Assembly: GCA_965637545.1 (NCBI GenBank)
Contig: OZ281500.1
Location: 21,018,001-21,082,000 of the forward strand
Source: Phallusia mammillata
Lineage: Eukaryota
Reading direction: 5' to 3'
Length of the DNA: 64,000 bases
Shown here: in pieces, positions 1 to 64,000 of the stretch
Position numbering within the stretch: position 1 is the stretch's first letter
How the letters are laid out: each line of letters starts with the position of its first letter
Translations under genes and position numbers: made by a program
The notes under the pieces: model-generated
Databases searched by the model: none
The model's input: the letters and a program-made list of their open reading frames with translations, nothing else
What the model was told of the DNA's origin: nothing

Positions 1-423
1 AGCATAACATATGGTGGTCTCTGTCCATAGTGACATGATAAATCAACTGATAGTGGCAGTTTGATCGATACATGGTCCGATCTCAGCACACATGTAGACA
101 TACATGCTTTCTGATATTTACCAGCATGTTAAAAACACTGTTTTCGTTTGTTTTGTGTTTGCCTTTGGGCGAACATCTTTGGCTTGACATGTTAAGTAAA
201 CTGCTTGGTTGGCGTTACTATCTGACATCCATATCAATGTGACATCCTTTTCAACATTGATGCCCTAATTTTATGATGTCAAGTTTAAATGCTCTATCCT
301 TTGGATCTATCCAAAATGTCATATAGATACTTATCACTGTCTGAAAATGAAATATACAAGGCCTGGAGTGCTAATGTGCATCAGATGGCTTACTGATGTG
401 TATTTCAAGCACATGTGCTATAC

Positions 424-623
424 CAGTGGTTCTCAACTTTTTTTGACAAATTCCTCCTTCAACAATTTAAAATATTTTCATTTCTCCCTAATATACTACA
501 TAGTAGATGCTATACCATACAAAAATCATTTAAAATTGTTTTTTTATGAACTTCACAAGTCATGTTCCCAGAGATTAAGTGTCTATTTACAAACCATATG
601 TGGTCCCAGATTAGGAACCACTG
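424..623. mobile_element. hAT (Charlie-like) MITE
   Basis: TIRs CAGTGGTTCTCAA / TTAGGAACCACTG; 8-bp TSD TGCTATAC/TGCTAAAC. The internal sequence recurs at ~2790-2972, ~6605-7146, 10922-11160, 26014-26221 and ~56915-57110. Confidence 0.8.
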
Positions 624-1092
624 TGCTAAACACTACATTGCAAAAACCTTAGTATACTAACTTTCTAATCCAGTAAAAATTTAAACTTTGTCAACAAAGT
701 GACCAGTTTTGAGTTTAGTCATCAGTGATCACATTCACAACTAGGGTTTTGATGGTTTGGAAACTAATGATTGTTAAAATATTGAGTCATTATGTGACAG
801 GTACCCTTTGGTGGACAATGACTGTCTGTTTATGTGTGATTGAGTTTTGTCATTGTGTCAAACTTACTGTAAAGTTTGGTGCGTGGGTTAACAGATATCC
901 GTGAAATATGTTACTTTAGGCAACATATAGGTCATTAAGGCTAAGAGCAGCATTTTTCATTTTGGTTTATAATTGTTGAGTAATTGCTTAATTTTGCATT
1001 TAAAAAAAGGTCAGCATTAAACTTCGATTAACATTCTTTTATTTTTCAAGCAAATAGAAGATAAAATTGTTAAATGTTACTGTATTTTAAAG

Positions 1093-4000
1093 GATCAACT
1101 AACCCTCTACCTCAATGCAATGTTGGAAAGTCCTCTATACAAAAGTCATCATGCTACGGTACGTATTTTTTATTTGGAACTTAGTCAGGTTGGATTAAAA
1201 CCTAAATCTATGAGTCAGAATCATAAAAAATAATTAAAGTCATTTATGAGATATAAAGAAGGCGTACATTTCATAAAGAATAAGATCCATAAAAACAGTT
1301 TCAATACATTTTTATGGGTTTAATATTTACTTCTTTTTTATTTAAGCCTCATAAACGTGTTATTAGCAATTACAACACCCCCCAACAAAAAAACAAAACT
1401 TGTAACCCAATAATACCCTTCTTTTAGGTCTAATCCCAAAATGACTCATAAATATCCATGGTATTTATAAAAAATCAAAATTGCCTATGTATATTGAGTT
1501 TTCTGTACAATGTTATAATTTTTTTTGAGGTTAGAATTTCAATCCAAAAATTTATTTGCAGAAAAAGTTTCTAGAAGTGAGTCGACTTTCCTTTATCCAA
1601 GATCTCGGAATAAAAGGAAAGTAAGTTCTTTAAAATTCCTTCCTGTTTGGTTTCATTTATAACGCTGTCTCAAACTGTGTGTGTAATGACTCACTTGTCA
1701 GCAACGGAAATTAAACAACCTAACGTAATGACAAGAGATTAAGTATTTCACTGTAGAAAAATAGACATATTTTCCAGTCACTGATGTTAATGGATTGTAC
1801 AGCACCACAATGTCAAATTTAAAGGACATATGTTTTTGTAAAAGTTATCATAATTTGTTGACATCAATCAATAGTGGGACAGTATTGTGTAATTTTAATG
1901 CAGATAATTCTTGAAATGAATGTAATGTGCAATTAAAACAAGCTAATGAAACGACCAATGACAATATACTAAGCATTACACTTCACAAAAATGATCAACA
2001 TTTTTCACTCACTCTTGTTAGTAGACTGTAAGGTATCTAAATAGCGTAATACACAAAACAACTGTATTGTGCAGTGGTTTTATACCATCATTAGTGACAA
2101 GTTTTGTATATTTCTAATGCAAGAGGTATCTTAACATTTAATACCGGCAGCTAATATCCCACCGTCCATTTTCTATACTTTGGTCAAAATAACATTGTTT
2201 TAAAGTCAAAATATAAAACAGTATTTCAAAGTCTGCATGTTCACTGCTTGCATTCACTGCTTGCAATCTACCATGTTGTACGCTAGACAAAGATGGCATT
2301 GTATGTCTTCAAATCATAAATTTCACTAGATGATTGATATATCAGTTGCAATACAACCGCACCCATTGTAGTATGCCAACATGGGCACATTTTGCATATA
2401 TTACTCCCACAATAATGTCTTGCCATATAACGATGCCCTATTGCAGGGAAGGGCTCATCAAGAAGAGATCTGGGGGCCATAAGATCGACCTTTATGTCTG
2501 CGGAAGATGCTGCGACGCTTGTGAAATGTTTGCCCGTTGGAGCGAAAGGTTGGACATTTTGAAACGTGTTTCGTTTTCGGTGTGCTATGGTTACGCATGC
2601 GCTAGGCCGTGATAGATAAGCGTGTATGCTGATATGCGATTAAGGGATATACAGTAAAGCTCGAAGATCCAGATTAACAGATTAACCGGTGTCAATTAGT
2701 TTAAGTCTTACGACATTACAAATCATGTGTACCTCGAGTTCAACCCTGTATGTGTAAACAGAATCGAAAATGGATACGAACTATTTCGACGAATTCCTTA
2801 CTTAACAATTCAAACATTCTCACTTCCTTCCAATAGTAGATGCTAAACCTTACAAAGATCATTTAAAATTGGGTCTTTTATCAACTTCGCGGGATACATT
2901 CGCAGAGCTAAAGTGTATATTTACAAACCACATTTTCAATAAAATAAATTTCTTCCCGGTTGGGAACCACTGTGTTAATAGATAAGACTGTAAAAATGAG
3001 TTCTTAAAATCGTCCTTAACATCTTATAGCAACACATTGCAATCCCTTTTTTCTCTGGTTGCAAATATGCAGGCCATAATATGATGTTAGTAATGGGAAA
3101 CGGAAAGCTAACATACCTTTCACAAAATATTAACTATAGCCATAATATGATGTGTAGCGTTTAACGACACCCTTTTATTAGTCGTGTTTTTCAGTGATAT
3201 TAAACCGAAAAAAACAATACATAATTTTTAATACTTACGTTTAAACATGGTTTACAGGACTGTAAACATGACCTGAAAATACATTAGTTTCATTTGTGTC
3301 GAAAATAAATTATATTTTATAGCTCTCATGTCAAAATTTTGACTGTGTTATTCATCTAAAGTAGCCGTTATTGTTGTTGTGCACTAAAACATTGTGGCAT
3401 CATAATTGAAAACCGAAAGCGTGAATTTCGTAAGCTACTGTTTGAGGATTAACGTGGCCCGCAGCTGGCAATTATGTCTGATCACTGCATAGCAACACTA
3501 GCTAACTTGCAAGGCACGAAAGTATGCGCGGAATTTTCAACTGCTGGTAAAACGATCGCTCTATACCACTCGTGGTTTGGCCGTATCACGTAAATAGCTT
3601 TGTATATATAACCCTAGCCTTAAGCGTGTTTTGTGAACTATATTGTGGTTAGGCGGTTGGTTGACCTTATGAACTTCGATGCGTTCAACGTCACACCAAT
3701 TACCGTCTAACTATTCCTAATCGATGAAAACGAACGGTAAATGTCGAAGTACTGTGACAGATTGCTTAATTGCGTTCTCTAATGGGCATTACGCTTTACG
3801 TTACGTAATTGTTCCGCATTTTTAAAACTTTTTGAAATATGCAACACGGCGGGTGGAGCGTTTGTTCAGAGCACAAGAGTAAAAAATAAGACAAACACAG
3901 CACTGGGCCCTTTTGGTTCATTAGATGTCCTAATATAATACTACATGCAAAATTACACATCATTTACCAATCGCAGGCTTGTCGCAGCTTATTGTTGTTA

Positions 4001-7000
4001 TAAATCGCAGCTTATTGTTGTTATAAAACAGTGAAACCAAATTAAGATAAATCCTTGATTAAAACAAAATCAATCCATTTTAGGTAAAATAATATTGCCC
4101 AAATTGCAACATTAAGGCCTTATTCAAACAGATTTTTGTAGCTTTGCCCTTTCGGAACGTCGTCAACAAAAGCTAGAAACCACCTTTTAGGGGTGCATTG
4201 CACTTGACTTCAACTAGTCCTGATTGTTTTCGCACGCTTTCGGGCAGGGTGATATACCAGCAACCGAAAGAACGTGCCTAAACAATGCCCTGTTACCGTG
4301 GGGTCTTCTCAGTATCGGCAATTGATACGGGTTAGAAAGGGGAATTCAAGATAACCCAGTCAAGCATGCTGTTTACGCGTTGGGAAAAGCCTTATTTCTC
4401 TGCAAATTGTGACAATGTGCACGCTTTAGTCTTTGTTTTGCCATGTTACAATTCGGCGACGTTTGTTAATTTGCGCCAATGTGGATTATGAAAAGAAACA
4501 TAGCGGTAGATTCAATCTCAAATTTGAATGCAGCTGGGCTTTTTTGTGCCCCTAATAAGTTGGAAAATCATGTAAACATGCCCAAATGGTTCCACTGAAA
4601 CGGATGGCCCTAAACACTGTGACCAAAAAGTGACTTTTTATGCTTTTAATAAGCTGGAAAATCATGTAAACAAGGCCAAATGGTACCGCCAAAACGCCTA
4701 AACCGTGTTACCCACAGCGGTTGTCCTTTTGGGATTTTAAGCAGTCCACAGGGCTTTAAGGGCATTCCAACGCCACAACCTATGTACAGGTCGGGCACTA
4801 CCCTTTTTAGCAAGTACTTGCTTACCACATTCCGCAACTAAACTGCGGGTGGCCATATACAAGGCACCCAGTATTGTACATCGAATACAGTATTGGGTTC
4901 CGTTCATTTTATCACGGGCTGTTTCAAATTTTTGATTCTCACATTAATTATTAACCTAACGTCGTCCCTGTGTGATAAATATAGGCGGGAATAGCCTCGT
5001 GGGGCGTTATACCTCATCAGATCCGAATTTGCAAACCTGGCGTAACGAATGAACGCCTTCGATCTAAGACTGAACACGTCCAGCATATTAGATAGGTTAA
5101 TGGGTTCGTTTTTACCTGTATTGACAGTTGGTCATGTATTGATCATACTGGACAACGGCGGTTTGTTAAAGTTTGTTGACTAAGTTGAAGTAGTCTATTT
5201 GCCACGTGTATTACATGGGAATATGGTACATTGTCAAAGTGTTGCATTTTTCGGTTAAAATAAACCAGTAAACTTATAAAATTATAACTTACTACATGGA
5301 AATATGGTTATAAGTGTTGTCTTTATTGAAAAACTGAACACGGTAAATGTACAAAATCGATCCTCTTACAAAACTGTTTATAGACACGTTTATTAATTGT
5401 GTAATAGTTGGTCTTGTCATATTGCACTAAAAACGAAAGATTCTGGTTTTAAAACGTTTTGGCGGTTAATTTTGCCATCTTTTTTCGATTGAGAAAATTA
5501 TTTTTACTCATTGTTTGAATAATGGATGAAACCACATCGGACTAAAAGGTTTGTGCTACGTTTTAGATGCACGTAACTGATAATACTGTTGGGGAAACGG
5601 TTTTTGGTGTAATTTTTGCAGTAACAAGATCATAATCCTAAATTTCAATTGTTGCAATTTTTTTTGCTTGTTAGGTTTAAAGGTTCTGTTTGGGACATGG
5701 CACTCTTTTTAATAAAATAAAGCATGAGTGCACATTTTATATCTGTTATATGGATGCCACTAACGCCACACCCTACACGAAGTTTCCTTTAAACGACATG
5801 CATAAGATAACGAAAAGGGCCTTTAGTGCGCCTTACGTTATAATGTCAACTAAACCGTGCTCGTCGGCTGCGAATGTTATTCTATGACTACCAAAGGAAT
5901 CGTTAACATCTTGTAAAATTACGCAGAATTACTCACTTAATTTAAACGTTTTATTGTGTTTAAAAAAACTTTGCAACCGTACATGCACGAAGCTCGCTCT
6001 GAACGCGCTTTGAAAACCTCAAATCAAGTATGGCCATAGATTTAGTATGTGGCTTTTAGCTTAAAAAAATTAGAGACCCCAGCCTTAAATGATTAGCTTC
6101 TGTTTTTTGACTTGACATTTACGAAGCAGCACACGAAATAAGATCTTTGCTCCCCGGCACATTCCTAACCGTTCGGCTTCTAGTTTGACCCCAAGTCAAC
6201 AAGATAAAAAAGTCCGTTTGTCTTTAGCCATTATCGGCATTGTTTTCAGTACAGCTGCCTGGGCCAAGACTAAAAACCTTACGCCTTTACCAAAGAACTT
6301 TTTCGTGGAATAAAGTTACCCGAGCTATAGTAAACAGTTGGGGCATGAGTATAACTTTAAAAAACGTCGCAAAATAGCATTAAAAACGTCGCAAAATAAC
6401 ATCGACCTTCTGGGCAAAAAGCGACTGTACCCCAAAATTGTTCTGCATTTATGTATGTTTGACCAGTACCGCTAGTCAAAAGCTTTGCTATAGGGTCAAA
6501 AAAACATTAAATCGCAAAGATTTTATCCTAAGTTTGCCTTGTCATTTCCTGTTGTATTAAGTTTGTCAGGTTTTACAAATATTTTTGTGTTTTTTGCCCT
6601 TTGCCAACCGGGGAGGAATTTTAAAACTTTAGGCGTAGAATTTTTGAATTTTTACATGTGGTTTGGAAATATACACTTAAACTCTGGGAATTTAACCTGC
6701 AAAGTTGATAAAAGACAATTTTAAATGACCTTTGTATGGTTTAGCATCTACTACAGTGGTTCCCAAACTTTTTTCTTTTAAGGCGCATTTTAGAAAAAAC
6801 AAACATTATTTGGCGCACTTCGAACATTTGAATATTTTTTTTAGCTGACAAAGGCACTAACTATGAGATCATAAAGCCGCTATACAGGCCACTCTCATAG
6901 TAAAATAGCCTAGTTGAACATCTCAGAGACGTGGAGCATGTTGGCCTAGTAGTCTAAGCACCTGGTACTACTACTCTACTTGATTGATTTTAATTTCAAT

Positions 7001-10000
7001 ATTTTTTGCGGCACACCTGATGATATCTCGCGGCACACAAGTGTGCCGCGGCGCATAGTTTGGGAACCACTGATCTACTATGTGGTCTATTAGGGATGTT
7101 TTGAACTGTTAAGGCAGGAATTCGTTGAAAAAGCTTGAAAACCACTTGCATAGATAGACCGTGTTTTAAACTGTAATGATGCTTCAATATACAACAGGTA
7201 CCAAGAACAAGTAAATTATATTTATCATTCAGGTTTACGAAGCCTATATTGCGCTTAGCGTTAAATGTAGTCGATGCGTGACGGTGGTATTTGCCAGCAA
7301 GGGCGGTTTCGGCGTTAAAAGGTTTCCCATCAAGTTTTTGTATCTACTCGTAGACTTCGTATTAGTTGACTTTCAAACTCCACTGCAGTGTTGTGCAGGA
7401 CGTTTTTAAAAAATCCCGCGTGTTTTTCTGACATTTGCCATATTTTGTTCTCACCCACCCTACGGAAAAACACACCAATAAATTGCAGCAAGTTTTTATG
7501 TTTTGTGTCTTGTGCTATTGTTTAGTATATGAACACGTTATAAATTGGAAAGCAACACATCGAAGACAGCTTATTTTACTTTAAAAACAAAAGATCTATA
7601 GTGTACAGTTGTGAACGTAAACATTTCCTGTTGTGTGCCTAAACTAAGAGCGACGTGATTAATTTGCCGGAAATAGGTATGTCGTAACGACATCTGACTA
7701 TTAACAATTTCCTGAAAAGTTTTAACATCCGCGGCATGGTCTGTGTTTTGTTAACTTGCAAGGCGAAGTGAAAAGCACCTAGTATAGATAGATTTTGTGG
7801 GCCTGAAGAGCTATCTAACCATTCCATCGGTATATAATGACTTTTACCAAGATTTTTTTTTGCATATTTTGCTTGTGTGTGTAATGTTGCCCTCGAGCAT
7901 TAAATAACAGTTTGTTGCTTTAAAGATACAACATTACACGAATCCACTAGGGTTGTGCTTTAAACTTTCGTTTGCCTAAAGTTAATGTCAGTGATGTTAA
8001 ACATATCTACGACTTGCAATTAATTTTTACCAATGTAATGCTGTTGATTGAATTACAATTTCAGCCATCTACTGTGCGAATAGAACAACAGCTCTTATAA
8101 CAACTCATTTAGTTTTAGAATTTCCATTAGACGTGCTTTGTAAAAAAACAAATGTTATCTTTGAAACTATACACCTTAATTAGCCAGTTTTAAGACCGAT
8201 TGTATCAATACCTAGCTTTTGCTGTGTGTTTAAAAATGTATGTTGTTTCAAACACTAGCGTTTTGTTTGAGCTAGTTTCAAAGCTGCTGCTCTTCTTGGC
8301 TTGAAAGTGGTGACGTCACACTTTCATGACGTAATGATCAATTTTGTTTGTACTTTCACCGTAACACTTTTACTTGGGAACCCAGTGTCACTATAACAGT
8401 ATTAAAGCAAAGAGCCGTGGCCTGATAAGCATATGATACAGACAGTGTACACTGTTTCGGCCCAAAAGGTCTCATCAGTGCAACTGTCGAGGTTTACTGT
8501 ATTTGAACAAGAAATCTTATTGTATTTTTGCTTTTTAGGTGGTTCGTCGTGAAGGACTCGTTTATTCTGTACATGGACCCGAACCGTGAAAAAATCAAAG
8601 GGGTTTTGCTTTTCGATAATCTCTTCAGCATTTCTCATCAGAAGCCGTCAAGTTCGATTATTCTCAACAATACTTCGAGAAGGTAATAAAAGAAGGCCGA
8701 GTAGGGCTTTGTAAAGCAAACATGTCCGGTTGTTCACTTTATTACCTGGTATTAACTTATTACTCTTCAAATAAACGTTTATGTTATGAACGAGTATTGT
8801 TCGTCCAGCAGTTTTTATTAGAAATATTTGACTTTTCGACGTCTCGAGACGACTTCTTTAGGGTAATAAACTGCTGGAAGAGCAATACTAGTTTATACAT
8901 TATGCCTGGCAGCAATAGCTTATACATTTTTCTTATAAACTTACCTATTTTTTTCGTTTTTTGGGTAGGTACACAATTATATCATTGTCAGAAATACCTC
9001 GGAAATACCCCTTTTTTCCTCATAAAATTTTCCAAAAAAAATCCTGTTTGAAAACATAAATGATACCTTGGTGTTAAATTATCTAATCTTGTTGCCTCGA
9101 ACATTTTAAGGGTATTTCATTGTTACTTAACTTTTTCATTCTTATTCAGTTTAATGTTGGACTGTGGTAGCGACCGGCAAGCGTTAGATTGGAAGAAGGC
9201 AATTGAACATTGCGTGAAAAACACATCGGACGGTTTGACTGAAAGTGAGATTAGATTGGGATCTTTTGCACCACAGAGACCCGACTCATACGCGCATTGG
9301 TAAGTTTATCACATCAGAGTTGCAGGTAGGGCCGGCCTTTTTAGTTTGGGTTCAGGTTTAGGCTTAAGTTTGTATGAAACTGGCTTTATTCAGGCATAAA
9401 TTACACTTGGCATAATTTGTTCCGCAAACTTTTTTTTTTGTCGAATTCAGGATTTGTTTAAAATATATTTTTGGTTAGGTTTTTTGGCTACGTTTCGAAA
9501 ACGGCTTGTACTTTCGGGTTTGGGCCAAAAAAAGACCCCTTTTCAACTCTGTATCACATTGCCCTTTAACATAACCAGGTTTTTTTTATAGTTTGGTTTG
9601 GGTGACCGCTAAGTAGTTTTAAGAGACCGCAAGTGTTTCATTTAAATACCAAAAAATAGCCATATTTGCTTAAACGAATTATTTATTAGGCTACTGGCAA
9701 ATTTTGGGAAACCGCTGGAGAAATTTGGGGGACCGTTTCGGCCCCCAAAACACCTTAAAAAAACACTGAACATAACTATTGTAAAAATAAATGCCTGGCT
9801 TACCGTAAAATTGTCATTGTAGGAATATAGTACATTTGAAAACCGTAGGGCACTTTAATAGTTTACAGTTTCTTCATCCAAACTTGTGGGCGTTACCACC
9901 CACTTCTGAGCGTTTAGTAAAGTTAGGTGGGTGGCACGCACTTTTGCCATACAATACAATAGACTACGCTTGTGGGCGAAATGCCATAAAAGTGGGCGGT

Positions 10001-13000
10001 GGGGTTAAAAGGGGTTGCGCATCCCTGGTGGAAACGATAAAACTGTATCGAATTTCATTTTACCAATCTTTAAACTGCATGGTAGTATGCAAGTAAAGCT
10101 CAGCATTTTTTTCATTTAGTGTATCATTTGTTTAGAATTGCTTCAATTCAGTATTCATTTCATTCAGTATTACTTAACTTTAGTATTTCCAAATTTTTTA
10201 GTATTTCCTTAGTTTCCTTTTATTTAATGTTCACTATAATTAAGTGTTATTTCAAGTTTAGTAATGAAATTAAACTGTTATTAGTTTGTTTGTTCAATTC
10301 AATTATTATTGTTGTCTGTTCAATTATAATTCAATAATAATTTTCAATTCATTATTCCTTAAATTTAACATTCCCTCAAGTTAGTGTTCAGTGAATTTAC
10401 CAATCCATTATTTAGTATTGCTTTAATTTAGTATTTCCTTAATTTAGTATTCACTGAATTTAGTATTTCCTTAATTTAGTATTCACTGAATTTTAGGTTC
10501 ATCGATGGTCGCGAATTTATGGCGACGGTTGCGGATTCCATTGAGAAAGCACGTGAGGAAATCTTCATCACTGATTGGTGGCTTTCACCTGAGATTTATA
10601 TGAAACGACCAATGACACAGGGCGACCACTGGCGTCTCGACAAACTGCTTCAACGCAAAGCTGTAAGTCACACATACGAACTACAGCCAAACTGATGATT
10701 TTTTGCAAAACAATATGTCAAATAGTTTATGTCAAGAATGTCGAACTTTTTGGCTGCAAAATTGGCCTTGTCAACTAGCTTAGCTACTTTACTATGCTAA
10801 TACTGCTTAAAATGCCTTGTTTTGTGTTTCGGGAGTATAAGTCTTTGGGATCTACGGCGAAACAGCAAAAATGTATTTAACGTTTTTGTGATTAAATTCT
10901 AAATAAGGATATTATTTGCCGCGGTGGTTCCCAACCGGAAAAGAATTTAAAATCTTTAGTGAAGGAATTTAATTTAATTTTTACATGTAGTTTGTAAATA
11001 GATACTTCAGCTTTGTGAATATAACCTGTGAAGTTTATAAAAGACACAGTTTTACATGATTTTTGTATGGTTTAACACCTACTATGTAGTATATGGGGAG
11101 AAATAAAAATATTTTAAATTGTTGAGGAAGAGATTCTTTGAAATAGGTTGGGAGCCACTGGTTTAGCGTGTTTCGAGATTTTGTGGGGTTTCAGAAGCAA
11201 GAAACTTAAGCGGCATCGCTCTAACTCAGCGAACCATTATAGTTTAGTCTAATTCCAAGTGGCCGCTAACAAGTGAAAAAGCACTGATCAAAGAGGCACT
11301 CCTGTGTACTCACTGGTGCTTTACACACAACGAAATTTTCCCGTACAAAAATTTCCCAACCGACATTGGTGGTGCAAATTTGTTTTCAAAGCCCCAATAT
11401 CAACGTTATCGATTGCTATTAAACCACAAATCGTTTCCCAAATGCGAATGGGTTTCCTGACCAATACTAGACCATGGAACGCGGAAATAGGCGCAACAGT
11501 TGAAAAGTATCTCGTGATGTTTATTAGTTTACCAACTCAGTGCGCCTCTTTATTGCAACATTTCCATATTAATGTGTTGCAATATTTACTCCCCGAAAAA
11601 TTATACAGTGGATGATTTCGCCGGGAAAAAAACTGTTACATAATATTGCGGTATAAAAACACGCTTGTGCCTTGAGTTGTGTGCAGGGCTTGGGCCTTAG
11701 GTTTCTTTAAAAACGGGCATGATTCCTGACCTGACTCCACACTCTGTGTAAGTATTTTTTACAAAATAAAGTTAACTAGCTAAGCCAGTGGTTCTCAACC
11801 TTTTTTCTTTCGTGGCCCACTTTCATTGCAAAAAAATTCTGTGGCCCAGTAAATTTTTGAGATAGAAAGAAATCAACTATAAAATAGGTTCAGAACAAAA
11901 AACAAAACAAAAACTTTCCTTCTCAATTCCTCCCCAAGCCATTATTCTTGTAAAATTGAGTGTAGTGACACAAATGAAAGTAAATTCTTAAAAAAAAAAA
12001 AAAATTGTTGGTCTGTGGCCCAATCAAAATGCTTCCATGGCCCACTGGTTGAGAACCACTGATCTAAGCAGATAGTTGTTGCACCTGACTTAAATGCCCG
12101 ACAGCACTAAAATGCCTCGTTTAAGACCATTGTCTGTTATTGTCTATTGTGTATGCATAGGAATGTGGATCAAACTGCCGGTCTAAACCGGTTTCGCAAA
12201 AACAATTCGGGTTCGGTGTCCAAATTCAGGCCCGTTTACAACTCTACTTGCGCCATTTGTAGCTTGTTCTCTTACCGCACCAAAACGTTGCACATTCATT
12301 TCTTACCACACAGGTATTTCTAAAGCAAATACCCTCTGATCAAAACGTCAATACATACTTCTCTTATCAAACTTACAAGTTATGGCGCCATGTCATTGAG
12401 CACAACTTAACCGGTTCCGTGTTATAAGTAAAATTCCGTGTCGATATTACCGATTCGCCACGCCCCACACGGTCGCATACCGTTTGTCACGTGACCCGGT
12501 GATGACGTCACGGCGCTCGATTCAAACGTTGCTTGGCAACTATGTTAGCCTTTGCCGTCGTTTGTTTGCTAAAATGGCCTATTGAATAAATACTAAATGA
12601 CTGCGCCGTGTGTCTCGGGTCTGATACGGCTGCTTTGGGACTACGATATTGAAGTCACGTGACTGCTCTGGCTATGTATTTTAATGTGGATTAATTACAA
12701 GACCAGTTTGGGTAAAAATTAGGGTTTTAATATGTTTTTGATGCTCTTTACTATAAGTTAAACACCTGAAATAATAAAATTTTATCAGACGGTCAGCCAA
12801 TACCCTCTATGTGATCTGTATGCCTTTTTCTTGCGAATGGCAAAACACGCTAATGGGTTAAAGGATGACTCGCTAATCATGGTTAATGGGTTAAAGGATT
12901 CAATTTGTTACGATTAAACGCCATTTGTTTCTATTTGTAACCTGCCTCGTTTTTCTTCGCGAAACGAATTGTAACAAGAAGGCTTGGTTGTTATTATAGG

Positions 13001-16000
13001 TGTTACGTTGTACGAATTGTTTATTCTAATTTTTGACCAAACGGGTCTGTACACCATTGGTTGAGGTTCACTACATGGTATAAAGTTTTGTTTGACCACG
13101 ACTGTATGGCGACATACCATTTTTTCCACATCAGAAAAAATTCATGTTATAATATCATTAAAATACAATATAAAAACATGGAACCCATAAGCTTAATGGA
13201 ACCAATATTAAAGTAAATAGCAGACAATGAAAACTGCTTCGGCTAAATTGTGGTATTCAACAATAGCCTTTATTTCATTAGCTGCACTGTTAAGACTTTA
13301 TAGGCCGTAAAAGTGTGCACTGTATACGAAAAGAACTTGTTTCTTTACTCTGTGACCTGTTGAAGTGTCTCTACTTTGTGGCCAACAGTTTAAAGGGAGA
13401 TTTTATGCAATATCTTTATGCTGAAAAGTTGTATTCTTTAGCTTGTCACTAACTGATGGTAAGTTGTATTCACAGGACGAGGGTGTGAAGATTTATGTTC
13501 AACTCTACAAAGAAGTCGAAGTAGCTGTAGGACTGGATAGTGCTTATACCAAACGGACGCTGCAGGAACTAAATCCCAAGAATATCAAAGTGATGCGGCA
13601 TCCCGATCTAACAGCAGGTGGCGCTCGCACACTTAATTATTTTTTTTCGAGGTTTTTTTTATCATGTATTTGTTATTTTCAGGAAAAGGGTTTTTAGAAA
13701 CTCTTTTCAAAATCTTTTTCGAAGTGCAAGATAGAAGTTTTAATTAGAACTGACTGGCCGAACACTTTTTGAAAAACGCGAAAAAAGTGAAAAAGTTGTT
13801 AAAAAAAGTTAAAACTGCCATTATTTTGATACCCTATATGACCCCTGCTTTAAATGTTGGAAGCTATGCACATTTTGCAAAGCACTTCCTGTCTAAAAAT
13901 ATTTTTGAAAACATTTTATTGCAAACTACTTTTTCCCTTGCAGGAGAACTATTGTGGGCTCACCACGAAAAAATCATCGTGATCGATCAGAATGTCGCTT
14001 TCATCGGCGGCATCGACCTTTGTTACGGCCGATGGGACGACCACGCCCACAGACTAACTGATGTAACTGCCCTTTTGACGCAGACTCAACAAGTAAGAGA
14101 TTGACATATACCTCATTGCGTGACATCGAAGTCGCTATCCTTTTCACCATAACCGTTTTCAAGTTTATTTTATCATGAAGATATGTTAAAGCAAACCTAT
14201 AACACCCGAACTATTGCTTTATCGACTTAAAATTTAGTCCTTTTTGCAGTTTATGTGTTAAAACCAGTCTTTTTAGTTTTTAGGTGTGATGAAAACACTT
14301 TTATATTTAGTTTTGTTCATTACAGACGCTAGCCAAAGGGCAGGACCTGCACAAAAAAGGCACAATAATAACATATTTTAGTGTTATAAATCTTCTCTAA
14401 GTGTTAGATAAGGTTAAAATTTATCAAAAAAAAAAACATTGTCAACACTTTTATGGCAGGGCGGCACAACTGAAGTGGATTCAAGTGGCCAAACTGTAAA
14501 TCCACAAACAGCAGCCATGGGGCAATCATCAACCGCTGCAGCTTTGGGGATGTTTTGGGCGATGACAATGGGAGTAGTGGAACACGTTTCAGAGGTAAAA
14601 ATTATAAAACTTTAGGAAAATTTTTATTTTTGGTTTGTGGTTTGTGAAAATGCTGTTTAGTTCTGAAAGCAGTACCTTTAAGGTCGATTTTGTTAAGTAA
14701 TGTTTGTTAAACTTAATTGGTACAGTCAATCTTGGTTAGCCCGGGCCTGTTTGGACCGAAAAAATTGCCCGGGTTATGCGAAGACCTGGATTAACCGATG
14801 TCGATTAGTTTTAGCTTTGCCACATTAAAAATCGTTTGTACCTTAAGTTTTGTTTGAATTAGGCGAAGATCCGGATAAACTGTATCGGGTTTAACCGAGG
14901 TTTATCCATTTGCTGTAATATAGGGGCCAATAAAAATGTTTCCTCTTGGTGAATGTTATAAGTTTGGGGCAACTGATTCGAAGTGTCACTGTTTTTACGC
15001 GAAAAGTTTGCCTAGTAACAAATCTGCCGTGACACAACAGCACAACCAAAATCACTAATCCGGAAGTGTTTGGCCCAATAAAATGATTACAGAATAGGTG
15101 ACAACAATCAATAGATTAAATACAATACGCGATCGCAATTAATCGCTGATACGCGATTGACCGTTTAAATTTCAAAGTATAGTTCAATTCTACAAAAGGG
15201 AAAATGGTCGGGATGTACCGAGCAAAACCAGTGGTACCGAGCATTGGTAACTTTTTTGTTACTTATGTCACCCAAATCTGCTAATCGCCTCTTAATGATA
15301 ATCTTATTCAAACAACGATTAGGTTATCGCGAAAAAGATGTTACGTTAATACTTTTTTCAAACAAACTTAAGGCTGCGGCCTAAAAGATCAGATTTAAAC
15401 ACTTTCTTTTGATAATTATAGATTATAATCTATGGGTTTCGTAAAGTAAACCCATCTCTAAGAAAATGTCAAGCTTTAGCTAGAACATCCCTGGTTTAAA
15501 GAACAAAACATGTTGCACTGCTATCACGTCATTTATGTTCGACGTCATAAAAGCCAAGCATGTTTAAACTTGATACTATGCCTGGCAGCAATAGCTTATA
15601 TAAAAGCCAAGCATGTTGAGTCAAATTATAATTTTGTCCTTTCCCAAAGAAACATTAGGTTAAAACTGCCGGGGTTTTGTGCACCACTGTATTCAACGAA
15701 AAAACTAAACAATGGTGTTTTTTGTGGTTTATTAGACTCCAGAAACACCCAAGATCAAAGAGCCTCCTCCAACTCCAGGTAAGCCATGTAACTGTTTATT
15801 GTAGCTGATTTTCCTCATTTGCTATTTGTCTTAAATAACGCACAACAGACTTTCACAGCATTGGACAACCCCGCCCTGTAAGTTTGGAAATAGGTAAATG
15901 TCATGATATGTTTGAAACTTACTCTATCCTCGAATAATTCACTAACTGATTTGGTTGTGGTAGACTAACAAATAGCAAAATATAGTGTGCTTTACAAATG

Positions 16001-19000
16001 GTTGTAGCGTTTGTAAAAATATCAACGTTTTTCTTGTGAAGATGTACAATCACTTACAGGTGGTCCGTGCCGACCAAATTTTGTTAAAATTTAATTTTGT
16101 TCGTCTGTTTTAGAACCAGCCAGGGAAGGAAACAGACTCAAAAAACTTCTTTCATTCCGAAGTCGACATAAGGTAAGTGTGAAAAATTGTCTACTAAATT
16201 TGGTTACTTTTACCATAGGTTAAAAATTGGGGCCTAATCCCGAAAAAACAATCCCGAAAACTAATCAGAACGCTATTTTTTTTAAATAAAACGGACAATG
16301 CCCCTATTTAGGCCCGACAACGGGAAAAATTGCGACACAAACAATGCTGAGTGTGAAGTCAGGGCGGAGTTAAGCCCGTTTTACTCAAGTTTAAACCCAA
16401 ACCCGTCCAGAAAAGCTCCGCTTGACTTACAACTCGGTCGTAATCAATTCTAATCGGCGCCAAAATTCTGAAGTCTTATTTTTTAAGCAACAACGGAAAA
16501 TATGTTCCGATTGACGGAATCAATCGATCAATGTCATGGAATATATATATTTCGTCTAACTGGCATGTTCAGTTCCTACAAAACCACAGGTTAAAATTCC
16601 GTTACTGCGAAAATACTTTCCACTCTTGCTTATTCAAATTACATAATCGTCGATAACCATGCTGCCTGTTGGATGGTCTGATACTGTCCAGTTCAAACAC
16701 TCTTAACTTCTATAAATAACTTATTGGTTTAGTCAGGAACTTGGATCTGTATTATATTTTTTGATTTTCCAACTACTTTTGTGACTGACAGGATCGAAAG
16801 TCGGAAAGCGAAGAACCGCGTTCAGCGAGGCGTGAAGCCGACACCCTCAACATTTCGACGCTAGGTGGCGGTAAGTTCCTGCATGAGTTTCGTCTTATGC
16901 TGATTCTACCTCGTGTGCCCACATTCACATATCGTGCAGTCACATTAACATTGCTGTCACACTAAACGTAATTACAAACCATTGAACCGCTGCCGCCTCA
17001 GCACATGCCTAAACAATAGCGCTTCAAGCGTGCTTATCGAAAACATTTGAGCCGCTAACCAAGGCAAAATCATTTTTGGTGTATTTTTTTTTATTTTTTT
17101 TTATTTTTTCAAAATTAGGATCATGTAAAATCAACTGTTTTAAAGTGAGTGCTCATTGCCATTTAAAAGTTACTTAATTCTCACACTTTAGAGTGAACAT
17201 ATTTTGAAACACTGCATTTAGGAGTATACTATTTGCTGCAGTTAGACGCATTAAACGCTTTGCAGTGTGATTTTTTGTTGCCTTTTTATGTCAAAATTTA
17301 TCTGCCATTGTTTCAGTTTTCATTCATGAACATTTAAGTTATTTTGGCCATTTTGTCTAGACCCAAAATTTTACAATTGTAAAGTATAATAGATTAAAAC
17401 ATGTGATTTGTTTAAAAACTCGTTTAAATGGATTATTTTGTTGTAAATGTCCTATTCTTTCATCACTTTTCAACATACAGCGTTTCATGTTAGTTTTATG
17501 ATTTCTCTGTTGTTAGTTTAGACCTTAAAATCAATTCACACCCTGTTTGGGGCAAAACTTTTTTTTTTCTGGCAGTCAACACAACCTATGTTTGCTGTTA
17601 TTTTTTGTTATTTTTTACTGATACTGAACCTTACAGAATCGAGGTCTCTGCTTTCTGCAGGTAAACACTACAAACCTTAAATCGTGAAAAAATAGCTGAA
17701 ATATAGCTCATTTTCAGATTCGTAGCAATTAGTATCTCACAAATTAGTTAGATCTGTCATAACATGTGATTTTCATTAGCTGCATTCATGTTATAGATCT
17801 TTTGAATGATTCTCTATTAAGATTGTATTATTCATTTATCGTTCAACAATTAATCACTTGTTTTATGTGACGATTTTGGTCAACAGCAGTTCTTATGTCA
17901 GGCATTTTCTTGTAATTATCGGTAGTAATGTTAGACAACAGTTTAAGATTCATTAACCAATAAAACAGAATTTGCCTTTGAATGGACTTGCGAATAACCG
18001 AAATCGTCTATATATTGAAAAAGTCCAATTTAAAGGCCATTTTGATCAAGTTTTTCATCATCGTAGTACGCCAGGCGTATTGAAGGCGGTATACCGAATC
18101 AAGCCAGCCACCCTAGCATTTCCATATTGCAATGCATAAGCTAAAAAAATTGTTCATTTTAACTGAACTTTTAATGATAAGGTGAAGGGAAGACGATTTG
18201 TAATGAAGTGTCACATCCCTTTCAAGTTCAAGGTTTATGGCCAATAGTTTAACGCTTTTGGCAAATTCGCAGCGCTGTGGCAATTTGGAAACCATTAAAT
18301 CTGTTTCCCCTTAAAAAACGTATTCTTTTTTACTATCCTTTTCAATGTGGTGGGTGATTTCTTTGGGTGCACAACATTAAAGAGCATATTTTTATTGACA
18401 TTGGGTGTCTAATTACAGGTTTCAAGAATTTTTGACTTGAAATTGTTGTTAGTTTCTAATGTAATTTTAAAAACTTTAATTCTTGGTGAATTAGTGTTCT
18501 TTGGATCGCATGGTATCCGGCCTAATTCAAATCGCATGGTAACCGGTCGCTTGCATGCAATTTAATTGTTGTTTGCAGGTTACGGAGCGACGAACGATTC
18601 GGCACCGCTGATTACCAGCAAATCATCGTCTGGAATGAGTAGGATTTTTACTTAGTAATTTTATTGTAATTGACGATGTGCTGGTGATAAGAGTTCTTAT
18701 TTTTTTCAGTAAATGCCAAACCAAAAATGCCCAAAAATCAATTAAGGCATTACATGTAATTTTGAAAAAGATAAAAAAACTAATTGGGTTGTATTAAAGG
18801 GTTGTTTTCAGTGGTGGAATTCAGCCGGTTCGCACCGGTTCTATAGAACTGCCTCACGAAATTTTATGAGATCAGCGAACCGGTTAGCTTTACTGGTTAC
18901 TGTCAATGGACTTTTCAGAACATCACCGGCTGAAAATATGACTTAGAACCGGCTGACAAAAAATGTGAATCCTACACTGGCTGTATTGTTTAACAGGGTT

Positions 19001-22000
19001 ATAAAAGAATAATTAAACAGATTGCAAAAATTTGCGTCATGAAAAGTTTAACCTTTTGAGTAACTTACACCTAAAACTCTTGTAGTGCTGTTTCAGATCA
19101 TTTGCTACACATAACTCAATTCTAAAACTGACTGAAACCGTAGGCCTTACAATAATTCTAGAAAGTTCGTAAGCTTGTTTCCAATCTAACCAACGTAAGA
19201 AAACTTTTAAACAAAAATCAAGTTTATTTTTTGTCACATATCTTCAATTTTTCACCAGCCATCGTCATATGTACTGCATGTTGCTTGTGCTTGGTGTTCT
19301 GTTTCTGAATGATTACTACCTAATTTGTCAACGTTTCGGCAAGATTTTTCAGCGTTTTATGCTCATCGCTAGCACCATCATTAAGTTAATTCCTTCTGTC
19401 ATGTAACCTTGTCCATTTTACTTGTTTTTTTCTCTACCACTCTCCCATATAAAGTCAATTAACTTGTTATCAATTTTTTATTTTCCTCTCGATAAACTTT
19501 TTCAAAATTTCAAATTTATTTAAAATGTTGTAATAGGAGATTCAACCATCCATTAGTAAAAATATTTTACCTCTATAAGGCTAACGGATATTTTAGTGTA
19601 CTATTTGCCGTTTTTTTGTGGGCTGTAACGTTTTTGTGAAACAGGTGGACGACGCAGCCCTTCCCCCAAACGTAAGAGTACAGACACTTCAGCAAGAAAC
19701 GGTAAGTGATAGGGTAGCAGGGTGTATAACATAAAAAAAAACACATATGAACCTTAAACACTAAAAATAGCGTTGCTTCACATAAGCTTCAGTAGAAAAT
19801 TAAAGGTTATGTGTCCCATACCTGTACCACAAAACAACATTAAGTTGCTGTATACAGTGAGCCTTGGTTAAACTGGATTCGGTTAATCCGGATCATCGCC
19901 TAATTCGGACAAAACTTGAAGTACACATGGTTTGTAATGTGGCAAGGCTTTAACTATTCGACTTCGGTTAATCCGGATCTTCGCCTAATCCGGACATTTT
20001 TTTCGGTCCAAGCGGGTCCCGATTATCACCGAGGTTTTCTGTATTTGAATTTTAAAATCCATTACCCTTCCACAAATAGCACTTCTATGGAAAATAAAAG
20101 TCAGAAATAGTAAGCCCCACAGAAGGGTAATTTTTCTTGTAATTTGTTTTTAGCAACAAAAGAATAAAATCAAATTTAAAACTGCGCAAATTACAAACAC
20201 ACTTTGACCTTGGGTAACCCGATTATCTTTTTGCTGACTGGCTACAGGTCATGCGAAAGAGGGGCGTGGCGCCAACTACCTCCAAACTTACCAGCAGATG
20301 GTGAGCCAGGTTGAAAAGGCGGGAAAGTCCCGATTGTGGATCGGAAAAGACTACAACAACTTCATCGCCAAAGACCTCACAAACTTAGATGACCCCTTTG
20401 AAGGTTTGTGAGCACTTGGACCATTTGCTAGACCAGGGTTACGTTTTTCTTAATGATAAAGTTGTAAAAGGGCCGGGTTTTTCAGGTCGGGTTCTGGCTA
20501 TGGTTTAAAGGTTTAGGTCCTAAATTGTTGTGAGACCAACCTAAGAAATCCAAAATTCCAGATTAAAAAACATTTTTTCAAAAACTAGAAAACATACTTA
20601 GTTACTTATTTCGAATACTGAATAGCAGGTAATGGGCATGTAAATTATTTACTTGAAATCTCGCATGATTTTCTTGCGTACAGATGTGCTTGACCGAATG
20701 ACCACTCCCCGTATGCCGTGGCACGACATCGCCTCTGTGACGTACGGAAAAGCGGCACGTGACGCAGCTCGTCATTTTATTCAGAGGTGGAACTTTACCA
20801 AGGTGATACTTAAAAGTAAAAAAGTCCCTATTCGGTGGCCTGTGATTTGACAAACGAGTAAAACTTGGGAGTTTGTCAAATTGAACGGTTGTTTTATGTA
20901 AAAAAGCGAGAAACACGTGTAGTTAATGTTTTAGCATTTTAAATATCGTTAAGCCTTTTATTTAACCTTTTATTTAGAAAATATCCACTGTTCGGTCATT
21001 TGGTATATGTCCTATGTTTGTGATCACAGATCCAGAAGAAAAAGAAGGGAGAGGACGTTCCCTTCCTCCTTCCCAAGTCCTACAGTGATGAGGCATTTAC
21101 ACTTCCGCCTGATCTCATACATCCGGAAGCAGTAAAAGCAAATGTTCAGGTAATCATCCAGAATTGTTTTGAATAAAGATTCAAAATCGAATTTATATGG
21201 TAATCTCTTAGACCAGCGTTTTTTTAAATCTGCTCTGAAGCATACGAGGCAGGCAGCGGTGCTTAAACCTATGAGCCTGTGTAGCTCAGTTGGTAAAGCG
21301 CAAGTCCCGGGAAAGACTTCTGTCGTGGGTTCGAATCCCACCGCAGGCTAGATTTTTCTCGTCTACGCCTTGCCATATATGTGGGAATGCTTATGCCGGC
21401 TTGATCCGTAGTAACGACTTCAATGGGCCTGGCGTACTATCACTTAATGGAATTTTACTACGAACATACTCGGCCACAAACCAAATGAAACATTCACAAT
21501 TTCAAACTTTATATCATGACCACAATCCGTTCCCCTACTGTGTATACTGTCTTATTTCGCTTTAAGTGCCATTTGTTTGTGCTTTTAATGCATAACATTG
21601 TGTTTAGGTGCTTCGGTCGTCTTCGGAATGGTCAGCTGGTATCTGCGAAGTTGACAGATCGATCCAGAACGCTTATCTTTATGCCATCGAGAAATCGGAA
21701 CATTTCATATACCTTGAGGTTTGGGCCATTGAATATCAGCATTAGTCTGCCTAATTGCATATGTGGGGATCGTGGAACCGTAGCCTAAAGCACGTAAACT
21801 AATCGTCAGTCTAATCACATTATCCGGCTGATCGCATAAAAAAGCTTGGCAAACTATGCGATTGGTCAAATTCGTTTTTAATTGATTTATGATTATAATT
21901 GATAATTGTATTGGTTCCTTTCTTTAAATGGTGGACCGACTTTTCAAGTCTTACTATAGCTGTTATTAACCGATTTGCTTGACTGTTTTACTTTTACTTT

Positions 22001-25000
22001 GAACCCTAATAATAATATAGAAAAGATTTAAAGTAATCGAAGCTTCGGTATATTTTCTTGCATTCGGCGCATTTCTTTGCTTTGCATTTGGTACAAAAAT
22101 GGTTAAATAGTAAACGTGGTAAAGACAAAAAATATGTCTCGCTTACATAGTTACGCCGTGTCTTTCAAGTTTGCCGAGTTAAGTACAGTATTCAGAGATT
22201 ATCTAAACAAAAGACTAACAGTTTATGCCCAATTTACGATGTAACAGCACTGTCTCTTATCCGCAGAACCAATTCTTCATTACTTGCCGTGACAACCATC
22301 AAGTGAGGAATTCAATTTGCGAAGCTCTTTATCAGAGAATTGTCCGTGCTCACAACCAGAAGAAAAACTTTCGGGTTTACGTAGTGATGCCACTTATACC
22401 TGGTTTTGAGGGCGATATAAGGTGTGGTTCAGACCTTAGCTAACGTTATACTTATAGCTTTTGCGATTTTTAACGGTTTTCGTTTTGGGCTGAAGGAAAA
22501 AAAATAAACTAGCACTGATCGTCTGCCGCTTTTTTGAGTATTTTATGATATTTTGCTAAAGATCTGTTGTGACATTCGATCTAATCGAAATGATAGCAAA
22601 AGAAATCAACCTGAAAACTCAGTTCTTTTTGTTAAATTTAGTCCCTAACCCCATCCCAATCTCACTGTTTTTTTGTTTTTTTAAAAATAACTGCACTTTT
22701 TACGCCACCTACCGGAAATTAGTAACCTGGCTACGGTGCGTTCTTACGTTAGTAGCTCTACCAACATGTTGCACAACCTTGGTTGTTACATTCGCAACCA
22801 ACAAGGCAGTCAGCAAAACACATTTTTAATACACACAATTTAGGACCTTTATATGTCACGAATTTTTAATTATTGCGCATTTATTCCTTAACAGTGACAG
22901 CAGTAAAAGTCAAGCAATTCGAACTGTACTACATTGGCAGTACAAGAGCATTAACAGAGGTGTGGGATCGCTATTGGAAGACCTTAATCAAACAAGTAAG
23001 TCTTTGCCAACCTTTTTAACCAAAGTTGAAAAGCCCGACCCAACGTATAACTCTGGATAACTCTTTACCATTTACTTGTGTGTTGTTTCAGTCGGTGCCG
23101 GAAACGCGTGGAAATACGTTTCCTTCTGTGGACTCCGTACCCACTCTGAACTCCAGGATAAACCGATCACAGAGATGATTTACGTTCACAGCAAGATGTT
23201 GATTGCCGATGATCGACTTGTTATCATAGGTTGGTCATCAATCCTTGAACAATAGCAAAATTGGTATATGGTCTTCTGGTATTTAAGCTTGTGAAGTCGG
23301 TTGAAAAATTATTCACTTCACTCTTTACAAAGTTTCCCACTCCGACTCTGCTGCTTTTGTACAATTTATTGCTGTTTTTAATAAAACTGAACCAAAGTAA
23401 ACAAAAATTACGACTTCCACGACACAATACTTAGGGACAGGCTCAACAGTAAGCTGTCGAAAGTCAAATCAAAAGCACCGTTGCTGCACATGTCAGCTTC
23501 GTAGTAGGGGATCGCCAGATTGACCAGTAATCGATCAAACACAACTTTGTGAACTTACTTTTCCCTTACTTATCTTTTTGACGTCACAGGCTCTGCCAAC
23601 ATCAACGATCGCAGTATGTCAGGAACACGTGACAGTGAAGTAGCGTTGTTGGTTGAAGACACCCAGATGATTCCGTCAACCATGGATGGGAAGTAAGTTG
23701 TTTCAGTTTGCTTTTTGTCATTCTGTTTTCCCTAAACAGCATATCCTGAAAAAGTCTCTTTATGTGTAAACTTATTTTGTTACCTTATTCAAATAGAATA
23801 TTACAAGATTATATAAAAAAAAAAACATAAACGTAAAACATACATACAACAGCTAAGGTAGATTGAGAGTAAAGACCAGATTAACTTCAACTGTACCTCA
23901 GCTGTAACTGGGCAGACTGGCTGAGTGTACGGTCATGTCAGTAGTAACATGCTACAGGCCAAAACTATACACGCATAAAACTAAGTAACAACATAAGAAC
24001 AACATTCAAATCTGGTTGGAAACCAACATAATGTTAACATTTGAATAAGTTATTTCTATATGTGTGAGTGTGATTTTCTTTTTGATACACTTGCTACATG
24101 TTTTGTGACTGTTTAACCCTAAAGGCAAACAAAATATCCCAAGCGATGGAATATAATTGTGCCTTGTGCAAACCCTGTGACTCACTGTAACCCTACTAAA
24201 TAGTAATCTACACAAAATATGGTTATAATGTTTAACAGTAATCCAAGATTCCAAATTTGACGCTGTTTTTGACTACCTACAAAGAACGACTTTGATTTTC
24301 AATAATTCTTTTGTAGACCATATGAGGTTGGTGTGTATGCCACCTCTCTCAGGAGAAGATGCTTCTGTGAGCATCTCGGTCTGCTTCCGAGCGATTATGA
24401 CGGAACAAAGGCGACCTTTGACCCCCTGACTGCCGATGCAGGTTTGTCAGTAGCGGATGCTTCAAGCGAACATTTCTTCAAAGAGATTTGGACCAGGATT
24501 GCAGCTGTCAATACAACGGTTTATGAAAAGGTTGGTGTAACCATTTATGTTGTTATTGTTGCGTTTTTTTGGGGGTCAAGTATTGTAAAGTTATCATTTT
24601 TTTACCAGGTTTACCATTGGCTTTATTGTTTTATGGTTTGGTTCAGTTTTGAATAAGTCATGTATTCCCCTTAGTTACATCAAACATATATATCAATTTT
24701 TAATATTTTGTTATTTTTTTGGTTAGGCACCTTGTTTCAAATTTTTGTTTGAATTGGGTGCAGAATAATATTTAAAATTAACAATGTTAGTATTAAAACA
24801 ACTTTTCGTGGTTTTCGTGGTTTTCGTGGTTGTATAAAACAACTTTTCGTGGTTTGTAGGTGTTTAAGTGTCTTCCTAGCGATTTCGTGCGCAAACTTCC
24901 TGATGCCGAGGAGTTTAGTCGCGAAGCTCTGTGCGAGACGGATGTGGGAGCTGCAAGAGAAGAACTAACCAAGGTTTGTTGAATTCGAGGCCAGATTCTA

Positions 25001-25535
25001 CCCCATGAAAGCCCTGGGCACTTAAGACTTTGGTACCTCATGTCAGTGTTGCCAGTTGAATTCTCAAAAACCGCCACTGTGCTTTTCTAAACTCGCTTAA
25101 ACACCACAACTGCTAAAAAAATAAAGGAACCCAATGTTATCGTCATTTAACTGCTTGCAAGGACGAAAGCATGTCAAAATTCAAAAACTGACATTTTTAA
25201 CCAACCGCCTAAAATACGCAACCACTACTAAGGGTTAAAACTAGCCCAATTAGGCGGGAAAACCGCTACTTTGGTAACACTGTTCCATACAGGAGTAGCT
25301 CACAAACGAGCAAAACGAGCCTAAAAACAAAAATTGTGAAACTTTTGGACAAGCTATTGTACATTAAAAACATTCAAAAACCACCTTTTTAAATTTGAAC
25401 GAATATTTTAACGTACATTTTTTTTAGGTGAACGGTTACCTTGTGCTCATGCCTTTGCTTTTCCTTATCGATGAGGACCTTACTCCGGGTGCAATAACAA
25501 AAGAGGGGATAGCACCAACCGACCTCTGGACGTAA
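1093..25535 (+). CDS. PLD1: Phospholipase D1/D2-type (PX-PH-HKD) phospholipase D, multi-exon, 5' end outside the window
   Basis: Spliced GT-AG exons in consistent phase: 1093-1158, 1562-1620, 2447-2548, 8539-8682, 9150-9299, 10497-10662, 13476-13617, 13944-14092, loop exons (14460-14594, 15736-15778, 15849-15893, 16114-16172, 16792-16870, 17637-17660, 18579-18638, 19645-19701), 20248-20403, 20684-20802, 21030-21149, 21608-21718, 22267-22421, 22895-22995, 23092-23229, 23590-23692, 24317-24530, 24860-24973, 25428-25535(TAA). Motifs: [11 protein letters not shown] (PH domain), [32 protein letters not shown] (HKD1), [27 protein letters not shown]...GSANINDRS (HKD2), C-terminus [14 protein letters not shown]1 versus PLD2 orthology is not resolvable by eye; the loop favours PLD1-like. 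Confidence 0.95.
6754..7072. mobile_element. hAT MITE nested inside an older hAT MITE
   Basis: TIR CAGTGGTTCCCAAAC / GTTTGGGAACCACTG; perfect TSD ATCTACTA (6746-6753, 7073-7080). It interrupts a copy of the 424-623 family. Confidence 0.85.
8437..8482 (-). ncRNA. Type I hammerhead ribozyme copy in a PLD intron (antisense to PLD)
   Basis: TGCA-CTGATGA-GACC(TTTTG)GGCC-GAAA-CAGTGTACACT-GTC^TGTA: intact core, perfectly palindromic stem III, one A-C mismatch in stem II. Confidence 0.7.
8806..8925. mobile_element. Penelope-like pLTR remnant with an internal inversion and a degenerate hammerhead
   Basis: CCAGCAGTTTTTATT...TTTCGACGTCTCGAGACGACTTCTTTAG (degenerate core on the minus strand), then inverted AATAAACTGCTGGAAGAG...TATGCCTGGCAGCAATAGCTTATA. 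Confidence 0.5.
9315..9551. mobile_element. hAT-type MITE (TIR CAGAGTTG)
   Basis: CAGAGTTG...CAACTCTG, perfect TSD TATCACAT. Fragments rich in CGGGCCGGGTT recur at ~12180-12245, 16360-16436, 20468, 59000-59185 and 62170-62515. Confidence 0.8.
9576..9768. mobile_element. hAT-type MITE, young family
   Basis: CAGGTTTTTTT...AAAAAAACACTG, perfect TSD AACATAAC; near-identical to 29714-29878. Confidence 0.85.
10380..10496 (+). repeat. AT-rich ~16/32-bp tandem repeat abutting a PLD splice acceptor
   Basis: Alternating AATTTAGTATTTCCTT / AATTTAGTATTCACTG units ending in GAATTTTAG|exon. Confidence 0.8.
11786..12061. mobile_element. hAT (Charlie-like) MITE
   Basis: TIR CAGTGGTTCTCAACC / GGTTGAGAACCACTG, subterminal TGGCCCA repeats, TSD AGCTAAGC/ATCTAAGC. 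Confidence 0.85.
12380..12670. promoter_or_regulatory. Promoter-like motif cluster inside a PLD intron
   Basis: GTCACGTGAC twice (12486-12495, 12654-12663), CRE TGACGTCA (12503-12510), X-box GTTGCTTGGCAAC (12528-12540), YY1-like AAAATGGC, locally CpG-rich. Confidence 0.55.
18809..18979. mobile_element. MITE (TIR CAGTGGTGG(G/A)ATTCA)
   Basis: Close homologue at 63733-63915; internal CCGGTT repeats. Confidence 0.75.
19855..20041. mobile_element. Tc1/mariner (pogo/Tigger-like) MITE
   Basis: TA-flanked, same family as 39358-39542, repeated TAATCCGGA motifs. Confidence 0.75.
21275..21440 (+). mobile_element. tRNA-derived SINE-like element (family 1)
   Basis: A box TAGCTCAGTTGG, B box GGTTCGAATCC, 7-bp acceptor stem GCCTGTG/CGCAGGC, perfect T arm, non-canonical anticodon arm. 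The body recurs at 37670-37836(-) and 18062-18130(-). Confidence 0.75.
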
Positions 25536-26013
25536 CGATAATTCCATTCCAACACAGCAGTGCACCGCAATGTGCCAAACTCGTACTCTCTTGCAAGCAA
25601 GTGCTGGATACCAGAATGGTGTTTCACATTATATTTTTGAATTTTTTTGGTTCCAAACGCCATTTTATTTTGCGCAATTTTGTTTGTTTGTTTTTGTTTT
25701 AATAACGTCCTTTTCTGATAAACTCTAAATCATTTTAAATCAGTATGTAAGACGAGTAATTGATTTTTTTTAAAGTATGATGCACTTGTTGAAGAAAAAT
25801 CGTTTTCTTGTCAAAACATTTGCTAAATTGAATGCTCTGTTTTAAATAACACCTTCCCAGTACTTATAATAGCTATTGCTCATTATCTTGAAGGTATTAT
25901 TGCATCACATACATATATTGGGCGTCATATTAGCACCATACTTTTTTCTAAAACGAAAACACCTAAATTTTGACCATCGATAAGGAATATCAACCCGAAT
26001 TAACCAAATAATT

Positions 26014-26221
26014 CAGTGATTCCCAACTTTTTTCGACCAATTGCGTCCCTAAAATATTACATAGTAGATGCTGAACCATAAAAATATCATTTAAAATTGC
26101 GTCTTTCATCAACTTCACAGGTTATATTCGCAGAGCGTATAAGTGTATATTGACATACCACATGTACAAATTTAAGTAAAGTCCCCAAGTTTTAAAATCC
26201 CTCCTTGGTTAGGAACCACTG
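26014..26221. mobile_element. hAT MITE (424-623 family) downstream of the PLD stop
   Basis: CAGTGATTCCCAAC...AGGAACCACTG; TSD AAATAATT/CAATAATT. Confidence 0.75.
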
Positions 26222-27271
26222 CAATAATTCATTGGAACACAGATTGAAATAGAAAAACAAAACAAAAAAAACAAATTATTTATGTTTTTATGACTAAGTC
26301 ATCTTCATTTATTTTCGTTCCATCCAAATCAGGGTAAGCCCCTCTGAGGGTTGTACGTCATTCAAAGCGACTATGTGCATGACGTCATGGTGCCTTAATT
26401 GTTATGTCACAATGTGGATCCTGCCTTGGAGAAAGACGTATGACGTGTGTTTCCTTACAAGTGTGTTTTGTTTCGTTTTATGCACGACGCATAAAAACGT
26501 CAGAAAGATGTGAACTTCAGTAATAATATTTTTGACTTGATTTAAGTCTTGGTGCATTTTTATGTTTACCACAAACAAGGATAATGCTTTTACCCTTTTA
26601 CATAAACCTGAAGACAGAAATTCGGTTTAACGTTTGGTCCAAATTTGGCAATAAAACTAATAAAACTTAAAGTCTGTCTTTTTGTCGCACACTTTCCAAC
26701 GCACCATACCAAAGTCATTCAAACATGCAAATTTTATGTTTTTTTTTTCTTAATCGAACAAGATGTGTATTTCTTCGTTGCCATAGTTTCATCACGTGTG
26801 TCGTATCGCCTGTATGACGTAATTATGTTCCTCATTTTTTCCATCGTGTATATTTTTATGATTTTCACCAACGGAAGCAGATGTAAGACTTCGTGGTCCC
26901 ATATCGGTATGATGTTTTTCGTTTGTGTCAATTTTTAAGGTTTTAATATTTCTGTTATTTTTTTCGCTACAGCGATGTGCTGTACAGGAGCACCTCATTA
27001 CGATAATATCCTCATAATTTTCAAAAAAAAAAATCAATTTCAATGACAGTTTGCGCATTCACCATATGCAGTGTTCGCCATTTTGTTTTTGTGCATGCAG
27101 TATTTACAAAAACGCGCTTCAAATTGTTCAAATTGATTATGTTCAGTATCAACGTTCAGCACTTTTGCGTTGCAATCGTTCCAACCAATGAATGTTTAAA
27201 GCTCTTTGAACTATTTACCCTATTTCAACAACCGTTAATGTCACGATTTTTAAAGCCTTTATGCTGTAGCA

Positions 27272-27480
27272 CAGTGGTTCTCAAACTTTTTTATTGCGAC
27301 GCCTCTGGAAAAGTTTTCTGGACTTGCACCAGCAAATAAAAGTTAATTAAGATACTTATTATTAAAATTGTGTTTATTGATACAACAACAAAAAGTTACG
27401 AAACGGAAATATTCTGCGACGCCCTTGGAAAATTGAAACGACGCACCAAGGCGTCGCGACGCACAGTTTGAGAACTACTG
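27272..27480. mobile_element. hAT MITE
   Basis: CAGTGGTTCTCAAAC / GTTTGAGAACTACTG, perfect TSD CTGTAGCA, subterminal GCGACGC motifs. Confidence 0.85.
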
Positions 27481-28037
27481 CTGTAGCATATAAGCATATA
27501 GGCAACTGCTAACTTCAAAACATTGTGTGTAACAATGCCCAAAATTTTTGACCAAGACTTTAATATCAATAACACGACCCACTTTGGATTAATTCAGTTT
27601 ATATGTTGTGTTATGCAGATAATTTGCAATTTGGCGATTCCCTAAATTCCATGTTTTAAGTGCCTTGTATATTGTCTGTAAAAGTTAACAGCAATAATTA
27701 GTTTTCATTGTGCGTTGTCTGTCTGTATGTGTGCGTCGGTGTATATTAAAACAATGCCAAACATGACTGTTCGTCTTTTTTTACCTTCCCAAACAGGCAA
27801 TTCTTGTTAGTTGTGCAGATATAAATTTATTAGCAGAAGAAACCATATCAGTGTAGCAAAGAGTAATAAAAATGTGCGGCATCTTTTTAGGAACAGTTAC
27901 CAGTTAAGATGGCCGGGGTTAGAACATATGTCATGTGTCACAATAACTGATATTCCATTCTGTTCCCAGCAGGGTATTTTGAACAAAAATTAGGCAATCC
28001 TGCACCCATCTAATAAAATCAGATGTCTTGCTTTGTT

Positions 28038-28290
28038 GCCAAGATGGCTGAGTGGTTAGCGCAACTGCCTTGTTTTTACAAGGTTGTGGGTTCTAATCCC
28101 ATCTTGGTCGTTTTTGTTTCCTTGCTCGGACCCAGTGATTCCCGATGGGTTGAACTAAATTGAAGTCACACGTCTAAAATGAAAAATGATCCAACAGTCT
28201 TGCAATAATACAGGCAGCGCGACAGCGGACCCATTGTGAGCGTAGCACATTCAGGCGTTGCCCGCCCACCGAGAATCAAAATGAAACAAA
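28038..28290 (+). mobile_element. tRNA-derived SINE or tRNA pseudogene (family 2)
   Basis: A box TGGCTGAGTGG, B box GGTTCTAATCC, acceptor stem GCCAAGA/TCTTGGT (28038-28109), an internal T5 run and no canonical anticodon loop, then a GC-richer body and an A-rich tail. Confidence 0.6.
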
Positions 28291-29128
28291 AACATCAACA
28301 GTATAGGCTACCGTATCAAAGACCAAAAAGTTAAACACAAATGATAGAAATATACGTGAATGCGGTAGATTTCCCAAATGCGTAGTTACTGTAAGCGAAC
28401 CGCCTTACAAATCTAAACCAAAAAAACTGAGACCTAAATACTACACCTTACTTCACTTATCAAACTATGCACCTCAGCTATTTGCAAGTTGATTACAACA
28501 TTTGAAATCCGCTTCCGTTCCGCCAATTCGTGATAAAAAGCAGCTAAATGCACTAATAAACGATACTGTGTTGGTGTGTATATTAAAAAACAAAAAAGCG
28601 GTTCTCAGAGGAAATGACTGACCAGTTGCAGCAGTGGAAACCAAAATAGGGTAATCGCAACAGTGTAGCCATAACTATTGAACAAACCACTATTGAGTCA
28701 GGCGACAATTCTTTTTTTCTGCCGACAAGGATTTGTGTAACAATGGCAAATACTATAACGTTTTTGATTGTGATTTTAGCAGGTTTGCCGAATATACTAC
28801 GTGGCGCTTGTAGCCTGGGGGGAAATAATGGCAATTTTCTAAGCTTTGTAAGGTTTAACGATTAGGTATTAGAGTAAATACCTTTGTATTGATAAAATTA
28901 CCATCGTTGCATTCAAGTGTTCTTTGCTTTTTGTGCAGGACATTGTTTTTAAAAGTGCATGTACAGTACAAGGTTTTCCGTCAAAAAACGGGCTGTGGTT
29001 ATTTGGTCACAAGTGAGTAAAAACAGCTGATCAACTGTAGTGATTCTGAGATTGTTTTCACTCTGCACGTGCACCGAGTAAAACAAACAGACAGAAACAA
29101 TTAGCTAGCCGCCAGTGTGTGGCCTTCA

Positions 29129-32100
29129 ATGGACATTGACGACTGCTATGCAAAGGTCGTCGGTACGTTTGGAAGATACCAAGTTTGGGTGTTTTGTGCT
29201 CACCTGGTTAACACGGTAAGTTTCTTTTGGTATGTCTTACGTTGCGTTTGAATTACTCGAAAACTACGTTTATTTAAACTTTTGTGTAAAGAGGTTTCAA
29301 GGTCTTGTAATAAAATATTTTAAGATTGTCTTGGAGGTGGTGGCCTGTGGCTAGGGTTGACATTTTTGTTGGGAAGCATTTACAAAACTATTATTATTTA
29401 CCCAGATCAGAAAGGAATGGCCTATTTTTTGAGTTTTATCTTTTTCTTCCAATGATTTGAATTCAGCATTATAAAAAATAAACGTGAATGTTCATATAGA
29501 TGTATGTATTTTGTTTGCAGCTGATATTATGCCCTCAAACATTTCTACTGGTTTTTATTGGTGCAAAGCCTTGCGAAGTCAACTCAACAAATCCTCATGT
29601 CGATAACAGAAGCTTCATAGCCGTTGAGGTAAACTTGCCATTTGAAATTTTACCTAATGATAAGTTTCAAATAAAACTTGGTTTGATCAATTTTGTAATA
29701 CAGTACTTGTAAGCAGGTTTTTTTTAAGGTTTGGTTTGGGTGACCGCTAAGTAGTTTTAAGAGACCGCAAGTGTTTCATTTAAATACCCAAAAATAGCCA
29801 TATTTGCTTAAACAAATTATTTATTAGGCTACTGGCAAATTTTGGGAAACCGCTGGAAAACACCTTAAAAAAACACTGCTTGTAAGATTTGTTTAAGAAC
29901 AGGCTTCGCAATAACTTTGTGCAAAGTAACAAATTTGTGACATTTTTTGTAAACAACTCATAATTCTGTATTGACATGACTAGCACCTTGCATCTTGCTC
30001 TTTCAGTGGGATTTATTGGACAGAGCATGGATTGAAGACATCATACAATCAATGTATTTCGTTGGTTTTCTTATAGGAGTTGTTATTTTTGGTCAATTGT
30101 CAGACAGATTTGGCCGCCGAGTTGTTATGCTTGCTGGTAAGTAAAATTGTACAAAAAAATTAATTTTGTGGAAAAAAGTTGTAAAATTGTGGAATTTTTT
30201 TATATAAGTTTCAAATTACTTAAATCATTTACCTTCTGTGGACAAGAAGGTCAATAACAAATACCAATATTTAAAACAGAATCAAAAATAGTTTGTAAAA
30301 ATTTAATTTTCAGTTTGGAAACTGTTGTATTTTTTTGTTTAAATATTGAAACACAGTTCCCATTTGTATTTAATAGAGGTTTTTTACTGCCGGTTGCATT
30401 TTGAATGCATGTTTTAAACAACAAACAAACATAAATGTACTTTGGAATACAGATCTGTTCATAAGTTTGATCATGAAAATAACAATCTTTATAAAACAAG
30501 TGTAAATGAAGTGGCCCTTCATATCACTGATGATGGCATGAGCATTTACCAAAATCTTTGAACAATAAAGCATGTTGGTTTTTATGTCTATTTGGGCCGT
30601 TTTTTCATCATTAAACAAGAATGTTTTACATAAAATATGTATAGTTTTTGAATAAGAATTGTGTGCAGTGTTAATAAACCATTTTGTTTAGGTTTCCATA
30701 TGCTAGTACCTGTGAGTTTGATGTCCGGATACAGCTTTAGTTGGCAATCATTTGCAGCTACTAGATTTGGTGTTGGCTTTCTAATGGGTGGGGCAGCCTT
30801 AGTACAGTTTATTTACACACAGGAAATGATTGGTCGCAAATGGTGGGCTTACACAGGTACATATGTTTACTTGTACAGTGCTTTCAAGTTTACAGTATAT
30901 TTGTTTAATATCGAATAAAAAACTAAAATTAAAAAAAATTAAATTACATAAATTTCAAATTGGAAATACAAAAAAATTTGTTCAATAACAAGTCCAATTT
31001 GCTGAACTTTTTCATGTTTTTAAACAGTGCCAGACAGCAATTTTGGGTCATTATGCAAATAAAACAAAATTAAACTAAATTGTGCTTAACATAAAAGCCT
31101 GTTATTATTTTTTTTCCAAAAGTTGTCAGTTTAAATTCAAAGTTTACCTCGTTTTAAATGCTGTACTATGATTTCAAAAAGGTTTATATGTTGCAAGGAC
31201 TTTTGGGAAGTGCTACATTTGCAGTTGGGATCATGTTGATCTCTTGGACAGCATTTTACATTACCCCATGGCGTCTACTCACAAGAACTATTGCCTATCT
31301 GCAGATTTTTCCAACACTTTGTATATGGTATGCTTGTAACATCGAAAGTACAAACTAGCATGTGGTCTTATCTAAACTGATTGCAAAACAGCATCTTAAT
31401 GTGAACATACATATGTATTTGGTAATTGCATGATCCATTTATTGCTTAGGGATAAACCACAAAGACAATTGTCATAATAATGGCACAAAACATTGAACAT
31501 TTGTTATGCGATTTACTGGATTAGTCTGTCTCCCCAAACATGTATTTCAAGTTAATAGTTATATGCTATACGTTTGTGGTTATATGCCATTACCATTGAA
31601 TAATGAAAAATTAAAAAAACAAAACAAGTGTACTAGCTCTCAGAGATCAGAAATGGTGCAAGTAGCTCATTGTCAAATTGTTGTTGAGCATTTATTGTTT
31701 GTCAAACAAGAACAGGATGAACCAACCCTGTTTATATATTTTTTCCTTTATTGCAGGACATTGTGTGAGTCTCCGCGTTGGTTATATTCTAAAGGAAGAT
31801 TAGTTGAAGCCGAAATGCTCTTGGTCAAAATGGCAAAACGCAATGGTGTCAAGGACCCAGGTATACACTTTGTTCACAAATCCCTTGTTGATGTACTCAT
31901 ATGATATTGATTTAGTGACAAATATATTTACTTCAGATGTGTTGTTATGCATCTGTCATGTTTGTACAATTTAAGTAAGGTTGTTTTTTGTTGCTTTGCA
32001 GTTATAAACCTTCGTAAAAAGATTGATAAGATAAATCAACATTACACCCTGATTGATCTTCTAGGAAATATTGAAACAAGAAAAAGAGCTTTTATAATGG

Positions 32101-34521
32101 CATATTTATGGTAAGTGTGCGATATCATGATCACAATTTAAAGTAGTTATATTGCCATCCATGTTCACATTATCTCAATTCTATTTTACAGGTTTGTAAA
32201 CAGTTTTATTTATTATGCACTCGCTTTGGCTGCAAGTGACATAAGCAAAAATCTTTACCTGAGTGAGGGCCTGCAAGGACTTGTTGAATTTCCTGCATTG
32301 CTGTTTTGCCTTCTGACTATAAACAGGATGTGGTAAATACTGATATAGCAAGGACAAAACATATGTTTCGTGTTTATTTAATCTGGTAGATTAGGAAACA
32401 TTGTACAAATAGTTTTTGGTCTGACCAGAATGTTTTTTCCCAAGTTTCCTCTATTTTTATGTGGTGAAACACACTTTCTTAAATGTTTTTTGTTTGAAAA
32501 GACTCTGTGGTCACTGTTTAGGTCTATATTTCATCCATTAGTATGACTTGTTATTTATGTAGGTGTGGAAGAAAACGACTCTTGGTGACTTGCTTCATAT
32601 TCAGTGGTTTATTTTCCCTTGCAATCATGGCTTTTCAAAACAAAGGTAATAGACATAAAATATTCTAAACTAATAATTGTGGAGACAATATGCACCAACT
32701 TTTCGTTTGTAGTCACTGAGTTTGTCATAGAATGCATTTTTTCAGAAGTTGTGTGAACAAAGTTGGATTTTATCGTGCATATGCATTGCAGCCACTCTTA
32801 GTTTTGTTGCCTGTTTCAGAAAAGTCGAGTGGCAAACTGGTCTGTGGCCTATTGGGTAAGATGATGATTGCAGCCAGTTTCTCTACAGTGTACATATACA
32901 CACCTGAGCTGTTTCCCACAGTGGTTCGAAATGTGGCCATGGGTTCCTCATCAATGTCATCAAGAGTTGGAGGAATTCTGGCATCCTTTTCAAAATCCTT
33001 GGTAAATTAATTTATGATCAAAACTACAAACTGTTTTATGTTTTTTTATGCACCTTAATACCTGCGGAGTGTTTCCCGCATGCTTCCAACAGCACCCTTT
33101 TTTGTGAGTACATGGTAATTTTTGGCAAGCTGTACTTGTTGTGGGGAGCAGACATGGGGTAAAATACACCCGTCCAGTATTCAAGTACTGTATGAACCCT
33201 GTATGACTGTACTCCATTTCATAAATACTTTGGTAATTTTTGAGTGACAGCTACTTGAATAAAAAGTATTTGTATTCATGAATATTTGACCAAACTGCAA
33301 AGACATGTAATTCGAATAATATTCGAAAAAGCCCAAGCATGGTAGAGTGTGTTTATGTGACTTTACTTGCAAGACCGAATCATACATTCACTGCTTTTTA
33401 AGTGTTAAGGTTTTGTTTGGATCGTTTATGCCAGTGGTTCTCAAACTTTTTCATTATTTCTTCCAAACAGTCCCTTTGCCATAATTTCGAGGGCTTGCGG
33501 TCCTTAAGCCTAAATGTGTATTTCAGAAAAACGAAAGTTCATTGCAGGATTTTAGCTAGTTGTGCAAAATTGTGCATAACAATGATCCAAAGACAGCATC
33601 TGACATCACAGACAAGACAAAAACATTACGATTGTGTGCGAACAATTGCATTTTTGTTAGTTGTCATGCAATAAACGCTATTGTTTAGCAATGAAAACAG
33701 TCGATTCTAACTTTTACTTTGATTTAAACTTATTCAGTGGCACAAACTGACGCCAAAGAAGATTATAGAATTACTTCAACCTTTTCGCGCCCCCCCCCCC
33801 CCCCCCCGCCCAAAAAAAAATTGCCTCACGGACCCCTAAAGGACCACAGACCCCAGTTTGAGAGCCGCTGGTTTATACTATTTTTTTAGATGAATATATT
33901 TTCTAAGTTTTTAAATCGACTGATTTTGTTTAAAACGTGTTTCTATGTTTAAAATGTTTATGTAATTGTTGTTCTGACTTCTGTAGATTTCTTACAACTC
34001 CTACTTGGCTTACTCTATGTTTGGTTTTGCTGGAGTCTCTGCTGGAATTCTAGCTATGCTTTTGCCTGAAACTCTGGGCCGAAAACCACCAGATACTTTT
34101 GACGATGTGCTAAAGCAATTAAACAAAGGAAAGCCAGATGATGTTCATTTCCCAATCATCACAATGTTTAAAAATCATATTTCAAACGGAAATGATCAAG
34201 TGAGTGGAATAATATTGTTTTATGCTACTGTATGTGTGTTTGCATGCATTCTTACATTTTTTAAGCAAGTGATACATACACTGACAGGTTGCAGATAAGA
34301 GGCAATATTATTTCAACTAAATTCAGAGTTAAAGTGGTATGTCCCAGTATATTTGTCAAGCTCAGAAAGTTTTTTGACAACTTTTTGTTACTTCGTTACA
34401 TAAACTTATAAAGGACTACTTATGGAGGTGATTTTTTTTTCATGGATTTTGTTTTGTTTAATAGATAAAACTTCTGGTTCCATCTGAAAGTGAAGAAGGG
34501 GACGTAACAGAAATGACATGA
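29129..34521 (+). CDS. SLC22A15: SLC22 organic cation/zwitterion transporter, SLC22A15-like, tandem copy A
   Basis: 12 exons: 29129-29215, 29521-29628, 30007-30136, 30692-30856, 31198-31327, 31757-31860, 32002-32110, 32192-32332, 32563-32645, 32820-33001, 33987-34199, 34465-34521(TGA). Motifs: [11 protein letters not shown] (MFS motif A), [49 protein letters not shown], [12 protein letters not shown] and INRMWCGRKR match SLC22A15 best as recalled. Confidence 0.88.
29714..29878. mobile_element. hAT-type MITE, young family (in SLC22 copy A intron 2)
   Basis: Perfect TSD CTTGTAAG; near-identical to 9576-9768 apart from a short internal deletion. Confidence 0.85.
33432..33870. mobile_element. 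hAT MITE in SLC22 copy A intron 10
   Basis: CAGTGGTTCTCAAAC / GTTTGAGAGCCGCTG; TSD GTTTATGC/GTTTATAC. The equivalent copy B intron is only 83 bp. Confidence 0.8.
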
Positions 34522-35462
34522 TCAGTATTAAATAAAATTTTTGTTATCCTAATGTTTGAATTATTGTAGGTACTAAAAAGTTTTTGTGTTAGGTATGTCA
34601 AGTATTTTTATTGGTTTTAGAATTATTATATGGTACATTGTGCACATACATTGTGCAATATGTGTGAATGTTTATTGCCTTACTGACAATTTCATACATT
34701 TTCGCGCTAAGTGTAATAATTTTGTTTGTGTGACATTTTTGATTTTTCCGAGTGTTGACATTTTTCAGAGTGTTGTTAGAATTTGTTTTTGTAGTACAAA
34801 CCAAATTTTTGTGAACAACAACTTACCTTTAATGGAGTGCAGTACTTAATCTGAAGACCTGTTCCATAGCATGTATTATTATGTACCTATTGCACCTAAT
34901 TTGCAACATGAGTTAAATTTCTTGCCTTGTAACTTATCCAACACAGACTGTCGGTTTTACCTATGTGTATTATGTTACATACAATTTGCTTTAGCTAGTA
35001 CCAGTGGTTTAGAATGATTTATTCCGTTTTCCCAAAATGTAATGTGTTTTTTTTAGTGTTTTACAATCATTTTTTGTGAGCATATGTATGTTGTGTCTTT
35101 CCAAGTGCACTCTATCCGAATTTTTGCTAAATTGTGTATTGTACCTGACTTTGCTCAAAGCAGTGGTTTTAAAATTATGTTTTGTGCATTCATGTGACAT
35201 ACCTACTTAAGTGTGTATTACATCCTTTATGACTCAACAAGATGGTATATAGATTTTGAATGAAAGCTGCTGAAGTGTAGCCTATTTGCTGTATAATCGA
35301 GGTAGTACATAAACACTGTACAGAACTTCAAGCAGTACAGGTTACAGACGTGTAAAAAACGTTTTATTCCAAACACTTCAATATTAGGCTACTTTGGAGG
35401 AAAGTTGAGTTTACTTTGGAGAAAGTAATGACTTCGAAATGGCCAATGGTGTAACTGTGAAG

Positions 35463-35642
35463 CAGTGATTCTCAAACGTGCCTCTCAGGGCCGCATGCGG
35501 CTCCCAACAACTTATTTTGCGAGTGTAGCTTTTGAAGTGATGATCGGTAGTGATTTTTTAAGTGTTGGCTTTTTTGCGGCTTCTTACGCACTTAAAAAGC
35601 TACCATTTGGTCCCGACAATGAAAAAGTTTTGAGAACCGCTG
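35463..35642. mobile_element. hAT MITE immediately upstream of the SLC22 copy B promoter
   Basis: CAGTGATTCTCAAAC...GGGCCGCATGCGGCTCC...TTTGAGAACCGCTG; degenerate TSD CTGTGAAG/GTGTAAAG. Confidence 0.7.
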
Positions 35643-35791
35643 GTGTAAAGGGTTTTCGGTCACGCGTGAGTAAACACAGCTGATTCAATCCCTCTACCCA
35701 ATTGCTTGTTGTGATTGTTTGTTCTGTGCACGTGTAGCGAGTAAAACAAACAAACAAACAGAAACAATTTGCCGCCCGTGTGTGGCCTTCA

Positions 35792-38700
35792 ATGGATATT
35801 GACGACTGCTATACAAAGGTCGTTGGCACATTCGGAAGATACCAACTATGGGTGTTTTTTGTTTACCTTACAAATATCGTAAGTACTAACTACTAAGTGT
35901 AACTGCATTTATATGTACATTTTTTTAACTACTTGGTGCCAAAAATTCTAAAATGCTTTTAAATTGTGTTCTTTTTTTTTACAGAATGTTTTGTGGATTA
36001 AATTTATTATATGATATAAACCATTTTTCTTCTTGATTAAAGATACAATTTAATTTTGCAGATAATAATATGTCCTCAAACATTCTTAACCGTTTTTGTT
36101 GGTGCAAAGCCATGTGAGGTCAATTCTACAAATCCTCGAGTTGATAGCAGAAGTTTTATCGGTGTTGAGGTAAAACCATTGAAACTTTACAATGAGCTTC
36201 ATGACACTTTAAAATAGCAATAACCTGATTCAGGACTAGGGTTCTTAACATTTAACATTTCTGGGGTTGATTTTAAGCAAGTTTTTGGATGTGTGAAATA
36301 GCATGTTAAAAACTCTACCTGTAAAATTTAGCTGCAAATTATGACTAAAATAATCAAGAGAACAAAGGTTGATAACAAATTTTCTAAGACAAACCAAGTA
36401 AACACATACTTACTATTCACTGATTGTTTCGTAAGATCCCATTTTATCATCGTGCATAAATGAATTTCTTTTTGCAATTCAGCTAATAGACCGTTTTATT
36501 GCAGATTGAATTCCAAATTGTAGCCTATTTTTATCAAAACAAGGTTTCCAAATTAAAGCTGATTTATCCGAATTGTCTTGTAATTTTATCAACTACATAG
36601 GCCAATGTACAATGAAAATAAATATATATATTTTCTGCACTTGTTCCAACACTTAATGTAGTCTTAGATGAGCTTAAAATAGCAAACCATTAAAAACTCA
36701 TTACAAAATAAAATTCTAAATTAAAATCTTATAAAATACATCACCAGTTGTTAATAAATCATTGTGCTCTTATCAGTGGAATTTGTTGGACAAAGGATGG
36801 ATTGAGGACATAATACAATCAATGTTTTTTGTTGGTTATCTCTTTGGAGTTATTGTTTTTGGTCAGCTGTCAGATAGGTTTGGTCGACGAGTTATTATGC
36901 TTGCTGGTGAGTGAAATTACTTTGTGTGTAAAATTGTCTGCGATGTTTACTTTTTATTTAGTTGTAACATAGTAAAGGGTATCTCATTGAGTTAAAAAAT
37001 TGTGGTTATTTGGCAGTGCATGTGTTAGTTTAACAAATATTTATAATTGTTTGGACAAAGGTGGAAATCCTAATTGTAAACATTTTTTGTTAATGTTTTG
37101 ATATTTGTTTGTGCACATTTTGATCATTTTGCCATCCTAAAACAAATGTATGTGATCTAATAAGATTATCTCTTTCTCATCAAAATTACAACTAACTATC
37201 CGAGCTTTTATAACTGGCTGTGCATTCTTTTGTTTTTTAAATTGGGTAAAAACATTTGTTTTAAATCAACATATCTTTTTACGGACTGGAGCTTGCATAC
37301 TCCCTTGTGCAGTTATATTGATCATTGTTGGAACTATCATTAATAACATTTTTTGATTCAGGTTTTCATTTGCTGATGCCTGTGAGTTTGATGTCTGGGT
37401 ATAGCTTCAATTGGCAAACTTTTGCAGCTACTAGATTTGGTGTTGGCTTTCTTTCAGGTGGTGCAAGTTTGGTGCAGTTTATTTATACACAAGAAATGAT
37501 TGGTCGCAAATGGTGGGCTTACACAGGTATCTATGTTAGACTTTTACACCTAAATTTACCATAAAAATGTGTTGGTTTTACACCAAAGATGAAACATATT
37601 CATATTGGGATCAGCCCTGAAGTGTCTATGGCTATGCAGACCAGCAATCACAGCATACATATCGATAAATCATAGTATGCCAGGCTTATTAAAGGCATTA
37701 TACCGAATCAGCTGGTCTCCCAAGCATTCCCATATGGCAAGGCACATGCTGGAAAAATCTAGATTGTGATGGTATTCGAACCCACAACAGGAGTCTTTCC
37801 CACACTCATGTTCTACCAACTGAACTACACAGGCTCACTGGAGAAACCGCCGAAAGTCAAATCAGTACAACGTACAATGATTCGGTACAACGCCTTTGAT
37901 AGGCCTGGCGTACTATGATTTTACACCAAATAAACCTTTTTATATAAGTAATAGAGTATGAATGTTTTTACTAGGCCTGGTGGTAAGTGCTACATTTGCA
38001 GTGGGAATTGTGTTGACCTCTGTAACAGCATTTTACATTACTCCATGGCGTCTACTCACAAAGACTATTGCCTACCTTCAGATTATTCCAACGCTTTGTA
38101 TATGGTTAGTACATCTAATGAAATTTAGTTCCAAACATAAAAATACATTTTAAATGTTTTTAAATATACATACTTTAGTTTAAAGTTACATGATGAAGCA
38201 TTGATAAGAAAATACTTAAACAACAACAAAAATTGTGAAAACTATTCTTTAAAATCACCTGTTTGTAGTGGTTTTATAGCATGACTACCTTGTTCTTTAC
38301 AGTTGTGTGTTTTAACAATTTTGTTTTATTTTTTATTTTCTTATCCCACGAGATAGTGTGATAAGCCACTAACTTTTGCAAATCAGGAAAAAATATCAGG
38401 GCTGGTAGTTTGTCTGAAAATTTATTGCAGAAATCATACTTTGTTTATAAGAAACACAAACATAAACAACCATTTAGATTTTTTGTTTTCATAAATTTTA
38501 CATGAAAAATATAAATTTGACTGCAGGACATTGTGTGAGTCTCCACGATGGTTGTATTCAAAGGGCAGATTGGTTGAAACTGAAATGCTGTTGGTTAAAG
38601 TTGCAAAGCGCAATGGTCTCAAGGACCCAGGTAAAGCAACTTCAAGGCCATATTGCATTTTTGAGGGTTGTGGTATCAGACCTGTACACTTTTTTTTAAA

Positions 38701-40809
38701 CTTAAAGGATAAAAACAATTGTTTTCGCATACTGTATTTGCAGTAGTCCATAAATAACATCATGAGTTTAAATTTGCTTTATTCTTTGCGTTGGGTGGAA
38801 AATACACTTAAAACAATGCCATTTTGTTAAACTCTTTGTTTAAATCAGCAGAATCTTTTAAAAAAAATGATAAAAGTGGTAAAAACTTTATTTTATGATT
38901 TGGATTCCTATTCTATTTGATCAACTATGCTTGTACATCTACTGCAGATTTTTGTTTTTACTGTGATATGGTACATGTATAGCTTTAAAACTAACATAAA
39001 AAAATTGTGATTTTTTGCAGTTGTAAGCCTCCGTAAAAAGGTTGATAAGGTAAATCAACATTACACCCTGATTGATCTTTTAGGGAATAGTGAAACAAGA
39101 AAGCGAGCTTTAATAATGGCATATTTATGGTAAGTGTGTGATACCATAATCATTACCCAGGGGTATTGTTATCCTTATGGACTTTCTTTTCTATTTTACA
39201 GGTTTGTCAACAGTTTTATTTATTATGCACTTGCTTTGGCTGCAAGCGACATCAGCGAAAATCTTTACCTCAGTGAGGGTCTGCAAGGACTAGCTGAATT
39301 CCCTGCACTGCTGTTTTGCCTTATCACTATTAACAGAACTTGGTAAGCATTAAAGTACAGTAAACCTTGGTTAAACCGGATTCGGTTAATCCAGATTTTC
39401 ACCTAATTTGAACAAAACTTAAAGGTACATTGTTTTGTAATGTGGTAAGGTATTAACTGATCGATATTAGATACTCTGGATCTTTGCCTAATCTGGACAA
39501 TTTTTTTGGACCAAATGGATCCGGATTAACTGAGGCTTACTGTAGTAATGATATGTGTTGACGCTGTGAATTCATGTTTTAATGTGTGTACATGTAAAGA
39601 CATCTGTAGGTTCTATGTTATCTCAGATTTTATTGCTGATGCTGTGTTTAGTTTATTTAAATAGTTGATGCAAAAGTTGCAACAGGAGTCTTTCTGGCTT
39701 GCATTGATGGTGGTACTTGTATGCCTGAATAGTACAACACAATTTTGTATTTAACTTTCTATCTAACCTTCCACTTATCCATATTTTTGCTGTTAAGGGT
39801 GATATTGCATATAGCCCACCATGTTTGTTTTTGCTTTTTTGTTTGAAGTTTTATTCTTTATTTTCAGGTGTGGTAGAAGACGCTTGTTGGTTATTTGTTT
39901 CACTCTTAGTGGTTTCTTTGCACTTGCAATAATGGCTTTTAGAAGTGAAGGTAATTGGTACACATTTACACTTGATTTAATAGTCAGTATTATGCTGCCG
40001 TCAAGAAAGGATTTAGCATACCAGCTTGGAAGCACTTTCTTATGTCGTTGACTTTTTTTTAGAGAAATCCAGTGGCAAATTTGCTTGTGGTCTATTGGGT
40101 AAGATGATGATCGCAGCCAGTTTCTCTACAGTGTACATATACACACCTGAGCTGTTTCCCACAGTGGTTCGAAATGTGGCCATGGGTTCCGCATCAATGT
40201 CATCAAGAGTTGGAGGAATTCTAGCATCCTTTTCAAAATCCTTGGTAAAATCTTTTAACAGCATATTATATAACTTTTGAAATCCACACACTTTTTTAAC
40301 ATGTTGGCATTTGTTTGAAATGTCCAGATTTCTTTTAACTCTTATCTCGCATACTCTCTGTTTGGTTTTGCTGGAGTCTCTGCTGGTATGCTATCTATTT
40401 TTTTGCCTGAAACTCTGGGTCAAAAACCACCAGACACATTTGAAGATGTGCTGAAGCAATTAAACTCAAGAAAGTTAGGTGGTGTTGATACCCCAGTAAA
40501 AACACTTCTAGGGAATCGTGTTTCGAATGGAAATGATCAAGTGAGTGCTGTATGAATGGTGGTTTAAATAAACTTGAGTTGTTCCTCTGATCATTTATTG
40601 CAAATAAATTTATAAATAGGAAATACTTTTTACATAGAGTAAAATTAGGTGTTGGAGATTTTACCAGAAATTCAATGTGTTTAGATTTCTGCTTTTTACG
40701 TAAACCATGTTTATATGTTGGCTTGGTTAACAGCTTATTTTATGCTTATCAGGTAAAACTTCTTGTCCCATCTGAAAGTGATGGGGATGAAGAAACAGAG
40801 ATTATGTGA
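35792..40809 (+). CDS. SLC22A15: SLC22A15-like transporter, tandem copy B
   Basis: 12 exons with the same phases as copy A: 35792-35878, 36062-36169, 36777-36906, 37362-37526, 37975-38104, 38527-38630, 39021-39129, 39202-39342, 39868-39950, 40063-40244, 40328-40540, 40753-40809(TGA). Same MFS/SLC22 motifs; no in-frame stops seen. Confidence 0.88.
37669..37919 (-). mobile_element. Family 1 tRNA-headed element bounded by ~42-bp inverted repeats
   Basis: ATCATAGTATGCCAGGCTTATTAAAGGCATTATACCGAATCA versus its inverted counterpart at 37878-37919; tRNA head at ~37760-37835. Confidence 0.65.
39358..39542. mobile_element. Tc1/mariner (pogo/Tigger-like) MITE
   Basis: TA|CAGTAAACCTTGGTTAA...TTAACTGAGGCTTACTG|TA with a TA TSD. 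Homologues at 19855-20041 and ~14723-14905; a related short element at 2652-2748. Confidence 0.8.
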
Positions 40810-41986
40810 TTACTTATGATTTGCAGTGTTTTTTTCAACTCCATGACATTTTTTGCATAAGTTTGTTGTGTACACAAATGATTTCCAACACTTGATTCCG
40901 ATGCACCAACTTTTCTTATTTTCACAAAAAAATTGGCCCACACAACCAAATCAATAGTAGAAGATATCCATTTTTGTATTTTAAGTTTTTGCACTATTTC
41001 ACTGAGTAAAAAATACTGTATCGACAAAATTGTGTTTTTATGCAATTGTGCAATGCACTGTAGGTACATCAACTCTGTTGTACCTATGGTATTATGTTGG
41101 TTAGTATTTTGTTAGTTTTTAAGGTGTTATTTGGTACGTTGTCAATTTTGCTTGTGTTTATGTCATAGATATACGTATAATGCAATTTTGTCCCTGAACA
41201 CTTTACCCAGTGTGCATTAGTTTGTAAGCATTGTATCAAAATCAAATCATGAAGTTTAGTGTTGTATTTTTGCACCGTTACTGCCAGTGCCACCTGTACT
41301 TGTTTGTTGTTACAAAAATTTTGCTATTGCCTATATAATATTTTTTCAGCTTACGCATACAAAATTTGTTGCTTTATTGTACGCTTGCACAGCTCTAAAT
41401 TTTTAAATTGTTTCTTTGCCCTTTGTAAATGTGAAGCAAGTAATAAACATAACATTTGATGCACTGAAGTCTATACATCAACTCAGCTGAACCAGAGGTA
41501 ACGGGGTCGGTTCAAACCTATTTTGGCAGACCATACACAGCATCGACTGCTTGTTTTTGTTGTTTACAACGAAAAAGACGCAACAAAATTTAAAGGTGGT
41601 GAAGTTTAACATGTAGATGATTTCATTAATGTGCTTTGTGTTACTACATTTCCTGTTTTTATATTTTTTGTCTGACATTGTTTAATATAAATCAAAAAAT
41701 CGTTATATGCAGTTGATTCAATAATAGTATTATTGTAAATCGGTAAAATAATAATGTATTAATTTGTCAATAGAATACTTAAACATATGTTTTGTATTCT
41801 GTGATGACAAACCTCGCATACGGTATTTCTATGGATATAACTTAAATCCGTGTGAATAATTCTTCAACCACTGTGAAATCGTTTGCGAGAAACAACTTCT
41901 TTTCAAAATTGTTTACTAACAAAGATTTTTCTTCATAGCGACATATTTCTTGAGTTTTTTGTACTCGTGCATGCAGCTACGTGAAA

Positions 41987-43310
41987 ATGAGAGGTGAGTG
42001 AGGTCACGAATAAAGAGTGACACAAACAGCAATAAAACATTCTGTTCTCACAGCTTTTAACAAATTAATAGTATAATGTCAAATAAATAGACTTTATTTC
42101 GAAAATTCTTGGCTGCCAATTTAAGTTTTTTTACAACTATAAACGAATAGGCTTTATTACCTGACTTTTTAGAATGTTATGTCTTGGGGTGGTACTAAAT
42201 ACCGTATGTGACCGCATGTTATTCTGCTTAAAATACTGCATTGTATGTGAAATGTGGAAATACAAGCCCAATGAGGGTAAAATAAACCGGATTCCAGTGT
42301 AATTTTATTTACAAACCCTCACCCAACCCGAATAGCTCTAACCGTTAGCGTTTCCAAAAGTCCGCAAAATTATATTTTCATAAAAGCATATTCAAGTCCT
42401 TTACAACTTCCTGTCATGTGATAACATGTGGTATACCATGCGGTCACATGTGCTATTTGGTACCACTGTTATGTCTTGTACTGCTTTATTTACAGGCTAT
42501 TCAAGCAAACCAGTTCTGTCGTCACTACCACTACAAATCTTCTATGAATTAAACTCCTATTACTTTGGTCTATTTTTTGTGGCAGAAATACTTTTGTTTG
42601 TTTATAAGGTACGTAAATGAAATCATGTTTTCTCTGAAACCTCCTAAATGTTTTTTTTTACATGTTTTACAGGCGGAAATGTTGTATTACCCCTCACAAA
42701 CTCTTGGAATAGACTTGGGACTGCTTTTTGTTTTGACATTTCTGGAAATGTTGCGCCTGTTTGTTGGTACCCTCATATAAGTAAAAGTGATTTGCTTTTA
42801 GACTTTCTAATCAAACATTTGGTTCAGGTTCTAAAGGAAATCTGACTGAACGAACATTGACTTCATTGTTTTCTGTTTTTCTTTTGGCGGTGTCTGCAGC
42901 ATTGGTGGTGTATTTTTTATTATGGCAGACCTTTGTGCTGAGAATTGACTTGGTTTTATGTGGAATCCTGTTGTTTCTCCATCTTCTACAATTTGTTTTT
43001 TCACTAATTGCCACAATATCCTTTATTAGGTGAGTAAACAATGAAAGTTACACATATTAAATTTGACATAAAGTTGGGGTACAAATTGGAATAGCATAGA
43101 CTCAAAAATTTGAGTTTTTTTATTTTATTTTTCCAACTCCTGGTTTATTACTAAAGTACAACCAACAAATTGTAATAATCTTAAAACACAAAAGTTCATG
43201 AGCAATGTTTTAATTATACCATTTATTTTGTGTGCACAATATTAACCAAGACTATCAAAGCTAAATGCATTGAAATATTGTTTTGCTCTTACAGTTCCTC
43301 AGAAGTGTGA
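41987..43310 (+). CDS. TMEM216/TMEM80 family (Transmemb_17) ciliary transition-zone protein, copy 1
   Basis: Exons 41987-41993 (ATGAGAG|gtgagt, tentative), 42496-42608, 42673-42766, 42828-43029, 43295-43310(TGA). Protein VLSSLPLQIFYELNSYYFGLFF...YKAEMLYYP...LEMLRLFVGSKGNLTER...LLWQTFVLRID matches the family signature LSSxPLQ / GxxGNL / WQTYVL. AATAAA at ~43416. Confidence 0.87.
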
Positions 43311-44264
43311 TGGATACCAAGTAATTTTGACAATACCTTACATGCTCTTGCTCACGATGATGATCGACAAGTTGAAAACACTGTGCCTGATTATTTTATA
43401 TAACATATATTTTGTAATAAAATGTACAATACTTTTGTAAAGAGGCACTTTTTATATTTACCCTTATTTGGTTAGTGCGTTGTGCTCAGAATGATTTTGC
43501 CGTTATGTTGCTGCAACTTGCTGGTCCTTTGTGCCATTTTATTTTTCGCTGGTTGTGTTGGTGACTTTTCTCTTACCTGATGGAGAGTTCAACATGCCGT
43601 TTCACCTGACTGGAGTAATTCCTTGCTCAGGAAAAAACAAGTGGCAAAGACATGATTCGATCCCATAACCTTTTTTGAAAGCAGAATTTATAAAAGTTGT
43701 CCAAAGTCTGATCCATGAGTGCCAAACTCCGATACATATCCAAACCGTCCACAGTTTCAGTAAAATAACCAGTGTGGGTGCAGTTTAAACACTGTTTTTT
43801 TGTGTGCAAATGTGTTACAATGATGGACTATATCGACAATTATCTTTACAACCTACATCTGGAATATTGTGTCTCCTAGTAACGTGTTGTATCTGTGATA
43901 AAGTAAGCAACCGCTTTACGTTGAATTGCTTGGTACATGTATTAACAAAAACACTGGGTCGTAACGAGAAGTAGTCTCCAGTTAGCCACAAAATAGTGGC
44001 AGTTAACGCTAGCCGTCTAACAACGTTGTGTTTCCGTTTTCCGCAAACCTTGCCATTAAAAACGTAAAATGGCAAAAACAAAGCGGTTCTCCGATATTGT
44101 TTACCACTTAATAAATGCGGATGTCCCAAAATATGTAGAAAAGTTTTTGCTGTAGCGAAAAGACCTTTAGTCATGCGTGACCAACCCAAGCAGTTGAAAT
44201 TTTTGTACCGTTTGCATTTCTAGTACCGTATTCTATATTTGTTTTCTTTTTGTTCCTATGAATC

Positions 44265-45193
44265 ATGCAAGGTACGTTGACCTTTGCTTCTTATTTTGTA
44301 TCTTTGAATCTACTTTCGAATTTTTTTTTATTAATATTCTGACATTTAGGTAAACCGCCTCGATCGTCTTTGCCTCTACAAATACTATTAAGTGCAAATG
44401 CTTACTATTTTGCCTTGTTTTTTCTTGGAGAAGTGGCTTTGCTCGTTTACAAGGTATGCTTTGCACTTTTTGTTGTACTTAATCACTGACTATTTTGTGA
44501 AACTACAACATTTTAATTGGGAATTGTACTTTATAAAACTATTTTGTTGTAGAATGAAATTTTGCCATACAGCGACAGCATGCTGGCCTTAGATGTCATT
44601 TTATTGCTAATTCTTGGTGCATTGGAAATACTTTGGATTTTTCTTGGTAAGCTTCAGTTGAAACCCTTGTTTTAAAAAAATCGAATGCCCCAAAAAGCTA
44701 GACATAAGGTACATTGTATTTCGATTTTTTTTGCCCATATTTTGTTGTTTTGAAAGCAGACAAGTAATTTGGCTAGTTCTGCCTATAAATGACATTATTT
44801 AGCACATCAATATCGAACTGTTTCTGCATGTCGATTAAATTATTATTATTTTTCTAAAGTTATGTTCATACTGTGCATGTGCCAAAGGATACTGTATTAA
44901 AAAAATATCATCTTTTTAGGGGGAAATGGAAATTTGTCTGAACAACCAGGAACTCTCATATTTTCTTTGATTACACTTGTTATTGCCATGGTTGGTGTTT
45001 TGTACTATATTTTCTGGCAAACCTATGTAATGCCTATTGATGAGATCATTTGTGGAATCCTTCTTGGCATACATGGTTTTCAAATTATCTTTTCATTAGT
45101 TGCTCTTAGTTCTTTTACAAGGTGAGTGAGGTATACATTATTATTTTAAGCTCAAGTAAAGTATCATTTTTATTTCATTACAGATCCTACTGA
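44265..45193 (+). CDS. TMEM216/TMEM80 family protein, copy 2
   Basis: Exons 44265-44271 (ATGCAAG|gtacgt), 44350-44453, 44553-44646, 44920-45121, 45184-45193(TGA), the same intron phases as copy 1. Protein RSSLPLQILL...YKNEILPY...LDVILLL...GGNGNLSEQ...FWQTYVMPID...SSFTRSY*. AATAAA at ~45256. Confidence 0.87.
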
Positions 45194-45809
45194 AATCATG
45201 ATGACTTTAAGTGACATTTTTTACTTACTTTTGTATATACTTTCACTGTGCATAGAATAAAACTACAATATTTTCCTAATATCTGGTGTATTGGTTCTAC
45301 AAGACAATGGCTGTATACGGGTGGTTTTCAGCTTGCATATAAAAGCTATACTACCCGTAGTCTCTCCCTACCATATCTGGTATTCCATGTAACCCTTTAA
45401 AGGGCCCTTTTTACCTGTGTCACTCTCTTTCACAATTTACCTTTCCAAGAAATTGATACATGGCACAGGACAGAGCCCTTAAATGGTTTGTGTTCAGAGA
45501 AGAGTGTGCAATTGCTGCTCTAAATGGTATGTATGGTTGATGTGATGGACAGGGTGTTTGCAATTAAATCTTGGTGTTTTTTTTGTACAACATAACGAAC
45601 TATTTAACTATTTGTATTTCACTGACTTCAAATGCTGTCTGGCTTTAACTTAAGCAGTTTTAAAGTTGTATTTGGAAGACGAAAATTTTGTGGGTAAAAT
45701 AATTTTGCTACACCAAGGACCACACACAACCTTACAAAAGAGTGTGACACATATAAGTTAATTTACAAACACCATAATCATTCTGGACACGACTGTTAAA
45801 AGTCTGCTA

Positions 45810-48800
45810 TTATTTTGCTTCTTCATCATTCTTGTAATGTGACAAAACCCTAGCGCTCGGGTCATCACATTCAATCCACTTTGGCATCCATTGATAAGGA
45901 ATAAGCTTTGCAAGCTTTGATCCAAATCTGTTCTCAAATACGGATCTGTAATAATATGCTTCCTTGCTTCGTGGTGTGTTGTGTGGAAAGGTTTGGGCAG
46001 CGTTCTCCATTTGTTCATCAGTCACCTTGTAAAATCATTGATTTTATTAAAGGTTTTGTGCACTTTTTTGTGACATACTTCTTTTTTAAATCGTTGCTAC
46101 GTCCCTGCTCCAGTCATTTTGACTGATAACGACCTTTGATATCTTATACTGGCAGAGACAGTGAAAAAAATCAGAAAAAAGGCGTTTATTGATCATCTAC
46201 TTTTTAGGTTTGCTTTAAGTTGTCCACTTGTCATAGTCTGCATACCTAAATACTATTTCACGCATTTCTAACCTTATCTTCGATGTGGTCCTGAAGGATT
46301 TCGTACCACGATTTCTTTCTTGAAGACACACCGTCACTAAACGCTTCTTTGCTTCTCCATAAGATTTCATTGGGAAGTAAACCAGTTCCATCGAAGGCCG
46401 AACGTACCAAGTGTTTTTCCATTCCATCCTAACAGTTTCATTGATTTAATTTCATGAAAAACAGTAAGTCATTCGTCCTCGAGTTTTTAAGATATATACG
46501 AACATATATTACGCTCCACATTTATAATTGCGGACAATTTTCAACAAACGATGCACCCGCATATAGTGTAACCAATATGCATTGTACACGATGTTATTGA
46601 ATAGGAAGTGTTTTTCATACACCTTTACCTTGGGCATTCTCATATCTGCCGGTAGTGATAAGAAATACGAAGTAAATGCGTGATCAAGAAATGGAGCTCG
46701 AACTTCCAAACCATGTGATGCTGTACTTCGGTCCGTTCGCAAAACGTCGTACATGTACAAGTCCGTCAATAAACGTCTTTAAATACGAGAAAATCGTGGG
46801 TTACAACTATTTCTGTTTTAAAATAAAACCATGAAAATATCACTCTTACTTGCTCTCTTTGTCGCCCTCTTCCGGCGACGGTTGTTTATGGAAATAAATG
46901 TAGCCTTGTGCAAGCTCGTCGGCGCCCTCTCCTGACATAATTACAATCGTGTCGGTCTCGTTGCTGATGTACTTTGCCAGTAAATACATTGCTGCAGGAA
47001 AAATCACCACGGTATTATTTTTTGTCATGTTCGTTGACAGTCAAGTTTCTTACGCGTCGACGCTCTCACGGTCGTGACGTCATAGCTCTCCAGCGCATAG
47101 ATGACGTCATCAACAGCTTGTAGACCCTCATCTTCTGTGATGGTTACTTCGTGGTGTTCGCTTCCTATGTGAGCAGCCACCTAAGTGCATAAATATTGTG
47201 TAAAAATAGCTGTAAGAAACACCACAAAGCCACTATTTGGGTTTGATTTTTTTTTGTTAATATGTGGGGCCGTGGTATATATGCATTGACGTTTTACCTT
47301 TCTTGCGGCAATAACATCAGGGCTTTGTCCCATTCCGATAGAAAACGTAGGAAGTTTTAGTGAGGAATTTTCCTTTTTAATTTCTCCTGCAGCGATAGCA
47401 GCGACCAATGACGAATCCAAACCACCTGGTGATAAAAAATACGTGAAGAAATTGTCAACCAAGTTCTTCTGAGCGTCCTTTTAAAAAATGTGGCACTGTA
47501 ACGCTTTTACGAAGTTCGTGTGTTAAAGAAAACAATGGTGTAAATTTTTCATAAGATGCCAAGGGGTCTACAATAATGCAAGCATTACCTGATAAAAGAC
47601 TTCCAAGTTTTCTCGAAGACATCAGACGTTTTTTGACGGCGCTGCAAAATAATGTCCGAATATTTTTCTTCACTGTTTCGCAATCGAAACCTGAAATAAC
47701 AACAAAAATCAGTAAAAGATGGCTTGTATTTCATATAAGCTTCTACAAATTAACCATTAGGATGGTTGCAATCTTTTGCTCTGGTCGTGTTTGATGCAGT
47801 CGCCAATTATGTTATACTATTTTGGTAGGAACCATAAAGCTAAGCTATTTTTGCTTTGAAAACATCTTAATTGAACCAACCTTTTTCAAGTTGTATTCTC
47901 TGATACTTCCAGTGCAGTGGGTCGTCAACAAAGGAATGAAACTGTTTCTTTGTCTCCAAGCTCAATTTTCCATCTTTTGATACGTCATAGACGTTGTAAT
48001 GAGCAGGGGGGAATGGCTCGAAAAATTGTTGCACGCCATTTTGACCCTTCGTTATGTCAATCAGCCCTAAATATATACATATAATATATATTTAACAATG
48101 TGAGAGTGTGGAATGAAAGCAACGAACATCTAAGGATTTAACGTCGCAAATAAAGTCAAAACTAAAAAAGGCATACCCTTGGCTTCAGAGCAAGCACCAA
48201 TTTGTCCAGTCGTTGTAGCAAAATAGAACATTGGTCTGACGCCATACGTGTCACGTGCAAGTATAACTTTACGCCTCCTGCTGTCGACAATAATGATTGC
48301 AAAAACTCCATCCAACAAGGCGCACGTTTTCTACAAAGCAAAAATGAGGTTAATGTATTTGCTTCCTGAACGAAAACCCAATTGCACCCAAACCATCACC
48401 AAGTCGCAAATAGCTGTGCAAAGATTGGCACAGAGTGAAAAAAACTGGAACTGTTCTTTTTTAAGTTATTGGTTAACCCGTTTGTATGAGTGTATGAAAA
48501 TATGAAGATGTTAGCATCTTACTTCAATACCAAACTTGTTGTAGAGATGAAGAATTATTTCGCAATCCGATTCCGTCTCGTAATCAAAACCAAATTCCTC
48601 TGTCAACTGCAAACATTACAACATATAGATTAAGCACAAATCACACCTCATCAAATTACTGTGAAATTAAACTTCAAAGTAAAGCTTTTTAGTGCAACGA
48701 CCACTTTAAAAATAAAAATCAGGGCTTTGGGTCGCTATAAAGCAGAGAAAATAATTCTTACCAGATAATGAAACAAGAGACAAAGCGCATTTTTCAATTT

Positions 48801-49384
48801 TTTACTGTAAATATAAAACTTACTCGTTTGTAGTTGTAGATTTCTCCGTTGCATAGCAATGTAAGATGGGGGTAGGCCTGTATTCTCATTGGCTGCAAAG
48901 ATATACATGTTACTGGATAATTGCTCCAAGCTGTAGAAAACTTGACTATAGTGCTTAAAACAGTACCAACCACCACAAAAAATAAATCTTACAACAGATT
49001 TGCAAGTTGGCGCAAAAATACCACCTGCAGGGAAAATCTCAAGATAGAAATCATGCGCTCTAATTGTATTATTGGTTATTAAAAAATCACAGTTTTAAGG
49101 TGCGGCTTTCTGTTGGAATTTACGTGCTAATTTGGTGATTAACCTTTAACCCACAAATTGTTGTAATCAGCGGATTGTACTTGTAATAATTACATAAGTA
49201 ATACCTGCATGCCGTTGACACCACCTACTATAGCAAGTCGGTAAAATGCCACGGTGCACGTTTTCATCGAGCTGACATTTTGTAGCTGGAAGTTATCCGG
49301 TCCTCGGTGAGCGATTTTGAATCCACTTGTGAAAAGGTCAACTTCACTGGGGTCAAAACCGAATATACCCCAAATTCCACACAT
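45810..49384 (-). CDS. ASNS: Asparagine synthetase (glutamine-hydrolysing), copy 1
   Basis: 12 coding exons (minus): 49384-49205, 48892-48824, 48606-48523, 48330-48177, 48066-47881, 47690-47589, 47425-47298, 47180-47054, 46991-46850, 46776-46629, 46428-46273, 46025-45810. Motifs: MCGIW (Ntn catalytic Cys), [57 protein letters not shown]. Confidence 0.95.
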
Positions 49385-49525
49385 GGTTGTAAAATGTACT
49401 ATACTAAACGAAAAAAATCTTTAGTGAAAACTGTACTAAAAAAATAGTAAAATTTTCATCTGAATAAGTCAAATGTATTTTTATGTTGACTAAGTATTGC
49501 TCATCCAGCAGTTTTATTGTAAACA

Positions 49526-49567
49526 ATCGACGTTTCGACGTCCTATACAAGACGCCTTCATCAGGAT
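49526..49567 (-). ncRNA. Penelope-type minimal hammerhead ribozyme in the inferred 5'-UTR intron of ASNS copy 1
   Basis: ATC-CTGATGA-A-GGCGTCTT(GTAT)AGGACGTC-GAAACGTC^GAT, followed by AATAAAACTGCTGG. The GAAACGUC minimal stem III is characteristic of hammerheads associated with Penelope-like elements. Confidence 0.7.
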
Positions 49568-50084
49568 AATGACATAACTTGCAGGACTAGCTTATTTCGT
49601 ATTTTTATGTTGTTTACTGGTCTGTAACTTGCATTTTCAATTCTATCTCTTTGTTTGTTTTATCATTCTCTCCTTAAGTTTATTACAAAGTTAGTCAGTT
49701 AGGTCACTTCAAGTCAAGTAACATGAACATAATTATGATTGTACTTCCTCTTTGCTGTTACAGTTCTACATTTGCGACGTAGTTTTCAGTTTATTTACAT
49801 CTACACGTCATATTCAAAACAATACACGCCCAAACGGATACAATACCAGCATAATACCGTTAGCCGTTAGCATGTTGTAAACTCTCAAAAGCCTACACAT
49901 TATATCATTTGTGCTTTTTACTTCAGCTTATAAATGGTTGACGTTTAGTTGCATACGGTTTAAAGGACAATGACAGTTAGATAACCTGTTTTAATTGTAA
50001 TTTCCACGAGCAAACAAAGACTGTACATAGGAATCTACAAACCTATGTACTCCTATAGCATTAACTGATACAGTACGCACTCAC

Positions 50085-50310
50085 ATTCTAACTCTATACT
50101 GTTATCAAACTAAAACATAACTGAATAAACTTATATTGTTTTAATCATCATAAACCATGAGATGTAACACGTTGTACTAGTGAACCCATTGAGTTAATGT
50201 TTTTTACATATAAGCCTCTGGGCGCTTATTCTCTATTGCGTCAGCGACGCCGCCGGGCCACCACGTCACAGACAACCAAGCGCCGTGTGAAAACTGTAGA
50301 CGTGACGCCG
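50085..50310 (-). promoter_or_regulatory. Putative ASNS copy 1 promoter and non-coding first exon
   Basis: Minus strand order: TGACGTGG (50261-50268), TGACGCAAT (50235-50243), TATA-like TTATATGTAAA (~50203-50213), donor GTGAGT at 50084, acceptor TTTAG at 49404, 19 nt before the ATG. Confidence 0.55.
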
Positions 50311-52208
50311 GATAAAAGAACACTGGGAATGTGTCCGACGTAGACTGTGGGTTGAAGCAAATAGAAACATAAAACATGGTTATATTATATACGCAGCGTA
50401 ATGCGATACAGTATTATTTAGTTTTTTTAACAGACCTGCTTGTTGTAAATAAAACGAATAGCGATTGATTTAAGTCGACTTTGATCCGATCAACATGTTT
50501 TTATTTCGCTGCGACAGCAGTTTAGGTGTACAGAAATAGTAATCATGTAACGATCATCTGTAAACTGTTGTTGATCTGGACTTTAATACGATTTGTGCCC
50601 ACAGTTTTGACACAACATATTCCAAACACCCGTAAGTGGTTCAATGTAGTTTTTCAAAATCGGTTTTATTGACTAAAGACAAGCATGGGCACCGGCAGAA
50701 AACTTTCCAAGTGGGTTCGAATTTTGACACAAACATATACTTACATGGATGGATTACGATTTTAAGTAATTATGTACATTTAGGCATTGATTATATACAG
50801 TAGAATTGCGTTGACTAAAACCTAATACACTCAACGACGTAAAAGCCACGCGCCCAACACGCATTTGTCTTGACCGCGACAAGAAAAAAGGTAGACATTG
50901 TTAACCACGCTTGTTAGACTTTTACCTTTCTCTACTTTACTTCTCAGAACACTCATGGTACAAGTGTTTTGTGCTAACTAGCAAACCAAGACTTGCGATC
51001 CAAAGGCCCTTGTGTGTTTTTGTGCCATGTGGATGTTCTGTCAGTAGTCCTCGTTTTAAATGAAGGATAAAACGTTAAATCACCAAGTAGTCAAATTATC
51101 TAGAAATAGTAAACGCAAGTTACAGGAACCGCTCCTTAATGGTGACATAATATTTACCTACGCATTAATTTTACTGTAGTAAATAACTGCAACTTTAGCT
51201 TTGAAACGAGGGAAACAGCACAGACCTGCGGCGAAAATTCCGTCGATTAACGCATCAAAACATTGACGTCATGATATCATTTTTACGTGCGCAGTGTGCG
51301 TTTCTCCTTAGTGTTTTCAGGGGTCGTAAATTTCTATTTTTTCGTGTCTGACTCACAATAGAACAATTGAAATCCGATATATTTTTTTTATCTGGGATTG
51401 ACGTATCCTGGAACACGTGTGTTATTGTTTAACTGACTGCGCGGTCTTTTAATCGTTAAAACACTGCCCAACGATAAAATCAAAGAAGTATATTTAAAGT
51501 AAAAACTTTAAAATTGATATATGTGCAAAATCTACGTGATTGAGCTTGGTTATTATGTTTCTTTTACTGGCTTTAGACTACAAGTTCATAAGCATAGAGG
51601 ACTTTTAATCTAAATATAAGTTGTGAGACAAGTAATTTCATTTACAATGTTAGGGTTAAACAAGTGGTACTTGAACATATGTGCCAAGCCTCAATTTGAA
51701 TATTAGTCACTTCCGTTTTTACACCGACATCTAAAACATCCTTGTTATGTTAACTGTCTGTAGGCAGCCGAAAATTCTTACATATTACCTTTATTCTTAA
51801 ATAATGCAAATAATGCGTCGTTTTGCACGCTTGGTTTAAGCTACAAAACTGTTTTTAACGACACCTGTATACTTGTCTGTGAATATTTTTGAAATATTAG
51901 TATAAGCCCACACCTTTTATTTTTTTATAATATCTACTTATTAAAATACAATCCATACTTACTTAAAAAAACGATTCAAATAACGATAACATGTAACCTA
52001 TCTTGTCATCATTTAAAACTTTATCGCATCAGTATCACCCTCAGGATTTCACAACACATGCACACTTAATTGTTTTGTTTTCCACCAGCTGATATAACAA
52101 GGTACTTGACAAGTGTTAGTCCGGAACTTACGTAAGACCAGCTTTTTGTGTTTGTAATCTAAAGCCAATGATGACGTTTTTGTAAAAGCATAGAGCCAAT
52201 AAATGATA

Positions 52209-52260
52209 AGCTGCAGACAGTGCACACTCTTTCGACCTATAAGGTCTCATCAGTGCAGCT
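52209..52260 (-). ncRNA. Type I hammerhead ribozyme, intact core, in the putative 3' UTR of ASNS copy 2
   Basis: Minus strand reads AGCTGCA-CTGATGA-GACC(TTATA)GGTC-GAAA-GAGTGTGCACT-GTC^TGCAGCT: 7-bp stem I, CUGAUGA and GAAA core, 4-bp stem II, GUC cleavage triplet (cut between 52216/52215). One G-G mismatch in stem III. Confidence 0.85.
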
Positions 52261-52520
52261 GGTGACGAGAGATCGGCCGCATTGGCTAGTGTAGCCATTC
52301 AACGGCACTCCAGTTTGTTGGGAGCACAGGGTACAACCCCATGCATCACCTAGTCTGTGCGATGCCACAACTGGACATACAGCACAGATGAAACTGGCTC
52401 ACAGTGGCCAAGCAACTGCTTGGGAACCACAGTGAATTAGTCGGCTCAGTGTCACAGTATCAATGTAAAAGCATAGAGCCAAAATGCTACACTAGCCAAT
52501 GCGGCCGATCTCTCGTCACC

Positions 52521-52572
52521 AGCTGCACAGATGAGACCTTATAGGTCGAAACAGTGTGCACTGTCTGCAGCT
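52521..52572 (+). ncRNA. Hammerhead ribozyme copy with a core mutation (CAGAUGA), inverted partner of 52209-52260
   Basis: AGCTGCA-CAGATGA-GACCTTATAGGTC-GAAACAGTGTGCACTGTC^TGCAGCT. All stems are perfect but U4 is replaced by A. Confidence 0.75.
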
Positions 52573-52631
52573 TAATGATGACGTTGTTTTGAAAGGATGG
52601 TCATTTTAACGTCATATAGCTTAACAAGTGT

Positions 52632-55600
52632 CTAAATACGTATTAGTGTGTTATCTTTCGAGTCTTCGTCATTTTTATAATGGGATAGCACTCTTGCGCT
52701 TGGGTCATTTGGATCACTGGATTCGATCCATTTTGGCATCCACTGATAAGGAATGAGCGTTGCAAGCTCAGAGCCAAATCTTTCTTCAAACACCGATCTG
52801 TAGTAATATGCTTCCTTGCTTTTTGGTGTCACATGAGGAAATATTTCAGCAGCATTTAACAATTGCTCATCAGTCACCTGCAAATAAAATAGTTTCTTGA
52901 AACACTATTAGCCTAATTATTTTTAATTGTTATTTAATGATCAGAATGTTCAATATTACCCCCTTTAAACGACATACCTATGATAGTCTTGACAAACTAC
53001 ATAAAAATTCTTGACAAACTACATGAAACTACCTTTGATGTAATTACCACAATTAAATTGTTTGCCATAAAATTACCACAATGAAAATACCTGCTTCGAA
53101 TTTTTTTGCAATCCAATTACCACGATCAAAATACTTAAAAAAAATTTACCACGAAGAAAAGATCCTGTCATAAAAATACCGGCAATTGAATTACCACGAT
53201 GAGCCTACCAGGATAAAACAGTTGCGATGAAATTACTTGCGATAAAATTATTGGCAATGAAACAAACACCAGGAAGTTGAAAAAAACTACCACGATGAAA
53301 AAGCTGCGTTAAAAACACCACTGTGTTGAAACGATAAAACTACTTTGTTATGGGCTAAAAACAACGACTACTTGCCCAAATATATTATTAACATCAAATT
53401 TCACCTTATTCTCAATGTGATCCTGAAGAATCTTATACCAAGATTTCTTACTGGATGCCATTCCGTCACTAAAACCTTCTTTTCTTCTCCACAAAATCTC
53501 ATCAGGTATCAACTCAGCTCCGTCGAATGCTGAGCGTACGAGATGCTTTTCCAGTCCGTTCTGCGTATGTTGTAAGCAGTTTCAAACAATTAAACTGAAG
53601 ATCTTTTCGTTGCAAACTAATTTCTTGAACTTTTTCTGTATGTCCCTCTAAAGTCTAAACCATTAGTTAAAGGCCACCCTTAGAGCATTTAATAGTGGCC
53701 ATTTGTGCTTACTTTGAGGGAAGTTGTTCTTACTTTGTAAACCCCTCGTTTAGGAAGACTTTAATCTGTTTTGCTATTTTATTGTGTCAATTTGTAGAGA
53801 TTTTAATTCGCATGCAATTCTGAGATGCGTTTTAATAGGCAGTTTCGATTCTAAAAAACAAGTCAACTAGACCAGTGGTTCTCAACCGCCGGTCCGCGTC
53901 AACTTTCCTGCCGGTCCGCCAAATATAATTATTACGATTTTATAACTCAATTACAAAATGCAAGATGTTGACGGCAGAGAAATCGTGTGGAAGTAAACGC
54001 TCTACTTCCTTGCAGAAATTTTATTAAACCGCGTTTAACACGTATAATATCCAACAGACATACTTCTTTTGAATTGCATATTTTTGTCGGAATTACATTT
54101 TGGGTTGATTTTGAAAGCCCACTGGCCCGCAAAATTTGTTTTGAGAGTTTACCGGTCCGTGAATGAAAACACGATGAAGATTTCGTATTTTTTGACTTGC
54201 GATAAAGTCCTTTTTAAAACACTTTAGGAACACTGGGATTTAAGAAACAAACTGTTGTTCATAGTTTCACAAAATACGCCTTTACCTTGGGCATTCTCAT
54301 TTCCGGCGGCAGTGATAAGAAATAGGAAGTAAATGCGTGATCAAGAAATGGGACTCGAACTTCTAAACCATGTGATGCCGTACTTCGGTCCGTACGCAAC
54401 ACGTCGTACAAGTACAGATCTTTCAGAATGCGTCTAAAAAACAAGGCATTCATCTGGTGTGTTTTTCTTAAGCCGATTGGACTATGTTGCAACTTATTTT
54501 GCGGGACTGACATAAACCGGGATTCAAATAAACGTTTTGAAGGTTAACTGTTTTTTTGCATTTTAAATACACTAAGCTTTAACATACATATAACTTTTGA
54601 ATTTCGTGACAACTTTTTTACAGTGAAACAACTATTTTAATAAGCTACACACTGAGAACGTATACTATGTACGTAAAAAGAAAACAGAAAAAAGCCGAAA
54701 TTTACTTGCTTTCTTTGTCGCCCTCTTCCGGCGACGGTTGTTTGTGGAAATAAATATATCCCTGTGCCAGCTCGTCGGCGCCCTCTCCCGACATAAGCAC
54801 AATTGTTTCAGTTTTATTTTTAATGTAGTTCGCCAGGAGATACATTGCTGTGTGATAAAAAAACAGAGTTATTCGACACAACGATTGGTTCAGTTTGATT
54901 CACTCAATCACCACATACGGACTGAAGCTCTCACGGTTATGATGTCATAGCTCTCAATCGCGTAAATTACGTCATTTACAGCTTGAAGTGCTTCTTCAGG
55001 ACTGACAATTACCTCGTGGTGTATGCTTCCAATGCACGCCGATACCTGTTTTGCATAAAAATGTGAGTTTAAAATTCAGTACATTTAGTAAAATGCAGAC
55101 AGTGCACAATGTTTCGTCCTATAAGGTCTCATCGGTGCAGCTGGTGGCAAGAGATCGGCCGTATTAGCTAGTGTAACCAACTAATGGCACTCCAGTTTGT
55201 TGGAAGTAACAGACAGAAAAGCTATACTTCGACCAATTCGACTCGATGCCGCAACTGGGTACAAACCACAGAGGAAACTTTATTGTCTTGATGTTTACAT
55301 ATCAATGTAGCCTATTTAGGCTGTGCTAAAGAATTTGTGAAAAAAAACATTGCTTTCAAACTGTTCATTTACATTTCCAATTTTTCTGACTTTACCTTTC
55401 TAGCTGCTTTCAGATCGGGACTTTCATTCATTCCAATTGAGAAGGTGTTGAACGGGAACGGAGAGTTATTCTCCGATAATTTTCGAGCGGTAATAGCAGC
55501 AACCAACGATGAGTCCAAACCACCTGGAGTTATGAAATCATAGATTCGAAATTAGCCAAGATGAACGTACATTCATTACTACAATCAAAAGTATTGGACT

Positions 55601-57947
55601 AGCGGCCATGGCACAATCATGTATAACCCATAGTAAGCCGGGCCTATACTTTTGGCGTTATGTTGCATCAACCGTGCAAGGTATAGGTGATGGAAAGACA
55701 TGCAGACCAAAAAAAAGGGAATCTGAAATTTTATGTTAATGCTTCTATCAGGTAAACATATCGTCTCTTATAAAACGTCATTAAAATAGGTGCCACCTGA
55801 CAAAAGGCTTCCGACTGGTCTTGTTGACATCAATCGTTTTTCGACTGCTTTGGTGAATAATGTCCGAATATTTTTCTTGATCGACTCAAACTCAGATCCT
55901 AAAAACAACACAATCGGTTTGTTCGCGGGCCCGATTTTTTTACACAAAGCCTGAACTGAAAGTTGCTGAAATTTCAACATCGCTACAATATACACTCCGA
56001 ATCTAGCCCGTTTTATCCAAGTATTGCTATTTTGTGTCAATTTGTAGAGATAGAGATTCGCATGCAATTCTGAAATGCGTTTTAAACAGGCAATTTCGAT
56101 TCTAAAAACAAAGCCAGTTATATTGTTTTTTATTTGACTGATAAATACCCACAAAATAGCAATAGGGAACTTTTTGTTTTAAAAGTTAATGAAATCACGA
56201 TGTCAATTGACAGTGGCTAGCCCGTTATACTTAAATTCAATTTAAACCCGATCCGAAAGTCCTAACCTAGAACTCTAAGTAACAAACCTATTTCAAGCCT
56301 AATGTCGTGATATTTCCAGTGAGTTGGCATGTCAACAAACCAGTGGAATCTTTTCATTTCTTCTAAACGTACACTACCATTGCCATCAACATCATAAACG
56401 GCGCAGTGACCTGGTAGAAATGGCTTAAAAAACTGTTGCCCTCCGTTTTGCTTCTCCCAAATATCGACAAGACCTGAAAAAAAAGTTTGGTTTCAGAAAA
56501 CATCGAAAAAAGTATTTCAAGCTTTTTTGGGCAATTAATCAAAAAATACCTTTTGCTTCGGAACAGCAAGCAACTTGTCCAGTCGTTGTAGCGAAATAAA
56601 ACATTGGTCTGACGCCGTACGAGTCACGTGCCAGCATAACCTTGCGCCTCCTGGTGTCGACAATAATAATTGCAAAAGTGCCGTCCAGCAGCGAACATGC
56701 TTTCTACAATAACAAACTGGTTTAATTGTAACTGGAAATAATTTTGTGTATAACTTGATACAAAAGAGTTACCTCAATACCAAACTTGTTGTAGAGATGA
56801 ATAATTATTTCACAATCAGATTCGGTTTCATGTTCAAAATCAAACTCTCTTTGAAGCTGTGATAAAAGTAAGATATAATGTAGTTTGTTCTTATTTAGCG
56901 TTAAGACTTGAGGGGAGAAATTTACTCTAATTTTTACATGTGGTTTGTAAATAGACATCTCTGGGAATATAACCATATAAAAGTTCATAAAAGAACCAAT
57001 TTTAAAGGGTCTTTGAATGATTTAATATCTATGTATATTTTAGAGAGAGAAAAAAAAAAAAAAAAAAAAAGTATTTTGAATTGTTAGAGGAGGAAGGTTG
57101 AGAACGACTGTACTAGACCATTATCTTGATGAAAGCGTTTCGTATGGGATATGGAAACGTCGGTTGTTTATAATAAAACTGCTGGAAGAGAAATACTCGT
57201 TTATACTTATGCCTGGCAGCAACATCTTATTTGTTAAACTTCTTATTGGTTTCATCGTTACTTTGTATTCATACGAGTATTGCACATTGCGTAAAGTCAA
57301 GTTAAAGTTTTTACCCTTGTGTAGTTGTAGATTTCTCCATTGCACAGAAGGGTAATATGGGGGTATGCTTGAAGGGTCATAGGCTGCAATTCAAATACAA
57401 ACAAAAGGGTAAATAAATACATAAGGAATTCAAGTACGAGCAGAAATTAGTTTCTGAATAATACAACTCAAGTTAAAATAGCAAAAAATCATTGTAAAAT
57501 TTGTCAGAATTTGCAGACAGTGCACACTCTTTCGACCTATAAGGTCTCATCAGTGCAGCTGGTGACGAGAGATCGGCCGCACTGGCTAGTTTAACCATTC
57601 AACGGCACTCGAGTTTGTTGGGAGCACAGGGTACAACCCCATGCATCACCTAGTCTGTGCGATGCCACAACTGGGCATACAGATACTGTGCACTGTCTGC
57701 AGCTTATCATTTATTGGCTCTATGCTTTTACATTGTCAGAATATATTTTAAAGTAATCGAAATGTACCTGTATACCAGTAGCCCCTCCCATTATAGCAAG
57801 CCTGTGAAACGCCACGCTGCATGATTTCATTGAGCTGATATTCTGAATTTGGAAATTATCCGGCCCTCGGTGAGCGATCCTGAACGCGCTTGTGTAATTT
57901 TCGACTTTACTTGTATCAAAACCGAATATTCCCCAAATTCCACACAT
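52632..57947 (-). CDS. ASNS: Asparagine synthetase (glutamine-hydrolysing), copy 2
   Basis: 12 coding exons (minus) with the same phases as copy 1: 57947-57768, 57383-57315, 56856-56773, 56703-56550, 56473-56288, 55898-55797, 55523-55396, 55045-54919, 54847-54706, 54433-54286, 53560-53405, 52877-52632. Motifs: MCGIW, HRGPD, NGEIYN, SGGLDSS, SGEGADE, KEGFSDG, DPSAR. Confidence 0.95.
53030..53330. repeat. Degenerate minisatellite (AATTACCACGATGAAA-like units) in the last intron of ASNS copy 2
   Basis: Many imperfect TACCAC(G/A)AT units spaced roughly 15-30 bp apart. Confidence 0.65.
55094..55142 (-). ncRNA. Degenerate hammerhead ribozyme copy in an ASNS copy 2 intron
   Basis: AGCTGCA-CCGATGA-GACCTTATAGGAC-GAAACATTGTGCACTGTC^TGCA: core U4C and a stem II mismatch. 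The repeat body continues to ~55265. Confidence 0.65.
57121..57230 (+). mobile_element. Penelope-like pLTR remnant with a degenerate hammerhead
   Basis: TTGATGA...GAAACGTC followed by AATAAAACTGCTGGAAGAG...TATGCCTGGCAGCAA. Parts of this sequence are shared with 8806-8925, ~15575-15600 and 49505-49567. Confidence 0.55.
57511..57732 (-). mobile_element. Truncated retrozyme-like insertion with an inverted tail, 10-bp TSD
   Basis: TTGTCAGAAT at 57501-57510 and 57733-57742. The body is nearly identical to 52212-52382; inverted segment 57687-57732. Confidence 0.75.
57512..57560 (-). ncRNA. Type I hammerhead ribozyme, intact core, in the first coding intron of ASNS copy 2 (sense strand)
   Basis: Same sequence as 52209-52260 but with stem I shortened to 4 bp (TGCA/TGCA). 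Lies in an insertion 57511-57732 flanked by a 10-bp direct repeat TTGTCAGAAT. Confidence 0.8.
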
Positions 57948-58224
57948 GCTTAAAACTGTAGGCTTACTTGTGCTAAATCCCCTGCAGAACTATGAAGTGG
58001 CATTGATATTGTTGAGAAAACTGCGTATGGGAAGCACGCTGTTAAATCAGCGACAAAAGCCGAGACCATGAGATGAATAGGAAATTAATATAGTGGCTTT
58101 GGAAAGGATTTCCTAATATTTTGTTTTCATGATTTCCGAAGCAGCTTATTATTATGTATATCTCTTAGTCCGTACAATACATATGTTTTGTACATGGATA
58201 ACATAAGGCAAGGTTTATGTGTAT

Positions 58225-58976
58225 GTAACGTTTCTAGGTAGCCTTTTTAGTCTAAATTAACTATTTGAGCTATCATAAAAGCGCCACTAAATTTAGAGTA
58301 TAATCTTACGTTAATGTAGATTATATTATCTAGTTTATTCTATTAATGCGTGAGTTCACTAATTCGCTGATTGCTTTTTGTGTAACAACTAACTTTAGTT
58401 AAAGTTAAATTACTTTATGAAGATAAAACCTGTCTATAAACCAAACCTAGTTCCACTCCACCAAGTGATTTTAATATAGGCTATAACACACAAACAATTA
58501 TTATACACAAGACATAATGCTAATACATACAACTGTCAACACCACAGTAATCTGGCATTCAGTTCTAAAGAAACTGCATTCAACAAGCGTACAACTTCAC
58601 AGGCAACAACAGGGCAATCAGTCCAGTACACACGCTGGACGACTGCCGGAGGATAACACACTCTGTTTCGTAACGAAAGGTATAAATACTATGTCGTAGG
58701 TATGTGAACGCTAGAAAGGGCGATTACATGAAAAGCGCCAATACAAAAGAATGATGAAAGTTACACAATCAAACAGAATTAGCGGGCTATCGTTCATTTG
58801 AAGCACGACATTTTGTAGCTTAATTTGGCAGCGTTTACGTCATAGGGATTTCTCCCGAGTATACAGCGTTGGTCAGCAATTGACCTGTCCCGAGGACAAA
58901 TTGCACGACGTTTTGTTTCAGGTTGTTGGGAAACAGATTATGTTGTAATCAAACATGTTGGTTTTAAACCCAACAG
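58225..58976. repeat. Proximal copy of a local ~750-bp non-coding duplication (distal copy 60531-62107)
   Basis: Near-identical sequence at 60531-60615, 61170-61180 and 61505-62107, where the distal copy is interrupted by two transposon insertions. Confidence 0.9.
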
Positions 58977-60615
58977 TGTATAAAAGGCACAGTTATAAGT
59001 CGGGCCGGGTTTTTGAAGTCGCGTTACGGCTTCAGTTTGAATAAAACAGGCCTACATTTGCACTCGGTCTCATTTATGTCGTTATTTTATTGAATCTTAC
59101 TTTCGCGCATAATTCCAGCTTATTCTTGTCTACATAAAAACCCGGTTCGGGTCCCAATTTCGAGCTCGCTTGGGTTGAATAGAGTTGAGTTTGTTTTGCT
59201 CGGTGAAAAAAAACGTAGTACACAATTGCTCTACAATATTCACTTATGTAAGGGTGGACACTTAAATGACCTAATCGTTGCCAAAATACAAATTATGGTG
59301 TCTAGTAGAGATGTACTGAATCGGCTAAATAGGCTAAAAACAGAAATATTAATTTCGCCTATTTGGGCATCGTCAGTTTCCTTAATTTCGCCTATTTGGG
59401 CATCGTCAGTTTCCGTCTCGATGCCCAAATAGGCGAAATTAATATTTCTGTTTCTCAAAAATAAAACATTACACTGACGCTGATCGTCTGCTGCTCTTTT
59501 TGAGTACATTTTGTGTATATCTGATAAGTGTAGACAGATCCGTCGGTCACCACCCAGTTACACAGGCTCATTCTTGTAGTCTGCTATGACATTACACTTA
59601 CATCTTTTGAATTGATTTTTCTTTCATGCTGCATGCACTGCCGTTTTACCTTTTTACTAAAGGTTTTTCTGGAGGACTAGCCATGTTTGACTTTGCCCAA
59701 ATCCCTTTAATTATTCTGAATATACTTCCTTGGTAAAAATAGCCAAGGCAACTTTTCACTTTTGATCTGTCCTTTCTAATTGATCTGTCCTTTCTGCCAC
59801 CATTTAGTCTACCCTTTTTCTTTGCAAAACACACTGAAGCATCTGTTCACAGCTTAAGGTTCAGCTTGACAAAGCTTCGGCAGCCTAGTATACGTCGCCC
59901 ATAGTCGGATGTAAAAGGGTTGTTTGGTATTTAGACAGTGTGTCCCAAACTGTGAGTTGGTCGCATGAAAATTTATATGAGTCGCTTGTTTTTGTAGCAA
60001 AAACATCTAATTCCTAACTTTTTTGTAGCGGTTTGTTTATTTCCCCAAACAGTTGCATAATACTAATTTCATGACAACTTACTTTGACGTATCAATGTTT
60101 GATTTTGTTTGTAACGTCATACATTTTTAACCTCACTGGTGAGTGTTGTGTGGCTGATAAATGCATCTGTGGTGCGCGTGGCCGTTCGTTACTACAATTT
60201 AAAGAGATATACCACCATCCATAACCACCCAAGCTCCTGACCTTGTCAGGACCGAGTCCTGGAAACTCCACACAAGTGTCTTGCACTTAAAAGCCAGAAC
60301 AAAAAAATTAAGAGATGAAAACACAGTGCTGTTTTATGTATACCGGGGGAAAAAAGCGTTAAATTTACACATGTGCTCTTGCGATTGGCTCTTGCACAAT
60401 TCCACAAGTCCTAAAGTGTGTGTGCCACTGATAAGGTTGAAGGGCACTGGCTTTTATTCGGTTAGAATTTCAGCGCAATAAAACTAATTTTTGGACCTAA
60501 TTAAGCGCAATAAAACTAAGTTTTCTTACTGTAACGTTTCTAGGTAGTCTTTTTAGTCTAAATTAACTATTTGAACTATCATAAATCGCCACTAAATTAA
60601 GAGTATAATCTTACG

Positions 60616-61161
60616 CATAGGCGCCGAGTTTTGCAAAAATGCAAGGTGGCGGACTTGAAATATGACGTCATTTTATGTGACGTCACTAATGCGTGGCACC
60701 ACATGAGCTCAAACTCAAAGCCCAGCAAACTTCCCATAGAATGCAACGTTTGTCAAAATTGAAATAGTATTTATTTGGAACACTTTGCTGTGTAACGTTT
60801 ATCATTGGTTTAGCAGCGTTTAAAAAAATGTTTTGTCATGTTGTTTTTGCTTTGTATCACCTAAACTAACCATTTATTACAGCACAATTGAATTGTACAC
60901 AATAATGGCCAAACATTCACTGGCAACAATTGTGTGTTTGACCTCATAAACAAGGCACTAATCGAAACAGGTTGCAGTTTTTTGCTGCTTTTTCGCCAGC
61001 ACGCTTGTTAAGAAGCAAAACCGTTCCTGATTTTTCTCAGATTTTACAATGTTTCGCACGATACCGCTACAAACAAACCAAAATATCCACGGTGGCCGCC
61101 ACCGTGCTTTACAAACCCAAGGTGGCGGCGCCACTCCGCCACCGCCCACTCGGCGCCTATG
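60616..61161. mobile_element. hAT-type MITE (TIR CATAGGCGCCGAGT)
   Basis: Perfect 14-bp TIR, TSD ATCTTACG/ACCTTACG. The empty site is visible in the paralogous segment at ~58303-58310. Confidence 0.88.
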
Positions 61162-63551
61162 ACCTTACGTTAATTTAGATCAAGGGTCTTAAACTCAAAC
61201 TACTTTACGGGCCAAAAACAAACTTTTAAGTACGTCGAGGGCCGCACTATCGATATAGAAAAAAAAATGCAAGATTAAAAAGTAAAATGTTCATTTATGC
61301 CATTAGTTACTTTAAAAAACAATTTTGTAATAAATAACAAACCGATTTACAGTGTAGCAAAGTGAAAGAGTCAACTGTGCTATATTGCTTTGTGCGGAAA
61401 CAATGGCCTACAATGACGCAAAAATGTGTTAAGTATGACGCACCAATCACAATTGCTGATTTAAAAAATGGGCTCGTTTAATCATTCTGTAAGAACGTTG
61501 CATATAACAACTAACTTTAGTTAAAGTTAAATTTCTTTATGAAGATAAAACCTGTCTATAAACCAAATCTAGTTCCACTCCACCAAGTGATTTTAATATA
61601 GGCTATAACACACAAACAATTATTATACACAAGACATAATGCTAATACATACAACTGTCAACACCACAGTAATCTGGCATTCAGTTCTAAAGAAACTGCA
61701 TTCAACAAGCGTACAACTTTACAGGCAACAACAGGGCAATCAGTTCAGCATATACACGCTGGACGACTGCCCGAGGATAACACTCTCCCTTTCGTAACGA
61801 AAGGAACCGTATAAGTACTATGTCGTAGGTATGTGAACGCAAGAAAGAGCGATTACATGAAAAGCCCCAATACAAAAGAATGATGAAAGTTACACAATTA
61901 AACAGAATTAGCCGGCTATCGTTCATTTGAAGTACGACACTTTGTAGCTTAATTTGGCAGCGTTTACGTCATAGAGATTTCTCCCGAGTGTCCAGCGTTG
62001 GTCAGCAAATTGACCTGTCCTGAGGGCAAATTGCACGACGTCTTGTTTCAGGTTGTTAGACCGATTATAGTTTGTTGTAATCAAACATGTTGGTTTTAAA
62101 CCCAACACTTACCTGACAATATGTAGACTTGACATAAAATAGTGGTGTCAATGATTAACTTCTTGTTGGAAGCCGGGCTTTTCGGGCCGGGTTCGGGCTT
62201 AGGTATTTGTGAGAAAATGGGCTTAAAACGTGCCTGACTTTACATTCCGTGTTCGCCATTTAAAACAATATTACTCAGCTAAGTAACTCTGGTTTTGACC
62301 TAATGCCCACCCTACTCTAAAACGTATTGTTTACCCCATTGCCTACTATCATTCATTGTGTTTGTTGTCTATCTCTTTTTTCTTTCTCGTCCTTTGTTGC
62401 AAGGCTTTCGTGGATAGGCCTGTCAATCAAAATTTCGGGCCTAAACGGGCTTCGCAAAAACGTTTCGGGTTCGGGCCGGGTTCGGGCTCAGATTTCGGGC
62501 CCGCTTGCAACTCTGGTTGGAAGCAACAATTTAAGACAATAAAACCGCACATGTTCACTGAACTGTTGTGATAACGAACAAGTTACTAAAATTTTGCATG
62601 TTCAAAAAATAGGTTTATTTAACTCCGATCATCAAAATAGTGTCTAGCCTATCTTGCGTCTGTGATCTAAAAAGTTTTGACAAATAAGTTACTGATAATA
62701 ATTAATCTATCATATCCTGAGAGTAAAAAAACCTTTCGTTTGCGAACGATGGCGGACTTTATTTTTGCAACTGTTTGATTTTTGTCGTAACGGGTAATAA
62801 CTATTTTGGGTGTCGATTTAATGGTAAAAACAAAGATATTTGTTATGAATTGTACGCCATATATACAGTGATGGGATTTAATTTTTTTGTCAGCCGATTC
62901 TTTTACAAAAGTCATATTTTTCAGCCGGTTCTGTTAAAAAGTTGCTCTAGTCTAAATTAACAAAACGCAATTGATGAAAGATTATTCCTTATAGATTTAA
63001 TTTTTGTCCAGTCAACCATAAACAACCCGAATGCGGAATTTACTTTTCACAATTTAGAAACTCTGAGTGTTGTGTGTTAAATTGCGTATTTGATTTTTGG
63101 CAGACATGCGATGTGTTTAAAAAAACAAGCCTGGAAATTGTCTCAGTGGGAATTGACTTCGCAAAATGAAATCACTCTTTTTGGCTGGGTTTAAAACTGT
63201 TGTGTTTATCTTTATGAGCCTGACGTGTTTTGACAAATCCTCGCAAATTGTCTTAATTAAGAATGCGTGTTGCTAAAATATTGCATGCATATAATCTAAT
63301 TTTATTTTTTGTCTAACAACAACAAAACATTTTTTTAGATAATCATTTCCGTTTATTGACGCGACATGAAAAAACCCGACTTGACAAACGTTGACGACTT
63401 CATGTTTTTTCTCTCCTGAATTGAGGGTGTAAAATAAAGAAGTGTTAAAATTTTGTGTCAATATATTAGACGTAGTGTTTAACACAAAGCAAATAGGTAG
63501 CTATATCAAAAACATGTTTTTATTTGTCACCTAATGTTTCTGTTGTGTTTC

Positions 63552-63634
63552 TTATTTTTTCTCATCGTTTCGTTCGTTGTATTCTCTTTCCAGTTCATCG
63601 AAGGTTTCGACAACGTCCTCAAGTTGAGCGAGTG
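63552..63634 (-). CDS. Putative terminal coding exon of an unidentified upstream minus-strand gene (…LAQLEDVVETFDELEREYNERNDEKK*)
   Basis: Strong acceptor (ttttgttttgcag), open phase-1 frame with a charged, helical-looking peptide, TAA, and AATAAA about 30 nt downstream (~63518-63523). The rest of the gene is outside the window. Confidence 0.55.
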
Positions 63635-63732
63635 CTGCAAAACAAAAGTAAATGAAAATAACATAGTACCTTAAAACAAAAAACTGCTGAGCTTATAGAA
63701 ACACGTTTCCAATAACCACAATACCTATATAA

Positions 63733-63915
63733 CAGTGGTGGGATTCAGTCGGTTCGCACCGGTTCTATAGAATTGTCTCACGAAATTTTATGACATTAGC
63801 GAACCGGTTACCATCACTGGTTATTGTCAATGGACTTTTTGTAACAGAAACGCCGGCTGAAGAAAATGACTTTTGTGACATAACCGACTGACAAAAAAAT
63901 TGAATCCCACCACTG
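63733..63915. mobile_element. MITE (TIR CAGTGGTGGGATTCA / TGAATCCCACCACTG)
   Basis: Perfect 15-bp TIR; homologous to 18809-18979. Confidence 0.8.
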
Positions 63916-64000
63916 CAAGAACACAACTTTATAACATACTTTATACGTTGTCAGTTTCTCATTCGATAAATCACAAATAGAAAGGTTTGCGGTACAAAGG

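What the first reader, a model, noticed from the sequence alone, without database searches (positions are those of the whole stretch)
52167..52585. Retrozyme-like hammerhead element, with its own antisense arm, in the putative ASNS-2 3' UTR
Seen: a TSD-flanked (AATGATGACGTT) 395-bp insertion. It holds one ~283-nt monomer ending in a type I hammerhead with an intact core (CUGAUGA/GAAA/GUC) on the ASNS-2 sense strand, plus an 89-bp inverted copy with 2 mismatches. The first canonical AATAAA on the minus strand after the stop (52632) is at 51916-51921, so the insertion probably lies in the mRNA. Established: short non-autonomous repeats with type I hammerheads (Schistosoma SMalpha, newt satellite 2, metazoan retrozymes) self-cleave and can circularise, and a 3'-UTR hammerhead can destabilise mRNA (rodent Clec2). 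Inference: the antisense arm is transcribed first and can sequester the ribozyme in a long dsRNA hairpin. That would give either a neutralised insertion or a switchable decay element (hairpin versus cleavage) on an amino-acid-starvation gene.
Basis: partly seen in the sequence, partly recalled or inferred. Interest (0 to 1): 0.9.

Follow-up and report, generated by a model that had tools for sequence, protein, structure and literature searches.

The report
Caged hammerhead relic in ASNS UTR
A small jumping-gene copy carrying a slightly damaged self-cutting RNA motif sits in the tail of an asparagine synthetase messenger RNA, but a mirror-image arm left by the insertion process pairs over the motif, so it is most likely neutralised transposon debris rather than a gene switch.

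Summary
The anatomy is real: a 12-bp target-site duplication, a 283-nt unit ending in a type I hammerhead, and an 89-bp inverted arm with 2 mismatches. Spliced RNA contigs from two studies enter the arm, and RNA continues beyond the ribozyme, so it lies in the 3' UTR. The ribozyme is not intact: the sense copy has C15.2G, a G-G mismatch in helix III beside the cut site, and the arm's copy has U4A. The hairpin beats the ribozyme fold by about 70 kcal/mol, forms before the core is transcribed, and survives simulated full A-to-I editing of the arm: a lock, not a switch. The element belongs to a high-copy family whose preferred ends (+9 and +35 after the cut site) match both ends here, the Penelope-like inverted-copy-plus-tail signature, so the arm is best read as an insertion by-product. 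Both junctions occur in all four samples. Earlier scan notes report the same arrangement on other DNA of this genome (DCAF11 and PSMD3 UTRs). Verdict: a non-LTR retrozyme-type, probably Penelope-mobilised insertion; a new member of a known kind.

The parts
52167..52178 (+). Target-site duplication, copy at the tail end of the element (12 bp)
52574..52585 (+). Target-site duplication, copy next to the inverted arm (its first base also fits the arm)
52181..52482 (-). Direct segment: one 283-nt unit plus 19 nt of terminal redundancy; non-coding; circular form folds better than shuffles (z = -3.0)
52209..52260 (-). Type I hammerhead on the ASNS-2 sense strand: helix I 7 bp, helix II 5 bp, helix III with C15.2G mismatch at 52229; predicted cut 52216/52215
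52181..52215 (-). 35 nt after the cut site (3' strand of helix I and its extension); 52181 (+35) is a family-wide preferred end; the 26 nt beyond +9 are the one-sided Penelope-type tail
   Evidence: (loose ends)
52486..52574 (+). Inverted 89-nt arm: a second hammerhead copy on the plus strand with core mutation U4A at 52529, ending 9 nt after its cut site; in the mRNA it is the antisense arm, transcribed first
52483..52486 (.). Inversion junction with about 3-4 nt that fit either segment
52632..52873 (-). Last coding exon of the ASNS-2 paralog, spliced to 53401 in RNA contigs; the stop lies 46 nt before the TSD
51816..52166 (-). Host sequence downstream of the insertion covered by RNA contigs in two studies (strand not shown by contigs); AATAAA at 51921-51916
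57501..57742 (.). Second insertion of the same family in ASNS-2 intron 1: 10-bp TSD, tail on the plus strand, inverted long arm on the sense strand, same C15.2G, 97% identical over 171 nt

Best explanation
This is one insertion of a high-copy, non-coding, 283-nt hammerhead retroelement (non-LTR retrozyme type), copied into the ASNS-2 3' UTR by target-primed reverse transcription, most likely by a Penelope-like element's enzyme. Both nicked target strands primed on an uncleaved multimeric or circular RNA. One primed at +35 after the cut site and made the direct unit. The other primed at +9 after the preceding ribozyme and made the inverted arm (inferred). Both start sites lie just 3' of the ribozyme, so a two-ended insertion carries outward-pointing hammerheads, and whichever strand is transcribed, the ribozyme is preceded by its complement. 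In the ASNS-2 mRNA the arm zips onto the nascent RNA before the catalytic core appears, the hammerhead cannot fold, and the message is read through uncut (computed; read-through seen in contigs). The C15.2G mismatch weakens the ribozyme further. The result is a tolerated, probably near-neutral insertion that leaves an 87-bp double-stranded stem in the UTR.
For: Shown: TSD, unit and arm; four more family copies in the window, one with the mirror architecture and its own TSD; summed contig depth over the element thousands of times the flank in two DNA runs (rough, not a copy number); many genomic contigs end at 52181 and 52207/52574 with unrelated AT-rich flanks (85 and 58 contigs in X1), the two ends used here; joints from about 52474 back to 52193 show head-to-tail copies elsewhere (table 5c); the direct segment starts at +12 to +17 and the arm ends at +9, nearly contiguous on a dimer template; spliced RNA enters the arm and RNA lies beyond the ribozyme. 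Computed: hairpin favoured by 70 kcal/mol; 42 bp formed before C3 is transcribed. Literature: an inverted 5'-truncated copy and a one-sided 30-40 bp tail are Penelope hallmarks (PMC8557442); the tail lies between two reverse-transcription start sites, both strands are extended, and uncleaved RNA is the main substrate (PMC11167929); opposite-strand hammerhead pairs 100-700 bp apart were described (PMC4209133); exon-overlapping retrozymes sit mostly in 3' UTRs (10.64898/2026.07.22.740005).
Against: No autonomous partner was identified here. No empty allele was seen, so the target site rests on the TSD alone. Presence in all four samples could reflect selection rather than drift. Contig depth is lower downstream of the element (48 vs 145 in X5; 28 vs 42 in X11), which partial cleavage could cause, although the tool warns that contig depth cannot rank parts of a gene. 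Folding is equilibrium modelling, not kinetics in a cell.
Confidence: 0.8

Rival explanations
1. The ribozyme is irrelevant, but the long hairpin has a real effect on the ASNS-2 message as a double-stranded element (ADAR editing, Staufen binding, nuclear retention or small-RNA production), in the manner of inverted Alu pairs, and may have helped or been tolerated during its spread.
For: 87-bp stem 58 nt after the stop codon, inside the mRNA; both junctions in four samples from four studies, including haplotypes that differ strongly 300-900 nt away; lower contig depth downstream.
Against: No excess of T>C changes (A-to-I on the minus strand) in the RNA contigs: 2 and 3 places, versus 3 and 9 in the DNA runs (contigs drop minor variants). 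Such hairpins are the family's routine insertion product. Fixation by drift needs no function.
Confidence: 0.13
2. One reading: the hairpin opens under amino-acid starvation or another signal, the hammerhead folds and cuts, and the message decays.
For: Core letters are present on the sense strand and the element is in the UTR; a 3'-UTR hammerhead lowers reporter output for Clec2d (PMC2950038).
Against: 70 kcal/mol gap, 83 at 18 C, and 37-63 after modelled full editing of the arm; C15.2G gives a hammerhead-fold probability of 0.003-0.012 even without the arm, against 0.28 for the arm copy with an intact helix III; no ligand-binding or trigger element; the paralog ASNS-1 has no such element in its 3' region; editing of the ribozyme strand would hit core adenosines (own knowledge).
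Confidence: 0.03
3. The inverted arm arose after insertion by a DNA-level fold-back (replication template switch) of a plain monomer, not during reverse transcription.
For: The arms are 98% identical and share a few bases at the junction.
Against: The arm abuts the TSD directly and ends at a family-wide preferred terminus; an independent insertion at 57501-57742 shows the same two-ended design with its own TSD; the arm has C at 15.2 where the direct copy has G.
Confidence: 0.04

Closest known systems
Metazoan non-LTR retrozymes (Cervera and de la Pena 2020, PMC7229834; Li et al. 2026, 10.64898/2026.07.22.740005)
   Same: Short non-coding unit (283 nt) with a type I hammerhead, TSD longer than 4 bp, no LTR, high copy number, head-to-tail junctions in other copies, structured circular fold; exon overlaps fall mostly in 3' UTRs.
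   Different: This copy is a dispersed monomer with an inverted arm, not a tandem array, so it is not 'active' by the 2026 definition; both ribozymes are damaged; helix III is 5 bp rather than 1-2 bp; circular RNA was not tested.
Penelope-like element insertions (pseudo-LTR, inverted 5'-truncated copy, 30-40 bp tail; PMC8557442, PMC11167929, PMC4209133)
   Same: Inverted copy at the 5' end, one-sided tail between two preferred ends, hammerheads on opposite strands about 280 nt apart, AT-rich targets, uncleaved ribozyme junctions in the DNA copy.
   Different: No RT or GIY-YIG reading frame; tail 26 nt here (31 nt in the 57.5-kb copy); no sequence link to an autonomous element was tested.
Rodent Clec2 3'-UTR hammerheads (PMC2950038)
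   Same: A hammerhead on the sense strand of a 3' UTR.
   Different: Clec2 ribozymes are active, lower reporter output and recur in several mammals; this one is a young repeat copy, mismatched in helix III and locked by an antisense arm.
Twin-priming 5' inversions of L1 and inverted Alu pairs in 3' UTRs (own knowledge)
   Same: TSD - inverted segment - direct segment - TSD geometry; a long double-stranded stem in an mRNA tail.
   Different: No poly(A) tail; the inverted segment duplicates the 3' part because the template was multimeric; editing was not seen in contigs.

Membership tests
Non-LTR retrozyme | Type I hammerhead within a short repeat unit | tested here: met
   Three-helix type I anatomy with core letters in a 283-nt unit; Rfam hits are below gathering score
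Non-LTR retrozyme | Non-coding, no LTR | tested here: met
   Six-frame translation is full of stops and there are no long direct terminal repeats
Non-LTR retrozyme | TSD longer than 4 bp when present | tested here: met
   12 bp here, 10 bp at 57501/57733
Non-LTR retrozyme | Multi-copy family with tandem (head-to-tail) organisation | tested here: inconclusive
   High copy and head-to-tail joints in other copies (table 5c; the 8.4-kb copy runs from tail into the next unit); no complete two-ribozyme tandem was read here; this copy is a monomer plus 19 nt
Non-LTR retrozyme | Self-cleavage and circular monomer RNA | not testable with these tools
   Needs in vitro cleavage and northern or divergent RT-PCR; circular fold z = -3.0 is only suggestive
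Penelope-like element (autonomous) | ORF with RT and GIY-YIG endonuclease | tested here: not met
   No reading frame in the 395 bp
Penelope-mobilised non-autonomous element | Inverted 5'-truncated copy and one-sided tail between two preferred ends | tested here: met
   Ends at +9 and +35 here, +4 and +35 at 57.5 kb; the same ends in many genomic contigs
Penelope-mobilised non-autonomous element | Sequence similarity to the pseudo-LTR of an autonomous partner | not tested
   The rest of the genome is not searchable here; the window holds no such partner
Regulatory 3'-UTR hammerhead (Clec2-like) | Located in the mRNA on the sense strand | tested here: met
   Spliced RNA contigs enter the arm; RNA contigs cover the element and beyond
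Regulatory 3'-UTR hammerhead (Clec2-like) | Able to fold into the active ribozyme in its mRNA context | tested here: not met
   Computed only: 70 kcal/mol against the fold, plus C15.2G
Regulatory 3'-UTR hammerhead (Clec2-like) | Conserved in orthologous genes across species | tested here: inconclusive
   Absent from the ASNS-1 paralog 3' region and from one distant ASNS locus, L001; no congeneric genome was available

The most novel reading that the evidence does not exclude
Two-ended Penelope-type insertion automatically cages its own ribozyme: both reverse-transcription start sites lie just 3' of the hammerhead, so on either strand the ribozyme is preceded by its complement. This would let a self-cleaving element survive inside mRNAs and seed long double-stranded hairpins in 3' UTRs across the genome, where some (this one, seen in all four samples) could affect the host message through editing or dsRNA-binding proteins. 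It predicts that core-intact sense hammerheads in exons are almost all caged, while uncaged ones are mutated or absent.
Probability: 0.25. Interest if true: 0.5.

Novelty: new member of a known kind. Interest (0 to 1): 0.22.

Why it matters
As a single locus it matters little: it is an ordinary product of a known class of element. I found no paper describing this family in ascidians (one search), so it is a small addition to the retrozyme catalogue. The point of wider use is the general one: the insertion mechanism itself can silence the ribozyme, which would explain how hammerhead elements are tolerated in mRNAs and is testable genome-wide. A starvation-controlled ribozyme switch in an animal mRNA would be very important, but the evidence here runs against it.

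Tried and rejected
Rfam at gathering thresholds found no ribozyme in the window; only sub-threshold hits. A metagenome scan for the ribozyme pattern found nothing. A protein search with the last exon gave only distant relatives; the best locus (L001) has no family copy, so no empty orthologous site was obtained. Werner and Uhlenbeck 1995 (helix III mismatches) is not held: the statement that mismatches in the inner pairs of helix III lower the cleavage rate is my own knowledge, with only an indirect citation in PMC3923133. Family allele frequencies at 52229 and 52529 were hidden among unlisted rows, so it is open whether C15.2G is a subfamily variant; its presence in the 57.5-kb copy suggests it predates this insertion or was converted between the two. 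I rejected 'intact ribozyme', 'recent polymorphic insertion' (junctions in all four samples, no empty allele among listed rows) and 'ADAR unlocks the ribozyme'.

Full report
Setting. The window is animal DNA of about 36% GC with no N. Two asparagine synthetase paralogs lie in tandem on the minus strand, at about 57989-52632 (ASNS-2) and 49420-45813 (ASNS-1) (Pfam Asn_synthase on two exons; solved ASNS structures at E about 1e-20). Earlier scan notes name the organism as the ascidian Phallusia mammillata; I did not verify this, as run names are coded.

Observation. The 12-bp TSD (52167-52178, 52574-52585) is perfect and that 12-mer occurs nowhere else in the window. Between the copies, read on the mRNA strand, come an 89-nt arm (52574-52486), a short junction, and a direct segment 52482-52181 whose first and last 19 nt are identical and 283 nt apart. 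The direct segment ends in a type I hammerhead with helix I of 7 bp, helix II of 5 bp, helix III of 5 positions, a predicted cut at 52216/52215, and 35 further nt that extend helix I. The arm is the reverse complement of 52207-52295 with two mismatches, and the whole folds as one hairpin (z = -24.7).

Each mismatch damages one ribozyme. On the sense copy, position 15.2 is G instead of C (52229), so the pair next to A15.1-U16.1 is G-G. On the plus-strand copy the core has U4A (52529). Even without the arm, the sense copy's hammerhead-fold probability is 0.003-0.012, against 0.28 for the arm copy with intact helix III. That inner helix III mismatches lower the cleavage rate is my own knowledge (Werner and Uhlenbeck 1995; not held). 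A U4 change is reported to lower activity considerably (U4C, PMC3088659). Rfam recognises both copies only below threshold.

Family. Four more copies lie in the window. The one at 57501-57742, in ASNS-2 intron 1, has its own 10-bp TSD, the mirror design, 97% identity and the same C15.2G, so that change is probably not a locus-specific adjustment. The 55.1-kb copy has U4C; the 8.4-kb copy runs from the tail into the start of the next unit. In two DNA runs the summed contig depth over the element is about 1,300-8,700 times the flank, and many contigs end at 52181 (+35) and 52207/52574 (+9) with unrelated AT-rich flanks; some joints show head-to-tail copies. Depth is only a rough guide, but the family is clearly abundant and has two preferred ends.

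Origin of the arm. This insertion uses those two ends: the direct segment stops at +35 and the arm at +9. The direct segment begins at +12 to +17 of a preceding ribozyme, so the two pieces are nearly contiguous on a dimeric or circular template, with 3-4 shared bases at the junction. An inverted 5'-truncated copy plus a one-sided 30-40 bp tail is the described Penelope-like signature (PMC8557442). In vitro, a Penelope enzyme cuts and extends both target strands, starts at two sites that bound the tail, and uses uncleaved RNA (PMC11167929). Hammerhead pairs on opposite strands 100-700 bp apart were noted in 2014 (PMC4209133), and animal retrozymes are now argued to be non-autonomous Penelope derivatives whose rare exonic copies are mostly in 3' UTRs (10.64898/2026.07.22.740005). 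The arm is therefore best read as a by-product of insertion (inference; no partner enzyme identified).

Expression and population. In two probable RNA runs from separate studies, a contig splices 53401 to 52873, crosses the stop and runs 30 nt into the arm; the intron has no coverage; further contigs cover the middle of the element and continue from inside its 3' end to at least 51816, past the AATAAA at 51921. The insertion is thus in the UTR, and RNA exists beyond the cut site; contigs do not give strand, ends or levels, and none spans the whole element. Both junctions are present in all four samples, including a DNA run whose flanking haplotype is very different, and no empty allele appears among the listed rows, so the insertion is common or fixed. 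T>C changes are no more frequent in RNA than in DNA contigs, so there is no sign of heavy editing, though contigs drop minor variants.

Lock or switch. Forcing the hammerhead fold in the UTR costs 70 kcal/mol at 37 C and 83 at 18 C. In stepwise folding the duplex is present from 11 nt into the complementary stretch and has 42 bp before C3 is transcribed. Changing all 20 adenosines of the arm to G leaves 63 kcal/mol; making them unpairable leaves 37. Switches work within a few kcal/mol (own knowledge). The Clec2 precedent involves an active, accessible ribozyme (PMC2950038). Nothing ties the element to starvation, and ASNS-1 has no such element.

Verdict. A real, TSD-flanked, 5'-inverted copy of an abundant retrozyme-type element in the ASNS-2 3' UTR, with a damaged and caged ribozyme; most likely near-neutral (0.8). 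A dsRNA effect on the message is possible (0.13), a switch unlikely (0.03). The scan's earlier notes describe the same arrangement in the DCAF11 and PSMD3 UTRs and as a dispersed family; these are unchecked leads, not support. New member of a known kind; interest 0.22.

Noticed in passing
window 57501-57742: Second TSD-flanked fold-back insertion of the same family in ASNS-2 intron 1, sharing C15.2G with the UTR copy; helix I of its sense ribozyme is cut to 4 bp.
   Followed up: partly
window 55094-55279, 8375-8486, 13280-13323: Older, more decayed copies of the family; all three copies inside ASNS-2 have the long ribozyme-bearing segment on the sense strand and each is damaged (C15.2G, C15.2G, U4C).
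   Followed up: partly
window 49564-49525, minus strand: An unrelated minimal, dimer-type hammerhead (long helix II, unpaired base after A9, palindromic 4-base helix III) of the Penelope pseudo-LTR kind, about 110 nt upstream of the first ASNS-1 coding exon; a degenerate relative lies at 57119-57197.
   Followed up: no
window 59340-59415, minus strand: Minimal hammerhead-like motif with a palindromic helix III and a loop 2 like the Rfam Hammerhead_1 consensus, inside a 34-bp tandem duplication.
   Followed up: no
window 45813-49420 and 52632-57989, minus strand: Two tandem asparagine synthetase paralogs, about 73-91% identical at DNA level in exons; both appear in RNA contigs (one search shows the ASNS-1 last exon as a cross-match).
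   Followed up: partly
window 51271-51998: The flank downstream of the insertion is a strongly diverged haplotype in three other samples (51957-51998 replaced by 11 letters; 51480-51815 replaced), while the 200 nt next to the insertion differ by only 1-2 letters.
   Followed up: no
window 21275-21349 (+) and 37761-37834 (-): tRNA-like Rfam hits, probably tRNA-derived short repeats.
   Followed up: no
window 58383-58975 and 61505-62107: A 600-bp direct duplication at 93% identity upstream of ASNS-2.
   Followed up: no
window 52987-53300: Degenerate ~15/29-bp minisatellite in the last ASNS-2 intron.
   Followed up: no
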